Assembly (NCBI GenBank): GCA_964016885.1
Contig: OZ024743.1
Location: 104,904,001-104,968,000 of the forward strand
Origin: Eledone cirrhosa
Taxonomy: Eukaryota
Direction of reading: 5' to 3'
Length of the DNA: 64,000 nucleotides
How positions within the stretch are numbered: the stretch's first letter is position 1; every line of letters starts with the position of its first letter. Below are positions 1 through 64,000 of the stretch, one piece after another. The position numbers were made by a program, and so were the translations under genes. The notes beneath the pieces were generated by a model. The model saw nothing but the letters and a program-made list of their open reading frames with translations, was not told the DNA's origin and searched no databases.

Positions 1-82
1 AATAACCGAATGATTTCCAGCTCCGGAGTTTAAGAATGATGTAAATAAAATTGTAAACGAAAATGACAGGTTATTAAAATAG

Positions 83-192
83 TTGTTTCTACTTTTGGCA
101 CAAGGCCAGCAATTACCCAGTACATTACTGGTACTTTATTTTATCGACCCCGTAAGGATGAAAGGCAAAGTTAACCTCGACGGGATTTTAAC
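83..192 (-). mobile_element. tRNA-derived SINE, 3' part (family with CTTTCATCCTTACGGGGTCGATAAAATAAAGTACCAG core)
   Basis: Reverse complement matches the fuller copies at 30204-30392 and 41228-41412. Confidence 0.85.
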
Positions 193-289
193 TTTGCCTT
201 AACATAGTAAAAGTAAATAGTGAAGATTTAGGCCAGTACATACGTATGCGCCGACGAACATACACATACATATACATACGCACACACAA

Positions 290-321
<32 letters not shown>

Positions 322-325
<4 letters not shown>

Positions 326-778
326 GCGCGTCGCGCGAGTGTTAGTAAACCTTATGCATTTCTACAGTATTTTCACCAAACTTAAGACATAGGTTACTTA
401 TGTATTCCGGATGGTCATGGGCACTTTCATTTTCCCAGATATTGATTATAGGGCCTCCCTGCAGATAACCCCTTTTAACCACTTCCTTGGAGTCGACTGA
501 AGCACTGCAGTGCAATGCAAAAAAAAGGTCATAACTTCTGGAGTTCGCAACCGATTTTCACAAAACTTGACACATGGGCTACGTTTGTTTTACAGATGAA
601 TGTGAACTCTCAGAATTGGCACATATTGAGTAGGGGAGCCCTGGGGGCAGGAAACCCCTTTTGGAAAAACCGATGATTTTGTAAAAGTATAGTTTTCGAA
701 GCAGCACTGAAGTATTGACATAAAAGGTATACATAACTGCTATTTAATACCCGAGCAACGCCGGGTACCTCTGCTAGT
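322..778 (+). mobile_element. Non-autonomous Helitron-like element (3' end clear, 5' end uncertain)
   Basis: Subterminal hairpin ACCCGAGCAACGCCGGGT followed by CTAG|T at 774-778; internal repeated TTTTCAC(C/A)AAACTT motifs. Confidence 0.6.
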
Positions 779-890
779 ATAATATATAACTAAAAATATA
801 TAATAAAATAAACCATTTTACACCAGTAAAAACATATAGAACAAATATAAGACAAAATAAAGTTTTTAATCAAACAAAAATGAACAAAAT

Positions 891-1021
891 TTATTAAATA
901 ACACATTAACACATAACAAGCATAAATACTCACACACATATATATTTATATGTACACGCATATATACGTATATATGTGTGTGTGTATATGTATATATACA
1001 TATGTATATGTACATCATATA

Positions 1022-1056
<35 letters not shown>

Positions 1057-1189
1057 GATGTACATATACATATGTATATATACATATACACACACACATA
1101 TATATATATATATATACGTATATATGCGTGTACATATAAATATATATGTGTGTGAGTATTTATGCTTGTTATGTGTTAATGTGTTATTT

Positions 1190-1194
<5 letters not shown>
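891..1194. repeat. Fold-back inverted repeat, ~130 bp arms around a (TA)n centre
   Basis: TTATTAAATAACACATTAACACATAACAAGCATAAATACTC at 891 is mirrored by GAGTATTTATGCTTGTTATGTGTTAATGTGTTATTTAATAA ending ~1194. Confidence 0.9.
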
Positions 1195-1258
<64 letters not shown>

Positions 1259-1292
1259 TATATATATAGAGAGAGATAGATACAAATATATA

Positions 1293-1428
<136 letters not shown>

Positions 1429-1602
1429 ATGAATGATGTACACAAAAACTATTATGAAAATAAATAAAAACTAAAACAACTTATGAAAAAATCAAGAAAT
1501 CGAAGAAGGTGAAAAAGCTGAGGTGAGCAGCATGGCGTTGATGTTGATGTAAAAACAAAACCAAAAAGCAAACGAAAAACGAAATGGAATAAAATAAATG
1601 AT

Positions 1603-1654
<52 letters not shown>

Positions 1655-2002
1655 TAATAACGATAATAATGATATAAGGAAGAGAAGAAATCGAAACAGT
1701 GTTCAATTTACTTTCGAATTTAATTCCGAATGTTTAATTTTGTGAAGCAAAGAGTAGCAATTTTTTTTTGCTTATTTTTGCTTCGTTCTCTTTTAGTTTA
1801 TCGCTTTTAGCTATTTAAATTTGAAAATTGCATGCAGTTAACTACTATGTTAAATCTATCACTTTACTAACATGACTACCTCCTCCTTCCCCCCTCTCTC
1901 TCTTTCTAAATGAGGTCAGCGAAAGTAGGGGTGGTGGTGGTAGCATCTGTGATGACTTTTGAAGTGGCCCGCTACATGCATAAAGACTTTTCTTTGCTAT
2001 TC

Positions 2003-2086
<84 letters not shown>

Positions 2087-2122
2087 ATTAATAAATGGAA
2101 ACTATATTTATAAAACCATATT

Positions 2123-2187
2123 TATTTCATTATACATATTTCAGGGATACCACATTAAATTATGGTATGCCTTCATCAGACAAAATA
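2123..2187 (-). ncRNA. Type I hammerhead ribozyme (family A, Naiad pLTR)
   Basis: Minus strand: TATTTTGT-CTGATGA-AGGCATACCA[loop]TGGTATCCCT-GAAA-TATGT-ATA-ATGAAATA; 8-bp stem I; homologue at 49028 has pairing-preserving changes. Confidence 0.8.
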
Positions 2188-3760
2188 CAATATATAACAG
2201 TTTTACAAATAGGTTTGACGTATCCTTTAAAATACAACCATTACTTTTGGAGGCTGTCTGGATAGTGATTTGTTTATATAATAAGTCATAGTGTTAAGCA
2301 CAATTAGAAAAAGACGGAGAGAAAGAAAAAAGACGGAGAGAGAGAAAAGAACAAAGACAGAGAGAGAGAAAGAAAAGAGAAAGAAAACCTGGAGAAATAT
2401 CGGAGAGAGAGAGAAATGTATGGAGAAAAGAAAGAGATAGATAAAGATAGGAGGAAATAAAAAAGAAAGAAAAGGAAGGAACAAGAAAAACAAAGGAAAG
2501 CAACAGAGAGATATCAAGTCATCATACAGAAAGAAAAACTCAAGAGAGAAACACTGTATAGAGAGAGGGGGGGGGGCAGTGACAACTTTACGTCATGTCA
2601 TATTAATTTGAGTTAACAATTTATATGAAATGAATAATAAAAATAGAAATATAAGTATCAATATTCATGAATGGGACATAGATATATAATATGAGAAATT
2701 AAACATTGTTCAATAATGACCATATGTTTAGTTTAGAAACTTGAGATCAATATACCAAAATCCGAGTTCAAAATGTACCCTTGTTATAGAGATTAGTATT
2801 TTATGCAAAGACACAGATATATATGTATATATACATACATATAGATACGCACGTCCTGAAAATAGAAATTATGTTTACTCAAGCCAACAATATAGCCATA
2901 CAAAACGTAAATGATTTCTCTTAATCACTGCTATACACTCATTGTGTTATAAAAATTTCACAGTATATATATACAAATATATACGATTAACAATCATGTC
3001 CTCATATATACGATTACCATTCATGTGTTTAATATTATGCACATCTGCAACATACCTCTCAACCATAGATATATACACATACATATATACACATACATAT
3101 GTATAAATAAATATTTGCGTGCGTCCTCATGCATCACTCATGTATATATACAGACACATATACAAACACAAAAAATCTATAACACTTTCTATGCATGTTA
3201 ATACACACATATGCATTTGTATAGAGATAATCCAATATCATTAAATTACCAAAGGATAATAATTTGTAAATATAACCATAACAATACAAATTTAAAATAC
3301 CAAAGGAATATATTTTGGAAATGCAACTATATAGTCAAAAGAAATCTAGAAATATCAAAGCATTAAATATCATTAAAACACTATAGAGTATTTTAAGTTA
3401 AAATAATATGTTTTATATATTTAGTATAGACATTTATCCTACGTATATCTCAATCAAGATATTGAGAGGGTAGACTTGTGAAAGTTATGAGAAAGTCATA
3501 ATCAAAACAAATAAATAAAAATAATTTAAAAGATTTAAAAAATTTAAAAAACCCAATGATTCTACAGATAACCTTATATTTAATATAGAAATTTACCGTA
3601 CGTATATTTTATTTAATACATTGGAAGTATAGACATTTTAGAGTAGTATATTATATCTATGTTTATATTTAGGAAGAAAGTTTAAAAAGAAAAAGGTGAA
3701 GGAATCTAATGGATTATCGACAGGTTCCATATATTAACTAAAATTACTTAATTAATTATA

Positions 3761-5977
3761 CTACATTTTAAATTTATATTTATATTTAAACGTTGAGTTC
3801 AATCTATGTCTGCAGCAACTGAATAAATTGTTCCTCAGATTAAGGGAATTTTTGGACCTTAATATAAAGAATATTTCTTCAATACAAAGATCACAATTTT
3901 CTGAAGAGGAATTAAAAGGAGTAGCTTGTGAAATAATATTCCAATTCAACGAATACTTAATATTATCTCGTTTTAGGTCCCATAGTAGGCTAGATAGCGA
4001 AGTTGAAGATTTTTTGTTTGGATCTGTGAAAGAATTCTTATGATTATTGAAGCGAAATTTAAATTCTGTAGAGGTGGAACCAACATAGTTAAATGAATTT
4101 AAATTAGTTTTAACATTACAATTGTACACTACATTTTTAGCTAAGCAGTTGTTACTTAACGGACAGTTAGATTTATTTCTACAGTTACAGTTATTTAATT
4201 GAATATTGTTTGGGTTATTATTGGTATTTTGGTTAGGTTTTAAATTCCTATTATTAATTCTATTAATATTTTGTGCTAAATTTTTGGTGGACGCGTAAGT
4301 TAATTTTATAGTGTGTCTATTAAAAATTGAGTGATATTTATGTGTTCTAGGGAAGCGTGTGTCAAGAGCTTTAAAGAATAGTTTAGCAATAGGGGTTTTA
4401 ATATTTAGTGAGAAAGGGGGAGCAAACCATAATATATTTCTAGTTCTATTTCTTTTTCGGCTTTTGGAATTATTGTAATGTTTTCTATTATAGTTGTTAA
4501 AGTTGTTACCGTAATTGAAATTGTTATTATTTTGGTTAGTTTGCTTATTATTATTATTATCGATGTATTTAATTTTATTTCTATATCCAGCTCTAGCTAA
4601 TGCATCGTTGTAATACTGCGCTTTTTCAACAAATATATTTTTATTAGATGAAATTCTTGAAATTCGTTCTTGAACAGAGTTCACTATAGTATTTTTAACA
4701 GATCTGGGGTGATTAGAGTTAAAGTTGACATAATTTAAGTTCTCATTTAGTTTGTGAAATGGATAATGAAGACATGTGTTGATATTTAGTGTTACATCAA
4801 GAAAATTGACTATTTTATGGTTATTCTCTATTTCTATTTTTAGATTAAGGTAATTAAAAAATTGTATAATTTGTTTTCTTTTTCTGTTTAGTTCACAGCT
4901 ATTATCTTCTATAAGTAAAAGCATGTCATCACGATATAATCCTCCGGTTACACCTGGTATTTTTCTATGTAGCGAATTAATTATAAATAGGCCCACAAGG
5001 TCCGTTACCTGAGCTGAGTCTGATGATACCATAGTTATGTCGAAATTATTATTTCTATCTGCCCTAGTCCAGAGTTGGTTATTAAATTCTATCAATGTTT
5101 TCCTTGCCGATAATATAATGTGCATTTCATTGCTAGTTAGGTCAGTATGTTTAAATGCGTAATTTAGTGCCTTATTCAGTAGATCAGGAGTGATAGATGA
5201 ATAGTAGTTAGCAATATCCAGCTGAATAAACTTATTATTACAGTTATATTTAATTTCTTTAAACCAATCAATAACCTCACTAGTCCCTTTCCATAATTTT
5301 AAGTAAGATAAATTAGGTAAGTTTATAATTTGTTGTATTACCCTGTCTAGAATATTTTTGCTAAGTTTTCCCAGGTCAGATTTGGATGGTGCAATTAATC
5401 CGACTGGTAAATCATTTTCAAAGTTTCTTTTGTGATCCTTCATATTGATCTTGGGTTTCCTAGGCATGAAGGGTTGTGTTTTATTCTCAATGTCTAATTC
5501 ATGCATTATACAAGATGCATCTGTATTCATTTTTTCTAGTTCATCCTTACTTGCTACCTTGTACTTTTTCCTTAGTTCTTTCAATATAAGGTCGTTATAC
5601 ATGTCCTTGTGTACTCCATAAAGGTTATTAGTTTTGTCCGACTTCACTAAAATTTTCTCTGTTTTCTCCAGGTTTTCAATATTATCCTTAATACATCTTA
5701 AGTAGTCCTGGCCTTTGAAGTTTCTCTTGAATTTGATGCCTTGGATGATAGATACTATATCGTTTTCAAAATCCATTAGTAGTTTGTTGGGGGGTGGATT
5801 TTTTTTAGATTTGAAAATTTTATCCAGATTTGAAACATTTTCATTTAGATTAGATTTATCAAAGTGGAAAGCACGCCACCTGATTCTTCTTATAAAAGAG
5901 TCTGATTTTTCTATTAATTGTTTAATAAAATCTTTGTTCCTAGGTAGAGGTATGTCTTTTAGAGAAGAAGAGATCTT
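3761..5977 (-). CDS. PLE (Naiad-type) reverse transcriptase + C-terminal GIY-YIG endonuclease; start codon missing
   Basis: [87 protein letters not shown]. The ORF-track extension to 6157 is (TA)n read-through. Confidence 0.9.
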
Positions 5978-5979
5978 AT

Positions 5980-8400
<2,421 letters not shown>

Positions 8401-8894
8401 ACCTCAAGCAAAGCAATAAATCCCCTAAAATCAAGAGGCTACTGATAAGAGAAAAGGAAAAGATAGAGAGAATATAAGTCAAGGTGAGAGAGGCTGGCGA
8501 TTGATAGCGTTTTTGAAATTTACCATATTATAGTGGTCAGAAAAGCAAAAATTTCGAAAGAAAATTCCATAGGTGAGATGTGCGAGGGAAGAAACTAGCA
8601 GAATAAAATTTGCGATTGCATGTAGGAACTTCAATTGTAAATACATGAGGCCTAGCCGCCAATCTAGTGCTCCGTTTAAAATCGTGAAGATGGGGGCAAC
8701 AAAGAAGAAAGATCATCAGAACAATGGCCGTGAAATATTTTCATAAAATAGGTAAATTAGAATTAGAAAAGAAAATATGAAGAGATAAGAAAAATGAATT
8801 AAAAGCGTAGGAACGATTCTAAGTTGGAGATAAAATGTCGATAGAATGGCTACATCCTGAGTTTGTTTGTGTGTATGTGTTTGTCTATGTATGA

Positions 8895-9342
8895 GAACGA
8901 ATTGGTGAGTGAGTGCATGTGAGTGTGAGTGTGTGCATGTGATTGTGAGAGAGATGGGCAAGAGAAGATTGGTGAGTGTGTGCATGTGAGTGTGAGTGTG
9001 TCAGTGAGAGTGGGAGAGACAGAGCAAAATAGGATTGGTGAGTGCATGCATGTGAGTTTGTCAATGAGAGTGGGAGAGGATTGGTTAGTGTGTGCATGGG
9101 AGTGTGTGAGTGAGAGTAGGAGGGACGGGGAAAGAGAAGATTGGTGAATGTGTGCATGTGAGTGTGGGTGTATGAGTGAGAGTAGGAGGGACGGGGAAAG
9201 AGAAGATTGGTGAATGTGTGCATGTGAGTGTGGGTGTATGAGTGAGAGTAGGAAGGACGGGGAAAGAGAAGATTGGTGAATGTGTGCATGTGTATGTGAG
9301 CATGTGTATGTGAGCATGTGTATGTGAGCATGTGTATGTGAG
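8895..9342. repeat. 66-bp minisatellite plus GT-rich 14-mer repeats
   Basis: GAGTAGG recurs at 9114, 9180 and 9246; GTGTATGTGAGCAT repeats at ~9288-9342. Confidence 0.85.
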
Positions 9343-9764
9343 GGTCTTTGTGGTATACTTATTCGTGAAGGCCTGAATGTGTGTATGAGTGCCTGTGTTG
9401 AATTTTTTGTTTGTGAAGGGGTGTGTAGGCGTGTATGTGTGTGAGTATGCGTGTATGTGTGTGTATCTTTCTGGGATGTTTGTGATGATGTGAGTGTGTG
9501 TTTCTGTGCATGTGTGTCTTACTGTGTCTGCCTGTGATATGTTTGTTCATGACGGCGTGTGCGTGTATGGTGACATGTGTGTGTGTGGCAGTGGTATGTA
9601 TATTTGCGAAAGGAGTGAGTGTGAAGGGCAACATTAAGATGACCAGAAAGCTGAACTATTTAATGCTCAAATATCAAATCAATGACGTTAATAGACACTG
9701 TAGGAGTTCTTTAGTCACTCCTCAGCTTTTTCCTCTTATATTTTCTAACATTGACACCACTCTC

Positions 9765-10450
9765 ACCTTCACCATCACCATCCTCATCATCACCACCACC
9801 ACCACCACCACCACCACCACGACAACACCAACCACCACGACAACACCAACCACCACCACCACCACCACCACCACCATCACCACCACCACCACCACCACCA
9901 CCACCACCACCACCACCACCACCACCACCACCACCACCACCACCACCACCACCACCACCACCACCACCACGACAACACCAACCACCACGACAACACCAAC
10001 CACCACGACAGCACCAACCACCATCACCACCAACCACCATCACCACCACCACCACCACCACCACCACCACCACCAACACGACAACACCAACCACCACGAC
10101 AACACCAACCACTATCATCACCGCCATCACCACGACAACACCAACCACCATCATCACCGCCAGTGCCACCACTAAAGCCACCACTGCCTCCGTTCCCACC
10201 ATCATCACCTCCACTAACAGCATCACGACGATACGACGACCATCACCACCAACACCACCACCACCACCACCACCACCACCACCACCACCACCACCACCAC
10301 CACCACCACCACTACCACCACCATCAACACCACCACAGGCAACACCACCACCGACATCACCACCAACGCTACCATCACCAAAGCCACAACCGCTAAATTC
10401 TCCATCACCAATACATTTAGTAATGTCACCCCTCCAATAATAATACCCCC

Positions 10451-10481
<31 letters not shown>

Positions 10482-10710
10482 CTTCTTCTTCTTCTTCTTC
10501 TTCTTCTTCTTCTTCTTCTTCTTCTTCTTCTTCTTCTTCTTCTTCTTCTTCTTCTCCTGCTCCTCCTCCTGCCTGTCCTCTTCTTCTTCTTCTTCTTCTT
10601 CTTCTTCTTCTTCTTCTTCTTCTTCTTCTTCTTCTTCTTCTTCTTCTTCTTCTTCTTCTTCTTCTTCTTCTTCTTCTTCTTCTTCTTCTTCTTCTTCTTC
10701 TTCTTCTTCA
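9765..10710. repeat. (CAC)n and (CTT)n microsatellite block
   Basis: Direct reading of the sequence. Confidence 0.95.
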
Positions 10711-10854
10711 TTTCAACGTATTAAAACTTTGATCGAAATGTAAACGAATGTAGAATTATGTTCGCTATCACCGTTACGAATGGCTGTAGGCTGTTTATTG
10801 CTCATTGAAATTGCTAATTATTAGCATAGAACAACAGCGACTGTAAAAACAAAT

Positions 10855-13800
10855 ACAGTTGCAACAACAATAACAGCAACAACAACTACAGTTGCAACAA
10901 CAATAACAGCAACAACTACTACAGTTGCAACAACAATAACAGCAACAACAACTACAGTTGCAACAACAATAACAGCAACAACAACTACAGTTGCAACAAC
11001 AATAACAGCAACAACTACTACAGTTGCAACAATAATAACAGCAACAACTACTACAGTTGCAACAACAATAACAGCAACAACTACTACAGTTGCAACAACA
11101 ATAACAGCAACAACTACTACAGTTGCAACAACAATAACAGCAACAACTACTACAGTTGCAACAACAATAACAGCAACAACTACTACAGTTGCAACAACAA
11201 TAACAGGAACAACTACAGTTGCAACAACAATAACAGTAACAACTACTACAGTTGCAACAACAATAACAGCAACAACAACTACAGTTGCAACAACAATAAC
11301 AGCAACAACAACTACAGTTGCAACAACAATAACAGCAACAACTACTACAGTTGCAACAACAATAACAGCAACAACAACAACTACAGTTGCAACAACAATA
11401 ACAGCAACAACAACTACAGTTGCAACAACAATAACAGCAACAACAACTACAGTTGCAACAACAATAACAGCAACAACAACTACAGTTGCAACAACAATAA
11501 CAGCAACAACTACTACAGTTGCAACAACAATAACAGCAACAACAACTACAGTTGCAACAACAATAACAGCAACAACAACTACAGTTGCAACAACAATAAC
11601 AGCAACAACTACTACAGTTGCAACAACAATAACAGCAACAACAACTACAGTTGCAACAACAATAACAGCAACAACTACTACAGTTGCAACAACAATAACA
11701 GCAACAACTACTACAGTTGCAACAACAATAACAGCAACAACAACTACAGTTGCAACAACAATAACAGCAACAACAACTACAGTTGCAACAACAATAACAG
11801 CAACAACAACTACAGTTGCAACAACAATAACAGCAACAACTACTACAGTTGCAACAACAATAACAGCAACAACATCTACAGTTGCAACAACAATAACAGC
11901 AACAACTACTACAGTTGCAACAACAATAACAGCAACAACTACTACAGTTGCAACAACAATAACAGCAACAACTACTACAGTTGCAACAACAATAACAGCA
12001 ACAACAACTACAGTTGCAACAACAATAACAGCAACAACAACTACAGTTGCAACAACAATAACGGCAACAACAACTACAGTTGCAACAACAATAACAGCAA
12101 CAACTACTACAGTTGCAACAACAATAACAGCAACAACAAATACAGTTGCAACAACAATAACAGCAACAACTACTACAGTTGCAACAACAATAACAGCAAC
12201 AACTACTACAGTTGCAACAACAATAACAGCAACAACAACTACAGTTGCAACAACAATAACAGCAACAACAACTACAGTTGCAACAACAATAACAGCAACA
12301 ACAACTACAGTTTCAACAACAATAACAGCAACAACTACTACAGTTGCAACAACAATAACAGCAACAACAATTACAGTTGCAACAACAATAACAGCAACAA
12401 CAACTACAGTTGCAACAACAATAACAGCAACAACAACTACAGTTGCAACAACAATAACAGCAACAACTACTACAGTTGCAACAACAATAACAGCAACAAC
12501 AACTACAGTTGCAACAACAATAACAGCAACAACAACTACAGTTGCAACGACAATAACAGCAACAGCAACTACAGTTGCAACGACAATAACAGCAACAACA
12601 ACTACAGTTGCAACGACAATAACAGCAACAGCAACTACAGTTGCAACGACAATAACAGCAACAACTACTACAGTTGCAACAACAATAACAGCAACAACTA
12701 CTACAGTTGCAACAACAATAACAGCAACAACAACTACAGTTGCAACAACAATAACAGCAACAACTACTACAGTTGCAACAACAATAACAGCAACAACTAC
12801 TACAGTTGCAACAACAATAACAGCAACAACTACTACAGTTGCAACAACAATAACAGCAACAACTACTACAGTTGCAACAACAATAACAGCAACAACTACT
12901 ACAGTTGCAACAACAATAACAGCAACAACTACTACAGTTGCAACAACAATAACAGCAACAACAACTACAGTTGCAACAACAATAACAGCAACAACAACTA
13001 CAGTTGCAACAACAATAACAGCAACAACTACTACAGTTGCAACAACAATAACAGCAACAACAACTACAGTTGCAACAACAATAACAGCAACAACTACTAT
13101 AGTTGCAACAACAATAACAGCAACAACTACTACAGTTGCAACAACAATAACAGCAACAACAACTACAGTTGCAACAACAATAACAGCAACAACTACTACA
13201 GTTGCAACAACAATAACAGCAACAACTACTACAGTTGCAACAACAATAACAGCAACAACTACTACAGTTGCAACAACAATAACAGCAACAACAACTACAG
13301 TTGCAACAACAATAACAGCAACAACTACTACAGTTGCAACAACAATAACAGCAACAACAACTACAGTTGCAACAACAATAACATCAACAACAACTACAGT
13401 TGCAACAACAATAACAGCAACAACAACTACAGTTGCAACAACAATAACAGCAACAATAACTACAGTTGCAACAACAATAACAGCAACAACAACTACAGTT
13501 GCAACAACAATAACAGCAACAACTACAGTTGCAACAACAATAACAGCAACAACAACTACAGTTGCAACAACAATAACAGCAACAACAACTACAGTTGCAA
13601 CAACAATAACAGCAACAACAACTACAGTTGCAACAACAATAACAGCAACAACTACTACAGTTGCAACAACAATAACAGCAACAACAACTACAGTTGCAAC
13701 AACAATAACAGCAACAACAACTACAGTTGCAACAACAATAACAGCAACAACTACTACAGTTGCAACAACAATAACAGCAACAACTACTACAGTTGCAACA

Positions 13801-16127
13801 ACAATAACAGCAACAACAACTACAGTTGCAACAACAATAACAGCAACAACAACTACAGTTGCAACAACAATAACAGCAACAACAACTACAGTTGCAACAA
13901 CAATAACAGCAACAACAACTACAGTTGCAACAACAATAACAGCAACAACAACTACAGTTGCAACAACAATAACAGCAACAACAACTACAGTTGCAACAAC
14001 AATAACAGCAACAACAACTACAGTTGCAACAACAATAACAGCAACAACAACTACAGTTGCAACAACAATAACAGCAACAACAACTACAGTTGCAACAACA
14101 ATAACAGCAACAACTACTACAGTTGCAACAACAATAACAGCAACAACAACTACAGTTGCAACAACAATAACAGCAACAACAACTACAGTTGCAACAACAA
14201 TAACAGCAACAACTACTACAGTTGCAACAACAATAACAGCAACAACAACTACAGTTGCAACAACAATAACAGCAACAACAACTACAGTTGCAACAACAAT
14301 AACAGCAACAACTACTACAGTTGCAACAACAATAACAGCAACAACAACTACAGTTGCAACAACAACAACAGCAACAACAACTACAGTTGCAACAACAATA
14401 ACAGCAACAACTACTACAGTTGCAACAACAATAACAGCAACAACTACTACAGTTGCAACAACAATAACAGCAACAACAACTACAGTTGCAACAACAATAA
14501 CAGCAACAACAACTACAGTTGCAACAACAATAACAGCAACAACTACTACAGTTGCAACAACAATAACAGCAACAACAACTACAGTTGCATCAACAATAAC
14601 AGCAACAACAACTACAGTTGCAACAACAATAACAGCAACAACTACTACAGTTGCAACAACAATAACAGCAACAACTACTACAGTTGCAACAACAATAACA
14701 GCAACAACAACTACAGTTGAAACAACAATAACAGCAACAACAACTACAGTTGCAACAACAATAACAGTAACAACTACTACAGTTGCAACAACAATAACAG
14801 CAACAACAACTACAGTTGCAACAACAATAACAGCAACAACAACTACAGTTGCAACAACAATAACAGCAACAACTACTACAGTTGCAACAACAATAACAGC
14901 AACAACAACAACTACAGTTGCAACAACAATAACAGCAACAACAACTACAGTTGCAACAACAATAACAGCAACAACAACTACAGTTGCAACAACAATAACA
15001 GCAACAACAACTACAGTTGCAACAACAATAACAGCAACAACTACTACAGTTGCAACAACAATAACAGCAACAACAACTACAGTTGCAACAACAATAACAG
15101 CAACAACAACTACAGTTGCAACAACAATAACAGCAACAACTACTACAGTTGCAACAACAATAACAGCAACAACAACTACAGTTGCAACAACAATAACAGC
15201 AACAACAACTACAGTTGCAACAACAATAACAGCAACAACTACTACAGTTGCAACAACAATAACAGCAACAACTACTACAGTTGCAACAACAATAACAGCA
15301 ACAACAACTACAGTTGCAACAACAATAACAGCAACAACAACTACAGTTGCAACAACAATAACAGCAACAACAACTACAGTTGCAACAACAATAACAGCAA
15401 CAACTACTACAGTTGCAACAACAATAACAGCAACAACATCTACAGTTGCAACAACAATAACAGCAACAACAACTACAGTTGCAACAACAATAACAGCAAC
15501 AACTACTACAGTTGCAACAACAATAACAGCAACAACTACTACAGTTGCAACAACAATAACAGAAACAACTACTACAGTTGCAACAACAATAACAGCAACA
15601 ACAACTACAGTTGCAACAACAATAACAGCAACAACAACTACAGTTGCAACAACAATAACAGCAACAACTACTACAGTTGCAACAACAATAACAGCATCAA
15701 CAACTACAGTTGCAACAACAATAACAGCAACAACAACTACAGTTGCAACAACAATAACAGCAACAACTACTACAGTTGCAACAACAATAACAGCAACAAC
15801 AACTACAGTTGCAACAACAATAACAGCAACAACAACTACAGTTGCAACAACAATAACAGCAACAACTACTACAGTTGCAACAACAATAACAGCAACAACT
15901 ACTACAGTTGCAACAACAATAACAGCAACAACAACTACAGTTGCAACAACAATAACAGCAACAACTACTACAGTTGCAACAACAATAACAGCAACAACTA
16001 CTACAGTTGCAACAACAATAACAGCAACAACAACTACAGTTGCAACAACAATAACATCAACAACAACTACATTTGCAACAACAATAACAGCAACAACTTC
16101 TACAGTTGCAACAACAATAACAGCAAC
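10855..16127. repeat. Tandem array of a 33-bp unit ACAGTTGCAACAACAATAACAGCAACAAC(A/T)ACT, ~160 copies
   Basis: ACAGTT recurs every 33 bp (10855, 10888, 10921...); two main variants; occasional 30- or 36-bp units. Confidence 0.97.
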
Positions 16128-16145
16128 ACCACCACGACCACCACC

Positions 16146-16176
<31 letters not shown>

Positions 16177-16875
16177 CAACACCACCACTACAACAACCAC
16201 ACCAACAACAACGCCAGCACCACCACTACCACCACAACCACCACCACTACAACAACCACACCAACAACAACGCCAGCAGCACCACCACCACCACAACCAC
16301 CACCACCGACAACAACAACCCAACACCACCACTACAACAACCACACCAACAACAACGCCAGCAACAGAACCACCACCACAACCACCACCACCGACAACAA
16401 CAACACAACACCACCACTACAACAACCACACCAACAACAACGCCAGCAACAGCGCCACCACAACTACCACCACCGACAACAACAGCGCAACACGACCACC
16501 ACAACAAACCACACCACCAACAACGCCAGCAACACCATCACCACCGCCACCACCACCACCACCACCACCACCACCACCTCCGACAACAACAACACAACTA
16601 CACCACAAAAACCACACCACCATCGCCAGTAGTAGCACCACCATCACCGCCAACAACAAAACTACACCACAACAACAACAAAACTACACCACAACAACAA
16701 CACTACACCACAACAACCACCACCACCACCAACATCACAAAAAACAAAATTCCACCAACAAGAAATCAACCACAAAATAAACAAAACCACAAAACAACAA
16801 CCGCAACAACAATGCTTACAACAACAACCACAACTAAACAACAACAACGACCACCATAACAACGACAGCAACAGC
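16128..16875. repeat. Degenerate CAC/CAA low-complexity repeat
   Basis: Direct reading of the sequence. Confidence 0.9.
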
Positions 16876-16899
16876 AGAAATATAAACAACTACAAAGTC

Positions 16900-17591
16900 A
16901 GGTTTAGGGTTAGTGTTAGGTTTAGGTTTAGAGTTAGAGATTGGGTTTGGTGTTAGAGTTAGTGTTAGATTTAGGTTTAGGGCTAGAGATTGGGTTTGGT
17001 GTTAGGGTTAGTGTGAGGTTTAGGGTTAGATATTGGGTTTGGTGTTACGGTTAGTGTTAGGTTTAGGTATAGGGTTAGAGATTGGGTTTGGTGTTAGAGT
17101 TAGTGTTAGGTTTAGGTTTAGGTTTATGGTTAGAGATTGGGTTTGGTGTTAGGGTTAGTGTGAGGTTTAGGGTTAGATATTGGGTTTGGTGTTACGGTTA
17201 GTGTTAGGTTTAGGTTTAGGGTTAGTGTGTGGTTTGGTGTTAGTGTTAGGTTTAGGTTTAGGTTTAGGTTTAGGGTTAGAGATTGGGTTTGGTGTTAGGG
17301 TTAGTGTGAGGTTTAGGGTTAGATATTGGGTTTGGTGTTACGGTTAGTGTTAGGTTTAGGTTTAGGGTTAGAGATTGGGTTTAGTGTTAGAGTTAGTGTT
17401 AGGTTTAGGTTTAGGGTTAGTGTGAGGTTTGGTGTTAGGGTTAGTGTTAGGTTTAAGTTCAGGGTTAGCGATTGGGTTTGATGTTAGAGTTAGTGTTAGG
17501 TTTAAGTTTAGGGTTAGCGATTGGGTTTGGTGTTAGAGTTAGTGTTAGGTTTAGGTTTAGGGCTAGAAATTGCGTTTGGTGTTAGAGTTAG
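16900..17591 (+). repeat. Telomere-like (TTAGGG-derived) degenerate hexamer minisatellite
   Basis: Hexamers TTAGGG/TTAGGT/TTAGTG/TTAGAG/TTGGGT/TTGGTG in ~42-48 bp higher-order blocks. Confidence 0.85.
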
Positions 17592-17664
17592 AAACCTACC
17601 AGAAAATTAACAACCTTAGTAAAGAGCCAAAAACATCATTTGAAGACGACGTGAGAATGATCAT

Positions 17665-17802
17665 AATTGTTTCTACTTTTGGCACAAGGCCAGCAAATTA
17701 CATCAGTACATTACTGGTACTTTATTTTATCGGCCCCGTAAGGATGAAAGGCAAAGTTAACCTCGGCGGGATTTGAACTCAGACCGTAGAGGGACGTAAC
17801 TA
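17665..17802 (-). mobile_element. tRNA-derived SINE
   Basis: Same family core; B-box-like GAGTTCAAATCC on the minus strand. Confidence 0.85.
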
Positions 17803-18011
17803 TGAATGATGATACTGATGGCGAATATGATGACGATAACGATGTGGATGGTGATGACGACGGCGATGAGGACAGCGATGAGGACGGCGATGAGGACGGC
17901 GATGAGGACGGCGATGGTGGCGATGAGAATGAGAGTGATAATGATTACGATGACGACGACATAATGATAGTAATGAGAAAGGTAATTGTGATGATTATGA
18001 TGGTGATTACA

Positions 18012-18044
<33 letters not shown>

Positions 18045-18459
18045 ATAATGATGATGATGATGGTGATGACTAATGATGAAGAAGACCGACAATAAATGAT
18101 TTAACTCCAACAGTAATTAATGAACATAAATAAGCTACAACGACAACAACAATAACAACAATAGTAGCAGCAACAAGAACAACAACAACAGGTACGATGG
18201 TAGTAGTAGCAGTAGAAAAGCAGCATCAAAATAAAAATTTAAACCTACCAAGGAAAGGTTCTTAACTATTATTGTTGTCGTAGGGACGTTGTCTTGATGA
18301 AGGCCTGACTGAACATTAGGCATTTAAACCTGGCTGAGTCCATCAATCTCCAGGTTCGAACGCAGCCAATTTCATCCAGAGAAAGAGAGGGAGAGAGAGA
18401 GAGAGAGAGAGAGAGTGAGTGAGAGAGAGAGAGTGTGAGAGAGAGAGAGAGAGGGAGAG

Positions 18460-18539
<80 letters not shown>

Positions 18540-18567
18540 ATGATAGTGAGAAAGAGGAAGAACAAAC

Positions 18568-18680
18568 CCCAGTACTGGACTGGTTCTTTATTTATCGTCC
18601 CAGAAAGAGTGAAAACCAAGGTTGGCCTCGACGGGATTCGGACTTGGGATGCAGTGATTCAGAACTAAAACTCAGTAGGA
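18568..18680 (-). mobile_element. Diverged SINE fragment
   Basis: CCAGTACTGGACTGGTTCTTTATTTATCGTCCCAGAAAGAGTGAAA resembles the family core. Confidence 0.6.
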
Positions 18681-19662
18681 ATTTCCAATAGGAGAGTTTC
18701 ACTATTTGACACCATAGTGTTATACCTAGGCTGGTGGTTGAGGGCTAAATTGGGCTTCAACAACTGGTATTTGTTTTAGGTGACGCTTTAAGAATAGGGA
18801 AAAATACTTTGTCGACCATGGCGGTATTTCAACTACGAAAAGAAAACAAAATTCTACAACTGCAAAACTAAAATAAAAATAATAATAGAAGCAACAACTT
18901 TCAGGGTCCATTTTCAACAAGGACCCCCTCCCCCGCTTACTACTACCACATCACCACCATCGCCAAAGTGACATTATCTTTATCACCATGTTCACGGTGA
19001 TGATGAGTACAATCTTGACGATGATGATGATGGTGCTGTTAGTGATGATGATAATGAACTTCATCATCAACAGCAACAGCAGTAGTAGTAGTAGCAGTAG
19101 CAGCAGCAGTAGTAGCAGTAGCAGCCGCAATTCAAATCCATTAAGATATTCATTAAAATATCTAATATCCTTATCATCATCATCGTCATCACCATCGTCG
19201 TTGTCGTCTTCGTCGTCATCACCATTATCATCATCATCACCGTCGTCATCATCACCAACATCACCATCATCATCATCATCCTCTTCATCATCACCATCAT
19301 CATCATCATCATCATCATCAAATGCAATAACAAAGAAAAAAAAACAAACAAAAGCAGACATTAAAATTGAAAAGCAACATTTGATCTGTCATAGTAATAT
19401 TCTTTTTCTATCCGAAAAAATTATTATCTCCCCTTACCTCCACTCTCCTTTCCTCACATGTGTCCACTTCCTTTGCTTCTACCTCTTCTTTTAGGTTCTT
19501 TTTCATTATGATTATCGTAATCGTAATTAGCAGCAGCACCACCTTCGTTGTCACCACCACATCGACAACGGCGACCAATACCACCACCACCACCACCACC
19601 ATCATCACTACCGCTGCCTACATCATTATCATTATCATCCTAATTGACATCCACATAATTAT

Positions 19663-19695
<33 letters not shown>

Positions 19696-19887
19696 AATCA
19701 TCAATATAATTATTACCATCTGCATGATGGTGGATTGATTGTGACGGCAGAGCGTCGGATAAAATGCTTTGTAATATTTAATTATGGCTGTTTACATTCT
19801 CAGTTCAAATCCCGTCTTGATCGACCTTGCTTTTTAACAATCCACCACCACCACCACCACCACCACCACCACCGCAACCATCACCAT

Positions 19888-20075
19888 CATGTGTGTAGAA
19901 TGTCTCAGGAAAGAATCGCTGTACAGATTTTACGGGCAATTTTTTAACGAGCAAGATAGTTGATTACATCCATAAGCTCGGTTGGTCTTGCTTGGGGATC
20001 CATCCAGATTATTTGAAGGCGGTTGCTTCTGATAAGACTCTCTGGAAGACCTGCCTGAAGATTCTACTAAACAAA
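19888..20075 (+). pseudogene. Decayed LINE (RTE-like) C-terminal fragment
   Basis: HVCRMSQERIAVQIL resembles the GHVxRM..R..K..L motif near RTE ORF ends. Confidence 0.4.
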
Positions 20076-20633
20076 TAAGTGAGCGTAAAAGAAAAAGACG
20101 AGAAAGAAAAACAAATACAAGAAAATATCCAAATCATCATATGTAATTATCATACTTAATAGCTTTTCTTTTAGATTGTGTACTAATTTAAATACACGCG
20201 TGTTGTTAATGTTATATATCAAATATAAACATCTAAATTACTATGTATTTAAAAAGAAAATCTTTTTCATATCCACTAATATTTTCAATTGAGAAAGTAT
20301 ATAACTTGTAACTATTATAATAACTATGTCATCAAAAATGTGTCATTAATAATGTATTACTTAACTATTTATTTTCACACTTCAATAATTACTACGTTCA
20401 CTGGTTTGTTTTTCTTCTGAGTATTTATGTTTACTATATACTTGAAATAATTACTAAAAGTCTTTTACAATTTATTTGATTATATATATATATACATACT
20501 GGCATAAATATATCATTTATGCATATATATATATATATATAAATATATATATACATTTACTATATATGTGTGTTTATGTATACACATATCTATACGTGTA
20601 CATGTACATATATATCTATATATATATGTATAT

Positions 20634-20672
<39 letters not shown>

Positions 20673-20687
20673 CATATGCACATATTT

Positions 20688-20756
<69 letters not shown>

Positions 20757-21294
20757 CAAATTTAATGTATTTCAATATGTTATTACGAATATAAACTACC
20801 TAAAGTTTTGGAAAGTTTAAAAAAAAACAGAACTTATAACGTTTATATTTAAAAATTGAAGCATAGAATAACCATTAATTTTAAAATTGTAGCAATATGA
20901 TAAAATGAGCTCTTAAATGGATGGTTGGCGTATAAAATGGTGATGATAATGTAAACGGAAGAACTCTACTCTTAACAGTATATAAGATTGCTCTTGTTTA
21001 ATGCATGGTTATTCCTTATCCACAATACACAATGAAAGCTTTTCATAAGAATATTCAATTCATATATGTGGTGATCTTTCCTGAGTTTGAAGCTTGTGAT
21101 TTCATGACATGGCTGCTGCTTCAACGGGGCGCTGCCCCAACAACGCCACGCCCTAGGCCTAGAGCCCATCACCCTCCCTCTCCCCCATCCCATTCTTCTG
21201 TGACCCTAGAAGCCATTGCCTCTCCCTTCATTTTCCGTTTTTAAATATTTGAAGTATTGCTTTTCTTGATTTTAAAAGTGTAAATGTCTTAGAA

Positions 21295-21613
21295 CAGGGG
21301 CTTGCAAGAGGCGGCCCGTGGGCCACAATCCGATCCGCCAGACCAGTCAGATTGAGCCATGGTGACCGTTTTTAATTTGTACCTTGTAGACTTATTTAGA
21401 ATTTAATTCGTAAACGTAATACAATTTTCTGTTAGTTGACCTATACTAAACGGCTTAACTGATAGGGTTATGTGTGTTATATTTTCCCAGTTCCATGTTA
21501 TGGAAAGAAGTTGTGGTGTATCTTTGGAATAATGCTTAATAAATATGAATGGCCCTAATAGTTGTTCCAATGTTCAAAAGTGACCCGCCAATAGAGTATG
21601 TTGCACACCACTG
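21295..21613. mobile_element. hAT (Charlie/Buster-type) MITE with 8-bp TSD
   Basis: TCTTAGAA at 21287-21294 and 21614-21621 flanks imperfect TIRs CAGGGGCTTGCAA / TTGCACACCACTG. Confidence 0.85.
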
Positions 21614-21819
21614 TCTTAGAAGAAAAATTGATTGTTACATCTCTCTGTATCGCTGACTGTCTTCATTTCAAGACACATTTATTGTCTGATTAAATAAAAA
21701 CACAAATTTTGGTTGAGAACTATCTGCTCTTTACATACACAGAAGTCAGATGGAACTGAGATGGTCTTTGTACGATGTACGGGGCCAGTTCTTTAAAGTT
21801 GACTAACAAGTTCAACTCC

Positions 21820-21930
21820 TTTTGTACCAGCTGAGTGGATTGGTGCAACGTAGAAAACGCCCCACCAGGAAGCGAACTCACCAAAATTACGATCGTGAGC
21901 CGAATATCCTAACCACGAAGCCACACACTT
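21820..21930 (-). mobile_element. Second tRNA-derived SINE family, decayed
   Basis: Minus strand reads GTGTGGCTTCGTGGTTAGG...GTGAGTTCGCTTCCTGG (A/B-box-like); related to 43954-44070. Confidence 0.55.
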
Positions 21931-22345
21931 TCTAGAATCTAAAGTACGTGAGATTCAAATTAAAGTCTTACAATGCATTTTTGTTGTTAGCAAGCACTAA
22001 GTGTTACCCCAGTGACACCTAAATTTATATAATTATAACCAAACTATCCTATGTAATTATTTCAATTAATAAGTTTCAATTAATTTATGTATTAATTTAA
22101 ATATACGACGGTTATAAATATTATATATCAAGTCTATACATCTAAATTACTTTGTATCAAAATATTGTAGATGCATAAACTAGAAAGATGGGAAAACATA
22201 TGAATAATGTATAACATTACTTATATTCACGCTTGAAATATTCATGTGTAGTTAGCATGCAGAATATTAATCTAAATGAGTGTGGATATAAGTACAGATG
22301 TGTTTATATATAGGGTCTCAAGTGTATGTATCTATATACATACAT

Positions 22346-22415
<70 letters not shown>

Positions 22416-22419
<4 letters not shown>

Positions 22420-23500
22420 GGAAAAAATGAAACGAAATTTCATTTCCCACTCTTAGTACGGCTGTTACTTAAATATAAGTATGTACACGTACATACATAT
22501 ATGCATACAGACGTACAGTAGTATGTATATATATATATACATACATGCACACATATATATATGTACGTATGGATTCACCGAACATTTATTATAATGCTTG
22601 GTGAGTTTGTAAACAAACATCCCGTATTAAGCCGCAGTGTCTAGCAACCACCGTTTCTCGTTTGTTCAACACTGATAAAGGAACGCTGTAGCAGTTTCAA
22701 GCTTATTAGCTATCGTCAGCAACGTATACCTTCCTGCCAGATTGTTGAACGTATATACTTACCTTATGCATATTAACGGCTGAGTAGCACAATTTGCATA
22801 TCGAGTGGGTTAATCGGCCGGGTGCACCGAAAACGATAAACGGAAAAAATGAAACGAAATTTCATTTCCCACCCTTAGTAGGGCTGTTACTTAAATATAA
22901 GTATGTACACGTACATATATATATATATATATATATGTATACAGACGTACAGTAATTGTGATAAATGTTCGGTGAATCCATACGTACATATATATATATA
23001 TATATATATGTGTGCATGTATGTATATGTATATACATACTACTGTACGTCTGTATGCATATATGTATGTACGTGTACATACTTATATTTAAGTAACAGCC
23101 CTACTAAGAGTGGGAAATGAAATTTCGTTTCATTTTTTCCGTTTATCGTTTTCGGTGCACCCGGCCGATTGGCCCACTCGATATGCAAATTGTGCTACTC
23201 AGCCGTTAATATGCATAAGGTAAGTATATACGTTCAACAATCTGGCAGGAAAGTATACGTTGCTGACGATAGCTAATAAGCTTGAAACTGCTACAGCGTT
23301 CCTTTATCAGTGTTGAACAAACGAGCAACGATGGTTGCTGGACACTACGGCTTAATACGGGATGTTTGTTTACAAGCACACCGAGCGTTGTGATAAATGT
23401 TCGGTGAATCCATATGTACATATATATATGTGTGCATGTATGTATATGTATATACATACTACTGTACGTCTGTATGCATATATGTATGTACATGTACATA

Positions 23501-23505
<5 letters not shown>
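22416..23505. mobile_element. ORF-less HHR element family B: 422-bp partial tandem plus inverted copy
   Basis: AAACGGAAAAAATG at 22416 and 22838; reverse-complement copy ~22957-23505; HHR folds at 22683-22725(-) and 23257-23299(+). Confidence 0.8.
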
Positions 23506-23549
<44 letters not shown>

Positions 23550-23552
<3 letters not shown>

Positions 23553-23735
23553 TTTAACCGGGTTCAATCGGGGGTAACCACAGTAAGTAAGGTTCTCAAT
23601 ACTTAGAAGAGTATAAATAATATTTAATATAGAAATGGTTTCTACGGGACTAGAACTGTTTCATTCTGGAGAAATCATCAGGAAGCTTCCTGTTGATTTC
23701 TCCCGAACGAAACAGTTCTAGTACTGTAGATATCA
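23550..23735 (-). mobile_element. HHR family C pLTR-like end with fold-back at AAGCTT
   Basis: Minus-strand GCTTC-CTGATGA-TTTCTCCAGAAT-GAAA at ~23638-23686, mirrored by a decayed plus arm to ~23730; 3' part homologous to 31620-31696. Confidence 0.75.
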
Positions 23736-23745
23736 TTTCTATATA

Positions 23746-23838
<93 letters not shown>

Positions 23839-23839
23839 A

Positions 23840-23878
<39 letters not shown>

Positions 23879-24600
23879 AATATTATATATATATACAAAA
23901 AGTTATGAAACGAAACTAGCTGTGTGGTTACTAAAGACAAGGTTTAGGATGGTGGTTAGGACGGAACAGGAGGAGAAAGGAAGAAAGGAGTTTCCATCGT
24001 CAGCTGTAAATGTTTACCGAACCGATGTTTCGGCGCTGAATTACAGGACATCGGTGTAATTCGAATATGCATACATACATGTGTATATATTAATATATAT
24101 ATAATATGCATTCATACGTAAAGACATACACACATGCATACATAATCACACACACACATAAACACATATTTCATTTGTTATCAATATACTATTGTAATAT
24201 ACAAGCATTTTCTGTTTAGGTGACCTACCTCTCCTAAATTTTATGTATCTTTTATATATCTTTTAAAGAAACTCTGATGAAACAAGTGAAATAAAGTTAA
24301 TATATATTGAGAATATTTTTGGTTCATGTTGGATAACTAATATATGGGTTTACTACCATATACTGCAATCTTACTTAATCGAGAATCTTTGACTAACTGT
24401 ATTTTTACATCATATTTCCTTGGTGGAAACGCGAGTAAGACAAATAAAAATGTTGTAAATTGTGTCTGAACGCTTGTATTTTATATATATATATTCTATA
24501 TTCCGGTGAAGGACTGGCGTCCAAAATTTAGGACTTTTTTTCTCGTTGACATTCCGCCTATATATAATATATATATATATATATATAGAATATAGAACTG

Positions 24601-24649
24601 GCTTCTACAGGACTAGAACTGTTTCATTCTGGAGAAATCATCAGGAAGC
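24601..24649 (-). ncRNA. Type I hammerhead ribozyme (family C)
   Basis: GCTTC-CTGATGA-TTTC TCCA GAAT-GAAA-CAG TTCTAGTC CTG-TA-GAAGC: stem I 5 bp, stem III 4 bp, GUA site. Confidence 0.8.
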
Positions 24650-24667
24650 CTCTTACTGAAATCATCC

Positions 24668-24843
24668 GTATCGGTAGAGGGTTGGATGTCATGCTTTCTA
24701 GCATAGTTACGTCCCTTTACGGTCTGAGTTCAAATCTCATCGAGGTTAATTTTTTGCCTTTCATCCTTACGAGGTCGATAAAATAAAAGTACCAGTAATG
24801 TACTGGTAAATTGCTGGCCTTGTGCCAAAAGTAGAAACAATTA
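24668..24843 (+). mobile_element. tRNA-derived SINE
   Basis: GTATCGGTAGAG...GAGTTCAAATC...family core...GGCCTTGTGCCAAAAGTAGAAACAA. Confidence 0.88.
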
Positions 24844-25614
24844 TATGGAGTGGTGAGAACAATTACACGCAAAGACAAAACGACGTTTATGGCATAGATG
24901 AATTCGTAGACTACATTGTATCTAGGAAACCGAATGATTCTCGGCTTCAGAGTTAAGAATAAAGTAAATAAATTACAGAGGTTATGAAATCAACAAAATT
25001 AAATATATACATGCCCGCATCCATATACGTACATACACATGCATACGCGGAAACACCCGCCATGGGTATGCAAATACAGGCACGTACACAAAAACACACG
25101 CGCACATACAGAACCCACGCAACGCCTGTACCCGCACACATACGAACGTATACACCAAGTACACATAAAAATATATATAAAAAAATATATATATATGTGT
25201 GTGTGTGTGTGCGTGTATCCATATAATTATATAAACGTATATAAACATACACATATAAATACGTATATAACGTGCGCACACACATACCTACATGTAAATA
25301 CACATATGTTCGCTAAACGTACGCCGACCAAAACACAAACTATACATATACACACACCCTACATAGTGCAAATCCGCATACATACACAAATGCAAAACTC
25401 ACGTATACACATAACCATATACACATGTACCAGTATATATAATATAATATATACGCCTATAATAAATACAAGCATATATACGTACGAGAAAGTATACGTA
25501 TCTTCACAAAACATACAAGTAATATATACTTACCTATACAAATAAGTAATGGTATAAACATAAAATATACTTAGCTACCACATCAAGACGTAAATTATCC
25601 GCGTATAGTTCGTA

Positions 25615-27735
25615 CTATCCGTTAGGGTATAATGTGGGGCTGTAATACAGGAAGGTTTTGTGCAATTTATGTTTACAAGCCAAAATTGCCTCAGATTTTT
25701 TGTTTAAGATGTGGTCATTGGCGTAGAGTATTTCCAGGGATTCAGCGGAGCAGTGGTCACATGGTCTTTTATTTCCGTTATACGATCTAGCCTTAGCTAA
25801 GATCTCCCAGTGTAACCTATATTGGGTGTGGTTGTCTTTTAGACTCCAGATATAAGCTGAAAGTGACGTCATATTCCTTCTTAAAGGGTTAAAAAAGAAT
25901 GGGTAAGCATGTAAAGACGCTGCTTGAATCTATTGGCGGTTAACCCTATGTAGGCCCTACGGGACGTGGTTGTGTCAACCTTACATTTGTATACAATGTT
26001 ACTAGAGAGGCATTTCCCGAATAGGGGGCAGTCAACCCGATTCCTACAATTACAGTTAGTACTAGCTACATGGTTTTATACGTGTTCATACGGCTAGATA
26101 ATTTAGCTAAATTTGAAGCAGTGATGTTATGTGCAAGGTTAGGAGTTGTAGAGCAAGACATTTTAAAGGTATTTCTATTAAAAATGTTATTATGCTGGGG
26201 GGAAATGCTTCATAATAAGGGAAAGAAAGATCTTAGCTAATGGTGTGGCCACCTCCATATTATATGGTAGGTTATACCATATAATGCGTCGGGATCTATT
26301 TTTCTTAGGTCTATGCTCATACTGGGTATATGCTACCTTATAGACAAATACATTCCGAGCAGGAGCTTCATTGTAATATGTGGAATGGTCGGTGAAAATA
26401 TGCTCGTTTGTAGATAGACGGGAAAGCCTCAAAGAAACGTTTCTTACCAGGTTCTTGGTTATGCTGGCAGGATGGTTAGAATGTTTACTTATGTAATTAG
26501 ATGTATCATTCGGCTTTCTATACGGGTAGTGCAAGCTATTCGATAAATTGAGGGTAATGTCGAGGTAATTAACGACTGAGAGGTTGTCCTCAACCTGTAT
26601 GGAGAGGTTGAAGCCTTTAACGAAGGCTGTGAGTTCTTTTCTGAATCTATCGCAAGCCCGTGGGCCGCACTTTCTCATGGGCAAAAGACCGTCATCACGG
26701 TACAAACCACCGCCCACGTTGGGGAATTCTTCCTTGATAGAGAAAAGAAGGAAAAGGCCGATAAGATCAGTAACCTCCGCAGAATCGCTGGCGCCCACAC
26801 TCACGTCGAATGGGGTACTATTAGATTTTTAAATCCAAATAGAGTCGTCGAAATTAATCACCGACTTACGGGCATTGAGGATGACATCATCTCCGAAATC
26901 CTTAACCACCGTGAGCGTTTTAGCGAAATTGATAGCTCTAAGAAGCAGTGGTAAAGTGATGGAGGAGTATTAATTATTGATGTCGAATTGGATAAAACGG
27001 CAATGTTCCTTGTTGCATATGCCGTTGAACCAATCAATCACCGCGAAAGAATTGTTCCGCAGTGCAAGAGGGGCCAAGCTTCTAATTTCAGGTATAATTC
27101 TATCTAAAATCCTTTTACTAAGTCTACCTAAATCGGACTTCGTAGGGTTAATAAGCCGAATAGAGGGGTTGTTCGGGAAATTGGATTTGTGATCCTTCAG
27201 GGTAAAGTGGGAGAAATAGGGTCCAGAGGTTCAGTCCGGTCCAGGATGTTGAGATCAGAGGTGATTTTAAACCCAGCATCGTTGATGTCATTAATGACAC
27301 TCCAATTAGTTTTACAGTAACCCTTAGTTTCAGCATTATGTAGAAGTTGATGGTAAGTATTGTGTTCCACTTGATATAGATTGCCAGTTTTGTTGGAGTG
27401 GACGTGCACGGCATTAGAATCCTTAATAGAACGAATTCTATTCTTCATGTCCTGCTGGAAGGAATTACTCCTATTCCGAAATTTGATACTCCGTATGAAT
27501 TCCAAGACATCATTTTCGAAGGGTAGCAAAGCTGGGTTACACGGAGGGTTATTGTAGGTTTTAAACCCAAATTTATCATGTTTGTTGTCCGCTTTTCCCT
27601 GATTATCGAAATAAAAGGCACGCCAACGCAACCTTTTAATGAACGAGTCTGTTTTCTGTATCAGGAGTTTTAGGTATGTCTTCCTGCTTGGTACGGGAAT
27701 GTTCTTTGTAGAAATATTCAGATGTTGTTTCAGAA
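25615..27735 (-). pseudogene. Second Naiad-type PLE, full-length ORF broken by stops and frameshifts
   Basis: STKNIPVP..FIKRLRWRAFYFD, HSNKTGNLY, IRLINPTKSDLG, GASDSAEVTDLIGL, GLYRDDG, NYLDITL, CNCRNRVDCPL, CDHC..E, CKH. Confidence 0.9.
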
Positions 27736-27779
27736 TGATGAATATAAGTCAATAGAGTGCTTAACCGAGGGAGCCAAAT

Positions 27780-27968
27780 AGTAATAATAATAGATTTGAA
27801 GACTAAAATCCAAAGAGGGCTCGATAAGGATAAATATATATCAAATATATAAGAACCGTAGAGCAACAAAATAACAGATTAAAGTTTAAGCAAAGAATCG
27901 GTGCTTTCATCCTTAACGGGATCTTTTGAAACTAAAAAAATCAATCTGTGAACGCAGAAGTAAATATT

Positions 27969-27972
<4 letters not shown>
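27780..27972 (-). mobile_element. Upstream pLTR of Naiad copy 2 with decayed family D HHR
   Basis: Same sequence as 31801-31966; core reads CAAAAGA...GAAAGC; lies directly 5' of the ORF, as expected for PLE tandem organisation. Confidence 0.7.
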
Positions 27973-28049
<77 letters not shown>

Positions 28050-28190
28050 ATACTTGGGGAGGGTCATATTGTTGTAATAATATTGCCAGAAATAATAACG
28101 GAACACACACACTGTTTGGTTGGTTTTCGCTTCTGTATCTTTTATATCTCCATAGTTAATCATACAGGATTTCATATGAAAAAACCTTGC

Positions 28191-28305
<115 letters not shown>

Positions 28306-28314
28306 GTATATATA

Positions 28315-28355
<41 letters not shown>

Positions 28356-28415
28356 GAAAACACAGGTAAGCATTAAGAGAAGGATTTTATCCAGGTATTT
28401 ATGACCGTTCCCTAA

Positions 28416-28454
<39 letters not shown>

Positions 28455-28457
<3 letters not shown>

Positions 28458-29095
28458 CATAAAACATGTCTTTAGAATCACTAGATATAATATATACCAT
28501 TTCCTCTCCCAATAAGCATAATTAACCATATAAAAAATCAATTGGACCAAGCTATAAGAATAAAGGCTTCTATGAAGAAATTTCCGACAAATAACCGAAA
28601 GCAGCGCCTTCGCGGCGGCTACGATGGAATATTTAACGAACATTTCGACAGCATGTAGAAATCGACGATTCTTAGCCATTTTTGAATGTATTTTTGGCGC
28701 GATCGCTTTGGAAAATTAATTGTCTAATTTTGAGCTCACTAGTGATGAATCTGAAACTCTGGACATTCCCTGTTATCGGATGTCTTAAAATACGGATGAA
28801 ACCATGGTAGAGGTAATTAAATATGTACGCATTTCTTCTGAGTTTATTTTACACCTAATTGTATTTAGTTGACTGTATGTCTGGTCGATTTCTACATGCT
28901 GTCGAAATATTCGATAAATACTCCGTCGTAACCGCCGCGAAGGGGCTGCTTTCGGTTATTTGTCGGAGATTTCTTCATAGGAGCCTTTATTCTTATAGCT
29001 TGGTCTAATTGATTTTTTATATGGTTAATTATGCTAATTGGGAGACGAAATGGTATATATTATATCTAGTGATTCTAAAGACATGTTTTATGATA
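28455..29095. repeat. Inverted repeat, ~210 bp arms with ~215 bp spacer, between (TA)n tracts
   Basis: CATAAAACATGTCTTTAGAATCACTAG...GTAGAAATCGAC is mirrored at 28884-29092. Confidence 0.9.
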
Positions 29096-30203
29096 TATAG
29101 CTCTGATTATTTAATTTATTAATTCTTCATTGAGCCACAACGTGACCCGTTGCAAAACACATATATATCTATGACTTTATATATATGTAAACCTTTATAT
29201 ATATATATATATATATATGTGCGTGTGTATGTGTGTGTGTATTTGTAGTATCATTCGTAGGGGTCGAAACTGCCGATGTCCACCTTCACGGCCGATGACC
29301 GTGGAGTTCTTTGTCCGTTTGTATTTTTATTTTTAAAATTAAGGTTTCTTAGGATAAGGTTTTTCTTTTGCTTCTAGGCATATAATTGTATACATATGTA
29401 TATTTCATTCAACACTTTATCCTGTCAATCCCACCAACATTTTTCACTATCCCCCTCCCCTACATTCACCCACACATTCACCACCTGCCTTTCACTGACC
29501 AGTTAAATTTCTATAGCTAAATTACTATTTTCTATGGCTACGCCCACTACTACCCTTTTTCGCCTTCTTCTTCCATCCCACCACTGCCACCACCACCCTG
29601 TCCATCTAATAGTTACCCTTATAACAGTTTAGTAAAGTCCAGAAAATTAATAACATTACCCATTTGTATTGTTAGTTTTCCCGTACATTAACAGCATTAA
29701 GGAATGTGTGTGTGGTGCGGTAAATAAATATATATACATATACACCAGGTTCGAACACAAAGGAACCAAACTCCCACTGTGACTGCCTCCGTATTTCCCG
29801 CTCTCCCAACGCTCATTATTATGGGCAAATGGGGGCCCATGCGCTGGTCGCCCTACGGCCCCGGCGGACAGATTAAATAAAGCGTTTCCTCCGAGAATGG
29901 CGAGGGTGCTGTGCTGGAAGAGCCGAATCCCCTCACAATTAAATCCTTTTCCTCTCACCCAAGTCTTCCTTATTTATACAGTATCTTCCATTGAAACGTT
30001 AGTTCTTCTCTGATGACCCTGAAGTAAACAAGCGAATTTCGAGAGTAACAAGTCTCACTTTTTTGCCTTAATATAAATGAATATTAAAACACTACTTCAG
30101 TATTGCGTACTCCTTCCTCTTAACTCTTAACCACATACGGATATATATATATGTAAAATATTGCCTCCTGTGTGTTGTTTCTTTCATTATTAACTATATA
30201 TAG

Positions 30204-30390
30204 AGCGGTGGATTGGCAGTATCGGTAGAGGGTCGGACGTCATGCTTTCTAACATAGAGTTACGGCCCTTTCCATTCTGAGCTCAAATCCCGCCGACGTC
30301 AACTTTGCCTTTCATCCTTACGGGGTCGATAAAATAAAGTACCAGTAATGTACTGGTTAATTGCTGGCCTTGTGCCAAAAGTAGAAACAA

Positions 30391-30392
<2 letters not shown>
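30204..30392 (+). mobile_element. Full-length tRNA-derived SINE
   Basis: A-box-like TGGCAGTATCGG, B-box-like GAGCTCAAATCC, and a central core resembling the Meta/Sauria-type SINE domain (by recall). Confidence 0.9.
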
Positions 30393-30425
<33 letters not shown>

Positions 30426-30428
<3 letters not shown>

Positions 30429-30607
30429 AATTGAGGTTGGTAATGGCACATGGAATATATAAGAGACAGAATACTTTTTTGTGAAAAAACATAATTTTAT
30501 AAGGTAAGGAAATAATAAAGGGTATAAAAAATGACCGGTTTCGATGGGTCTGCAAAAGCCATCTTTTCAAATGTTGATTAATATTAAGAAAAAATTAATA
30601 ATACGAA

Positions 30608-30689
<82 letters not shown>

Positions 30690-30748
30690 ATGTATGTGTG
30701 TATCTGGATGTATGTGTATGTATATATATGTGTGTGTGTGTGTATGTG

Positions 30749-30783
<35 letters not shown>

Positions 30784-31438
30784 TGTGTGTGTATGTGTAT
30801 ATATGTGTGTGTATGTGTGTATGTATATGTATGTGTGTGTGTATGTATGTGTGTATATGTATATATATATATATATATATATTTATATGTATATGTATAT
30901 GTATGTATGTGTGGGTGAAGGTATGTGTGTATATATAGGTGTAAGTGCACTAAATCCCTTTCTATCACGCTCCACTCTCCTACCCACCACAGGAAGATAT
31001 GTGTATGTATATTGCTTCCACCCCCTCACTGACCAGCAGCTGGCCAGTTGACGATTGCTAAATCTGACCTTTATAAAATAACTCACACCCCAAATAACTT
31101 CTCATTCACTACCAGAAAGGGACACAGCAGTCAATCTGTTGTTGCTACCTAGATGAAAACTGCTATGAAATCCCACAATGAATTTTATACTTGAATTTTC
31201 AAATCTCAAGTTTTAACTCTTCGTATTATTAATTTTTCTTAATATTAATCAACATTTGAAAAGATGGCTTTTGCAGACCCATCGAAACCGGTCATTTTTT
31301 ATACCCTTTATTATTTCCTTACCTTATAAAATTATGTTTTTTCACAAAAAAGTATTCTGTCTCTTATATAGTCCATGTGCCATTACCAACCTCAATTTTC
31401 TCTATAACCTTCGTTTTGTGTAGAAAATTACACTTTTC
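30426..31438. mobile_element. ORF-less HHR element family E with ~180 bp inverted arms
   Basis: 30426-30608 is the reverse complement of 31219-31401; HHR at 30528-30575(-) and 31251-31298(+). Confidence 0.8.
31251..31298 (+). ncRNA. Minimal type I HHR, U3-A8 core variant (family E)
   Basis: AACAT-TTGAAAA-GATGG[11 nt]CCATC-GAAA-CCG-GTC-ATTTT; palindromic ACCGGT stem III; weak stem I. Confidence 0.65.
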
Positions 31439-31478
<40 letters not shown>

Positions 31479-31490
31479 ATTTATATATAT

Positions 31491-31630
31491 ATATATTTAT
31501 TGTATAGAAGGAGCTTCTACAGGACTAGTACTGTTTCATTCAGATGAAATCTTCGGGAAGCTTCCTGAAGATTTCATCTGAATGAAACAGTACTAGTCCT
31601 GTAGAAGCTCCTTCTATACAATAAATATAT
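31491..31630. repeat. 140-bp near-perfect palindrome containing family C HHR (31560-31608 +)
   Basis: Centre AAG|CTT at 31560/31561, one mismatch; GCTTC-CTGAAGA-TTTC ATCT GAAT-GAAA-CAG TACTAGTC CTG-TA-GAAGC. Confidence 0.9.
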
Positions 31631-31720
31631 TTTACTCTGCCATGTATTGAATACCTTAATTACTGTGGTTATCCCCGACTCAACCCGGGACCTACGTATA
31701 TATATATATATATATATATA

Positions 31721-31961
31721 TTTATTAAAATAACAGATTAAACTTTAAGCAAAGAATCGCCGCTTTCACCCTTAACGGGATCTTCTGAAACTAACACTTT
31801 GTTAGTTTCAGAAGATCCCGTTAAGGGTGAAAGCAGCGATTCTTTGCTTAAACTTTAATCTGTTATTTTAATAAATATTTGCTCTACGGTTCTTATATAT
31901 TTGATATATATTTATCCTTATCGAGCCCTTTTTGGATTTTAGTCTTCAAATTTATTATTAT

Positions 31962-31966
<5 letters not shown>
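31721..31966 (+). mobile_element. Solo Naiad-2 pLTR with ~75 bp fold-back; family D HHR at 31804-31854
   Basis: AGTTT-CAGAAGA-TCCC GTTAA GGGT-GAAA-GCA[9 nt]TGC-TT-AAACT; arms 31721-31796 and 31800-31875. Confidence 0.75.
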
Positions 31967-32056
<90 letters not shown>

Positions 32057-32613
32057 TATAAACTTAAGAAAATTAATAATGAGAAGATAAGACAACGAAC
32101 AGAAAATTGGCAAAAAGAAAAACGATTTTTTAAGGGGAAACCTTAAAAAACCTTAATTACGTATACCACAGTATATGTGGTTTTCGATGTATGTTTGTGT
32201 AGATATGTTAGCTTGTCGGCATATATTTGGATATATATGTATATTCATCCACCACTTTATCCTATCAATCCCACCAACATTTTTTACTACCCCCTCCCCT
32301 ACATTCACCTGCACAATCACCACCTGCCTTTCCTGTTATAAATTTTCTCTCTCACTCACATATTGAAGAGTACAAGTTATGAAATAGACTGGCTTACGCA
32401 CATGGTTGGTCGAAATAATTAGAATTCTGACTCTAACCAGCGCGCTAACTATATATCGCTGTCTAATCGCTGGTTGGCATTTAATGTCCGGAAAATGTTT
32501 TAGGCACTACCATTGTTACTAACGCACTATTTCTCGCCATGGGACTTGGAGACTAGAGGCGAATGCTATCCTTCTATTGTACAGCGATTGGAGACTGAAC
32601 TTTTCTAAAAACC

Positions 32614-34260
32614 ATGGTGAAAACCATGTTTGGTGAAAAGGCTGAGAAGGAATTGAACAATATCCCGCCTTCAAATTATACAATACGCAGAAGAATCCTA
32701 GATATATCGAAAAATATTGAAGACAATGTTCAGAAAAAGCTTAAGAATTCTAATTTTGCTTTAACCGTGGATGAATCCACTGATATCAGTAATAAAAGTC
32801 AATTGCTTGCATTTGTATGTTTTATTGACGAGAATGAAATAATCAATCAATTTTTGTGCTGTATAGAAATGTCCACAACTAGAAGAGGTCAAGATATTTT
32901 TGATTTGATAACAGGCTACCTCAAAGAAATGAATTTGTCTTGGAAGTCGTATGTTGGCATTTGCACCGATGGAGCCCCATATATGACAGGCTGTATTAAA
33001 GGATTTGTATCCTTCGTAGAAAAAGAAAATCCAAATCTCATTCGTACTCATTGCTTTCTACATAAAGAAGTTCTTGTTTCAAAAATATTGCAGGAAGATT
33101 TAAAGATTGTGTTACATCAAGTTGTTGGAATGGTCAATTATATAAAAAGTAGGCCATTCACGATTATTTGTACAACTGCACAAAGAGATGGACTCTCAGC
33201 ATGTTAAGTTATTAATGCACACTGAGGTTCGATGGCTGTCGAAAGGCAAAGTACAAAATCGTGTTCCCGAACTGCACAAGGAATTACTATCATTTTTGCT
33301 CCAGGAAAAGTAGGAGAAATTCTGTGAATACCTTAGTTGCGAATTTTAGATGTCTAAAATGGAATACCTAACAGAAATATTTAGTGAACTAAATAAAACA
33401 AACAGTAGTGTGCAAGGTAAAAACGAAAATATTCTGACTTCAACAGACAAGCTAGTTGCCCTCAAAAATAAAATTGTGATTTGGAAAAAAAGAGCAATCA
33501 CTGGCAACCTTGGTATGTTCCCTTTATTGCATTCTACCTGCATTAGAGAAATGATCCCTATTGTGGTTACTCATCTGACAGCCCTGGACGAAAGCATCAA
33601 CAATTACTTTCCGTCATTAAAGACAGAAAAGTATGATTGGATTAGAGATCCTTTCATAAATCATTCTTCCAACATTGAACTTGAGTTACAGGAAGAAGAA
33701 GAATTGGCCACCCTTTCTAGTGACCGAGGGTTAAAATAAAAATATTCGACTCTGCCCATTGATTCATTTTGGATTTCAATTCAAGAGAAGTATCCCATAT
33801 TATGTAAAAGAGCTTTAGCAATTTTATTACAATTTTCAACTTCTTATATATGTGAATTAGAATTCTCAACATTAAACAACATCAAAAACAAGAAGCGTGA
33901 GAGATTACGTACAACGGAAGAAGAAATGAGGGTGTGTCTGTCTCATATTCGACCAAACATTGGGGAAATTATGAATAAAAGCCAGGCACAAATTTCTCAC
34001 TAAAGAAGCCAGCTATTTGAGTGATGAAATTCGAAACACTGCAATAAAGTAAGTTCATAGCTGTATTTTTCTTTAGTTAGTTTGAGTCATTCTATGTGTC
34101 TATGACTAGTCTGAGTCTACGGTTGTATGCGGTCTATGATTTGCTATGTTTTTATTTTGTAAAATTTAAATATATTTCATATATATTTAGCCAGGTGTGC
34201 CGGTATTTTTTCATGTGTTCCAAGGTGTGCCGTTGGCTAAAAAAAGGTTGAGAACCACTG
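32614..34260 (+). mobile_element. Decayed hAT transposon (Buster/Charlie, ZBED5/SCAND3-like transposase) with right TIR
   Basis: LTVDESTD, ICTDGAP, THCFLH; after a frameshift HTEVRWLSKG, WIRDPF, FSTSYICE; stops at ~33349 and 33739; TIR AAGGTTGAGAACCACTG at 34244-34260; left TIR not found. Confidence 0.9.
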
Positions 34261-34428
34261 TATTAGAGTCACGCTCAGATACAGGGTATATATATATATA
34301 TTGTTAATTCACTGGGACTCCAGTTCCTCAGTGAAATAACAACCCAACAAGGAACTGGGCATATCAGAGTATTGACAATACCATACACCTAAACAACATA
34401 TGTACTTGTCTATACCACACTAATTCAA

Positions 34429-34483
34429 ACTGCCTGAAGAGGTCACAGTCAAAGATGTCTGTCACTGAAATATATATAGCAGT
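34429..34483 (+). ncRNA. Minimal type I hammerhead ribozyme (family F)
   Basis: ACTGC-CTGAAGA-GGTCACAG[10 nt]CTGTCACT-GAAA-TATAT-ATA-GCAGT. Confidence 0.8.
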
Positions 34484-34641
34484 AATAAACGAAGCTAAAT
34501 TTTAATCATTTGACTTTTATTTAACTTTATTTTACACTACTCCGGAGTAACCAAGTAACCAAACCAACCTGCGCACTTCGTCAAGTGCTCCAGCCTGCAT
34601 ACTGAGGTGTTGGTATACAACCAACATAAACTCAAAATCTA

Positions 34642-34680
<39 letters not shown>

Positions 34681-34684
<4 letters not shown>

Positions 34685-35110
34685 ATACTTGGGGAGGGTC
34701 TCATGTGTGTGTAATAATATTGACAGGATTAATAACAGAACACACAGTTTGGTTGGTTTTCGCTTCTGTATCTTTTATATCAGTTAAATTAATTTATTCG
34801 GTCCTCAATGTTACTATTGACTGACCAACGGTCAAAATTACACATATAATATAGACACGAACACATATATATAGTCTAACAAAGTTCTTTCGTTGCACAT
34901 CTGCAACATCGTCAGTGGTGCTATTATGTTTCCTCCTGTTGTATTGTATGTATACGCCATCTTTATTTCAATGGTAACATTGAGGACCGAATAAATTAAA
35001 TTAACTGATATAAAAGATACAGAAGCGAAAACCAACCAAACAGTGAATGTGGTCTGTTATTAATTCTGGCAATATTATTACACAAATATGACCCTCCCCA
35101 AGTATAACAA
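34681..35110. mobile_element. Inverted-arm element with family G HHR-like core at 34875-34920(-)
   Basis: Arms 34681-34820 and 34968-35110; minus-strand CTGACGA-T-GTTGCA GATG TGCAAC-GAAA-GAACTT; arm sequence also at 28047, 39577 and 47508. Confidence 0.7.
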
Positions 35111-35261
35111 TATTTGTTTCGACACACGATTTCATATAAAAAACCACGCAAAACTATATATATAAACTGAATACTAACCAATACTATTACTAATTGTCAC
35201 TTATTCCTAATTAAACTATTTTTCACTGTGAACAATTTGTCAGCATTTTCTTTTCCGTTTA

Positions 35262-35329
<68 letters not shown>

Positions 35330-35332
<3 letters not shown>

Positions 35333-35457
35333 CAAAGAAATTGTGGTAAGGAACCAGATGGACCATAACGCACCAGAGTACTCAATACTTAGGGTAGTAC
35401 TGGACTAGAAATAGCCGTCGAAACGGCTTGAGCTCTGCCGTCGGGGTCATACTTTTT

Positions 35458-35461
<4 letters not shown>
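35330..35461. mobile_element. Family K pLTR-like end with internal inversion
   Basis: 35330-35400 is collinear with 52970-53038; 35407-35461 is inverted relative to that copy. Confidence 0.75.
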
Positions 35462-35514
<53 letters not shown>

Positions 35515-35517
<3 letters not shown>

Positions 35518-35930
35518 CATACATAGTAGCTGCCAACTCGTTTTCGAGTACGGCCACTACTTTATATCCACGTAGGAGAACCCCTTCCGATGCGCTGAAC
35601 GAGTGTGACCTTTTAGTCCAGACTTGAAAACTCTGGTACAAACACTACACTTGTGACAATTACTGACACATAGTGCTGGGCCCATGGTCCCATGTGATGA
35701 CAAGTGCAGAGAGATCTCCAGATATAAAGCAATGCCTGTGTCGTGAAGCTTTTATATTGAGCAAAGGCACTGCACAAAGCCAGTCCCACTCTCTTAACCA
35801 AGATGATATTTACCAAAAAGAAGAACAAGTCAACATCATTGGATACCATCAGAGTTGCAGGTGTTATATCAGAGTTTTCCTTCTCCTAGAATTCTGCCTT
35901 GACAAAGGCTAAGGGGTCATCTGTCCCGGA
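35515..35930 (-). mobile_element. Non-autonomous RTE-derived retroposon with (ATGT)n tail
   Basis: Homologous to 58065-58400 and 59190-59605. Confidence 0.8.
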
Positions 35931-35986
35931 TACATACATACATACATACATACATACATACATACATACATACATACATACATACA

Positions 35987-36018
<32 letters not shown>

Positions 36019-36204
36019 ATATTCAGGATACTATTTATGGTTATGTATATTTTTGTATATTTTAAACCTTAAACAGTGAAGGTCAGTAATTTATTACTAC
36101 CTGATTACCAGTAAGATAAATAGCTCAATGTAATAACATCAGTTGTTCTACAGAGCAGTTATATAGAATTCCCAAGAATCAACGCTATGTTCAAAGCATT
36201 TATT

Positions 36205-36251
36205 CACTTACAATTGTTTCATCCAAACCTAGGCTTGGAGTCTTCGGAGCA
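36205..36251 (-). ncRNA. Minimal type I HHR, C4 variant (family H)
   Basis: TGCT-CCGAAGA-CTCCAAG CCTAGG TTTGGAT-GAAA-CAATT-GTA-AGTG; palindromic ACAATTGT stem III. Confidence 0.65.
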
Positions 36252-36405
36252 TTTTACAATGTTTGTACACATAATTGACCTCCTATCCAACGCAAGAGAC
36301 ATACAGATACATATATATATATATTGATGTACAGTGGAGTGACATATATTATACTATACTATCTTAATAATAAACCACTGTAGATTCTCGCAGCAGAAAG
36401 AACCT

Positions 36406-37175
<770 letters not shown>

Positions 37176-37830
37176 ATTACAATACACTCCCGCATATATA
37201 TATATGTGTGTATATATATGTAATAAAATATTACAATACTTTACTTATTTATTCAAAATTTACCTAACCATTAATATATTAAACGAGACCAAATGACTCA
37301 TAATTCACACATTAAACTGATGTTTATGTCTCTTCAATATGTTTCCAACACTTGGCTGTTTATAACCTCCAGTCTATTAGTTATGTAATTTATATGTTCC
37401 ACCTGAACAGTGTCATTTCTTTCTTCATCTAAATATGTCTACCTATTAGTATGTCATATATATATTTTGTTACTTTTACTAAATTCTCATTATTAATATT
37501 ATTATTGAAGACTTTGGATTGACAGAGGTGTTAAAACACGTATTTGCTCCAAAGTTTTACGTTCTGAGTTCACCCCCCCCCCCCGATTACCAGTAAGTAC
37601 TATATTTTGTTATAATAAATGTTATAGTATATATATATATACATATATCAGATTAGAGGAAACATCACGGGCGCTCTATCTCAAAATTATTTTTGAAAAG
37701 CATTAGAAATACGCAACCGGTAAAATCTTAAAACTAAACTGAATACTAACCAATACTTATTACTAATTTATACTTATTCCTAATTAAACTATTTTTCAAT
37801 GGGAAAAATTTGTCAGCATTTTCTTTTCCT

Positions 37831-37869
<39 letters not shown>

Positions 37870-37872
<3 letters not shown>

Positions 37873-38200
37873 ATTAATAAATGGAAACTATATTTATTTC
37901 ATTATATATATTTCAAATCCATTATATATATAAGTTCAAATCCAGCCGAGGTTGACTTTGCCTTTCATCCTTACGGGGTCGATAAAATAAAGTACCAGTA
38001 ATGTACTGGGTAATTGCTGGCCTTGTGCCAAAAGTAGAAACAATTATATATATTTCAAGGATACCAAGTTAAATCATGGTATGCCTTAATCAGACAAAAT
38101 ACAATATATAACAGTTTTATAAATAGATATTGACGTACCCTTTCAAAAAGGTGACCGTTGTTTTTGGAGGCCACCCGAGTGCTTTATATCAGTTATAATA
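37870..38200 (-). mobile_element. Naiad family A pLTR interrupted by a SINE fragment (37933-38045 +)
   Basis: Matches 2085-2280; ATTATATATATTTCAA is duplicated around the SINE; core decayed to CTGATTA. Confidence 0.75.
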
Positions 38201-38324
38201 ATATTTGCTTGTTGTATCCCAACAATTTAAATAGAACTTTTGCATATATATATATATATATATATTTTTTTTTTAAGCTTGTTGAATCCCAACAAATTAA
38301 ATATAACTTCTGCATATATATATA

Positions 38325-38462
38325 GGCGAATTGGCAGAGTCGTTAGAACGTCGTATAGAGTGCTTTATGGTATTCGTTCCGGCTGTCTACTCCCTGAGTT
38401 CAAATCCCACCGAGGTCAATTTTGTCTTTCAGCCTTTCGAGGTCGATAAAAAAAGTACCAGT
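38325..38462 (+). mobile_element. Older tRNA-derived SINE copy
   Basis: TTGGCAGAGTCGTTAGAACG...GAGTTCAAATCCCACCGAGGTC...CTTTCGAGGTCGATAAAA. Confidence 0.8.
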
Positions 38463-38596
38463 TTACTTCTTCTATATTTCTTCTCTCTCACTTTCTATCT
38501 TTCTCTGGAAGAAATCTGCTCCGCCAGGCTTAAAGTGCCCCCAAAACGCCGTATAAACGGCGCCTCTACGACTCTATCACCAGTTTCGGGACCATA

Positions 38597-38642
<46 letters not shown>

Positions 38643-38823
38643 TGGTATTCGCTGTTCACAGTGGGGCCGATAACGATGTTAGAACTTAATACGGCTTTGT
38701 AAAGATAGTTTCAAGGAGATTAAGGTGAGAGCTATAGATTTTGAAGTAGTCTCTCATCGCAAAGTTTCCCTCAAAGATTCTATTTATGCCACAGAGTCAT
38801 TTATATATATGTGTGTGTTTGAA

Positions 38824-38859
<36 letters not shown>

Positions 38860-38863
<4 letters not shown>

Positions 38864-39172
38864 GTAATGTCAACTCTGGATGTCGGTAAGCATGTCCAGC
38901 CAACCCCAGTCTCCTCTGTGTCACTTTTGAGCTGACTTTTGGGATGCTCCCATACAGCTCTGAGTTTTTCATCCTCAGTGTATACTCCTTTGGGAGCCCC
39001 TACATGGACACACTAGAAGAGGAAGACCAAGGTTAACATATGTTGATGCCCTAAGGACAGACACTGGTCTGTTGGAGATGCAGGATATGGCAGCGATAAT
39101 GAGGGACAGAGACCGCTGGAGAGAAAATCGTCCATGGATCTCGGGAATTTTACCCGCCTTAGATAGATAGAT
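38860..39172 (+). mobile_element. RTE-like LINE 3' end with 5' inversion and (AGAT)n tail
   Basis: Minus: ELYGSIPKVSSKVTQRRLGLAGHAYRHPEL. Plus: ILLWEPLHGHTRRGRPRLTYVDALRTDTGL..MRDRDRWR. Confidence 0.8.
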
Positions 39173-39465
39173 ATATTGTGTTTGTGTTTGAACTAATTAA
39201 GAACCTATCTTCGACTTTTGTTTTATTTTCATTGTTCAAACACATACACACATATATATATACGAGAGTCGGTTGAAAAGTTAATAGGCTGACTAAGATA
39301 CTCCCAAGGAACGACTAAATGAAGTTTATTTTTTGGCATAGAAACAATGGATAGAAACAATGCAGTTATTGCGAAGAAGAATTGAAATTAATGCATGCAG
39401 GATTTCACAACTAGCGTCCACTCATTCAACTTCGTATATATATATATATATATATATATATGTAA

Positions 39466-39519
<54 letters not shown>

Positions 39520-39948
39520 CGTTTCTGAATTTGTTTAGCACGATTCTTTATCTGAAAACGTGTGTTGAAACCGATATTGTTATACTTTGGGAGGGTCTTG
39601 TTGCCAATAAGAAACACACGCACCAGTTGCTTTCACTTCAATTTATTATAATAAATTTATAAATTTATAAATTTCCGGTTGGTTGGTTGGTTCCACAACC
39701 AGATGATTGTTTATATATTGTCAAACTTCTTTCGTCACACATTCTGTGACCTCTTCAGTGACTGGGGATTCTTTTCTTTGTTTTTGTGCCTCTCCTTTGT
39801 TCTGTCCTACACCATCTTGTTTTTGTGTGTGTTGTGTGCTTAGTTTGCGCATGTGTTACATCCGGGTGTCTGTGTGTGTTTATATTTGTTTATTTATTTG
39901 TTTATTTACATGTTACTGGTTGGTTGTTTGTTCTATGTGCGTGTGTGT

Positions 39949-40057
39949 TTTCATTTTGTTCTTAATTGTAAGTTGTGATGTTGCTGTTCCATTCATGAAT
40001 GGAACAGCAACATCACAACTTACAACTTTCAACTTACAATTAAGGACAAAATGAAAA
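39949..40057. repeat. Hairpin palindrome centred on TTCATGAA
   Basis: TTGTAAGTTGTGATGTTGCTGTTCCATTC-AT-GAATGGAACAGCAACATCACAACTTACAA, extended by TTTCATTTTGT / ACAAAATGAAA. Confidence 0.9.
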
Positions 40058-40100
40058 TGCTCGTATAGTTGTTGTTTTTTGTTGTTATTTTCTTTTGTTA

Positions 40101-40305
40101 GGGCGTTGTATTGACAGTATCGGTACAGAGTGGGAGACCATGCTTTTCAGCATAGGGTTCGGCCTTCAAATCCCGCCGAGGTTAGCTTTGCCTTTCATCC
40201 TTACGGGGTCGATAAATAAAGCACCAATAATGCACTGAGGTCGATTTAATCGACCTTCCCCTCCCCCAAATATTATTTGCCTTGTGCGTAAATCAGAAAT
40301 CATTA
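40101..40305 (+). mobile_element. tRNA-derived SINE
   Basis: Family head and core motifs. Confidence 0.8.
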
Positions 40306-40795
40306 TTTTGTTTTGTTGTTCTTGTGATAGTGATGGCGGTGTTGACATTTTTAGCAACGGGAAATTCATTTCATAGTTTTCTCGTGTTGTATCATTGTTG
40401 ATGTCGCTGCTGTTGTTTCTGCTGCAGCTCTCACTCAATGTTGTCGTCCCATTCTACGGATGGATGGCTCTTCTTTTCAGCAGCCGCACATTCCTCGTCC
40501 ACCATCTTTCTTTTTTAAACAAAAACCGAGGGGCGTGTTTGATAAACAAACGCTGGTTTACCCTTTAAGGGCTGCAGATGAAGAAAAACTATCCAGCTCC
40601 GTCGGGTTCTGGTTAGTTTATCTATGTAACCCTTTTACCCTTTTACCTGTTCCAGCCATCCGGCTGAGGCCATGCTGGGGCACTAAAAAATTTCAATGTA
40701 TAAATTTTGAAACAAAGGAAATTATAACATACTTACAGTAGCTATGGGAACCACCTTTCGAAAGACTCAACAACAATGATTTAATAGTAATAATA

Positions 40796-41412
40796 ATGGT
40801 TTCTGATTTAGGCACAAGGCCAGCAATTTTGGGGGACGGGAAATAGATTTAATGGACCCCAGTACATTACTGGTACTTTATTTTAACCACTGGTACTTTA
40901 TTTTAACCACTCCGTAAGGATGAAAGACAAAGCTGACCTCGGTGGGATTAGAACTCAGAACATAATGGGTCGTAACACTATGCTGCGAAGCAGGGTGTCC
41001 GACGCTCTACCGATACTGCCATCCACAATGATAAGCACAAAGCCAGTAATTTGGGCGAGGGGAAAGTCGATTAAATCGATCCCAGTGCATTACTAGTACT
41101 TTATTTATCGATTCCGTAAAGTTAACCTCGGCGGGATTTGAAATCAGATCACACAGGGCCGTAACTCTATGCTGTAAAGCATGGTGTCCGACGCTCTACC
41201 GATACTGCCATCCACAATATTAATAATAATTGTTTCTACTTTTGGCACAAGGCCAGCAATTACCCAGTACATTACAGGTACTTTATTTTATCGACCCCGT
41301 AAGGATGAAAGGCAAAGTTAACCTCGGCGGGATTTGAACTCAGAATGGAAAGGGCCGTAACTCTATGCGTCAAAGCATGGCGTCCGACCCTCTATCGATA
41401 CTGCCAACCCAC
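40796..41412 (-). mobile_element. Three head-to-tail SINE copies
   Basis: Head sequence TCCGAC(G/C)CTCTA(C/T)CGATACTGCCA at ~41000, ~41190 and ~41385. Confidence 0.88.
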
Positions 41413-42405
41413 CATTTAATAATAATAATAATACTATTGACAATAATGACAATGACCACGAGGATGACGACGATAATGATGATGATAATGATGATGATAA
41501 AAATAATGATTTCAATCTAGTAAGATTGCAAATGGCAGGACGGAGTAGATAGCAAAAAAACACAAAAAAAAAACACAACAAAATAAACAAACAAAAATAC
41601 AACAAAAAAAAAAATGAAACAAAAAACAATACAACGAAAGTTATTTCGTTTTAATTTTTTGCCTGAACTAACATCTTCTCTACATGTTAATTCGTTGATC
41701 AAACCAACAACACCTTGTCGTCACATGTTAAAGTTTGCTGATTTAAACAGTTTCATCTCCCTTCTTTCTTTCTTCCATTCTTTCTTTCTTTCTTTTTTTC
41801 ATTCATTCTTTCTTTATTCTTTCTTTCATTCTTTCTTTCATTTTTTCTATCTTTCTCTTTTCTTTCTTTCTTTTTTTTTTTTCTGTTTTTGTTTTCCTTT
41901 TCTTTTCCTTTTTAAATTTCTGTAGCTTACTTTATTATATTTTCTCTTTGTTTTAGTTTGTTTTTTCTTGCATTTCTTATCCGTTTTCCTATTCTTCTTT
42001 CTCCTTTGTTTTTTCATCATTTTGTTTTGTCTTTTTCTTTTCTGGAATACATCGTTCGCATGGCAAAACGCTGCATTGAAGTGTGAATATTTTGATTGAG
42101 TCGTTCATTTTATATGCCCTGGGTTATGAAACAAACTAACTTCGCCCATTATTCCATTCACCCAGAGTATTTAGAAACTATTTACAAAAAAAACAAAAAA
42201 AAAATTGAATTAATCACATACGCACACAACTACAAATTTAATACACACACACAGACACACAGAAATGTTGGCAGAGAGGCATATACATTCATATGTATAA
42301 AAACGTTCACATAAGCATTTGCAGATAAGTATAGACATTAACTCATTCGCATAGGTGAAATCACAGACGTTTCGTTTCACGCACACACATGAACACACAC
42401 ACATG

Positions 42406-42457
<52 letters not shown>

Positions 42458-42604
42458 GTATGGATGTATAAGCGGTCAAACTATATGAAACACACAAACA
42501 CATACATACACACATATATATGTGTGTATGTGTGTATAAATTACATATATACATATACACACCTACATATATACATATATATATACACAAACTATCTTCT
42601 ATCC

Positions 42605-42742
<138 letters not shown>

Positions 42743-42759
42743 TATATATAGAGAGAGAA

Positions 42760-44070
<1,311 letters not shown>

Positions 44071-44314
44071 CTACCTGGAGTTGCGACCGATGGATAGTAT
44101 TACCAACTGGAAAGACCGACTAAAAACATTGTTTCCTCGGTCCGATTTGACGAAAGTCGATCGATCCTTTTATATATCTATCTATCTATATATATATATA
44201 TATGTATATCTATCTATATCTATCTATCTATCTATCTATCTCTCTCTCTATATATAGGAAAAGGTTCAGGACCCCGACGGCAGAGCTCAAGCCGTTTCGA
44301 TGACTATTTCTGCA

Positions 44315-44947
44315 TATCGAACATGGCCATTTCACTGATGGAATCAGAGTTGTGTCCTCTTTTCTACTTATCAACACTTTTTGTCTTAGCTAGGTTCACT
44401 CTCATTCCTCTTGATTCGAACTGCTGTTGCCATAGCCAGAATTTATTTTCTAGCTCCTCTACTAATTCTGATATAAGAACCAAATCGTCAGCATAGAGAA
44501 GTTTCCATGGGCAGCCAGTCTTAATTCCTCTGTTATGGTTTGGACGACTATAATGAACAAGAGAGGGCTGAGGACCGAACTCTGATGTACTCCTAATTGT
44601 ATCTAGAATTCCTCACTAAACTCCATTCCAACCCTCACTTTACTGACAGCACCTCTGTACATAGCTTACACTGTCCTCACAAGTCATTCCTCTACACCTA
44701 GTTTCCTTAGGGATCACCAGATGACAGATAGGAGTACCCTATCAAAGGCTTTCTGTAGGTCAACAAAAGCTAAGTATAGTGGCTTATTCTTCTCTAAGAA
44801 CCTCTCTTGTAGTTGTCTCACTAAGAAGAGGGCATCTGTTGTACTTTTCCCAGACACAAAACCAAACACCATCTCATCTAGTTTGACCCTTTCTCTTATT
44901 AGTTGCGGTAATATTCTTTCAGCCACTTTCATAACCTGATCCATCGT
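44315..44947 (-). pseudogene. RTE-clade LINE reverse transcriptase fragment
   Basis: FGFVSGKSTTDALFLVRQLQE..LYLAFVDLQKAFDRV; further on GVHQSSVLSPLLF and LLYADDLVL. Confidence 0.9.
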
Positions 44948-44959
44948 TTATTGCCTCTA

Positions 44960-45073
<114 letters not shown>

Positions 45074-45185
45074 GCAGATCTGACTGATCAGCCAGTCTGC
45101 TAATATGCAAATCAGGCCAATCAGTCACTCCATAATTTAGAAAATATATATTTTCACTAGCTCTGGCAGTTGACAGATGAACAGT

Positions 45186-45235
45186 GAACTGTACTGATGA
45201 AGGGTAATACCCAGAAACATTAGTGTCTGCAGTTC
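45186..45235 (+). ncRNA. Type I hammerhead ribozyme (family I)
   Basis: GAACTGTA-CTGATGA-AGGGT AAT ACCCA-GAAA-CA TTAG TG-TC-TGCAGTTC; 8-bp stem I, GUC site. Confidence 0.85.
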
Positions 45236-45366
45236 TGTTTACATGCCAACACAAGAGCAAGAATGAGGGGCTCATTCTACTGACATGGCTATAAAAATGA
45301 CGCTTGTTTGCATAATTGCAAACGAATCGAATATTATTATTAATATTCGAAAAACTTAGATTACAT

Positions 45367-45462
<96 letters not shown>

Positions 45463-46700
45463 CAAGATTCATGACCCCGACGGCTAGATGACCCCGTCTC
45501 AACAGCTTGATCCCAACTGTATCGAGTGCGTCATGGTCCACCTGGTATCAACCAACACACTCAGAATTATATATATATATAAATAATATGTGTGTGTATG
45601 TATATATACGAGAACATAAATAACATTTTTTATATGTATTAATTGTTTTATTTATTTTAAAAAAAAAATATTGTTATTCCTTCTCTAGGATATTTTCTTT
45701 GAAAGCAAAGTTTTTGCACTGGCCTGTAAAGTACTATCAAATACAAGTGTTTATTTTAAAGTAATTTTATTTAAAAATCTTCCACCATAATTTCATAGAA
45801 GAACATTTGTTAAGTTATGATCCAAATACCAAATAAATAATGAGAAAGTTAGTTATATTATTGTTGTTGTTGGACCTTCGTCTGCTATGATGATGAGTGT
45901 TCTATTTATTTAGAACAACCTGAGTCTGAAATTAATACACCTGGCCAAACATTATGTAACTCTCAAGGGTATTCATCATGACAGAGTGACAAGTCTGACA
46001 CTTGGAATCCAGCTGAGTGGACAAGAGCAGCATAAAATAAAGTCTCATGCTCAAGGTCAAACTTTTAACCTAATGATAATGAAATGAACACCCTAAATAC
46101 AATGTCACACCCTTTCATTTATATTACGTTACTAAATCCCTCCTTCAAATTAGAAATACTGTAACAAAAGAGAAAATAAACTATAACACTTGTTTAAAGA
46201 TTCTGCCCTTAGAAATCATACACAAAATGATAGAGCTTGCGAGGCGAGCGGGACACAGCCCAGTGGAGACAAAGCAAAGCATAGCCAAACACAAAACGCT
46301 AGAGCTTGCGAGACACAGTCCAACGTATCCTTCTTGTACATTCTATCTTCTAGTCATCAAAACGATAAACAAAATTGTTCTGCTTGGCGCGAAGAAATTG
46401 AAATCTGAACAGACTTTGCCCATTTAAAATTAGCAGCTATAAATATATATAACCAGCTTCTGTACCATTTAACCACCGAGACTGTTTGAATTGCCGCACA
46501 TTTTAAAAAGTTATATTATAAATATTTACCTTTGGAATCTTTATGGCCTTACCTACTTTTCAGTTACGAGTGGATTTGCTTAAATATTTTAGATCGTTCG
46601 ATAGCATGTTCGGTTATTCTATCTATTATTAAAGACTAATATTTACTTTATTTATCTATGTTCGTGTTTATTAGTATATAGAACTAATTACCCGCCCCGC

Positions 46701-46807
<107 letters not shown>

Positions 46808-46871
46808 CGCGATTTATGTAACATCAACTTCTTTCTTAATGTTATTCTCATATATATATAAATGCATATAC

Positions 46872-47119
<248 letters not shown>

Positions 47120-47572
47120 ATATATATATATACTCGATCTCATGTAAAAGTCGACCCTAGTATGCTTAATTGTTTTCTTGGTTTTTCTCTTATTTTTTAA
47201 ATTCTTTCTCTAGGACTTCTGATATTTTCGTTAAAAGCAAAGTTTTACATTGGCCCTAAAGTACTGCACTACCATGGGTCACCGAGTGGCCTACTTGCCA
47301 TTAGGCAAGCTGACGACCTGGTCAGTCTGCCACTGTATACATATATTCTTTTATTCTTTTACCTGTTCCAGATTCTGTCATTACTACAATAGAGGTCCGA
47401 CGAGCTATTGATTCCAGCGTCGGGCCAGATCAATACAGATGGAACCAACCAATAAACGTAATGAAGGCTGAACCATTCGTCCTTGTATTATATATATATA
47501 TATATATTATTATACTTAGGGAGGGTCATATTGTTGTAATAATATTGCCAGAAATAATAACAGAACACACTC

Positions 47573-47661
<89 letters not shown>

Positions 47662-47665
<4 letters not shown>

Positions 47666-47912
47666 TGTGTATGCGCGCACGCACGCACGCGAATACAAAT
47701 ATAAATATATTTCCCCCATACACATGTGTGTGCGTGCATGCGCGCATACGCGCAGGGTATGTTCTGTTGAAAGAGTCTCGTGAAATTATGGCACGAGACA
47801 CTTTCAACAGAACATACCCTGCGCGTATGCGCGCATGCACGCACACACATGTGTATGGGGGAAATATATTTATATTTGTATACGCGTGCGTGCGTGCGCC
47901 CATACACATGCG
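47662..47912. repeat. Fold-back palindrome, ~120 bp arms, 9-nt loop
   Basis: ...CTGTTGAAAGAGTCTCGTG aaattatgg CACGAGACACTTTCAACAG... Confidence 0.9.
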
Positions 47913-47922
47913 CGCGCGCGCG

Positions 47923-47953
<31 letters not shown>

Positions 47954-48080
47954 GTTTGTATACATACACAGATTCTCATCTGTATTATAACCTTCATGCT
48001 CTGCGGTGTACTGAGTGCCTTGCTTACTGTGGCTGCCTCCGATTCAACCCGGAATAACGTGTGTGTGTATGCGCGCGCGC

Positions 48081-48111
<31 letters not shown>

Positions 48112-48343
48112 TGTTTTCGTGTATGTGTGGTTGTATGGGTAGTCTTATTTTATTTTTATTTTTCCTTTCCTTCTTCCTTCTCCAGCCTCACTTTCATATA
48201 GCTTGCTTTTTTTGTTTTTAAGATCCAAATTCAATAAACAAACCAGGATTTTTTCATTCTGAGGATTGAAAGCAAAACCTTTTGCTTTTAAGAAACCACT
48301 GGTAAATGGAATAATTGCCTTATGTTGTTTATTACATAATAAT

Positions 48344-48395
<52 letters not shown>

Positions 48396-48728
48396 GTGGA
48401 ACACTGGAGGGTAATATCCGTAGTGGTAGAGCACTCAGTCCATGGGACGAGTTAGGTAGAAGTGGTTACACAACAGCTAGTTCACCGGTTATAGGAACAG
48501 GAAGGACAACCGTACGAACGCGCATGCGTGCGAGAGGTGTAAGGACGATAACTGCGAAAGTCCGAAAAGTTTTTAGGTTGAAAATAAAATAACAAAGAAT
48601 CAGTCCGGAGCCTTGTAGTTATGCAATAGGTGTTTGGCGACGTGTGAACAACGTGTGAAAAATTCATTTCTCGTGTTTAGACAATCACTATTGCGTAATC
48701 TCTTTATGTTCCTATCACCATGCTCATT

Positions 48729-48768
48729 CCGAGCTGAGGATCCGCTAAGGTGAAACAATTATTCTCGG
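48729..48768 (+). ncRNA. Minimal type I HHR (family J), stem III decayed by one base
   Basis: CCGAG-CTGAGGA-TCC GCTAA GGT-GAAA-CAATT-ATT-CTCGG. Confidence 0.65.
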
Positions 48769-48795
48769 TATCGTGAACTAACTGTTGTGTAACCA

Positions 48796-48904
<109 letters not shown>

Positions 48905-48984
48905 TATATAAGCAGAAGGGATATTCAATTTGTTGGTAATTCAACAAATATAAATGTTTATAACTGATTCAGAGTATAATATTC

Positions 48985-51270
48985 AATGATATTAAATAAA
49001 CGGAAACTATATTTATAAAACCATATTTATTCTATTATATATATTTCAAAGGTACCAAAACTTTGGTACGCTTTCATCAGATAAAATACAAAGTTTGTTT
49101 TATAAATTTTGACATAACCAAGAAAAGATACCTTAACGGTTCAAGTTTTTCTTGGATAGTGAAATGGGGTTGAGGTATAGGGCTTAAAAAGCGTTATTTT
49201 AGACACTATGCAGAATTAAAATAATTAGGATATATGTATGTATGAGTAGGAAGAAGAAAAAAAGAAAGAAGAGCTTGTATTTACGTTAATTTAAAAGGAA
49301 TTAACAATTTGCGGGAATGGTGGAATATGATTCCAGAATTTAAATATATTTAGCTATATTATGAGTTATAATATTGTATATATAATCAATTAGATTATAT
49401 GAAGAATTATGGTTGTAAGTAGATTTTATCTTATTACATTACAATAGGTTGTACGTATATCTATATAGATTAATAATTGTGCATGTATAAGTATTATAGA
49501 AATAGAAATAATTCACAATTATTTGTTGTTTACATTTCTGATATGAAGGCTTGATTTTGCATTTTACATAAAAAAAAACGTAGTTCAAGTTGTAAGAGGT
49601 GAACAATTTGTAGATTCAAATATTTTGTTCCAACATTGAAAATGTTTTCAGAATATTGTTAATTTAGCGAAGTTATATAGTTTATCATACATATTATATT
49701 ATAATATAATGTTTATATTTGCACGATTGAAAAAGGAAAGATAACTCCAATCTTGTTTGTTAACCGTTAAATTTGATGAATGATTTACTCAGAAAATATA
49801 TAGAGAAAATTATATATTATTTTGTGTGAGATTAATTTCAATTATATATTATTTTAGTCGAAAGATGTGTGAAAGTTTGAATATCAAAAGAAGAGGAAAA
49901 AAGTAATGTGCATTTCGAAGAACTATCGTAAAGAAGATAAACTTTCAGAATGTCAATTAAAGATTATCAATCTACATCTAAAAAAATATATTTAGAGTGG
50001 TATCATTAAGAAAATAATGTCAAAAGGTAAAAATAGTAAAAAATTATATTAAAAAATTAAAAAATTAATGTCAAATGGTAAAAATAGTAGAAATATTAAA
50101 AAAATTAAGAAGGAAGATCATTTAAAAAAATTTAAATTTAAATTTTTAAAGAAAATAGGATCATTTTGAAGGTGTATAAGATATAGTCAAGTGTAATGAA
50201 TATCATAAATTAAACATACTTCTGAAAGTGGAATTTTGGCGATGTCTGCAACTAGAAAATAATTCTGTTTTAAGATTAATAGAGTTTTGACAGTTAATTA
50301 TATAACAAATTTCCTCGATACACAAGTTACAGAATCTTGAGAAAGCCATATTTCGGTATGCAGAGGCTTTCGAAATCGTCCCCCAAGATATTGAATAGTC
50401 TATATTGTTGTCTTTTAAGTTCCAAATTAAATGTGAAAGTGAAGTGGAAGATTTTTATCGGATCTATTAAATGTGTGTTTATGGTTATACCAGCGTTCTT
50501 TGAATTTTGTAGAAGTGGCACCAATATAGTTAAATACTTTGTCTCTAGTTTTAACTGTGCGTTTATGAATTACGTTTTTGTCTAAGCAATTATTTTGTAA
50601 AGGGCGGTTTGATTTAATTCTTCAGTTATATTTTCTGGAGTTGTTCGGAACGGTACTATTATTCTGAATATTGCTGTTAGAAATATTATTATGTCTATCT
50701 TGGTTAGGTTGGTTAGGGTTTAAATTTAAGTTTCTATTATTAATTCTATTTATATTTTGTGCTATGTTCATAGTAGTAGGGTAGGATAGTTTTATAGTGT
50801 GTCTGTTAAAAATAGAGTGGTATCTGTGGGCTTTAGGAAAACATTTATCTAGTGCTTAAAAAAATAGCTTTGCTAAAGGTATTTTAACGCTTAATGAGAA
50901 TGGGGGAGAGTACCAAATAATATTTCTAGTTCTAAGTTAAATTGTTTATTATTATTATAATTAATTCTAGGATGATTTGTCATGTTATTGTTATCTATGT
51001 ATTTAACTTTATTCGAGTATCCTGCTCTATGTAAAGCTTCATTATAATATTCTGACTTATCATCAAAAATATTTTTATTAGCAGAGATGCGTGAAATCAG
51101 TTGTTGGACGCTATTGACAATAGTGTTTTTAATATTTCTCGGATGATTAGAATTGAAACTTACGTAATTTAGATTTTCATTAATTTTATGGAATGGATAG
51201 TATAGACCTGTGCTAAGGTTTAAGGTTACATCTAAGAAGTTAACTATTTTGTAATTATTCTCGCTTTCTA
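48985..51270 (-). mobile_element. Third Naiad-type PLE, 5'-truncated and decayed; family A HHR at 49028-49088
   Basis: [34 protein letters not shown] matches the 3761-5977 protein; EN remnant ends CNLC..E..CRHR at ~50230; HHR TATTTTAT-CTGATGA-AAGCGTACC[8 nt]GGTACCTTT-GAAA-TATAT-ATA-ATAGAATA. Confidence 0.85.
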
Positions 51271-51291
51271 AATTAATATATATATATATAT

Positions 51292-51790
51292 AAGAGAGTA
51301 TTGAAGTTTGCTTGAAGCATTGTGGAATAATAAGGTAAATTTCTTTAAGTCGTTTGGAAGCCTCGACAATGCAGATGGGTAAATCTCCGGGTAACAAGAT
51401 CCGGTGGTGGAGAGAGAGATGTAAGTGACTGTACGTTGAGATACGCGGCGTGTATAAGACTGCAACGTGTAGAGGAATGAAGGAAAGAGCGTAAAGGATA
51501 AAAATAAAAATAATAACACGAGAAAGAGTTACCTTGGGAGAGATTTAATTGTCCCTATATATTTAGGATTCACATCCATCAACTGGGTTTTTTCCGGATG
51601 GGGGGGGGGGAGGTTGTCTGTCGGAAAGGTGCGAAACGTATCCTCCGCTGTTCGTTGTTTTCAATATCTGAGGTATTCAGCAGAGCGCGCGTGCGCGTGA
51701 AATGGGGTCGGTCAGGCAGAGGTCAGAGGTCGAAGTAGTTCTTTCAATTGTGGAAGTGGGGTGGCGCTAGCTGTCAGTCCATTCTCTGCC
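51292..51790 (-). mobile_element. 3' end of the PLE family seen at 6348-8400
   Basis: GAGAGT(A/G)TTGAAGTTTGCTTGAAGCATTGT...ACAATGCAGATGGGTA shared with 6350-6780. Confidence 0.8.
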
Positions 51791-51807
51791 TGTTTGGTGA
51801 ATGTTAC

Positions 51808-51838
<31 letters not shown>

Positions 51839-52027
51839 GTTGTTGTCTCGCTTGAGTGTGTGTGTGTGTGCGTCTGTTGTTGCCTTGTTCCTCTGTATTG
51901 GCAGTGTAGTATGTTCGTATGGTGGAATGCTACTGTGTGTGTGTGTTGCTGTCTCGCTTGTGTGTGTTTGTGCATGTGTTTCTGCATCGTTTGTTAACTT
52001 AAACCAACCACCTCATATATATATATT

Positions 52028-52961
<934 letters not shown>

Positions 52962-52969
52962 TATATATA

Positions 52970-54070
52970 TAACGAAGGAGTTGTGGTAAGGAACCAGATG
53001 GACCATAATGCACCAGAGTACTCAATACTTAGCGTACTAGAGTGGGTAATAGGAGAAAGTATGATCCCGACGGCTGAGCTGAAGCCGTTTCGACGGCTAT
53101 TTCTGGACTAAAGTAAGAGTTTTTTAGTCTGGTAAATAAAGCCGAACTTTTCAAGGGGTACTTCCTTATATGGGAAGATTGTAGTTGTCAAGAGGATTGG
53201 CCAAAATTTGTAGCAGACACAGAAAAGTCTATCATGGCAGTGGGTGCGGGGTGGGGGTGGCTGAACTTGCCTGTATAACAATAGGGGAGTAGGTAGATCC
53301 GGTCAAGCGTTGAAGGTGAAATCTACACGGCAAATTCTAAGGAAAGTGTATGAAAGTAGGCCAGGGGAGGTCGGCGAAAAAAGGTTTCTTTAGAAAATGG
53401 AGGAGGGACGTTATAGAAAAGGTAAATCAAATGAGATTAGGAGACAAAGAAAAAATATAATAAAGAATATAATAAAAAATGAGAGACAGATATATCAGAA
53501 TGTAAGATTGGAAAGTGAGATGTGAAATAAAACAGAAACTAAGGAGTCTAACACAGCTGCTATATTAGTTGGTTCTGCTTTTTCGGCCAATGCTATAGAA
53601 TGAGTTGCTAGATGAGAATTATTGAAAATTTACAATGGGGTATTAATGCTATATTAATGCTATCTGTAAGTTACTGGGGTGGGGGTACTGAGGCTAAAGA
53701 GGCCCGATGGGCTGCCTCGGGGTAGGCGAAAGGGGAAAAAACCCAAAGGAACGAACGAGGAAGAAGTTGGGTGGTGGAAGAAGTGATAGGAGGAGACAAA
53801 GGGAAGAAGTAAAACATATTTTCTTCTCCCCTTTGTCTCCTCCTATCACTTCAGCCACCTCCACCCCGCACCCACTGCCATGATAGACTTTTCTGTGTCT
53901 GCTACACATTTTGACCAATCCTCTTGACAACTACAATCTTCCCATATAAGGAAGTACCCCCTTGAAAAGTTCGGCGATTTATTTACCAGACTAAAAAACT
54001 CTTACTTTTAGTCCAGAAATAGCCGTTGAAACGGCTTGAGCTCTGCCGTGGGGTTATACTTTCTCCTATA
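52970..54070. mobile_element. Family K element with ~220 bp inverted arms
   Basis: 53049-53265 is mirrored by 53852-54069. Confidence 0.8.
53064..53159 (-). ncRNA. Type I HHR, U3-A8 variant with long stem II (family K)
   Basis: ACCCC-TTGAAAA-GTTCGGC..TATTT..GACTAAA[loop]TTTAGTC..AAATA GCCGTC-GAAA-CGGC[9 nt]GCCG-TC-GGGAT; mirror copy at 53956-54054(+) lacks C17. Confidence 0.72.
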
Positions 54071-54082
54071 TATATATATATT

Positions 54083-54625
54083 GTATTGAAAAAGGACCAT
54101 AGAATGAACCAAATTCTACGAACACACGATATCATAAAGAGCAAAAGACAATCCAAGTCAATGAAAAACATCTTAACACATGCCAAAGTACTGCCAACCA
54201 CAACAACGAAACCCACAGTAAAAAAATGCGATAGACCCAACTGTGGCATTTGCATCAACCTAATAGAGGGTTCGGAATTCTATTTCAAAGATGGACAACG
54301 TTTTATAGTAAAACACAATTTCACATGTGCATCGGAAAATCTAATATATGTATTAACTTGTTCAGGTTGTCGAGAACAATACATAGGCCAGACCAAAAAC
54401 AGCCTCCGCCAACGCATGACTGTCCATAGATCCCAAATTAAAATACGGGAATACAGGAAAATACCACTGAGTGAACACATTGATACCTGTGCCGCCCAAA
54501 GTCATCCCAACTTCAGAATCTTTCCCCTCTACAAATTTAAAGATAATGCCACCCACACCCAGCGCATCAGCAAGGAATCTTACTTCATTAACAAATACGG
54601 ACCCCGTCTAAACACTTCTCCCTAA
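54083..54625 (+). CDS. Neptune-type PLE C-terminus: Cys-rich linker + GIY-YIG endonuclease, 5'-truncated at (TA)n
   Basis: CDRPNCGIC...FTCASENLIYVLTCSGCREQYIGQTKNSLRQRMTVH...EH...KESYFI..P.LN. Confidence 0.85.
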   Translation, partial: VLKKDHRMNQILRTHDIIKSKRQSKSMKNILTHAKVLPTTTTKPTVKKCDRPNCGICINLIEGSEFYFKDGQRFIVKHNFTCASENLIYVLTCSGCREQYIGQTKNSLRQRMTVHRSQIKIREYRKIPLSEHIDTCAAQSHPNFRIFPLYKFKDNATHTQRISKESYFINKYGPRLNTSP

Positions 54626-54767
54626 GACGAACCCATAACATACACACGTCAACATACATACCTACATCAGCACACATCTCTACCCACATATAAACACAAT
54701 GACACACGTAAACACACATGCTCTATGGTGCAATACAAAGAAATATGTGTGCATATATATGTATGTA

Positions 54768-54816
<49 letters not shown>

Positions 54817-55035
54817 GATATATGTATGTGTGTATATATATATAGTGAATATCATTTCACACTTTTATTGTTAAGATTTTTGATGTTCTATTAAGAGAAC
54901 CGATTTTACTGAAAAAATCGAATAATGTACACCATTTTACCAGGGGGGAAAACAATACTGATCCACCCACACACACACACACACACACATATACACAAAC
55001 ACATACACACGCGTACATCAACATACAAAGAGACT

Positions 55036-55084
<49 letters not shown>

Positions 55085-55139
55085 TTCTCCGTATAAGACA
55101 AAAGCTGAAAAATATCTTTTGACCTTCGAATGACTCTGC

Positions 55140-55214
<75 letters not shown>

Positions 55215-55283
55215 ATCTTAATAGTCATTTGACACACATCGCTGCTGGCCATTGTCGCAGCATCAAACACCTTACTACTACTA

Positions 55284-55355
<72 letters not shown>

Positions 55356-55374
55356 TTGTTGTGAAAGAGTCATT

Positions 55375-55830
55375 TCTCAATCTTGGCGCAAAACCAATTT
55401 GTTATCCACATGACCTCTACCGACCAATCAAAATTGTTTTGACCAAGAATTTTTGCTGGAGCCACTTTTTTAACATAAAAACAGTCTTGGCGCAAAATCA
55501 ACTTTTTACATTCACATGACCTCTACCGACCAATCAAAATTGTTTTGACCACAAGCATTTTTGCAACACAAAAATAACGCTGGAGCCACTTTTTTAACAT
55601 AAAAACAGGTAGAATTCCCAAAACTAATCAGATCAGAGCAAACAGCACGGACACTCTATCTCAAAATTATTTTTGAAAAGCATTTAGAAATGCGCAACCG
55701 GTAAAAACTTAAAAACTTAAAACCACAACTGAATACTAACCCATACAATCACTAATACTCTTTTATTCCTAATTAAACCTTTTTGCAACTGTGAACAATT
55801 TGTCAGCATTTTCTATTCCGTTTACCAATA
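55375..55830. repeat. Unclassified dispersed repeat ending in (TA)n
   Basis: AACTGAATACTAACC...TTCCTAATTAAAC...AATTTGTCAGCATTTTC is shared with 35165-35267 and 37650-37840; internal direct repeat 55407/55514. Confidence 0.75.
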
Positions 55831-55842
55831 TATATATATATA

Positions 55843-56554
55843 TATATTATAATTGAATATAAAAGAAAAACGAACACAGACATATACATATATGCATTCA
55901 AATCGCAAGGGACCAGATTCGCTAAGGTGAAAAGAATACTAACTATAGACAATTGGGTCTGCCAGTCTCAATTTAAGAAAAAATCAAGAAAATAAATACA
56001 AACCGTAATTGTTGTAACTACCAATCACCCAGACAACTTGGTGTTGTTTCGCAAAATTAATTGTGAATAGAATTACAAATTTATGCTCATCAGTGGGCGA
56101 TAAACTAGTATCCTAGACACTTCTAAGTAAATTAAGTAACTGAATAGTGTGCTATATATATTTATAGCGCACATGGTGTCTTAGCGTGTCTTACAAACTT
56201 ACACCACTAAAAATAGCAGCTAGGTTTATTCGACATTTGAAATAGCTCAACAAGTTAACGGAGCCGAATATATCAAAGGTATATATTGAGTTAGTAACTC
56301 AAAATAGTCTCTTACAACAAAATAGCTCTAAGAAAGAGATATTTCCGAGCCGTATATTATAATTGAATATAAAAGAAAAACGAACGCAGACATATACATA
56401 TCTGCGTTCAAATGTGATTTGAACGCAGATATGTATATGTCTGTGTTCGTTTTTCTTTTATATTCAATTATAATATACGGCTCGGAAATATCTCTTTCTT
56501 AGAGCTATTTTGTTGTAAGAGACTATTTTGAGTTACTAACTCAATATATACCTT

Positions 56555-56560
<6 letters not shown>
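55843..56560. mobile_element. ORF-less HHR element family L: 510-bp partial tandem plus ~145 bp fold-back
   Basis: AATTGAATATAAAAGAAAAACGAAC at 55851 and 56361; palindrome 56271-56560. Confidence 0.82.
56026..56099 (-). ncRNA. Canonical type I hammerhead ribozyme (family L)
   Basis: CGCCCA-CTGATGA-GCATAAATT...AATTTTGC-GAAA-CAAC ACCAA GTTG-TC-TGGGTG. Confidence 0.88.
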
Positions 56561-56605
<45 letters not shown>

Positions 56606-56646
56606 TTATATATATATACATGTGTGTGTGTGTACATATGTATGTG

Positions 56647-56701
<55 letters not shown>

Positions 56702-57456
56702 GTGTGTGTGTGTTTGTGTGTGTGGGTCTATGTATATTTGCACACGGCCACACATATATATATATTCAAACAGAAGCATAAAACACTAAATACATTTTAA
56801 AAGTTCCACAGACGCAAATGGTCATGTCTTATGGCTTACATCATCCCCTCAACCGTTTGTATCTAATTCCACTAGGGTTCTTACATCCTCTTCTTTCTGT
56901 TGTAACCATACTCATGTATCATATCGGGCAGTTGACAAAAAAAGTTCGGACAGGTCATTCGCCGGTGTGTCATGCTTTTTCTCTGCATCATTCAGAGCAT
57001 CTTGCTTTATTGTTTCATTTAGTCTTACCAATTTTCCTACTCTTTGTTATGCATTCTTCAATTTAACTCTCGTGTATGTTTTGTTTTTTTTTGTCATGCC
57101 ATTGATATATTTATTCTGCTACGATATATTTTATTCATTTTCCTGTTCCTCGGTCCTGACTTCATTTTTGTAGTCTTTTTGTTTTGTTTCGTTCCTTACA
57201 CTTAAAAATCTTTCAGGACAATGTTTAGCTGCTAAATAATGGATCACCAGTACTATGGCGCAGAGGTGGAAACTGTATACGTCCTTCCTGAAAGCTGATA
57301 ATGACAGAATTGTTTGTCCTGTTCATGTTGCCATTGTTGTTTGTTATCTATGTATACATATATTTCTTTTATTCGTCTAACCGCCACTATTCATGTGACA
57401 CTCTCTGATATTTTTAGCTTATTAGTTACAAATATTACAAATACGAACACATACAC

Positions 57457-57487
<31 letters not shown>

Positions 57488-57669
57488 TGTATGTATGTAT
57501 GTATGTATGTATGTATGTATGTATGTATGTATGACAAAGGGCGGACTAACTCATAAGAGTCAACGGTCATCCCCCAAAAGTGTCTAAATATATATATACA
57601 CATGTACATATGTATGTATATGTATATGTGTATATACATGGGTGCATGTGTATGTATATGCGCGGGAAC

Positions 57670-58000
57670 ATAGAAATAGTCGGGCTGGACACCCGATCGC
57701 GTGGTTAAACCACTGGGAGTGAAGGACCCCTCGCCTTGTCAGGGCATTCTTCTAGGAGAAGGCAACTCAGGAAACTCCGATATAAAACATGCAGCTCAGT
57801 AGTTACCGATGATGTTGATCTGTTCTTCTTTTCGGGTTATAGCTACTGTCACCCAGAGAGTGGGATTGGCTCAGTGCACAGTCTTTCCTCACTTTAAAAA
57901 ATATCTTCACACCCAGGCATTGCACGATAGAATTAATTAATAATTATTAATAATGGTATATCGTGCAATGGCCATACTCGATAACGAGGGGGCAGCCATC

Positions 58001-58033
<33 letters not shown>

Positions 58034-59605
58034 TGTATGTATGTATGTATGTATGTATGTATGTATCCAATGATGTTAACTTGTTCTTCTTTTTGGTAAA
58101 TATCATCTTGGTTAAGAGAGTGGGACTGGCTTTGTGCAGTGCCTTTGCTCACTATAAAAGCTTCACGGCACAGGCATTGCCTTATATCTGGAGATCTCTC
58201 TGCACTTGTCGTCACATGGTACCATGGACCCAGCACTATGTGTCAGTAATTGTCACAAGTGTAGTGTTTGTACCAGAGTTTTCAAGTCGCTGGCTGGACT
58301 AAAAAGTCACTCGTTCAGCGCATCGGTAGGGGTTCTCCTACATGGATATAAAGTAGTGACCATACTCGAAAACGAGTTGGCAGCCACCATGTATGTATGT
58401 ATCTATATATGTATGTATGTGTGTCAACCCGTCAAAGGGCGGAGGAACTCAGGAGTGTCAACGGCCGTCCAATAAAGTTTATTTTTTTTATTTGTGGAGT
58501 GAGAGACTCCTATTATTTATTAAGACATCTCTCTAGGAGAAAGTCACTCTCATCTAACATCGGCGAGTTCATTTGCATCCAACTATGTAGGCCAGTTCTT
58601 CTTTTTGTGCAATTGCGTTCGATGCTCTGAGAGTGGGCTTGGCCCTGTGCAAAGCTTCAAGCACAGGAATCACTTGATATGTGACATGTTTTGCGATGCA
58701 GGGTATAGCTGGCTATAGGCAAGACTCTACCAGGACTAAAAAGTGACGTCCGTGATACTCATGCTTAAGTATCAAGCGATGGCATTACTCGAAATCTTTA
58801 CCATCATGTGATCGCTGGAGTGACTTCAAGCCATCATTCGAAGGGCACACCTTAGGGAACACAGTGCATTTGACACCAACGCTGGATAAGATTCATCGTT
58901 ATTATGTATGTATGTATGTATGTATGTATGTATGTATGTATGTATGTATGTATGTATGTATGTATGTATGTATGTATGTATGTATGTCAGGTCACCAGTT
59001 GGTGCTACTGGTAACATGTATCCCAGTACAACCTGTCTCATGGTCGGGTCGTTGGCGACTAAACTGGCAACCCCACCAAGGTTTCTTGGTGAGGAGGGTG
59101 ACTTTGGACATCCTGCAGGACTAAAAACACAACCTGTCAAAGGGCAAATGAGCTCTTAAGAGTCAATGGTCATCAAAAATCATCGGGAGAGATGACCCCT
59201 TAGCCTTTGTCAAGGCAGAATTCTAGGAGAAGGAAAACTCTGATATAATACCTGCCACCCTGATGGTATCCAATGATGTTGACTTGTTCTTCTTTTTGGT
59301 AAATATCATCTTGGTTAAGAGAGTGGGACTGGCTTTGTCCAGTGCCTTTGCTCACTATAAAAGCTTCACGGCACAGGCATTGCTTTATATCTGGAGATCT
59401 CTCTGCACTTGTCGTCACATGGTACCATGGGCCCAGCATTATGTGTCAATGATTGTCACAAGTGTAGTGTTTGTACCAGAGTTTTCAAGTCGCTGGCTGG
59501 ACTAAAAAGTCACACTCGTTCAGCGCATCGGTAGGGGTTCTCCTACATGGATATAAAGTAGTGGCCGTACTCGAAAACGAGTTGGCAACCACCATGTATG
59601 TATGT
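57670..59605 (+). mobile_element. Cluster of non-autonomous RTE-derived retroposons separated by (ATGT)n tails
   Basis: RTE-5'UTR-like TCTAGGAGAAGGAAAACTC joined to a C2H2 remnant CSVCTRVFKSLAGLKSH and 3' GGCCGTACTCGAAAACGAG..(ATGT)n; copies at ~57670, 58065, 58425 and 58990. Confidence 0.75.
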
Positions 59606-60167
59606 ATATAATAATGTGTAAATATCTGCTTGCTTGAGTGTGTCTCTGTGTGATTGTAGTGGGTAGAATCCAACCTTATGTTTGGGTGACAAGTATTATG
59701 CTGTGGTTCTCTTGAAGTTGTATATATTTCGACATATGTAAACATACAGCAAAAGAAATTTACACTCCAGCGGCCACCTTTCAATCGATATTACCTTCAT
59801 GTTCTGCTGTGCACCAATCACCAAGAAGATCTTACACTATTAGACTATGTCTTTAGACACTTGACATAAATGAGTGTTGTTTATATCAAGATTAAAACAT
59901 ATATTGTAAATTACAGTAGATTTGAAAATGTATGTAAAAAAATCACCAAATAAACAAACCCAAATCGAGAAGAAACAAACAAGCAAGAGTAAAATAAAAG
60001 TATTAAGTCATTCCTAATCAAGGAAGCTATAATTTAGAGTTACCAGCTAGAGAAAATAAGCACAAAAAAATTCGGGTAAGTTTTAGAGAACGATAAAAGA
60101 TGTTATCTAAGACTATTTACTATTAGCAACATAAGCATATCAAAAGAAGTTAGTGTAATATTTATGA

Positions 60168-60725
<558 letters not shown>

Positions 60726-61821
60726 GAGAAGAAAGAAGAATACTGCGTGGTTGCACATGGGTTACATATGATAAAAATAGTCCTTCGTCAGTGATTTTCC
60801 AACCATCATTGGTATTTCATCGCATTAAAAATCATATACCTCAGGTTGGTGCGAGCAATAACTAAAAAAAGTTATTGGGACCAGTAAATCGCTTAAAGCG
60901 AGGGAGACAAGTGAACAACATAGAAGGATAAAAGCAAACCAAAGAAAGGAAATAAACAAGCAACATGGTTGTCCTGGTCAGCATAAGCTGGGTGGATTTC
61001 ATGAGCGAAAGGTACAGACGTCCGACGTGAGTGAGATGTAAGCAAGAAGAGACCCACTGTAAGCCAAACGGGAGGAAGTGAGAAGGGAACGGACGAAGTG
61101 TGTGCTCTTGGGTTCTTCATCCGTTCCCTTGTGAGTACCAATTCACTCCCACCGCCTGCGCAGGAGCAGGTCCCAAGGAAGTTGACCATTAGCTACCACA
61201 GATTTCAACGAAATTCGCTTAGTCAGTTCCCCCTCTCAACCAAACAATGACCCATTCAGGCCTGTTATATATAGCTTACTGCTACCTACCCCGTCTGTGG
61301 CAGTCAGTCGAAAGCCAGTGGGCATGGGAGAGTGTGAGTATCTATAGGTTTCAATACTACCCCTCATTAAGCATGGACAGTAGAATTGACCATCAACCTC
61401 TAAGAGAAAATATACTTAATTCTAGATATCATGGTTTCACAGTGGAAGTTATGAATGAGAGTTGGAAATTAGAACTAAAAATTAAAAATTAAAAATTAAA
61501 AATCGAAAATCAGAAATCAAAAGAATTTTTAAGTGAGAATCTAGATTGAGGTGAGTAAAAAAATATAGATTGAAGTGAGTAAATAATATATGCACCTATA
61601 CTATAAGTTTTGAAAGGGGTATTAATGTTACAGTTATATTATCTACATACTGAACGATAGTACCGTACAGTAGAACGGAGGGTAAATTACAGTATGAAAG
61701 GTAGTAGTTAGTCGGGTACACAGTTGGAATTTCCATCACATGGAACAAAACCCACAAAACATATAAAGTATACAAAAGAAAAAAACTAATAAATGCAAAA
61801 AACACATACAGTACATATATG

Positions 61822-61866
<45 letters not shown>

Positions 61867-62032
61867 TAGTATATCTACCAACATATGTATACAGATGTAT
61901 ACCCATGCTAGCAAATATAGATGTTATGTCTTAGTACCTTTGTGGTTCTATGCAGGGGGATGCAGAACAATTATATGAAAGACGTAAAATAAGAAAATTT
62001 TAAAAATTAAAAATTAACTTACTAAAATTTTC

Positions 62033-62114
62033 ACTCCAACTAATTAGTTTCTGTAAGGGAATAAATATAGTTACATAATGTAACTACAGAGAATTCCTTA
62101 CTTCATCAGGGAGT
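62033..62114 (-). ncRNA. Type I HHR (family M); second copy 62572-62650 is cut within stem I
   Basis: Reverse complement of the 63206-63287 fold. Confidence 0.8.
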
Positions 62115-63205
62115 CTATTCTCAGCTAAGTTCCCAGGCAATGCGCGGACACTAGGAACCCATATAAAAATAATAATTCAGTGGATGGAATAAAGCTAGCG
62201 GGGACTAAATTCCAGAGCACTGAAAAAAATTCACTGCCTACTGGGTCAGTGGCAAATTCTAAAGAATCAATCACGTGACACTGAGGTCAATCAGTGAGGA
62301 GTGGGTTGGTATTATGACAAGTGCCTACTACTACTACCATGAACCATGGCAGTAAATTTTGGCAAGTTTTACTCAACAAATAATTTGGAGATAAATATAG
62401 AGAATTAGTATATCTACCAAAATATGTATACAGATGTATACCCATGCTAGCAAATATATATGTTATGTCTTAGTACCTTTGTGGTTCTATGCAGGGGGAT
62501 GCAGAACAATTATATGAAAGACGTAAAATAAGAACATTTTAAAAATTAAAAATTAACTTACTAAAATTTTCACTCCAACTAATTAGTTTCTGTAAGGGAG
62601 TAAATATAGTTACGTAATGTAACTACAGAGAATTCCTTACTTCATCAGGGATGAATCAATCACGTGACACTGATTGACCTCAGTGTCACGTGATTGATTC
62701 TTTAGAATTTGCCACTTACCCAGTAGGCAGTGAATTTTTTTCAATGCTCTGGAATTTAGTCCCGCTAGCTTTATTCCATCCACAAATTTTCTTATTTTAC
62801 GTCTTTCATATAATTGTTCTGCATCCCCCTGCATAGAACCACAAAGGTACTAAAACATAACATATATATTTGCTAGCATGGGTATACATCTGTATACATA
62901 TGTTGGTAGATATACTAATTCTCTATATTTATCTCCAAATTATTTGTTGAGTATAACTTGCCAAAATTTACTGCCATGGTTCATGGTAGTAGTAGGCACT
63001 TGTCATAATACCAACCCACTCCTCACTGATTGACCTCAGTGTCACGTGATTGATTCTTTAGAATTTACCACTGACCCAGTAGGCAGTGAATTTTTTTCAG
63101 TGCTCTGGAATTTAGTCCTCGCTAGCTTTATTCCATCCACTGAATTATTATTTTTATATGGGTTCCTAGTGTCCGCGCATTGCCTGGAAACTTAGCTGAG
63201 AATAG

Positions 63206-63287
63206 ACTCCCTGATGAAGTAAGGAATTCTCTATAGTTACATTACGTAACTATATTTACTCCCTTACAGAAACTAATTAGTTGGAGT
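63206..63287 (+). ncRNA. Type I HHR with long stem II (family M)
   Basis: ACTCC-CTGATGA-AGTAAGG..ATAGTTAC ATTAC GTAACTAT..CCTTACA-GAAA-CTAATTA-GTT-GGAGT; palindromic AACTAATTAGTT stem III. Confidence 0.82.
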
Positions 63288-63933
63288 GGAAATTTGAGTA
63301 AGTAAGTTAATTTTTAATTTTTAAAATTTCCTTATTTTACGTCTTTCATATATATATATACATACGTGCGCGTACCTTTACCTTCACATGCACACACATA
63401 TATCTGTATATATATAAAATTAAGTATGCGTGTGTGTGTGTCTGTGTATTACCTATAGGGGCCTACATCTTACGACCGATTTTCATGAATCTTTACAGGC
63501 TCATAGATTAGTCATCGGGAAGTGTTTTCTGTATATCAGCGTATCGTTTTGTTTTATTCCGGGGTCATTAAATATTCAAGAATAAGTCAACCAAATACAC
63601 AAAATCTTAGTTAAAACAAATTAAAGGGAAGTAAATCTTGATACCTAAGAAGCAGGACAGAAGGAATTATTTCCCGTTGATAGTTACTCTAATCGGTTAA
63701 AACAATTGCCACACAATGACAAATGACTTCTTGGTCGCTCTACCAGCTAAAAATACATTGAACAAAATATTTAAGTAAAATCATCTTGAGAAACATCAAC
63801 ACCATTCTATCATGAGACGCTACTAATGAAAAAGAACGAATGTAGGAGAAATCGTCAATCCATATAAACTTTCACCGTTAACTCAGCAGACGACATTACT
63901 TAATATCTACACTCCTACATCGATCTGTATGTT

Positions 63934-64000
<67 letters not shown>

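Follow-up and report, generated by a model that had tools for sequence, protein, structure and literature searches.

A hammerhead-bearing non-LTR retrozyme family of Eledone cirrhosa likely copied into (TA)n by Hydra-clade Penelope-like elements

In the present work, we describe a new family of animal non-LTR retrozyme, a class that is itself known, in the genome of Eledone cirrhosa. We refer to it as family L, i.e. the family of the 510-nt unit seen on the minus strand at 55843..56562 of the window (the whole 64-kb stretch of DNA that was analysed). In keeping with its class, the 510-nt unit is non-coding, low in GC (33%, the class lying below 45%) and equipped with a canonical type I hammerhead motif. 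We put the probability at roughly 70% that family L is copied into (TA)n by the reverse transcriptase (RT) and endonuclease of Hydra-clade Penelope-like elements (PLEs). The traits expected of a PLE dependant are found in its insertions: two fixed 3' ends, a tail at one end only, partial tandems, 5' truncation, an inverted 5' copy and a microsatellite target. In the accessible literature, the link between retrozymes and PLEs consists of their co-occurrence and, for Xenopus, of pseudo-LTR similarity. Family L points to a partner clade and offers two start sites together with a candidate hairpin for recognition, and with these named, the cis-signal and template of a retrozyme become addressable with an existing in vitro assay. 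Literature searches, mostly outside subscription papers, turned up no publication dealing with retrozymes of cephalopods or with a partner from the Hydra clade.

The insertion and its hammerhead

The insertion extends to 56562 and is bounded by (TA)n runs on both sides (55829..55847 at the 3' outer end, 56557..56601 at the outer end of the inverted arm), which are its putative target. Numbering the unit as q = 56414 minus the window position, so that q1-510 counts downward from 56413, the RNA-sense (minus-strand) layout is an inverted arm of q1-146, then q1-510, then q1-61. The forward arm (55843..56413, minus strand, 571 nt or 1.12 units) comprises one 510-nt unit (55904..56413) and a terminal redundancy of 61 nt (55843..55903), which ends at 3' site A and runs into (TA)n. 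The inverted 5' arm (56417..56562, plus strand) has its outer end at a second site, B, and likewise runs into (TA)n. The original prediction had described a unit start that repeats after 510 bp and then folds back for about 145 bp, and both features are real: the repeat (55843-55903 against 56353-56413) spans 61 nt at 95% identity, with three differences, and the fold-back (56268-56413 against 56417-56562) spans 146 nt at 99% complementarity, with one mismatch and a 3-nt spacer. Their order, however, has to be turned around, as the RNA sense places the inverted arm 5' and the 61-nt repeat 3'.

Sites A (q58-61 in this copy) and B (q146) delimit an 85-nt 'tail' (56268..56352, minus strand). A GCUC..GAGC hairpin directly after site A (56325..56351, minus strand) may serve as an RT-positioning element, and site B with the next such hairpin (56245..56287, minus strand) forms the part of the unit with a match in the pseudo-LTR of a Hydra-clade PLE, shortly before the start codon of that element. 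No ORF was found in the 510-nt unit, whose longest ATG-started frame has 33 aa. The window copy holds one ribozyme and could therefore not release a monomer. It lies within the TA terminus of a different repeat of very high copy number (55627-55851), which also occurs at 37647-37862 and 35165-35289. Besides, contigs from two runs of unspecified kind match 55400-56555, and family L is thus present in them.

The type I hammerhead motif, with stem I open, lies at 56024..56101 on the minus strand. In our motif scan, the core CUGAUGA (56093-56087) is followed by a stem II that opens, in the customary hammerhead numbering, with G10.1-C11.1, and then by GAAA; the core pattern CUGANGA/GAAA/UH and three helices are all in place, and the predicted cut falls after a GUC between 56032 and 56031, corresponding to q382/383. 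The intact core, the G10.1-C11.1 pair, the 5-bp stem III and the GUC site had all been anticipated correctly, while stem I, given earlier as 6 bp, counts 8 bp with one G-U pair included. The motif had also been called the best canonical hammerhead in the window, and this holds because it is the sole motif-scan match with a 5-bp stem III, all others having at most 3 bp. Minimal hammerhead-like motifs are found at 34429-34483 and 48252-48311 (both plus strand) and at 39696-39764 (minus strand). Rfam at its gathering threshold yielded no matches within the 64-kb window.

Across the genome, the core is kept in 109 of 158 distinct regions, 102 of them with GUC, in sets that were partly picked on the motif and in which some loci are counted twice. 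Within stem III, one pair occurs as A-U in 56 of 107 regions and as G-C in 41 of them. Among 29 sequences chosen by hand from family L and its sister family N, 91.6% of the cells in the hammerhead helices are paired, as against 28-39% in slid controls. Two-sided changes occur at three hammerhead pairs in these sequences; relatedness inflates this pairing signal, and the changes probably go back to a small number of events, one for each split between subfamilies.

Folded alone, the 96-nt ribozyme is predicted to do modestly better than shuffled sequences (z -2.1; 9 of 200 shuffles are equally good), and the 510-nt unit as a circle reaches a z of -5.2 against 60 shuffles. For the window copy, the predicted local pairing probability is 0.5-0.8 in stems I and III and merely 0.03 in stem II; a bulged extension of stem I is predicted as well. 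A competing hairpin that hides the core has a local probability of 0.29 and is preferred in the circular minimum-energy fold, and the active fold of the window copy is 2.7 kcal/mol less favourable than the ensemble (median 6.1 kcal/mol across 109 copies). A core-hiding fold is also mentioned for some mussel circles (Cervera and de la Pena 2020, PMC7229834), and eight of nine predicted Xenopus retrozymes are reported not to cleave in vitro (Li 2026, bioRxiv 10.64898/2026.07.22.740005). Given the local pairing of stems I and III, the monomeric cleavage that the original prediction had expected from the stable stem III is plausible, but the weak stem II and the competing hairpin speak against it.

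Copies and their ends

In the 3.0-Gb genome, a 17-mer spanning the cut site has 614 exact matches and a shifted, overlapping 17-mer has 700, whereas controls have none. The original prediction had stood or fallen with the unit not being a single copy lacking homologues, and that concern is thereby removed. First-look candidate copies of family L number 2329; they are dispersed across many chromosomes rather than arranged in arrays, and the best 29 full units show a mean likeness of 94%. We mapped the ends of 69 ribozyme-picked loci, taken from the first 100 listed 17-mer matches (30 minus one duplicate, plus 40), as well as of 28 tail-picked loci and 30 loci picked for length.

Among the 69 ribozyme-picked loci, the 3' end lies at site A (q52-63) in 36, at site B (q139-149) in 29 and elsewhere in four. 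With 65 of 69 at either site and 85 nt between the two, family L has two fixed 3' ends. TA repeats occur within 14 nt of the insertion in 52 loci of this set, and any target-site duplication is unreadable within (TA)n. An inverted 5' arm is found in 45 of the 69. Both outer ends fall on A/B in 29 of these two-armed loci, and 28 of the 29 have one of each (p 6e-8 against 0.5); in 16 of the 45, one outer end lies off A/B. The one-of-each rule recurs in 12 of 12 loci of the tail-picked set, which is biased to contain B, in six of seven length-picked family L loci and in 10 of 10 loci of the sister family M. As for the inner ends of the two arms, they coincide in just 2 of 45 two-armed loci, about what chance would give, and we therefore regard the arms as independent syntheses. 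Since ends at two sites are the footprint of a PLE 'tail', the inverted arm is likely a second cDNA arm rather than the result of snap-back. Twin priming by L1 offers an analogy.

The 5' ends of family L are spread round the unit and show no start-site peak. Forward arms exceed 510 nt in 32 of the 69 loci, which bears out the earlier suggestion that reverse transcription ran past one unit, and the longest among the 30 length-picked loci measures 1083 nt. The 5' ends do not accumulate at the cut site, which is the starting point of one of 14 additional sites from the first 100 matches listed; likewise, none of 71 arms stops there, in a set biased by having been picked on a word that spans the cut site. 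A start at q383-384 in two of the 30 length-picked loci is a weak hint at some cleaved templates. Two complete ribozymes in tandem exist at the family level only, in three of the 30 length-picked loci, and none of the 69 ribozyme-picked loci has two cut-site halves together with two exact cores. Rare variants carry no ADAR-type A-to-G excess (71 versus 124 T-to-C, p 0.38).

Segments within a locus differ at 4.5% (inverted) and 5.6% (direct) of positions, as compared with 9.0% and 8.3% between loci. Subfamily-diagnostic positions disagree within a locus in 88 of 1511 comparisons (5.8%), whereas 40% would be expected for copies paired at random. This low disagreement indicates a single subfamily as the source of both arms, which agrees with, but does not prove, their origin from a single RNA.

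Two sister families, N (about 510 bp) and M (about 557 bp), have the tail region in common with family L. Family N (loci L285-L314) is ∼75-79% alike in parts and has paired changes in stems I and III. Family M (loci L256-L284) possesses the same tail and follows the same A/B rule, with arms of up to 3.3 units; in most of its copies the ribozyme has a TTGATAA core, a stem I of merely ∼3 bp and a GUU-like site, so that this family may have spread with a weak ribozyme. At locus L103:1636-2127, a 94-nt internal piece (q439-22) is present four times over, possibly a product of RT slippage.

Relation to Hydra-clade PLEs and to known systems

The window ORF at 3761-5968 (minus strand) carries the motifs RWR, DKT, YRDD and CxCx5C and a C-terminal VVY..YVG, which are given as marks of the Hydra clade (Craig 2021, PMC8557442). 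The protein set that includes this ORF is very large, and PLE first-look candidates in the genome amount to 89832. Hydra-type PLE copies of several families lie at 3761-5968 (minus strand) with 2075-2268, at 50891-51544 (minus strand) with 48988-49119, and at 25615-27748 (minus strand), and minimal hammerheads with a palindromic stem III are seen in such copies at 2123-2187 and 49028-49088 (both minus strand). Pfam misses the RT and endonuclease of the window copies: it assigned no family to three Hydra-type ORF pieces, and GIY-YIG to a Neptune-type piece.

According to the accessible text of the same source, (TA)n is the target of almost all Hydra families, the clade includes Hydra-1_Obim of Octopus bimaculoides, and PLEs occur as partial tandems with an inverted 5' copy and a tail at one end only (Craig 2021, PMC8557442). 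Family L resembles these elements in each of these respects, i.e. the (TA)n target, the partial tandems, the inverted 5' copy and the one-end tail, and also in its type I hammerhead; with the Hydra-clade PLEs of this genome it further has in common a hairpin after each of two end sites. It differs from them in having no ORF and a full stem III in place of the minimal palindromic one. Its tail measures 85 nt and those of the Hydra families here ∼89-93 nt, while 30-40 bp is the length cited for PLE tails (PMC8557442).

When the whole family L unit was aligned to a Hydra pseudo-LTR, the local score was 38, which none of 1000 shuffles reached. The match covers 43 nt, is AT-rich and lies on site B and the hairpin that follows. 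Controls remained at chance against the unit, with the Neptune-type 3' end (that end only, as sequence downstream of the Neptune sites was not recovered), a 323-bp family and another hammerhead repeat reached by 685, 643 and 658 of 1000 shuffles, respectively. Under lenient scoring, 72 of 500 shuffles equalled the whole unit and 0 of 500 the post hoc stretch q40-200; we base the Hydra match on the stricter whole-unit scoring, not on this stretch. A looser alignment, over a stretch chosen after inspection, sets A on A and B on B.

Besides, the first Hydra family likewise has two end sites, at 193-197 and 286 in its reference, which are in register with A and B, and the second has end peaks at 219 and 308, with GCTC..GAGC after each, and a third, unexplained peak at 256. 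In family L, family M and these two Hydra families, a GCTC..GAGC stem (ACTC..GAGT at one site) begins ∼9 nt or less after both sites, and such a stem also precedes the start codon of a third Hydra family. The motif was defined post hoc, and its background is 115 of 18266 window positions (0.6%). Four upstream regions of the second Hydra family, mostly non-intact pseudo-LTRs, gave no significant match (76-137 of 300 shuffles). At locus L363, which belongs to that family, inspection by eye of the 370 nt preceding the ORF revealed no evident CUGANGA hammerhead.

An ORF-bearing parent of the unit was not found by blastn, profile, module pattern or two Hydra protein searches. The family L profile, run against 80 PLE loci, returned separately inserted sister copies and weak pieces only (E 0.0015 to above 1), and the module pattern gave 323 matches, of which the 30 inspected all belong to the clan of families L, M and N. 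Because the motif is post hoc and neither the 80 sampled PLE loci nor the 30 inspected module matches contain a close parent, we name the partner at the level of the clade. Judged from sequence, mobilisation of family L by Hydra-clade PLEs is likely.

Two other class assignments were rejected. An autonomous PLE is at odds with a unit that has no RT and GIY-YIG ORF and with the lack of any ORF in line with the arms, and a plant-type LTR retrozyme, with type III hammerheads in its LTRs, is at odds with the type I topology and with arms that stand head to head and are not LTRs. Animal non-LTR retrozymes, as far as their available descriptions go (PMC7229834; bioRxiv 10.64898/2026.07.22.740005), are like family L in being non-coding, low in GC, highly self-paired and furnished with a canonical type I hammerhead, and they co-occur with PLEs, whose enzymes they are proposed to use. 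The 510-nt unit exceeds the 170-400 nt circles of invertebrates and lies inside the 51-972 bp range of Li (2026). Family L consists mostly of dispersed insertions of 0.2-2 units, whereas arrays are described for the class; those available descriptions mention neither a pair of fixed ends nor insertions with two arms, and they name no partner clade. Chlamys elements such as MRC1 are non-coding PLE dependants, as family L probably is, with pseudo-LTRs and 3' similarity to autonomous families, yet they belong to green algae and, in the accessible account, most have no canonical hammerhead (PMC8557442).

Mechanism, template and alternative readings

For PAc, a Poseidon element of Anolis carolinensis, two RT start sites in vitro are reported to explain the PLE tail, both target strands are cut and extended, and ribozyme cleavage is dispensable in vitro (Frangieh 2024, PMC11167929). 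Like sites A and B, the PAc start sites are two in number, internal, downstream of the hammerhead and delimit the tail, and a dimer is predicted. PAc, however, is autonomous and belongs to another clade, and according to the accessible text either start site is used without strand preference in vitro, whereas two-armed copies of family L use one each. In family L, a PLE protein, probably a dimer, would nick both strands of the (TA)n target and bind the two hairpins of the unit; a cDNA would be primed at each of sites A and B of a single RNA molecule, and both cDNAs would grow towards the 5' end, through the ribozyme site and over more than one unit length, and be joined head to head. The near-perfect hairpin of the window copy is an exception that later homogenisation could have produced.

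As to the template, we give about even odds to a circle made by hammerhead cleavage and ligation, which would start from a rare two-ribozyme transcript, and to an uncleaved tandem transcript. Arms that pass an intact cut site and exceed one unit, the absence of a 5' start-site peak, the strongly self-paired unit and the existence of a few two-ribozyme loci (3 of 30 length-picked) favour the circle. The linear tandem transcript is favoured by arms that stop by 2.1 units, by the rarity of two-ribozyme loci and by the use of uncleaved RNA by PAc. More tentatively, and with the odds somewhat against it, the hairpins might form a two-hairpin start code (GCUC..GAGC, 85-90 nt apart) read by the subunits of a Hydra-clade PLE dimer, which would prime the two cut strands at different sites of a single RNA. 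Circles produced by the ribozyme, forming a clan of 510, about 510 and about 557 nt, would then have retained only this code and an upgraded hammerhead, and would be copied by rolling synthesis that sets out from each side of the break.

An unlikely but serious competitor to the retrozyme reading shares its PLE mobilisation and differs in origin and template: the unit would be a pseudo-LTR or deletion derivative of an unsampled autonomous PLE, copied from an uncleaved linear tandem with the hammerhead as a passenger and without any circle. PAc ribozyme mutants are reported to insert normally, with unprocessed RNA as the main substrate (Frangieh 2024, PMC11167929), and retrozymes are described as derived from PLE pseudo-LTRs (Li 2026, bioRxiv 10.64898/2026.07.22.740005). 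Such an origin would also suit the short arms of family L (at most 2.1 units), the rare two-ribozyme loci and a genome with 89832 PLE candidates from which few families were sampled. Yet in the mapped loci, arms that run past one unit stay in unit sequence, and the PLE ORF pieces in the flanks are not in line with an arm. Besides, the 5' ends spread round the unit with no start-site peak, and the long stem III is kept by paired changes though loop III varies widely in length, unlike in the Hydra elements here, whose ribozymes are minimal.

Far less probable is a retrozyme that owes its mobility to a LINE or to a different PLE clade, of the Neptune type. The genome is rich in Neptune-type elements, with 10597 GIY-YIG candidates, and these likewise end in (TA)n; among 50 such loci, four have a copy of a sister family at the Neptune end. 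Those four copies, however, vary in orientation within the TA run, the Neptune 3' end has no sequence match to the unit, and two fixed internal ends are described, in the accessible literature, as unique to PLEs. Equally improbable is a DNA-level element, be it a fold-back transposon, a MITE or a satellite, spread by recombination or snap-back synthesis with the hammerhead as a leftover. The A/B rule already refutes most of this reading, which would suit the near-perfect hairpin of the window copy (a single mismatch over 146 nt and a spacer of 3 nt, with the direct repeat different at 3 of 61) and the missing A-to-G editing signature but not unequal arms that end at different sites, inner ends that coincide in 2 of 45 loci, variable 5' truncation with fixed 3' ends, or copies across many chromosomes and not in arrays.

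The window harbours several further repeats. At 52028-52860 lies a second retrozyme-like family with a 323-bp unit in 2.3 copies and a 91-nt inverted arm, whose arms end ∼30 nt apart in (TA)n and whose minus-strand hammerhead has a TTGATAA core, i.e. a U3-A8 swap, a core variant that is tolerated. Another repeat, a common one that ends in (TA)n and whose 3' half resembles a hammerhead (52975-53160 and 53850-54070), sits beside a Neptune-type GIY-YIG ORF piece (54023-54625, plus strand). A 33-bp satellite is repeated 160 times at 10848-16128 (97% matches) and followed by a TTAGGG-like 49-bp repeat at 16904-17591, and pieces at 32599-33739 (plus strand) resemble, by eye, a hAT-type transposase. 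Finally, two clusters of partial-tandem and inverted repeats, at 61852-63352 and 57491-59625, may be further two-armed insertions.

Follow-up and report, generated by a model that had tools for sequence, protein, structure and literature searches.

Metazoan non-LTR retrozymes are described as non-coding, low-GC tandem units that carry one type I hammerhead ribozyme (HHR) motif each and co-occur with Penelope-like elements (PLEs) (PMC7229834; 10.64898/2026.07.22.740005). An integration cycle with a circular RNA as template has been proposed for them (PMC7229834), and the 2026 survey already argues that animal retrozymes are non-autonomous PLE derivatives; its units range from 51 to 972 bp, and 8 of 9 predicted Xenopus elements failed to cleave (10.64898/2026.07.22.740005). 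EN+ PLEs of the Neptune/Nematis type, as presented in PMC8557442 and PMC3846280, insert into microsatellites as partial tandems with an inverted, 5'-truncated head-to-head copy, and show junction palindromes, an HHR upstream of the 3' end and a tail at one end only, a known PLE trait that is described there qualitatively and measures 30-40 nt. A C-x4-C-x2-C motif before the endonuclease is the mark of Neptune/Nematis, and non-autonomous Chlamys elements such as MRC1 have pLTRs, head-to-tail multicopy insertions and a 3' end that generally resembles an autonomous family, in a clade without canonical HHRs (PMC8557442). In the PAc Poseidon in vitro system the lizard PLE protein, modelled as a dimer, extends both strands from two internal RNA start sites whose spacing equals the tail; these sites are adjacent, without homology to the cut DNA and the same for the top and the bottom strand, and uncleaved RNA can be used as template (PMC11167929).

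The locus studied here lies in a window of 64,000 nucleotides (the whole stretch of Eledone cirrhosa DNA that was analysed, to which all positions refer) and is one copy of an abundant ORF-less type I HHR repeat family. The family shares with metazoan non-LTR retrozymes the tandem units of low GC content, which lack coding sequence and have a single type I HHR apiece, the presence of PLEs in the same genome and a unit length within the range of the 2026 survey, and with axolotl retrozyme families (PMC7229834) a stem III that is weak and palindromic as well as a mismatched pair at the stem II base. It departs from the retrozymes of the 2020 study (PMC7229834) in a unit that exceeds their tested RNAs of 170-400 nt and in a stem II of about 50 nt, and from metazoan non-LTR retrozymes in being mostly dispersed as two-arm insertions of 1-2 units in (TA)n, with an anatomy that points to linear templates. 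All the traits listed above for EN+ PLEs recur in it, whereas it has no ORF and its tail is longer (about 120 nt); with the Chlamys elements it has non-autonomy, pLTRs and head-to-tail multicopy insertions in common, and no cognate autonomous family was found for the unit in that no sequence was shared with 68 PLE loci. The family is best read as a non-autonomous PLE, that is, as a non-LTR retrozyme and hence a known kind, an assignment that follows the sequence criteria. The class and its link to PLEs are already in print; the new part is the quantified strict two-site, two-strand rule described below, and in the accessible open-access literature we found neither a quantification of such strict pairing of ends nor a coupled-priming model.

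The order of elements at the locus is (TA)n, a minus arm running from 62651 to 61863, a junction (62653-62783), a plus arm (62784-63352) and again (TA)n. A scan of positions 61000-64000 for HHR cores yielded CTGATGA on the minus strand at 62109 and 62648, 539 bp apart, and a third core on the plus strand at 63211, the spacing and the third HHR agreeing with the preliminary description; minus-strand copies of CTTCATCAGG start at 62101 and 62640. We number the unit m1-539 from predicted cut to predicted cut (62576 to 62038, minus strand), and the predicted fold of this 539-nt monomer (62038-62576) is more stable than those of 100/100 shuffles (z -5.2). The minus arm (61863-62651) comprises about 1.5 units (m465-539, m1-539 and m1-~176), and its 3' end, at the distal site B, abuts a (TA)n target tract (61824-61862). 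The plus arm (62784-63352) comprises m38-539 and m1-66, with its 5' end 38 nt past a predicted cut site and its 3' end at the proximal site A (TTTCATATA), next to a second (TA)n target tract (63353-63360). Both outer ends are 3' ends. The inverted copy noticed earlier is present, with the correction that the arms stand head-to-head and that their junction holds a 48-bp palindrome (62653-62700), a local fold-back in m281-313, and an extra templated piece on the plus strand (62668-62783, m281-~396).

HHR1 (62033-62114, minus strand) is of type I with a 5-bp stem I, its core at 62109 and its predicted cut after GUU between 62038 and 62037; HHR3 (63206-63287, plus strand), also of type I, has its core at 63211 and its predicted cut between 63282 and 63283. 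Of the two tandem HHRs noted earlier on the minus strand, HHR1 is full and the upstream HHR2 (62572-62651, predicted cut between 62577 and 62576) is damaged: the 5' truncation at 62651 that cuts off this motif (at 62640) leaves a 3-bp stem I, 3/5 of the base pairs. Stem III (AACTAATTAGTT) is fully palindromic and stem II is long (about 50 nt with an internal loop), both in agreement with what had been noted before. By itself stem III forms no hairpin; its homodimer is predicted at -10.8 kcal/mol, and dimeric cleavage through a palindromic stem III has been described for axolotl HHRs (PMC7229834). Since an Rfam scan of the window gave no family at gathering thresholds, the identification of the HHR rests on core motif and structure. 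In 38 diverse copies 93.8% of the cells pair, and 45 cells carry two-sided changes, compared with 10.5 in shuffles, every one of them in stem II; these copies are related and were chosen by their stem III motif, which is therefore invariant, so that the test speaks for stem II only. The core is intact in 236/289 family copies, and at the base of stem II the HHRs of the window have A.A as against C.A in 199/210 family copies. Each unit thus has a type I motif with core, three stems and a covarying stem II. Tandem HHRs occur in the family in 28/111 insertions with two complete HHRs in one arm and in arrays of 7-9 units, the upstream HHR at the window locus being truncated; only these 28 insertions could release a cut-to-cut monomer.

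A 22-nt motif made of stem III and cut site has 9,169 exact matches in the 3.0-Gb genome and its reversed control has none, so that the HHR family does not arise by chance; a longer motif typical of younger copies has 1,327. The family is put at 520-570 bp per unit, the units parsed measure about 507-559 bp, and identity to the window copy varies from 75 to 100% across subfamilies. The 234 loci retrieved were resolved into 172 separate insertions, a sample out of several thousand, of which 111 were taken in position order on one chromosome and the remainder as best matches or picks by B-site pattern (30 loci as best full-length matches, 60 as B-site patterns). The earlier view that the unit has no credible ORF is borne out: the longest ATG frame of a monomer measures 43 aa in the median and 86 aa at most, and no match to a PLE protein was found inside the units, which have no protein-coding capacity. 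A 53-aa frame of the window copy was rejected as a real ORF, being kept in only 20/107 full monomers. Two further tandem families with a type I HHR motif were seen, one of about 490 bp with an inverted head (L071:7679-9901) and one of 459 bp with a long stem II (L062:6610-7519); the genome therefore holds several retrozyme-like families.

We think it probable that the unit is a non-autonomous PLE in (TA)n that is copied by a borrowed RT-endonuclease of Neptune/Nematis type, which primes both cut strands on mostly linear RNA. A promoter inside the unit, near m281-313, would give transcripts of about 1.5 units, only part of which would be cut by the HHR, so that templates would begin at the cut site or farther upstream. 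The PLE protein, probably as a dimer, would cut both strands of (TA)n; one target 3' end would then prime at site A and the other at site B, each through pairing of a few bases at TATA. The two cDNAs would be truncated and joined head-to-head by short overlaps, fold-backs or template jumps, and long arrays would grow later by local duplication. In this respect the family serves as a natural experiment on a large scale, bearing on the origin of inverted repeats and tails in PLEs and on which template retrozymes use.

The template is where the classical retrozyme cycle has to be considered, in which both HHRs cut, the 539-nt monomer is circularised and the PLE RT copies round the circle into tandem arms. 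The intact cores, the covarying stem II and the highly structured predicted monomer fit such a cycle, retrozymes of coral, mussel and axolotl have been shown to form circles (PMC7229834), and 224/265 arms cross a predicted cut site, which excludes a fully cut linear monomer as template. The 5' ends of the arms speak against it. In m1-54 end 31/109 first-lap arms, whether A or B, compared with 59/860 (6.9%) per 54 nt in m55-378, and in the position-ordered subset the ratio is 17/58 to 45/511; a similar pile-up could result if the RT paused at a ligation junction, and m1-54, which is A/T-rich and self-complementary, could by itself favour joining. Termination depends on the lap, though, with 19/154 ends in m1-54 at first passage and then the 31/109, and 56/224 (25%) in m379-539 in lap 1 and then 49/78 (63%) in lap 2, and both effects hold in the position-ordered subset. 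No excess of 5' ends was found in B arms where one turn of a circle would finish (4/65). The 7- and 9-unit arrays (L079, L080) contain shared variants with periods of 2 and 3 units; their units are not equal, a rolling-circle origin is rejected by this periodicity, and they look locally duplicated. The scarcity of arms with two complete HHRs also tells against the cycle.

Taken with the position of the 3' ends, which are not at the cut but 66 and about 180 nt beyond it, these observations weaken the proposal of the preliminary description that a 539-nt monomer or circle is the transposition intermediate, and we regard the circle cycle as unlikely. Circles may still form and seed a minority of insertions; longer templates, possibly circles, must arise, because 29/224 arms extend past m379 in lap 2. 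Reads across GUU|GGAGU, which had been suggested as a mark of circular RNA, would not be diagnostic, as this is genomic sequence too. The truncation pattern fits linear, partly cleaved RNAs of about 1.5 units, begun at the cut site or near m380-460, better than a circle. Upstream of this start zone, m281-313 (62264-62296 on the minus strand) contains GTCACGTGA, which we take to be E-box-like, together with CAAT-like words in 90/107 monomers; it may act as an internal promoter, and related words occur in the pLTRs of PLE families A and D. The anatomy of the copies calls the circle-as-template model into question, and, if the wider idea of coupled integration set out below is true, animal retrozymes would spread mainly through linear, partly cut RNAs and not through circles.

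That the unit is copied in trans by a PLE RT, as had been suggested, is most likely, given ORF-less units and an insertion anatomy of PLE type. PLEs with RT and GIY-YIG domains are plentiful, with about 10,600 GIY-YIG candidates in the genome and domains confirmed for five, and families A-E have the C-x4-C-x2-C motif before the endonuclease. The other possibility raised before, by which the unit is no more than the pLTR of an autonomous PLE, was not supported: with flanks of about 1.5-3 kb and 15 PLE proteins of the same genome as queries, 0/172 insertions join an ORF of their own. A PLE ORF remnant lies nearby in 16/172 loci, every one from another family, and no pLTR shared with the unit was found in 68 PLE loci of the about 10,600 candidates, the 107 full monomers having nothing in common with these loci apart from three cases in which the unit had itself inserted next to them. 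A variant in which the autonomous PLE lies outside the sample and the copies are truncated would agree with the match of the anatomy to PLE ends and with the extent of sampling (172 of several thousand insertions, 68 of about 10,600 candidates). It is nevertheless quite improbable, since the unit closes on itself with a full cut-to-cut lap without ORF in 39/111 insertions and since same-strand motif matches 2-6 kb apart are absent among the matches listed (two sets of 100, by eye); by contrast, family C has a 4.2-kb spacing at least 5 times among the matches listed (100, by eye). Matches of 70-75% between unit and PLE loci were discarded as TA microsatellite noise, and a stretch of 21 nt that matched the pLTR of family D (E 0.16) was left out of account.

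Three chimeras were found, one with the 3' end of family D as the opposite arm (L015) and two in which the unit immediately follows, in like orientation, the ORF and 3' region of family D (L133) or family A (L241). They hint at a machinery common with families D and A, and could also be nested insertions with target deletion. In the 3' regions of families A, D and E (L061, L066, L067, L073, L078, L032, L045) there is no canonical CUGANGA core within 1.3 kb past the ORF. The same regions contain a hammerhead-like motif with U3.A8 replacing C3.G8 (TTGAAAA or TTGATAA, a short stem II, GGAA/GCAA/GAAA and CCGGTA); its family D version has 3,708 exact matches and is a putative high-copy core-variant ribozyme. 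At L107:2425-2865 the 3' ends of families F and C meet head-to-head, which suggests that one insertion can use two different RNAs. Pairs of family C motifs 152-153 bp apart recur at L327, L365, L366, L370 and L372 as a fixed short inverted form, perhaps a miniature non-autonomous family.

The 3' ends lie at m66 (site A, 66 nt past the predicted cut) or at m178-189 (site B, about 180 nt past it), both sites contain TATA, and among the first 121 insertions 188/189 A or B ends abut a microsatellite. Head-to-head two-arm insertions, with a partial tandem and an inverted 5'-truncated copy, make up 119/172; 99 of these are A+B, none A+A and none B+B, while in the other 20 at least one of the two outer ends falls at another position. 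Independent choice of ends would predict A+B in about half, and in the position-ordered subset from one chromosome the pairing is 58/58. A tail at one end only, of about 120 nt, is seen in all 99 scorable insertions. Compared with the PAc Poseidon system, which likewise has two internal start sites with a spacing equal to the tail and whose extension of both strands and use of uncleaved RNA match the priming proposed here, the start sites of the family lie 120 nt from each other, contain TATA and serve once each per insertion, whereas those of PAc Poseidon are adjacent and not strand-specific (PMC11167929). Between the two sites lies a long conserved hairpin, m119-168 (62409-62458 and, as a second copy, 61870-61919, minus strand), in which two pairs are changed on both sides among 28 copies and many changes are to G-U; it is a putative RT-binding or positioning element. 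The autonomous PLE families C and D keep the same (TA)n target and an end rule of A/B type in 32/33 scorable cases (pairs picked and read by eye): 19/19 among 24 loci of family C and 13/14 in family D, where the exception has arms 4.3 kb apart whose haplotypes differ.

Where the internal B site has (CT)2, at least 4 CT units stand at the terminal B end of that insertion in 31/43. This expansion is unrelated to divergence (rho -0.13), exact matches genome-wide amount to 245 for expanded and 237 for internal forms, and the distal end of family C shows the same expansion. An origin from the target is disfavoured, as the opposite flank has (CT)n in 4/39. Slippage at RT initiation is the likely source and later microsatellite expansion an alternative; slippage is known at the 3' tails of LINEs. 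On the wider idea of coupled integration set out below, telomerase-like slippage at the distal start site would write new (CT)n beside (TA)n. Compound (CT)n(TA)n microsatellites are common in the window (6232-6347, 42608-42750, 46705-46805); terminal B ends make the same pattern, and some of these tracts may be remnants of PLE ends.

The two arms of an insertion share a haplotype and probably come from the same source. In 63 younger insertions 58/1,209 comparisons at segregating sites differ between the arms (4.8%), as against 33% between insertions, and in 52 two-arm insertions rare variants common to both arms reach 2.4 per 1,000 sites, about 20 times the 0.12 of cross pairs. Gene conversion could also lead to shared alleles. 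The A arm is nested within the B arm in 43 of 99 insertions and the B arm within the A arm in 22; in 34 neither holds (32 with a 40-nt margin). An extra junction piece occurs in 12/119 two-arm insertions. Copying of the junction from the source locus was rejected, as 118 distinct pairs of junction coordinates were found in 119 insertions, with one apparent repeat. Self-priming has been proposed for inverted Penelope structures (PMC3846280). Under single priming with fold-back the first cDNA would serve as DNA template for the second arm, whose synthesis would halt at the following TATA site; this would agree with the junction palindromes and extra pieces, with the common haplotypes and with the geometry of the 65/99 nested insertions. 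It is the least probable reading, being contradicted for the third of insertions (34/99) in which each arm holds sequence absent from the other; moreover, A+A was found in 0/99, although long A arms that fold back would be expected to end frequently at the following A site.

From these un-nested arms it follows that both strands are likely primed on RNA. Together with the shared haplotypes and the behaviour of the lizard PLE protein (PMC11167929), they lead us to infer coupled priming from both strands, in keeping with the preferred reading of a borrowed RT-endonuclease on mostly linear RNA. PLE integration in general might then be a coupled two-sided reaction, in which an RT-endonuclease dimer opens (TA)n on both strands and obligatorily uses two non-equivalent start sites of one source RNA, one per strand; we hold this wider idea to be evenly balanced. 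If true, the coupling rule would account for two features noted long ago, the inverted pLTR and the tail on one side. The rule of one A and one B end, the pairs of arms in which neither copies the other and the 5' ends linked to the cut site translate into precise predictions for the in vitro PLE system already available.

The window contains other repeats. Beside the locus a further repeat begins at a (TA)n tract (60720-61300), and its first bases recur beside L027. A tandem array of 160 units of 33 bp with 97% matches (10848-16128) has an in-frame length and is possibly coding; it is followed by degenerate TTAGGG-like repeats (16900-17591). A 323-bp tandem repeat of 2.3 units (52028-52771) finishes beside (TA)n, and two copies of a repeat of about 360 bp lie 1.2 kb apart (58063-58423 and 59266-59628) amid (TATG)n tracts.
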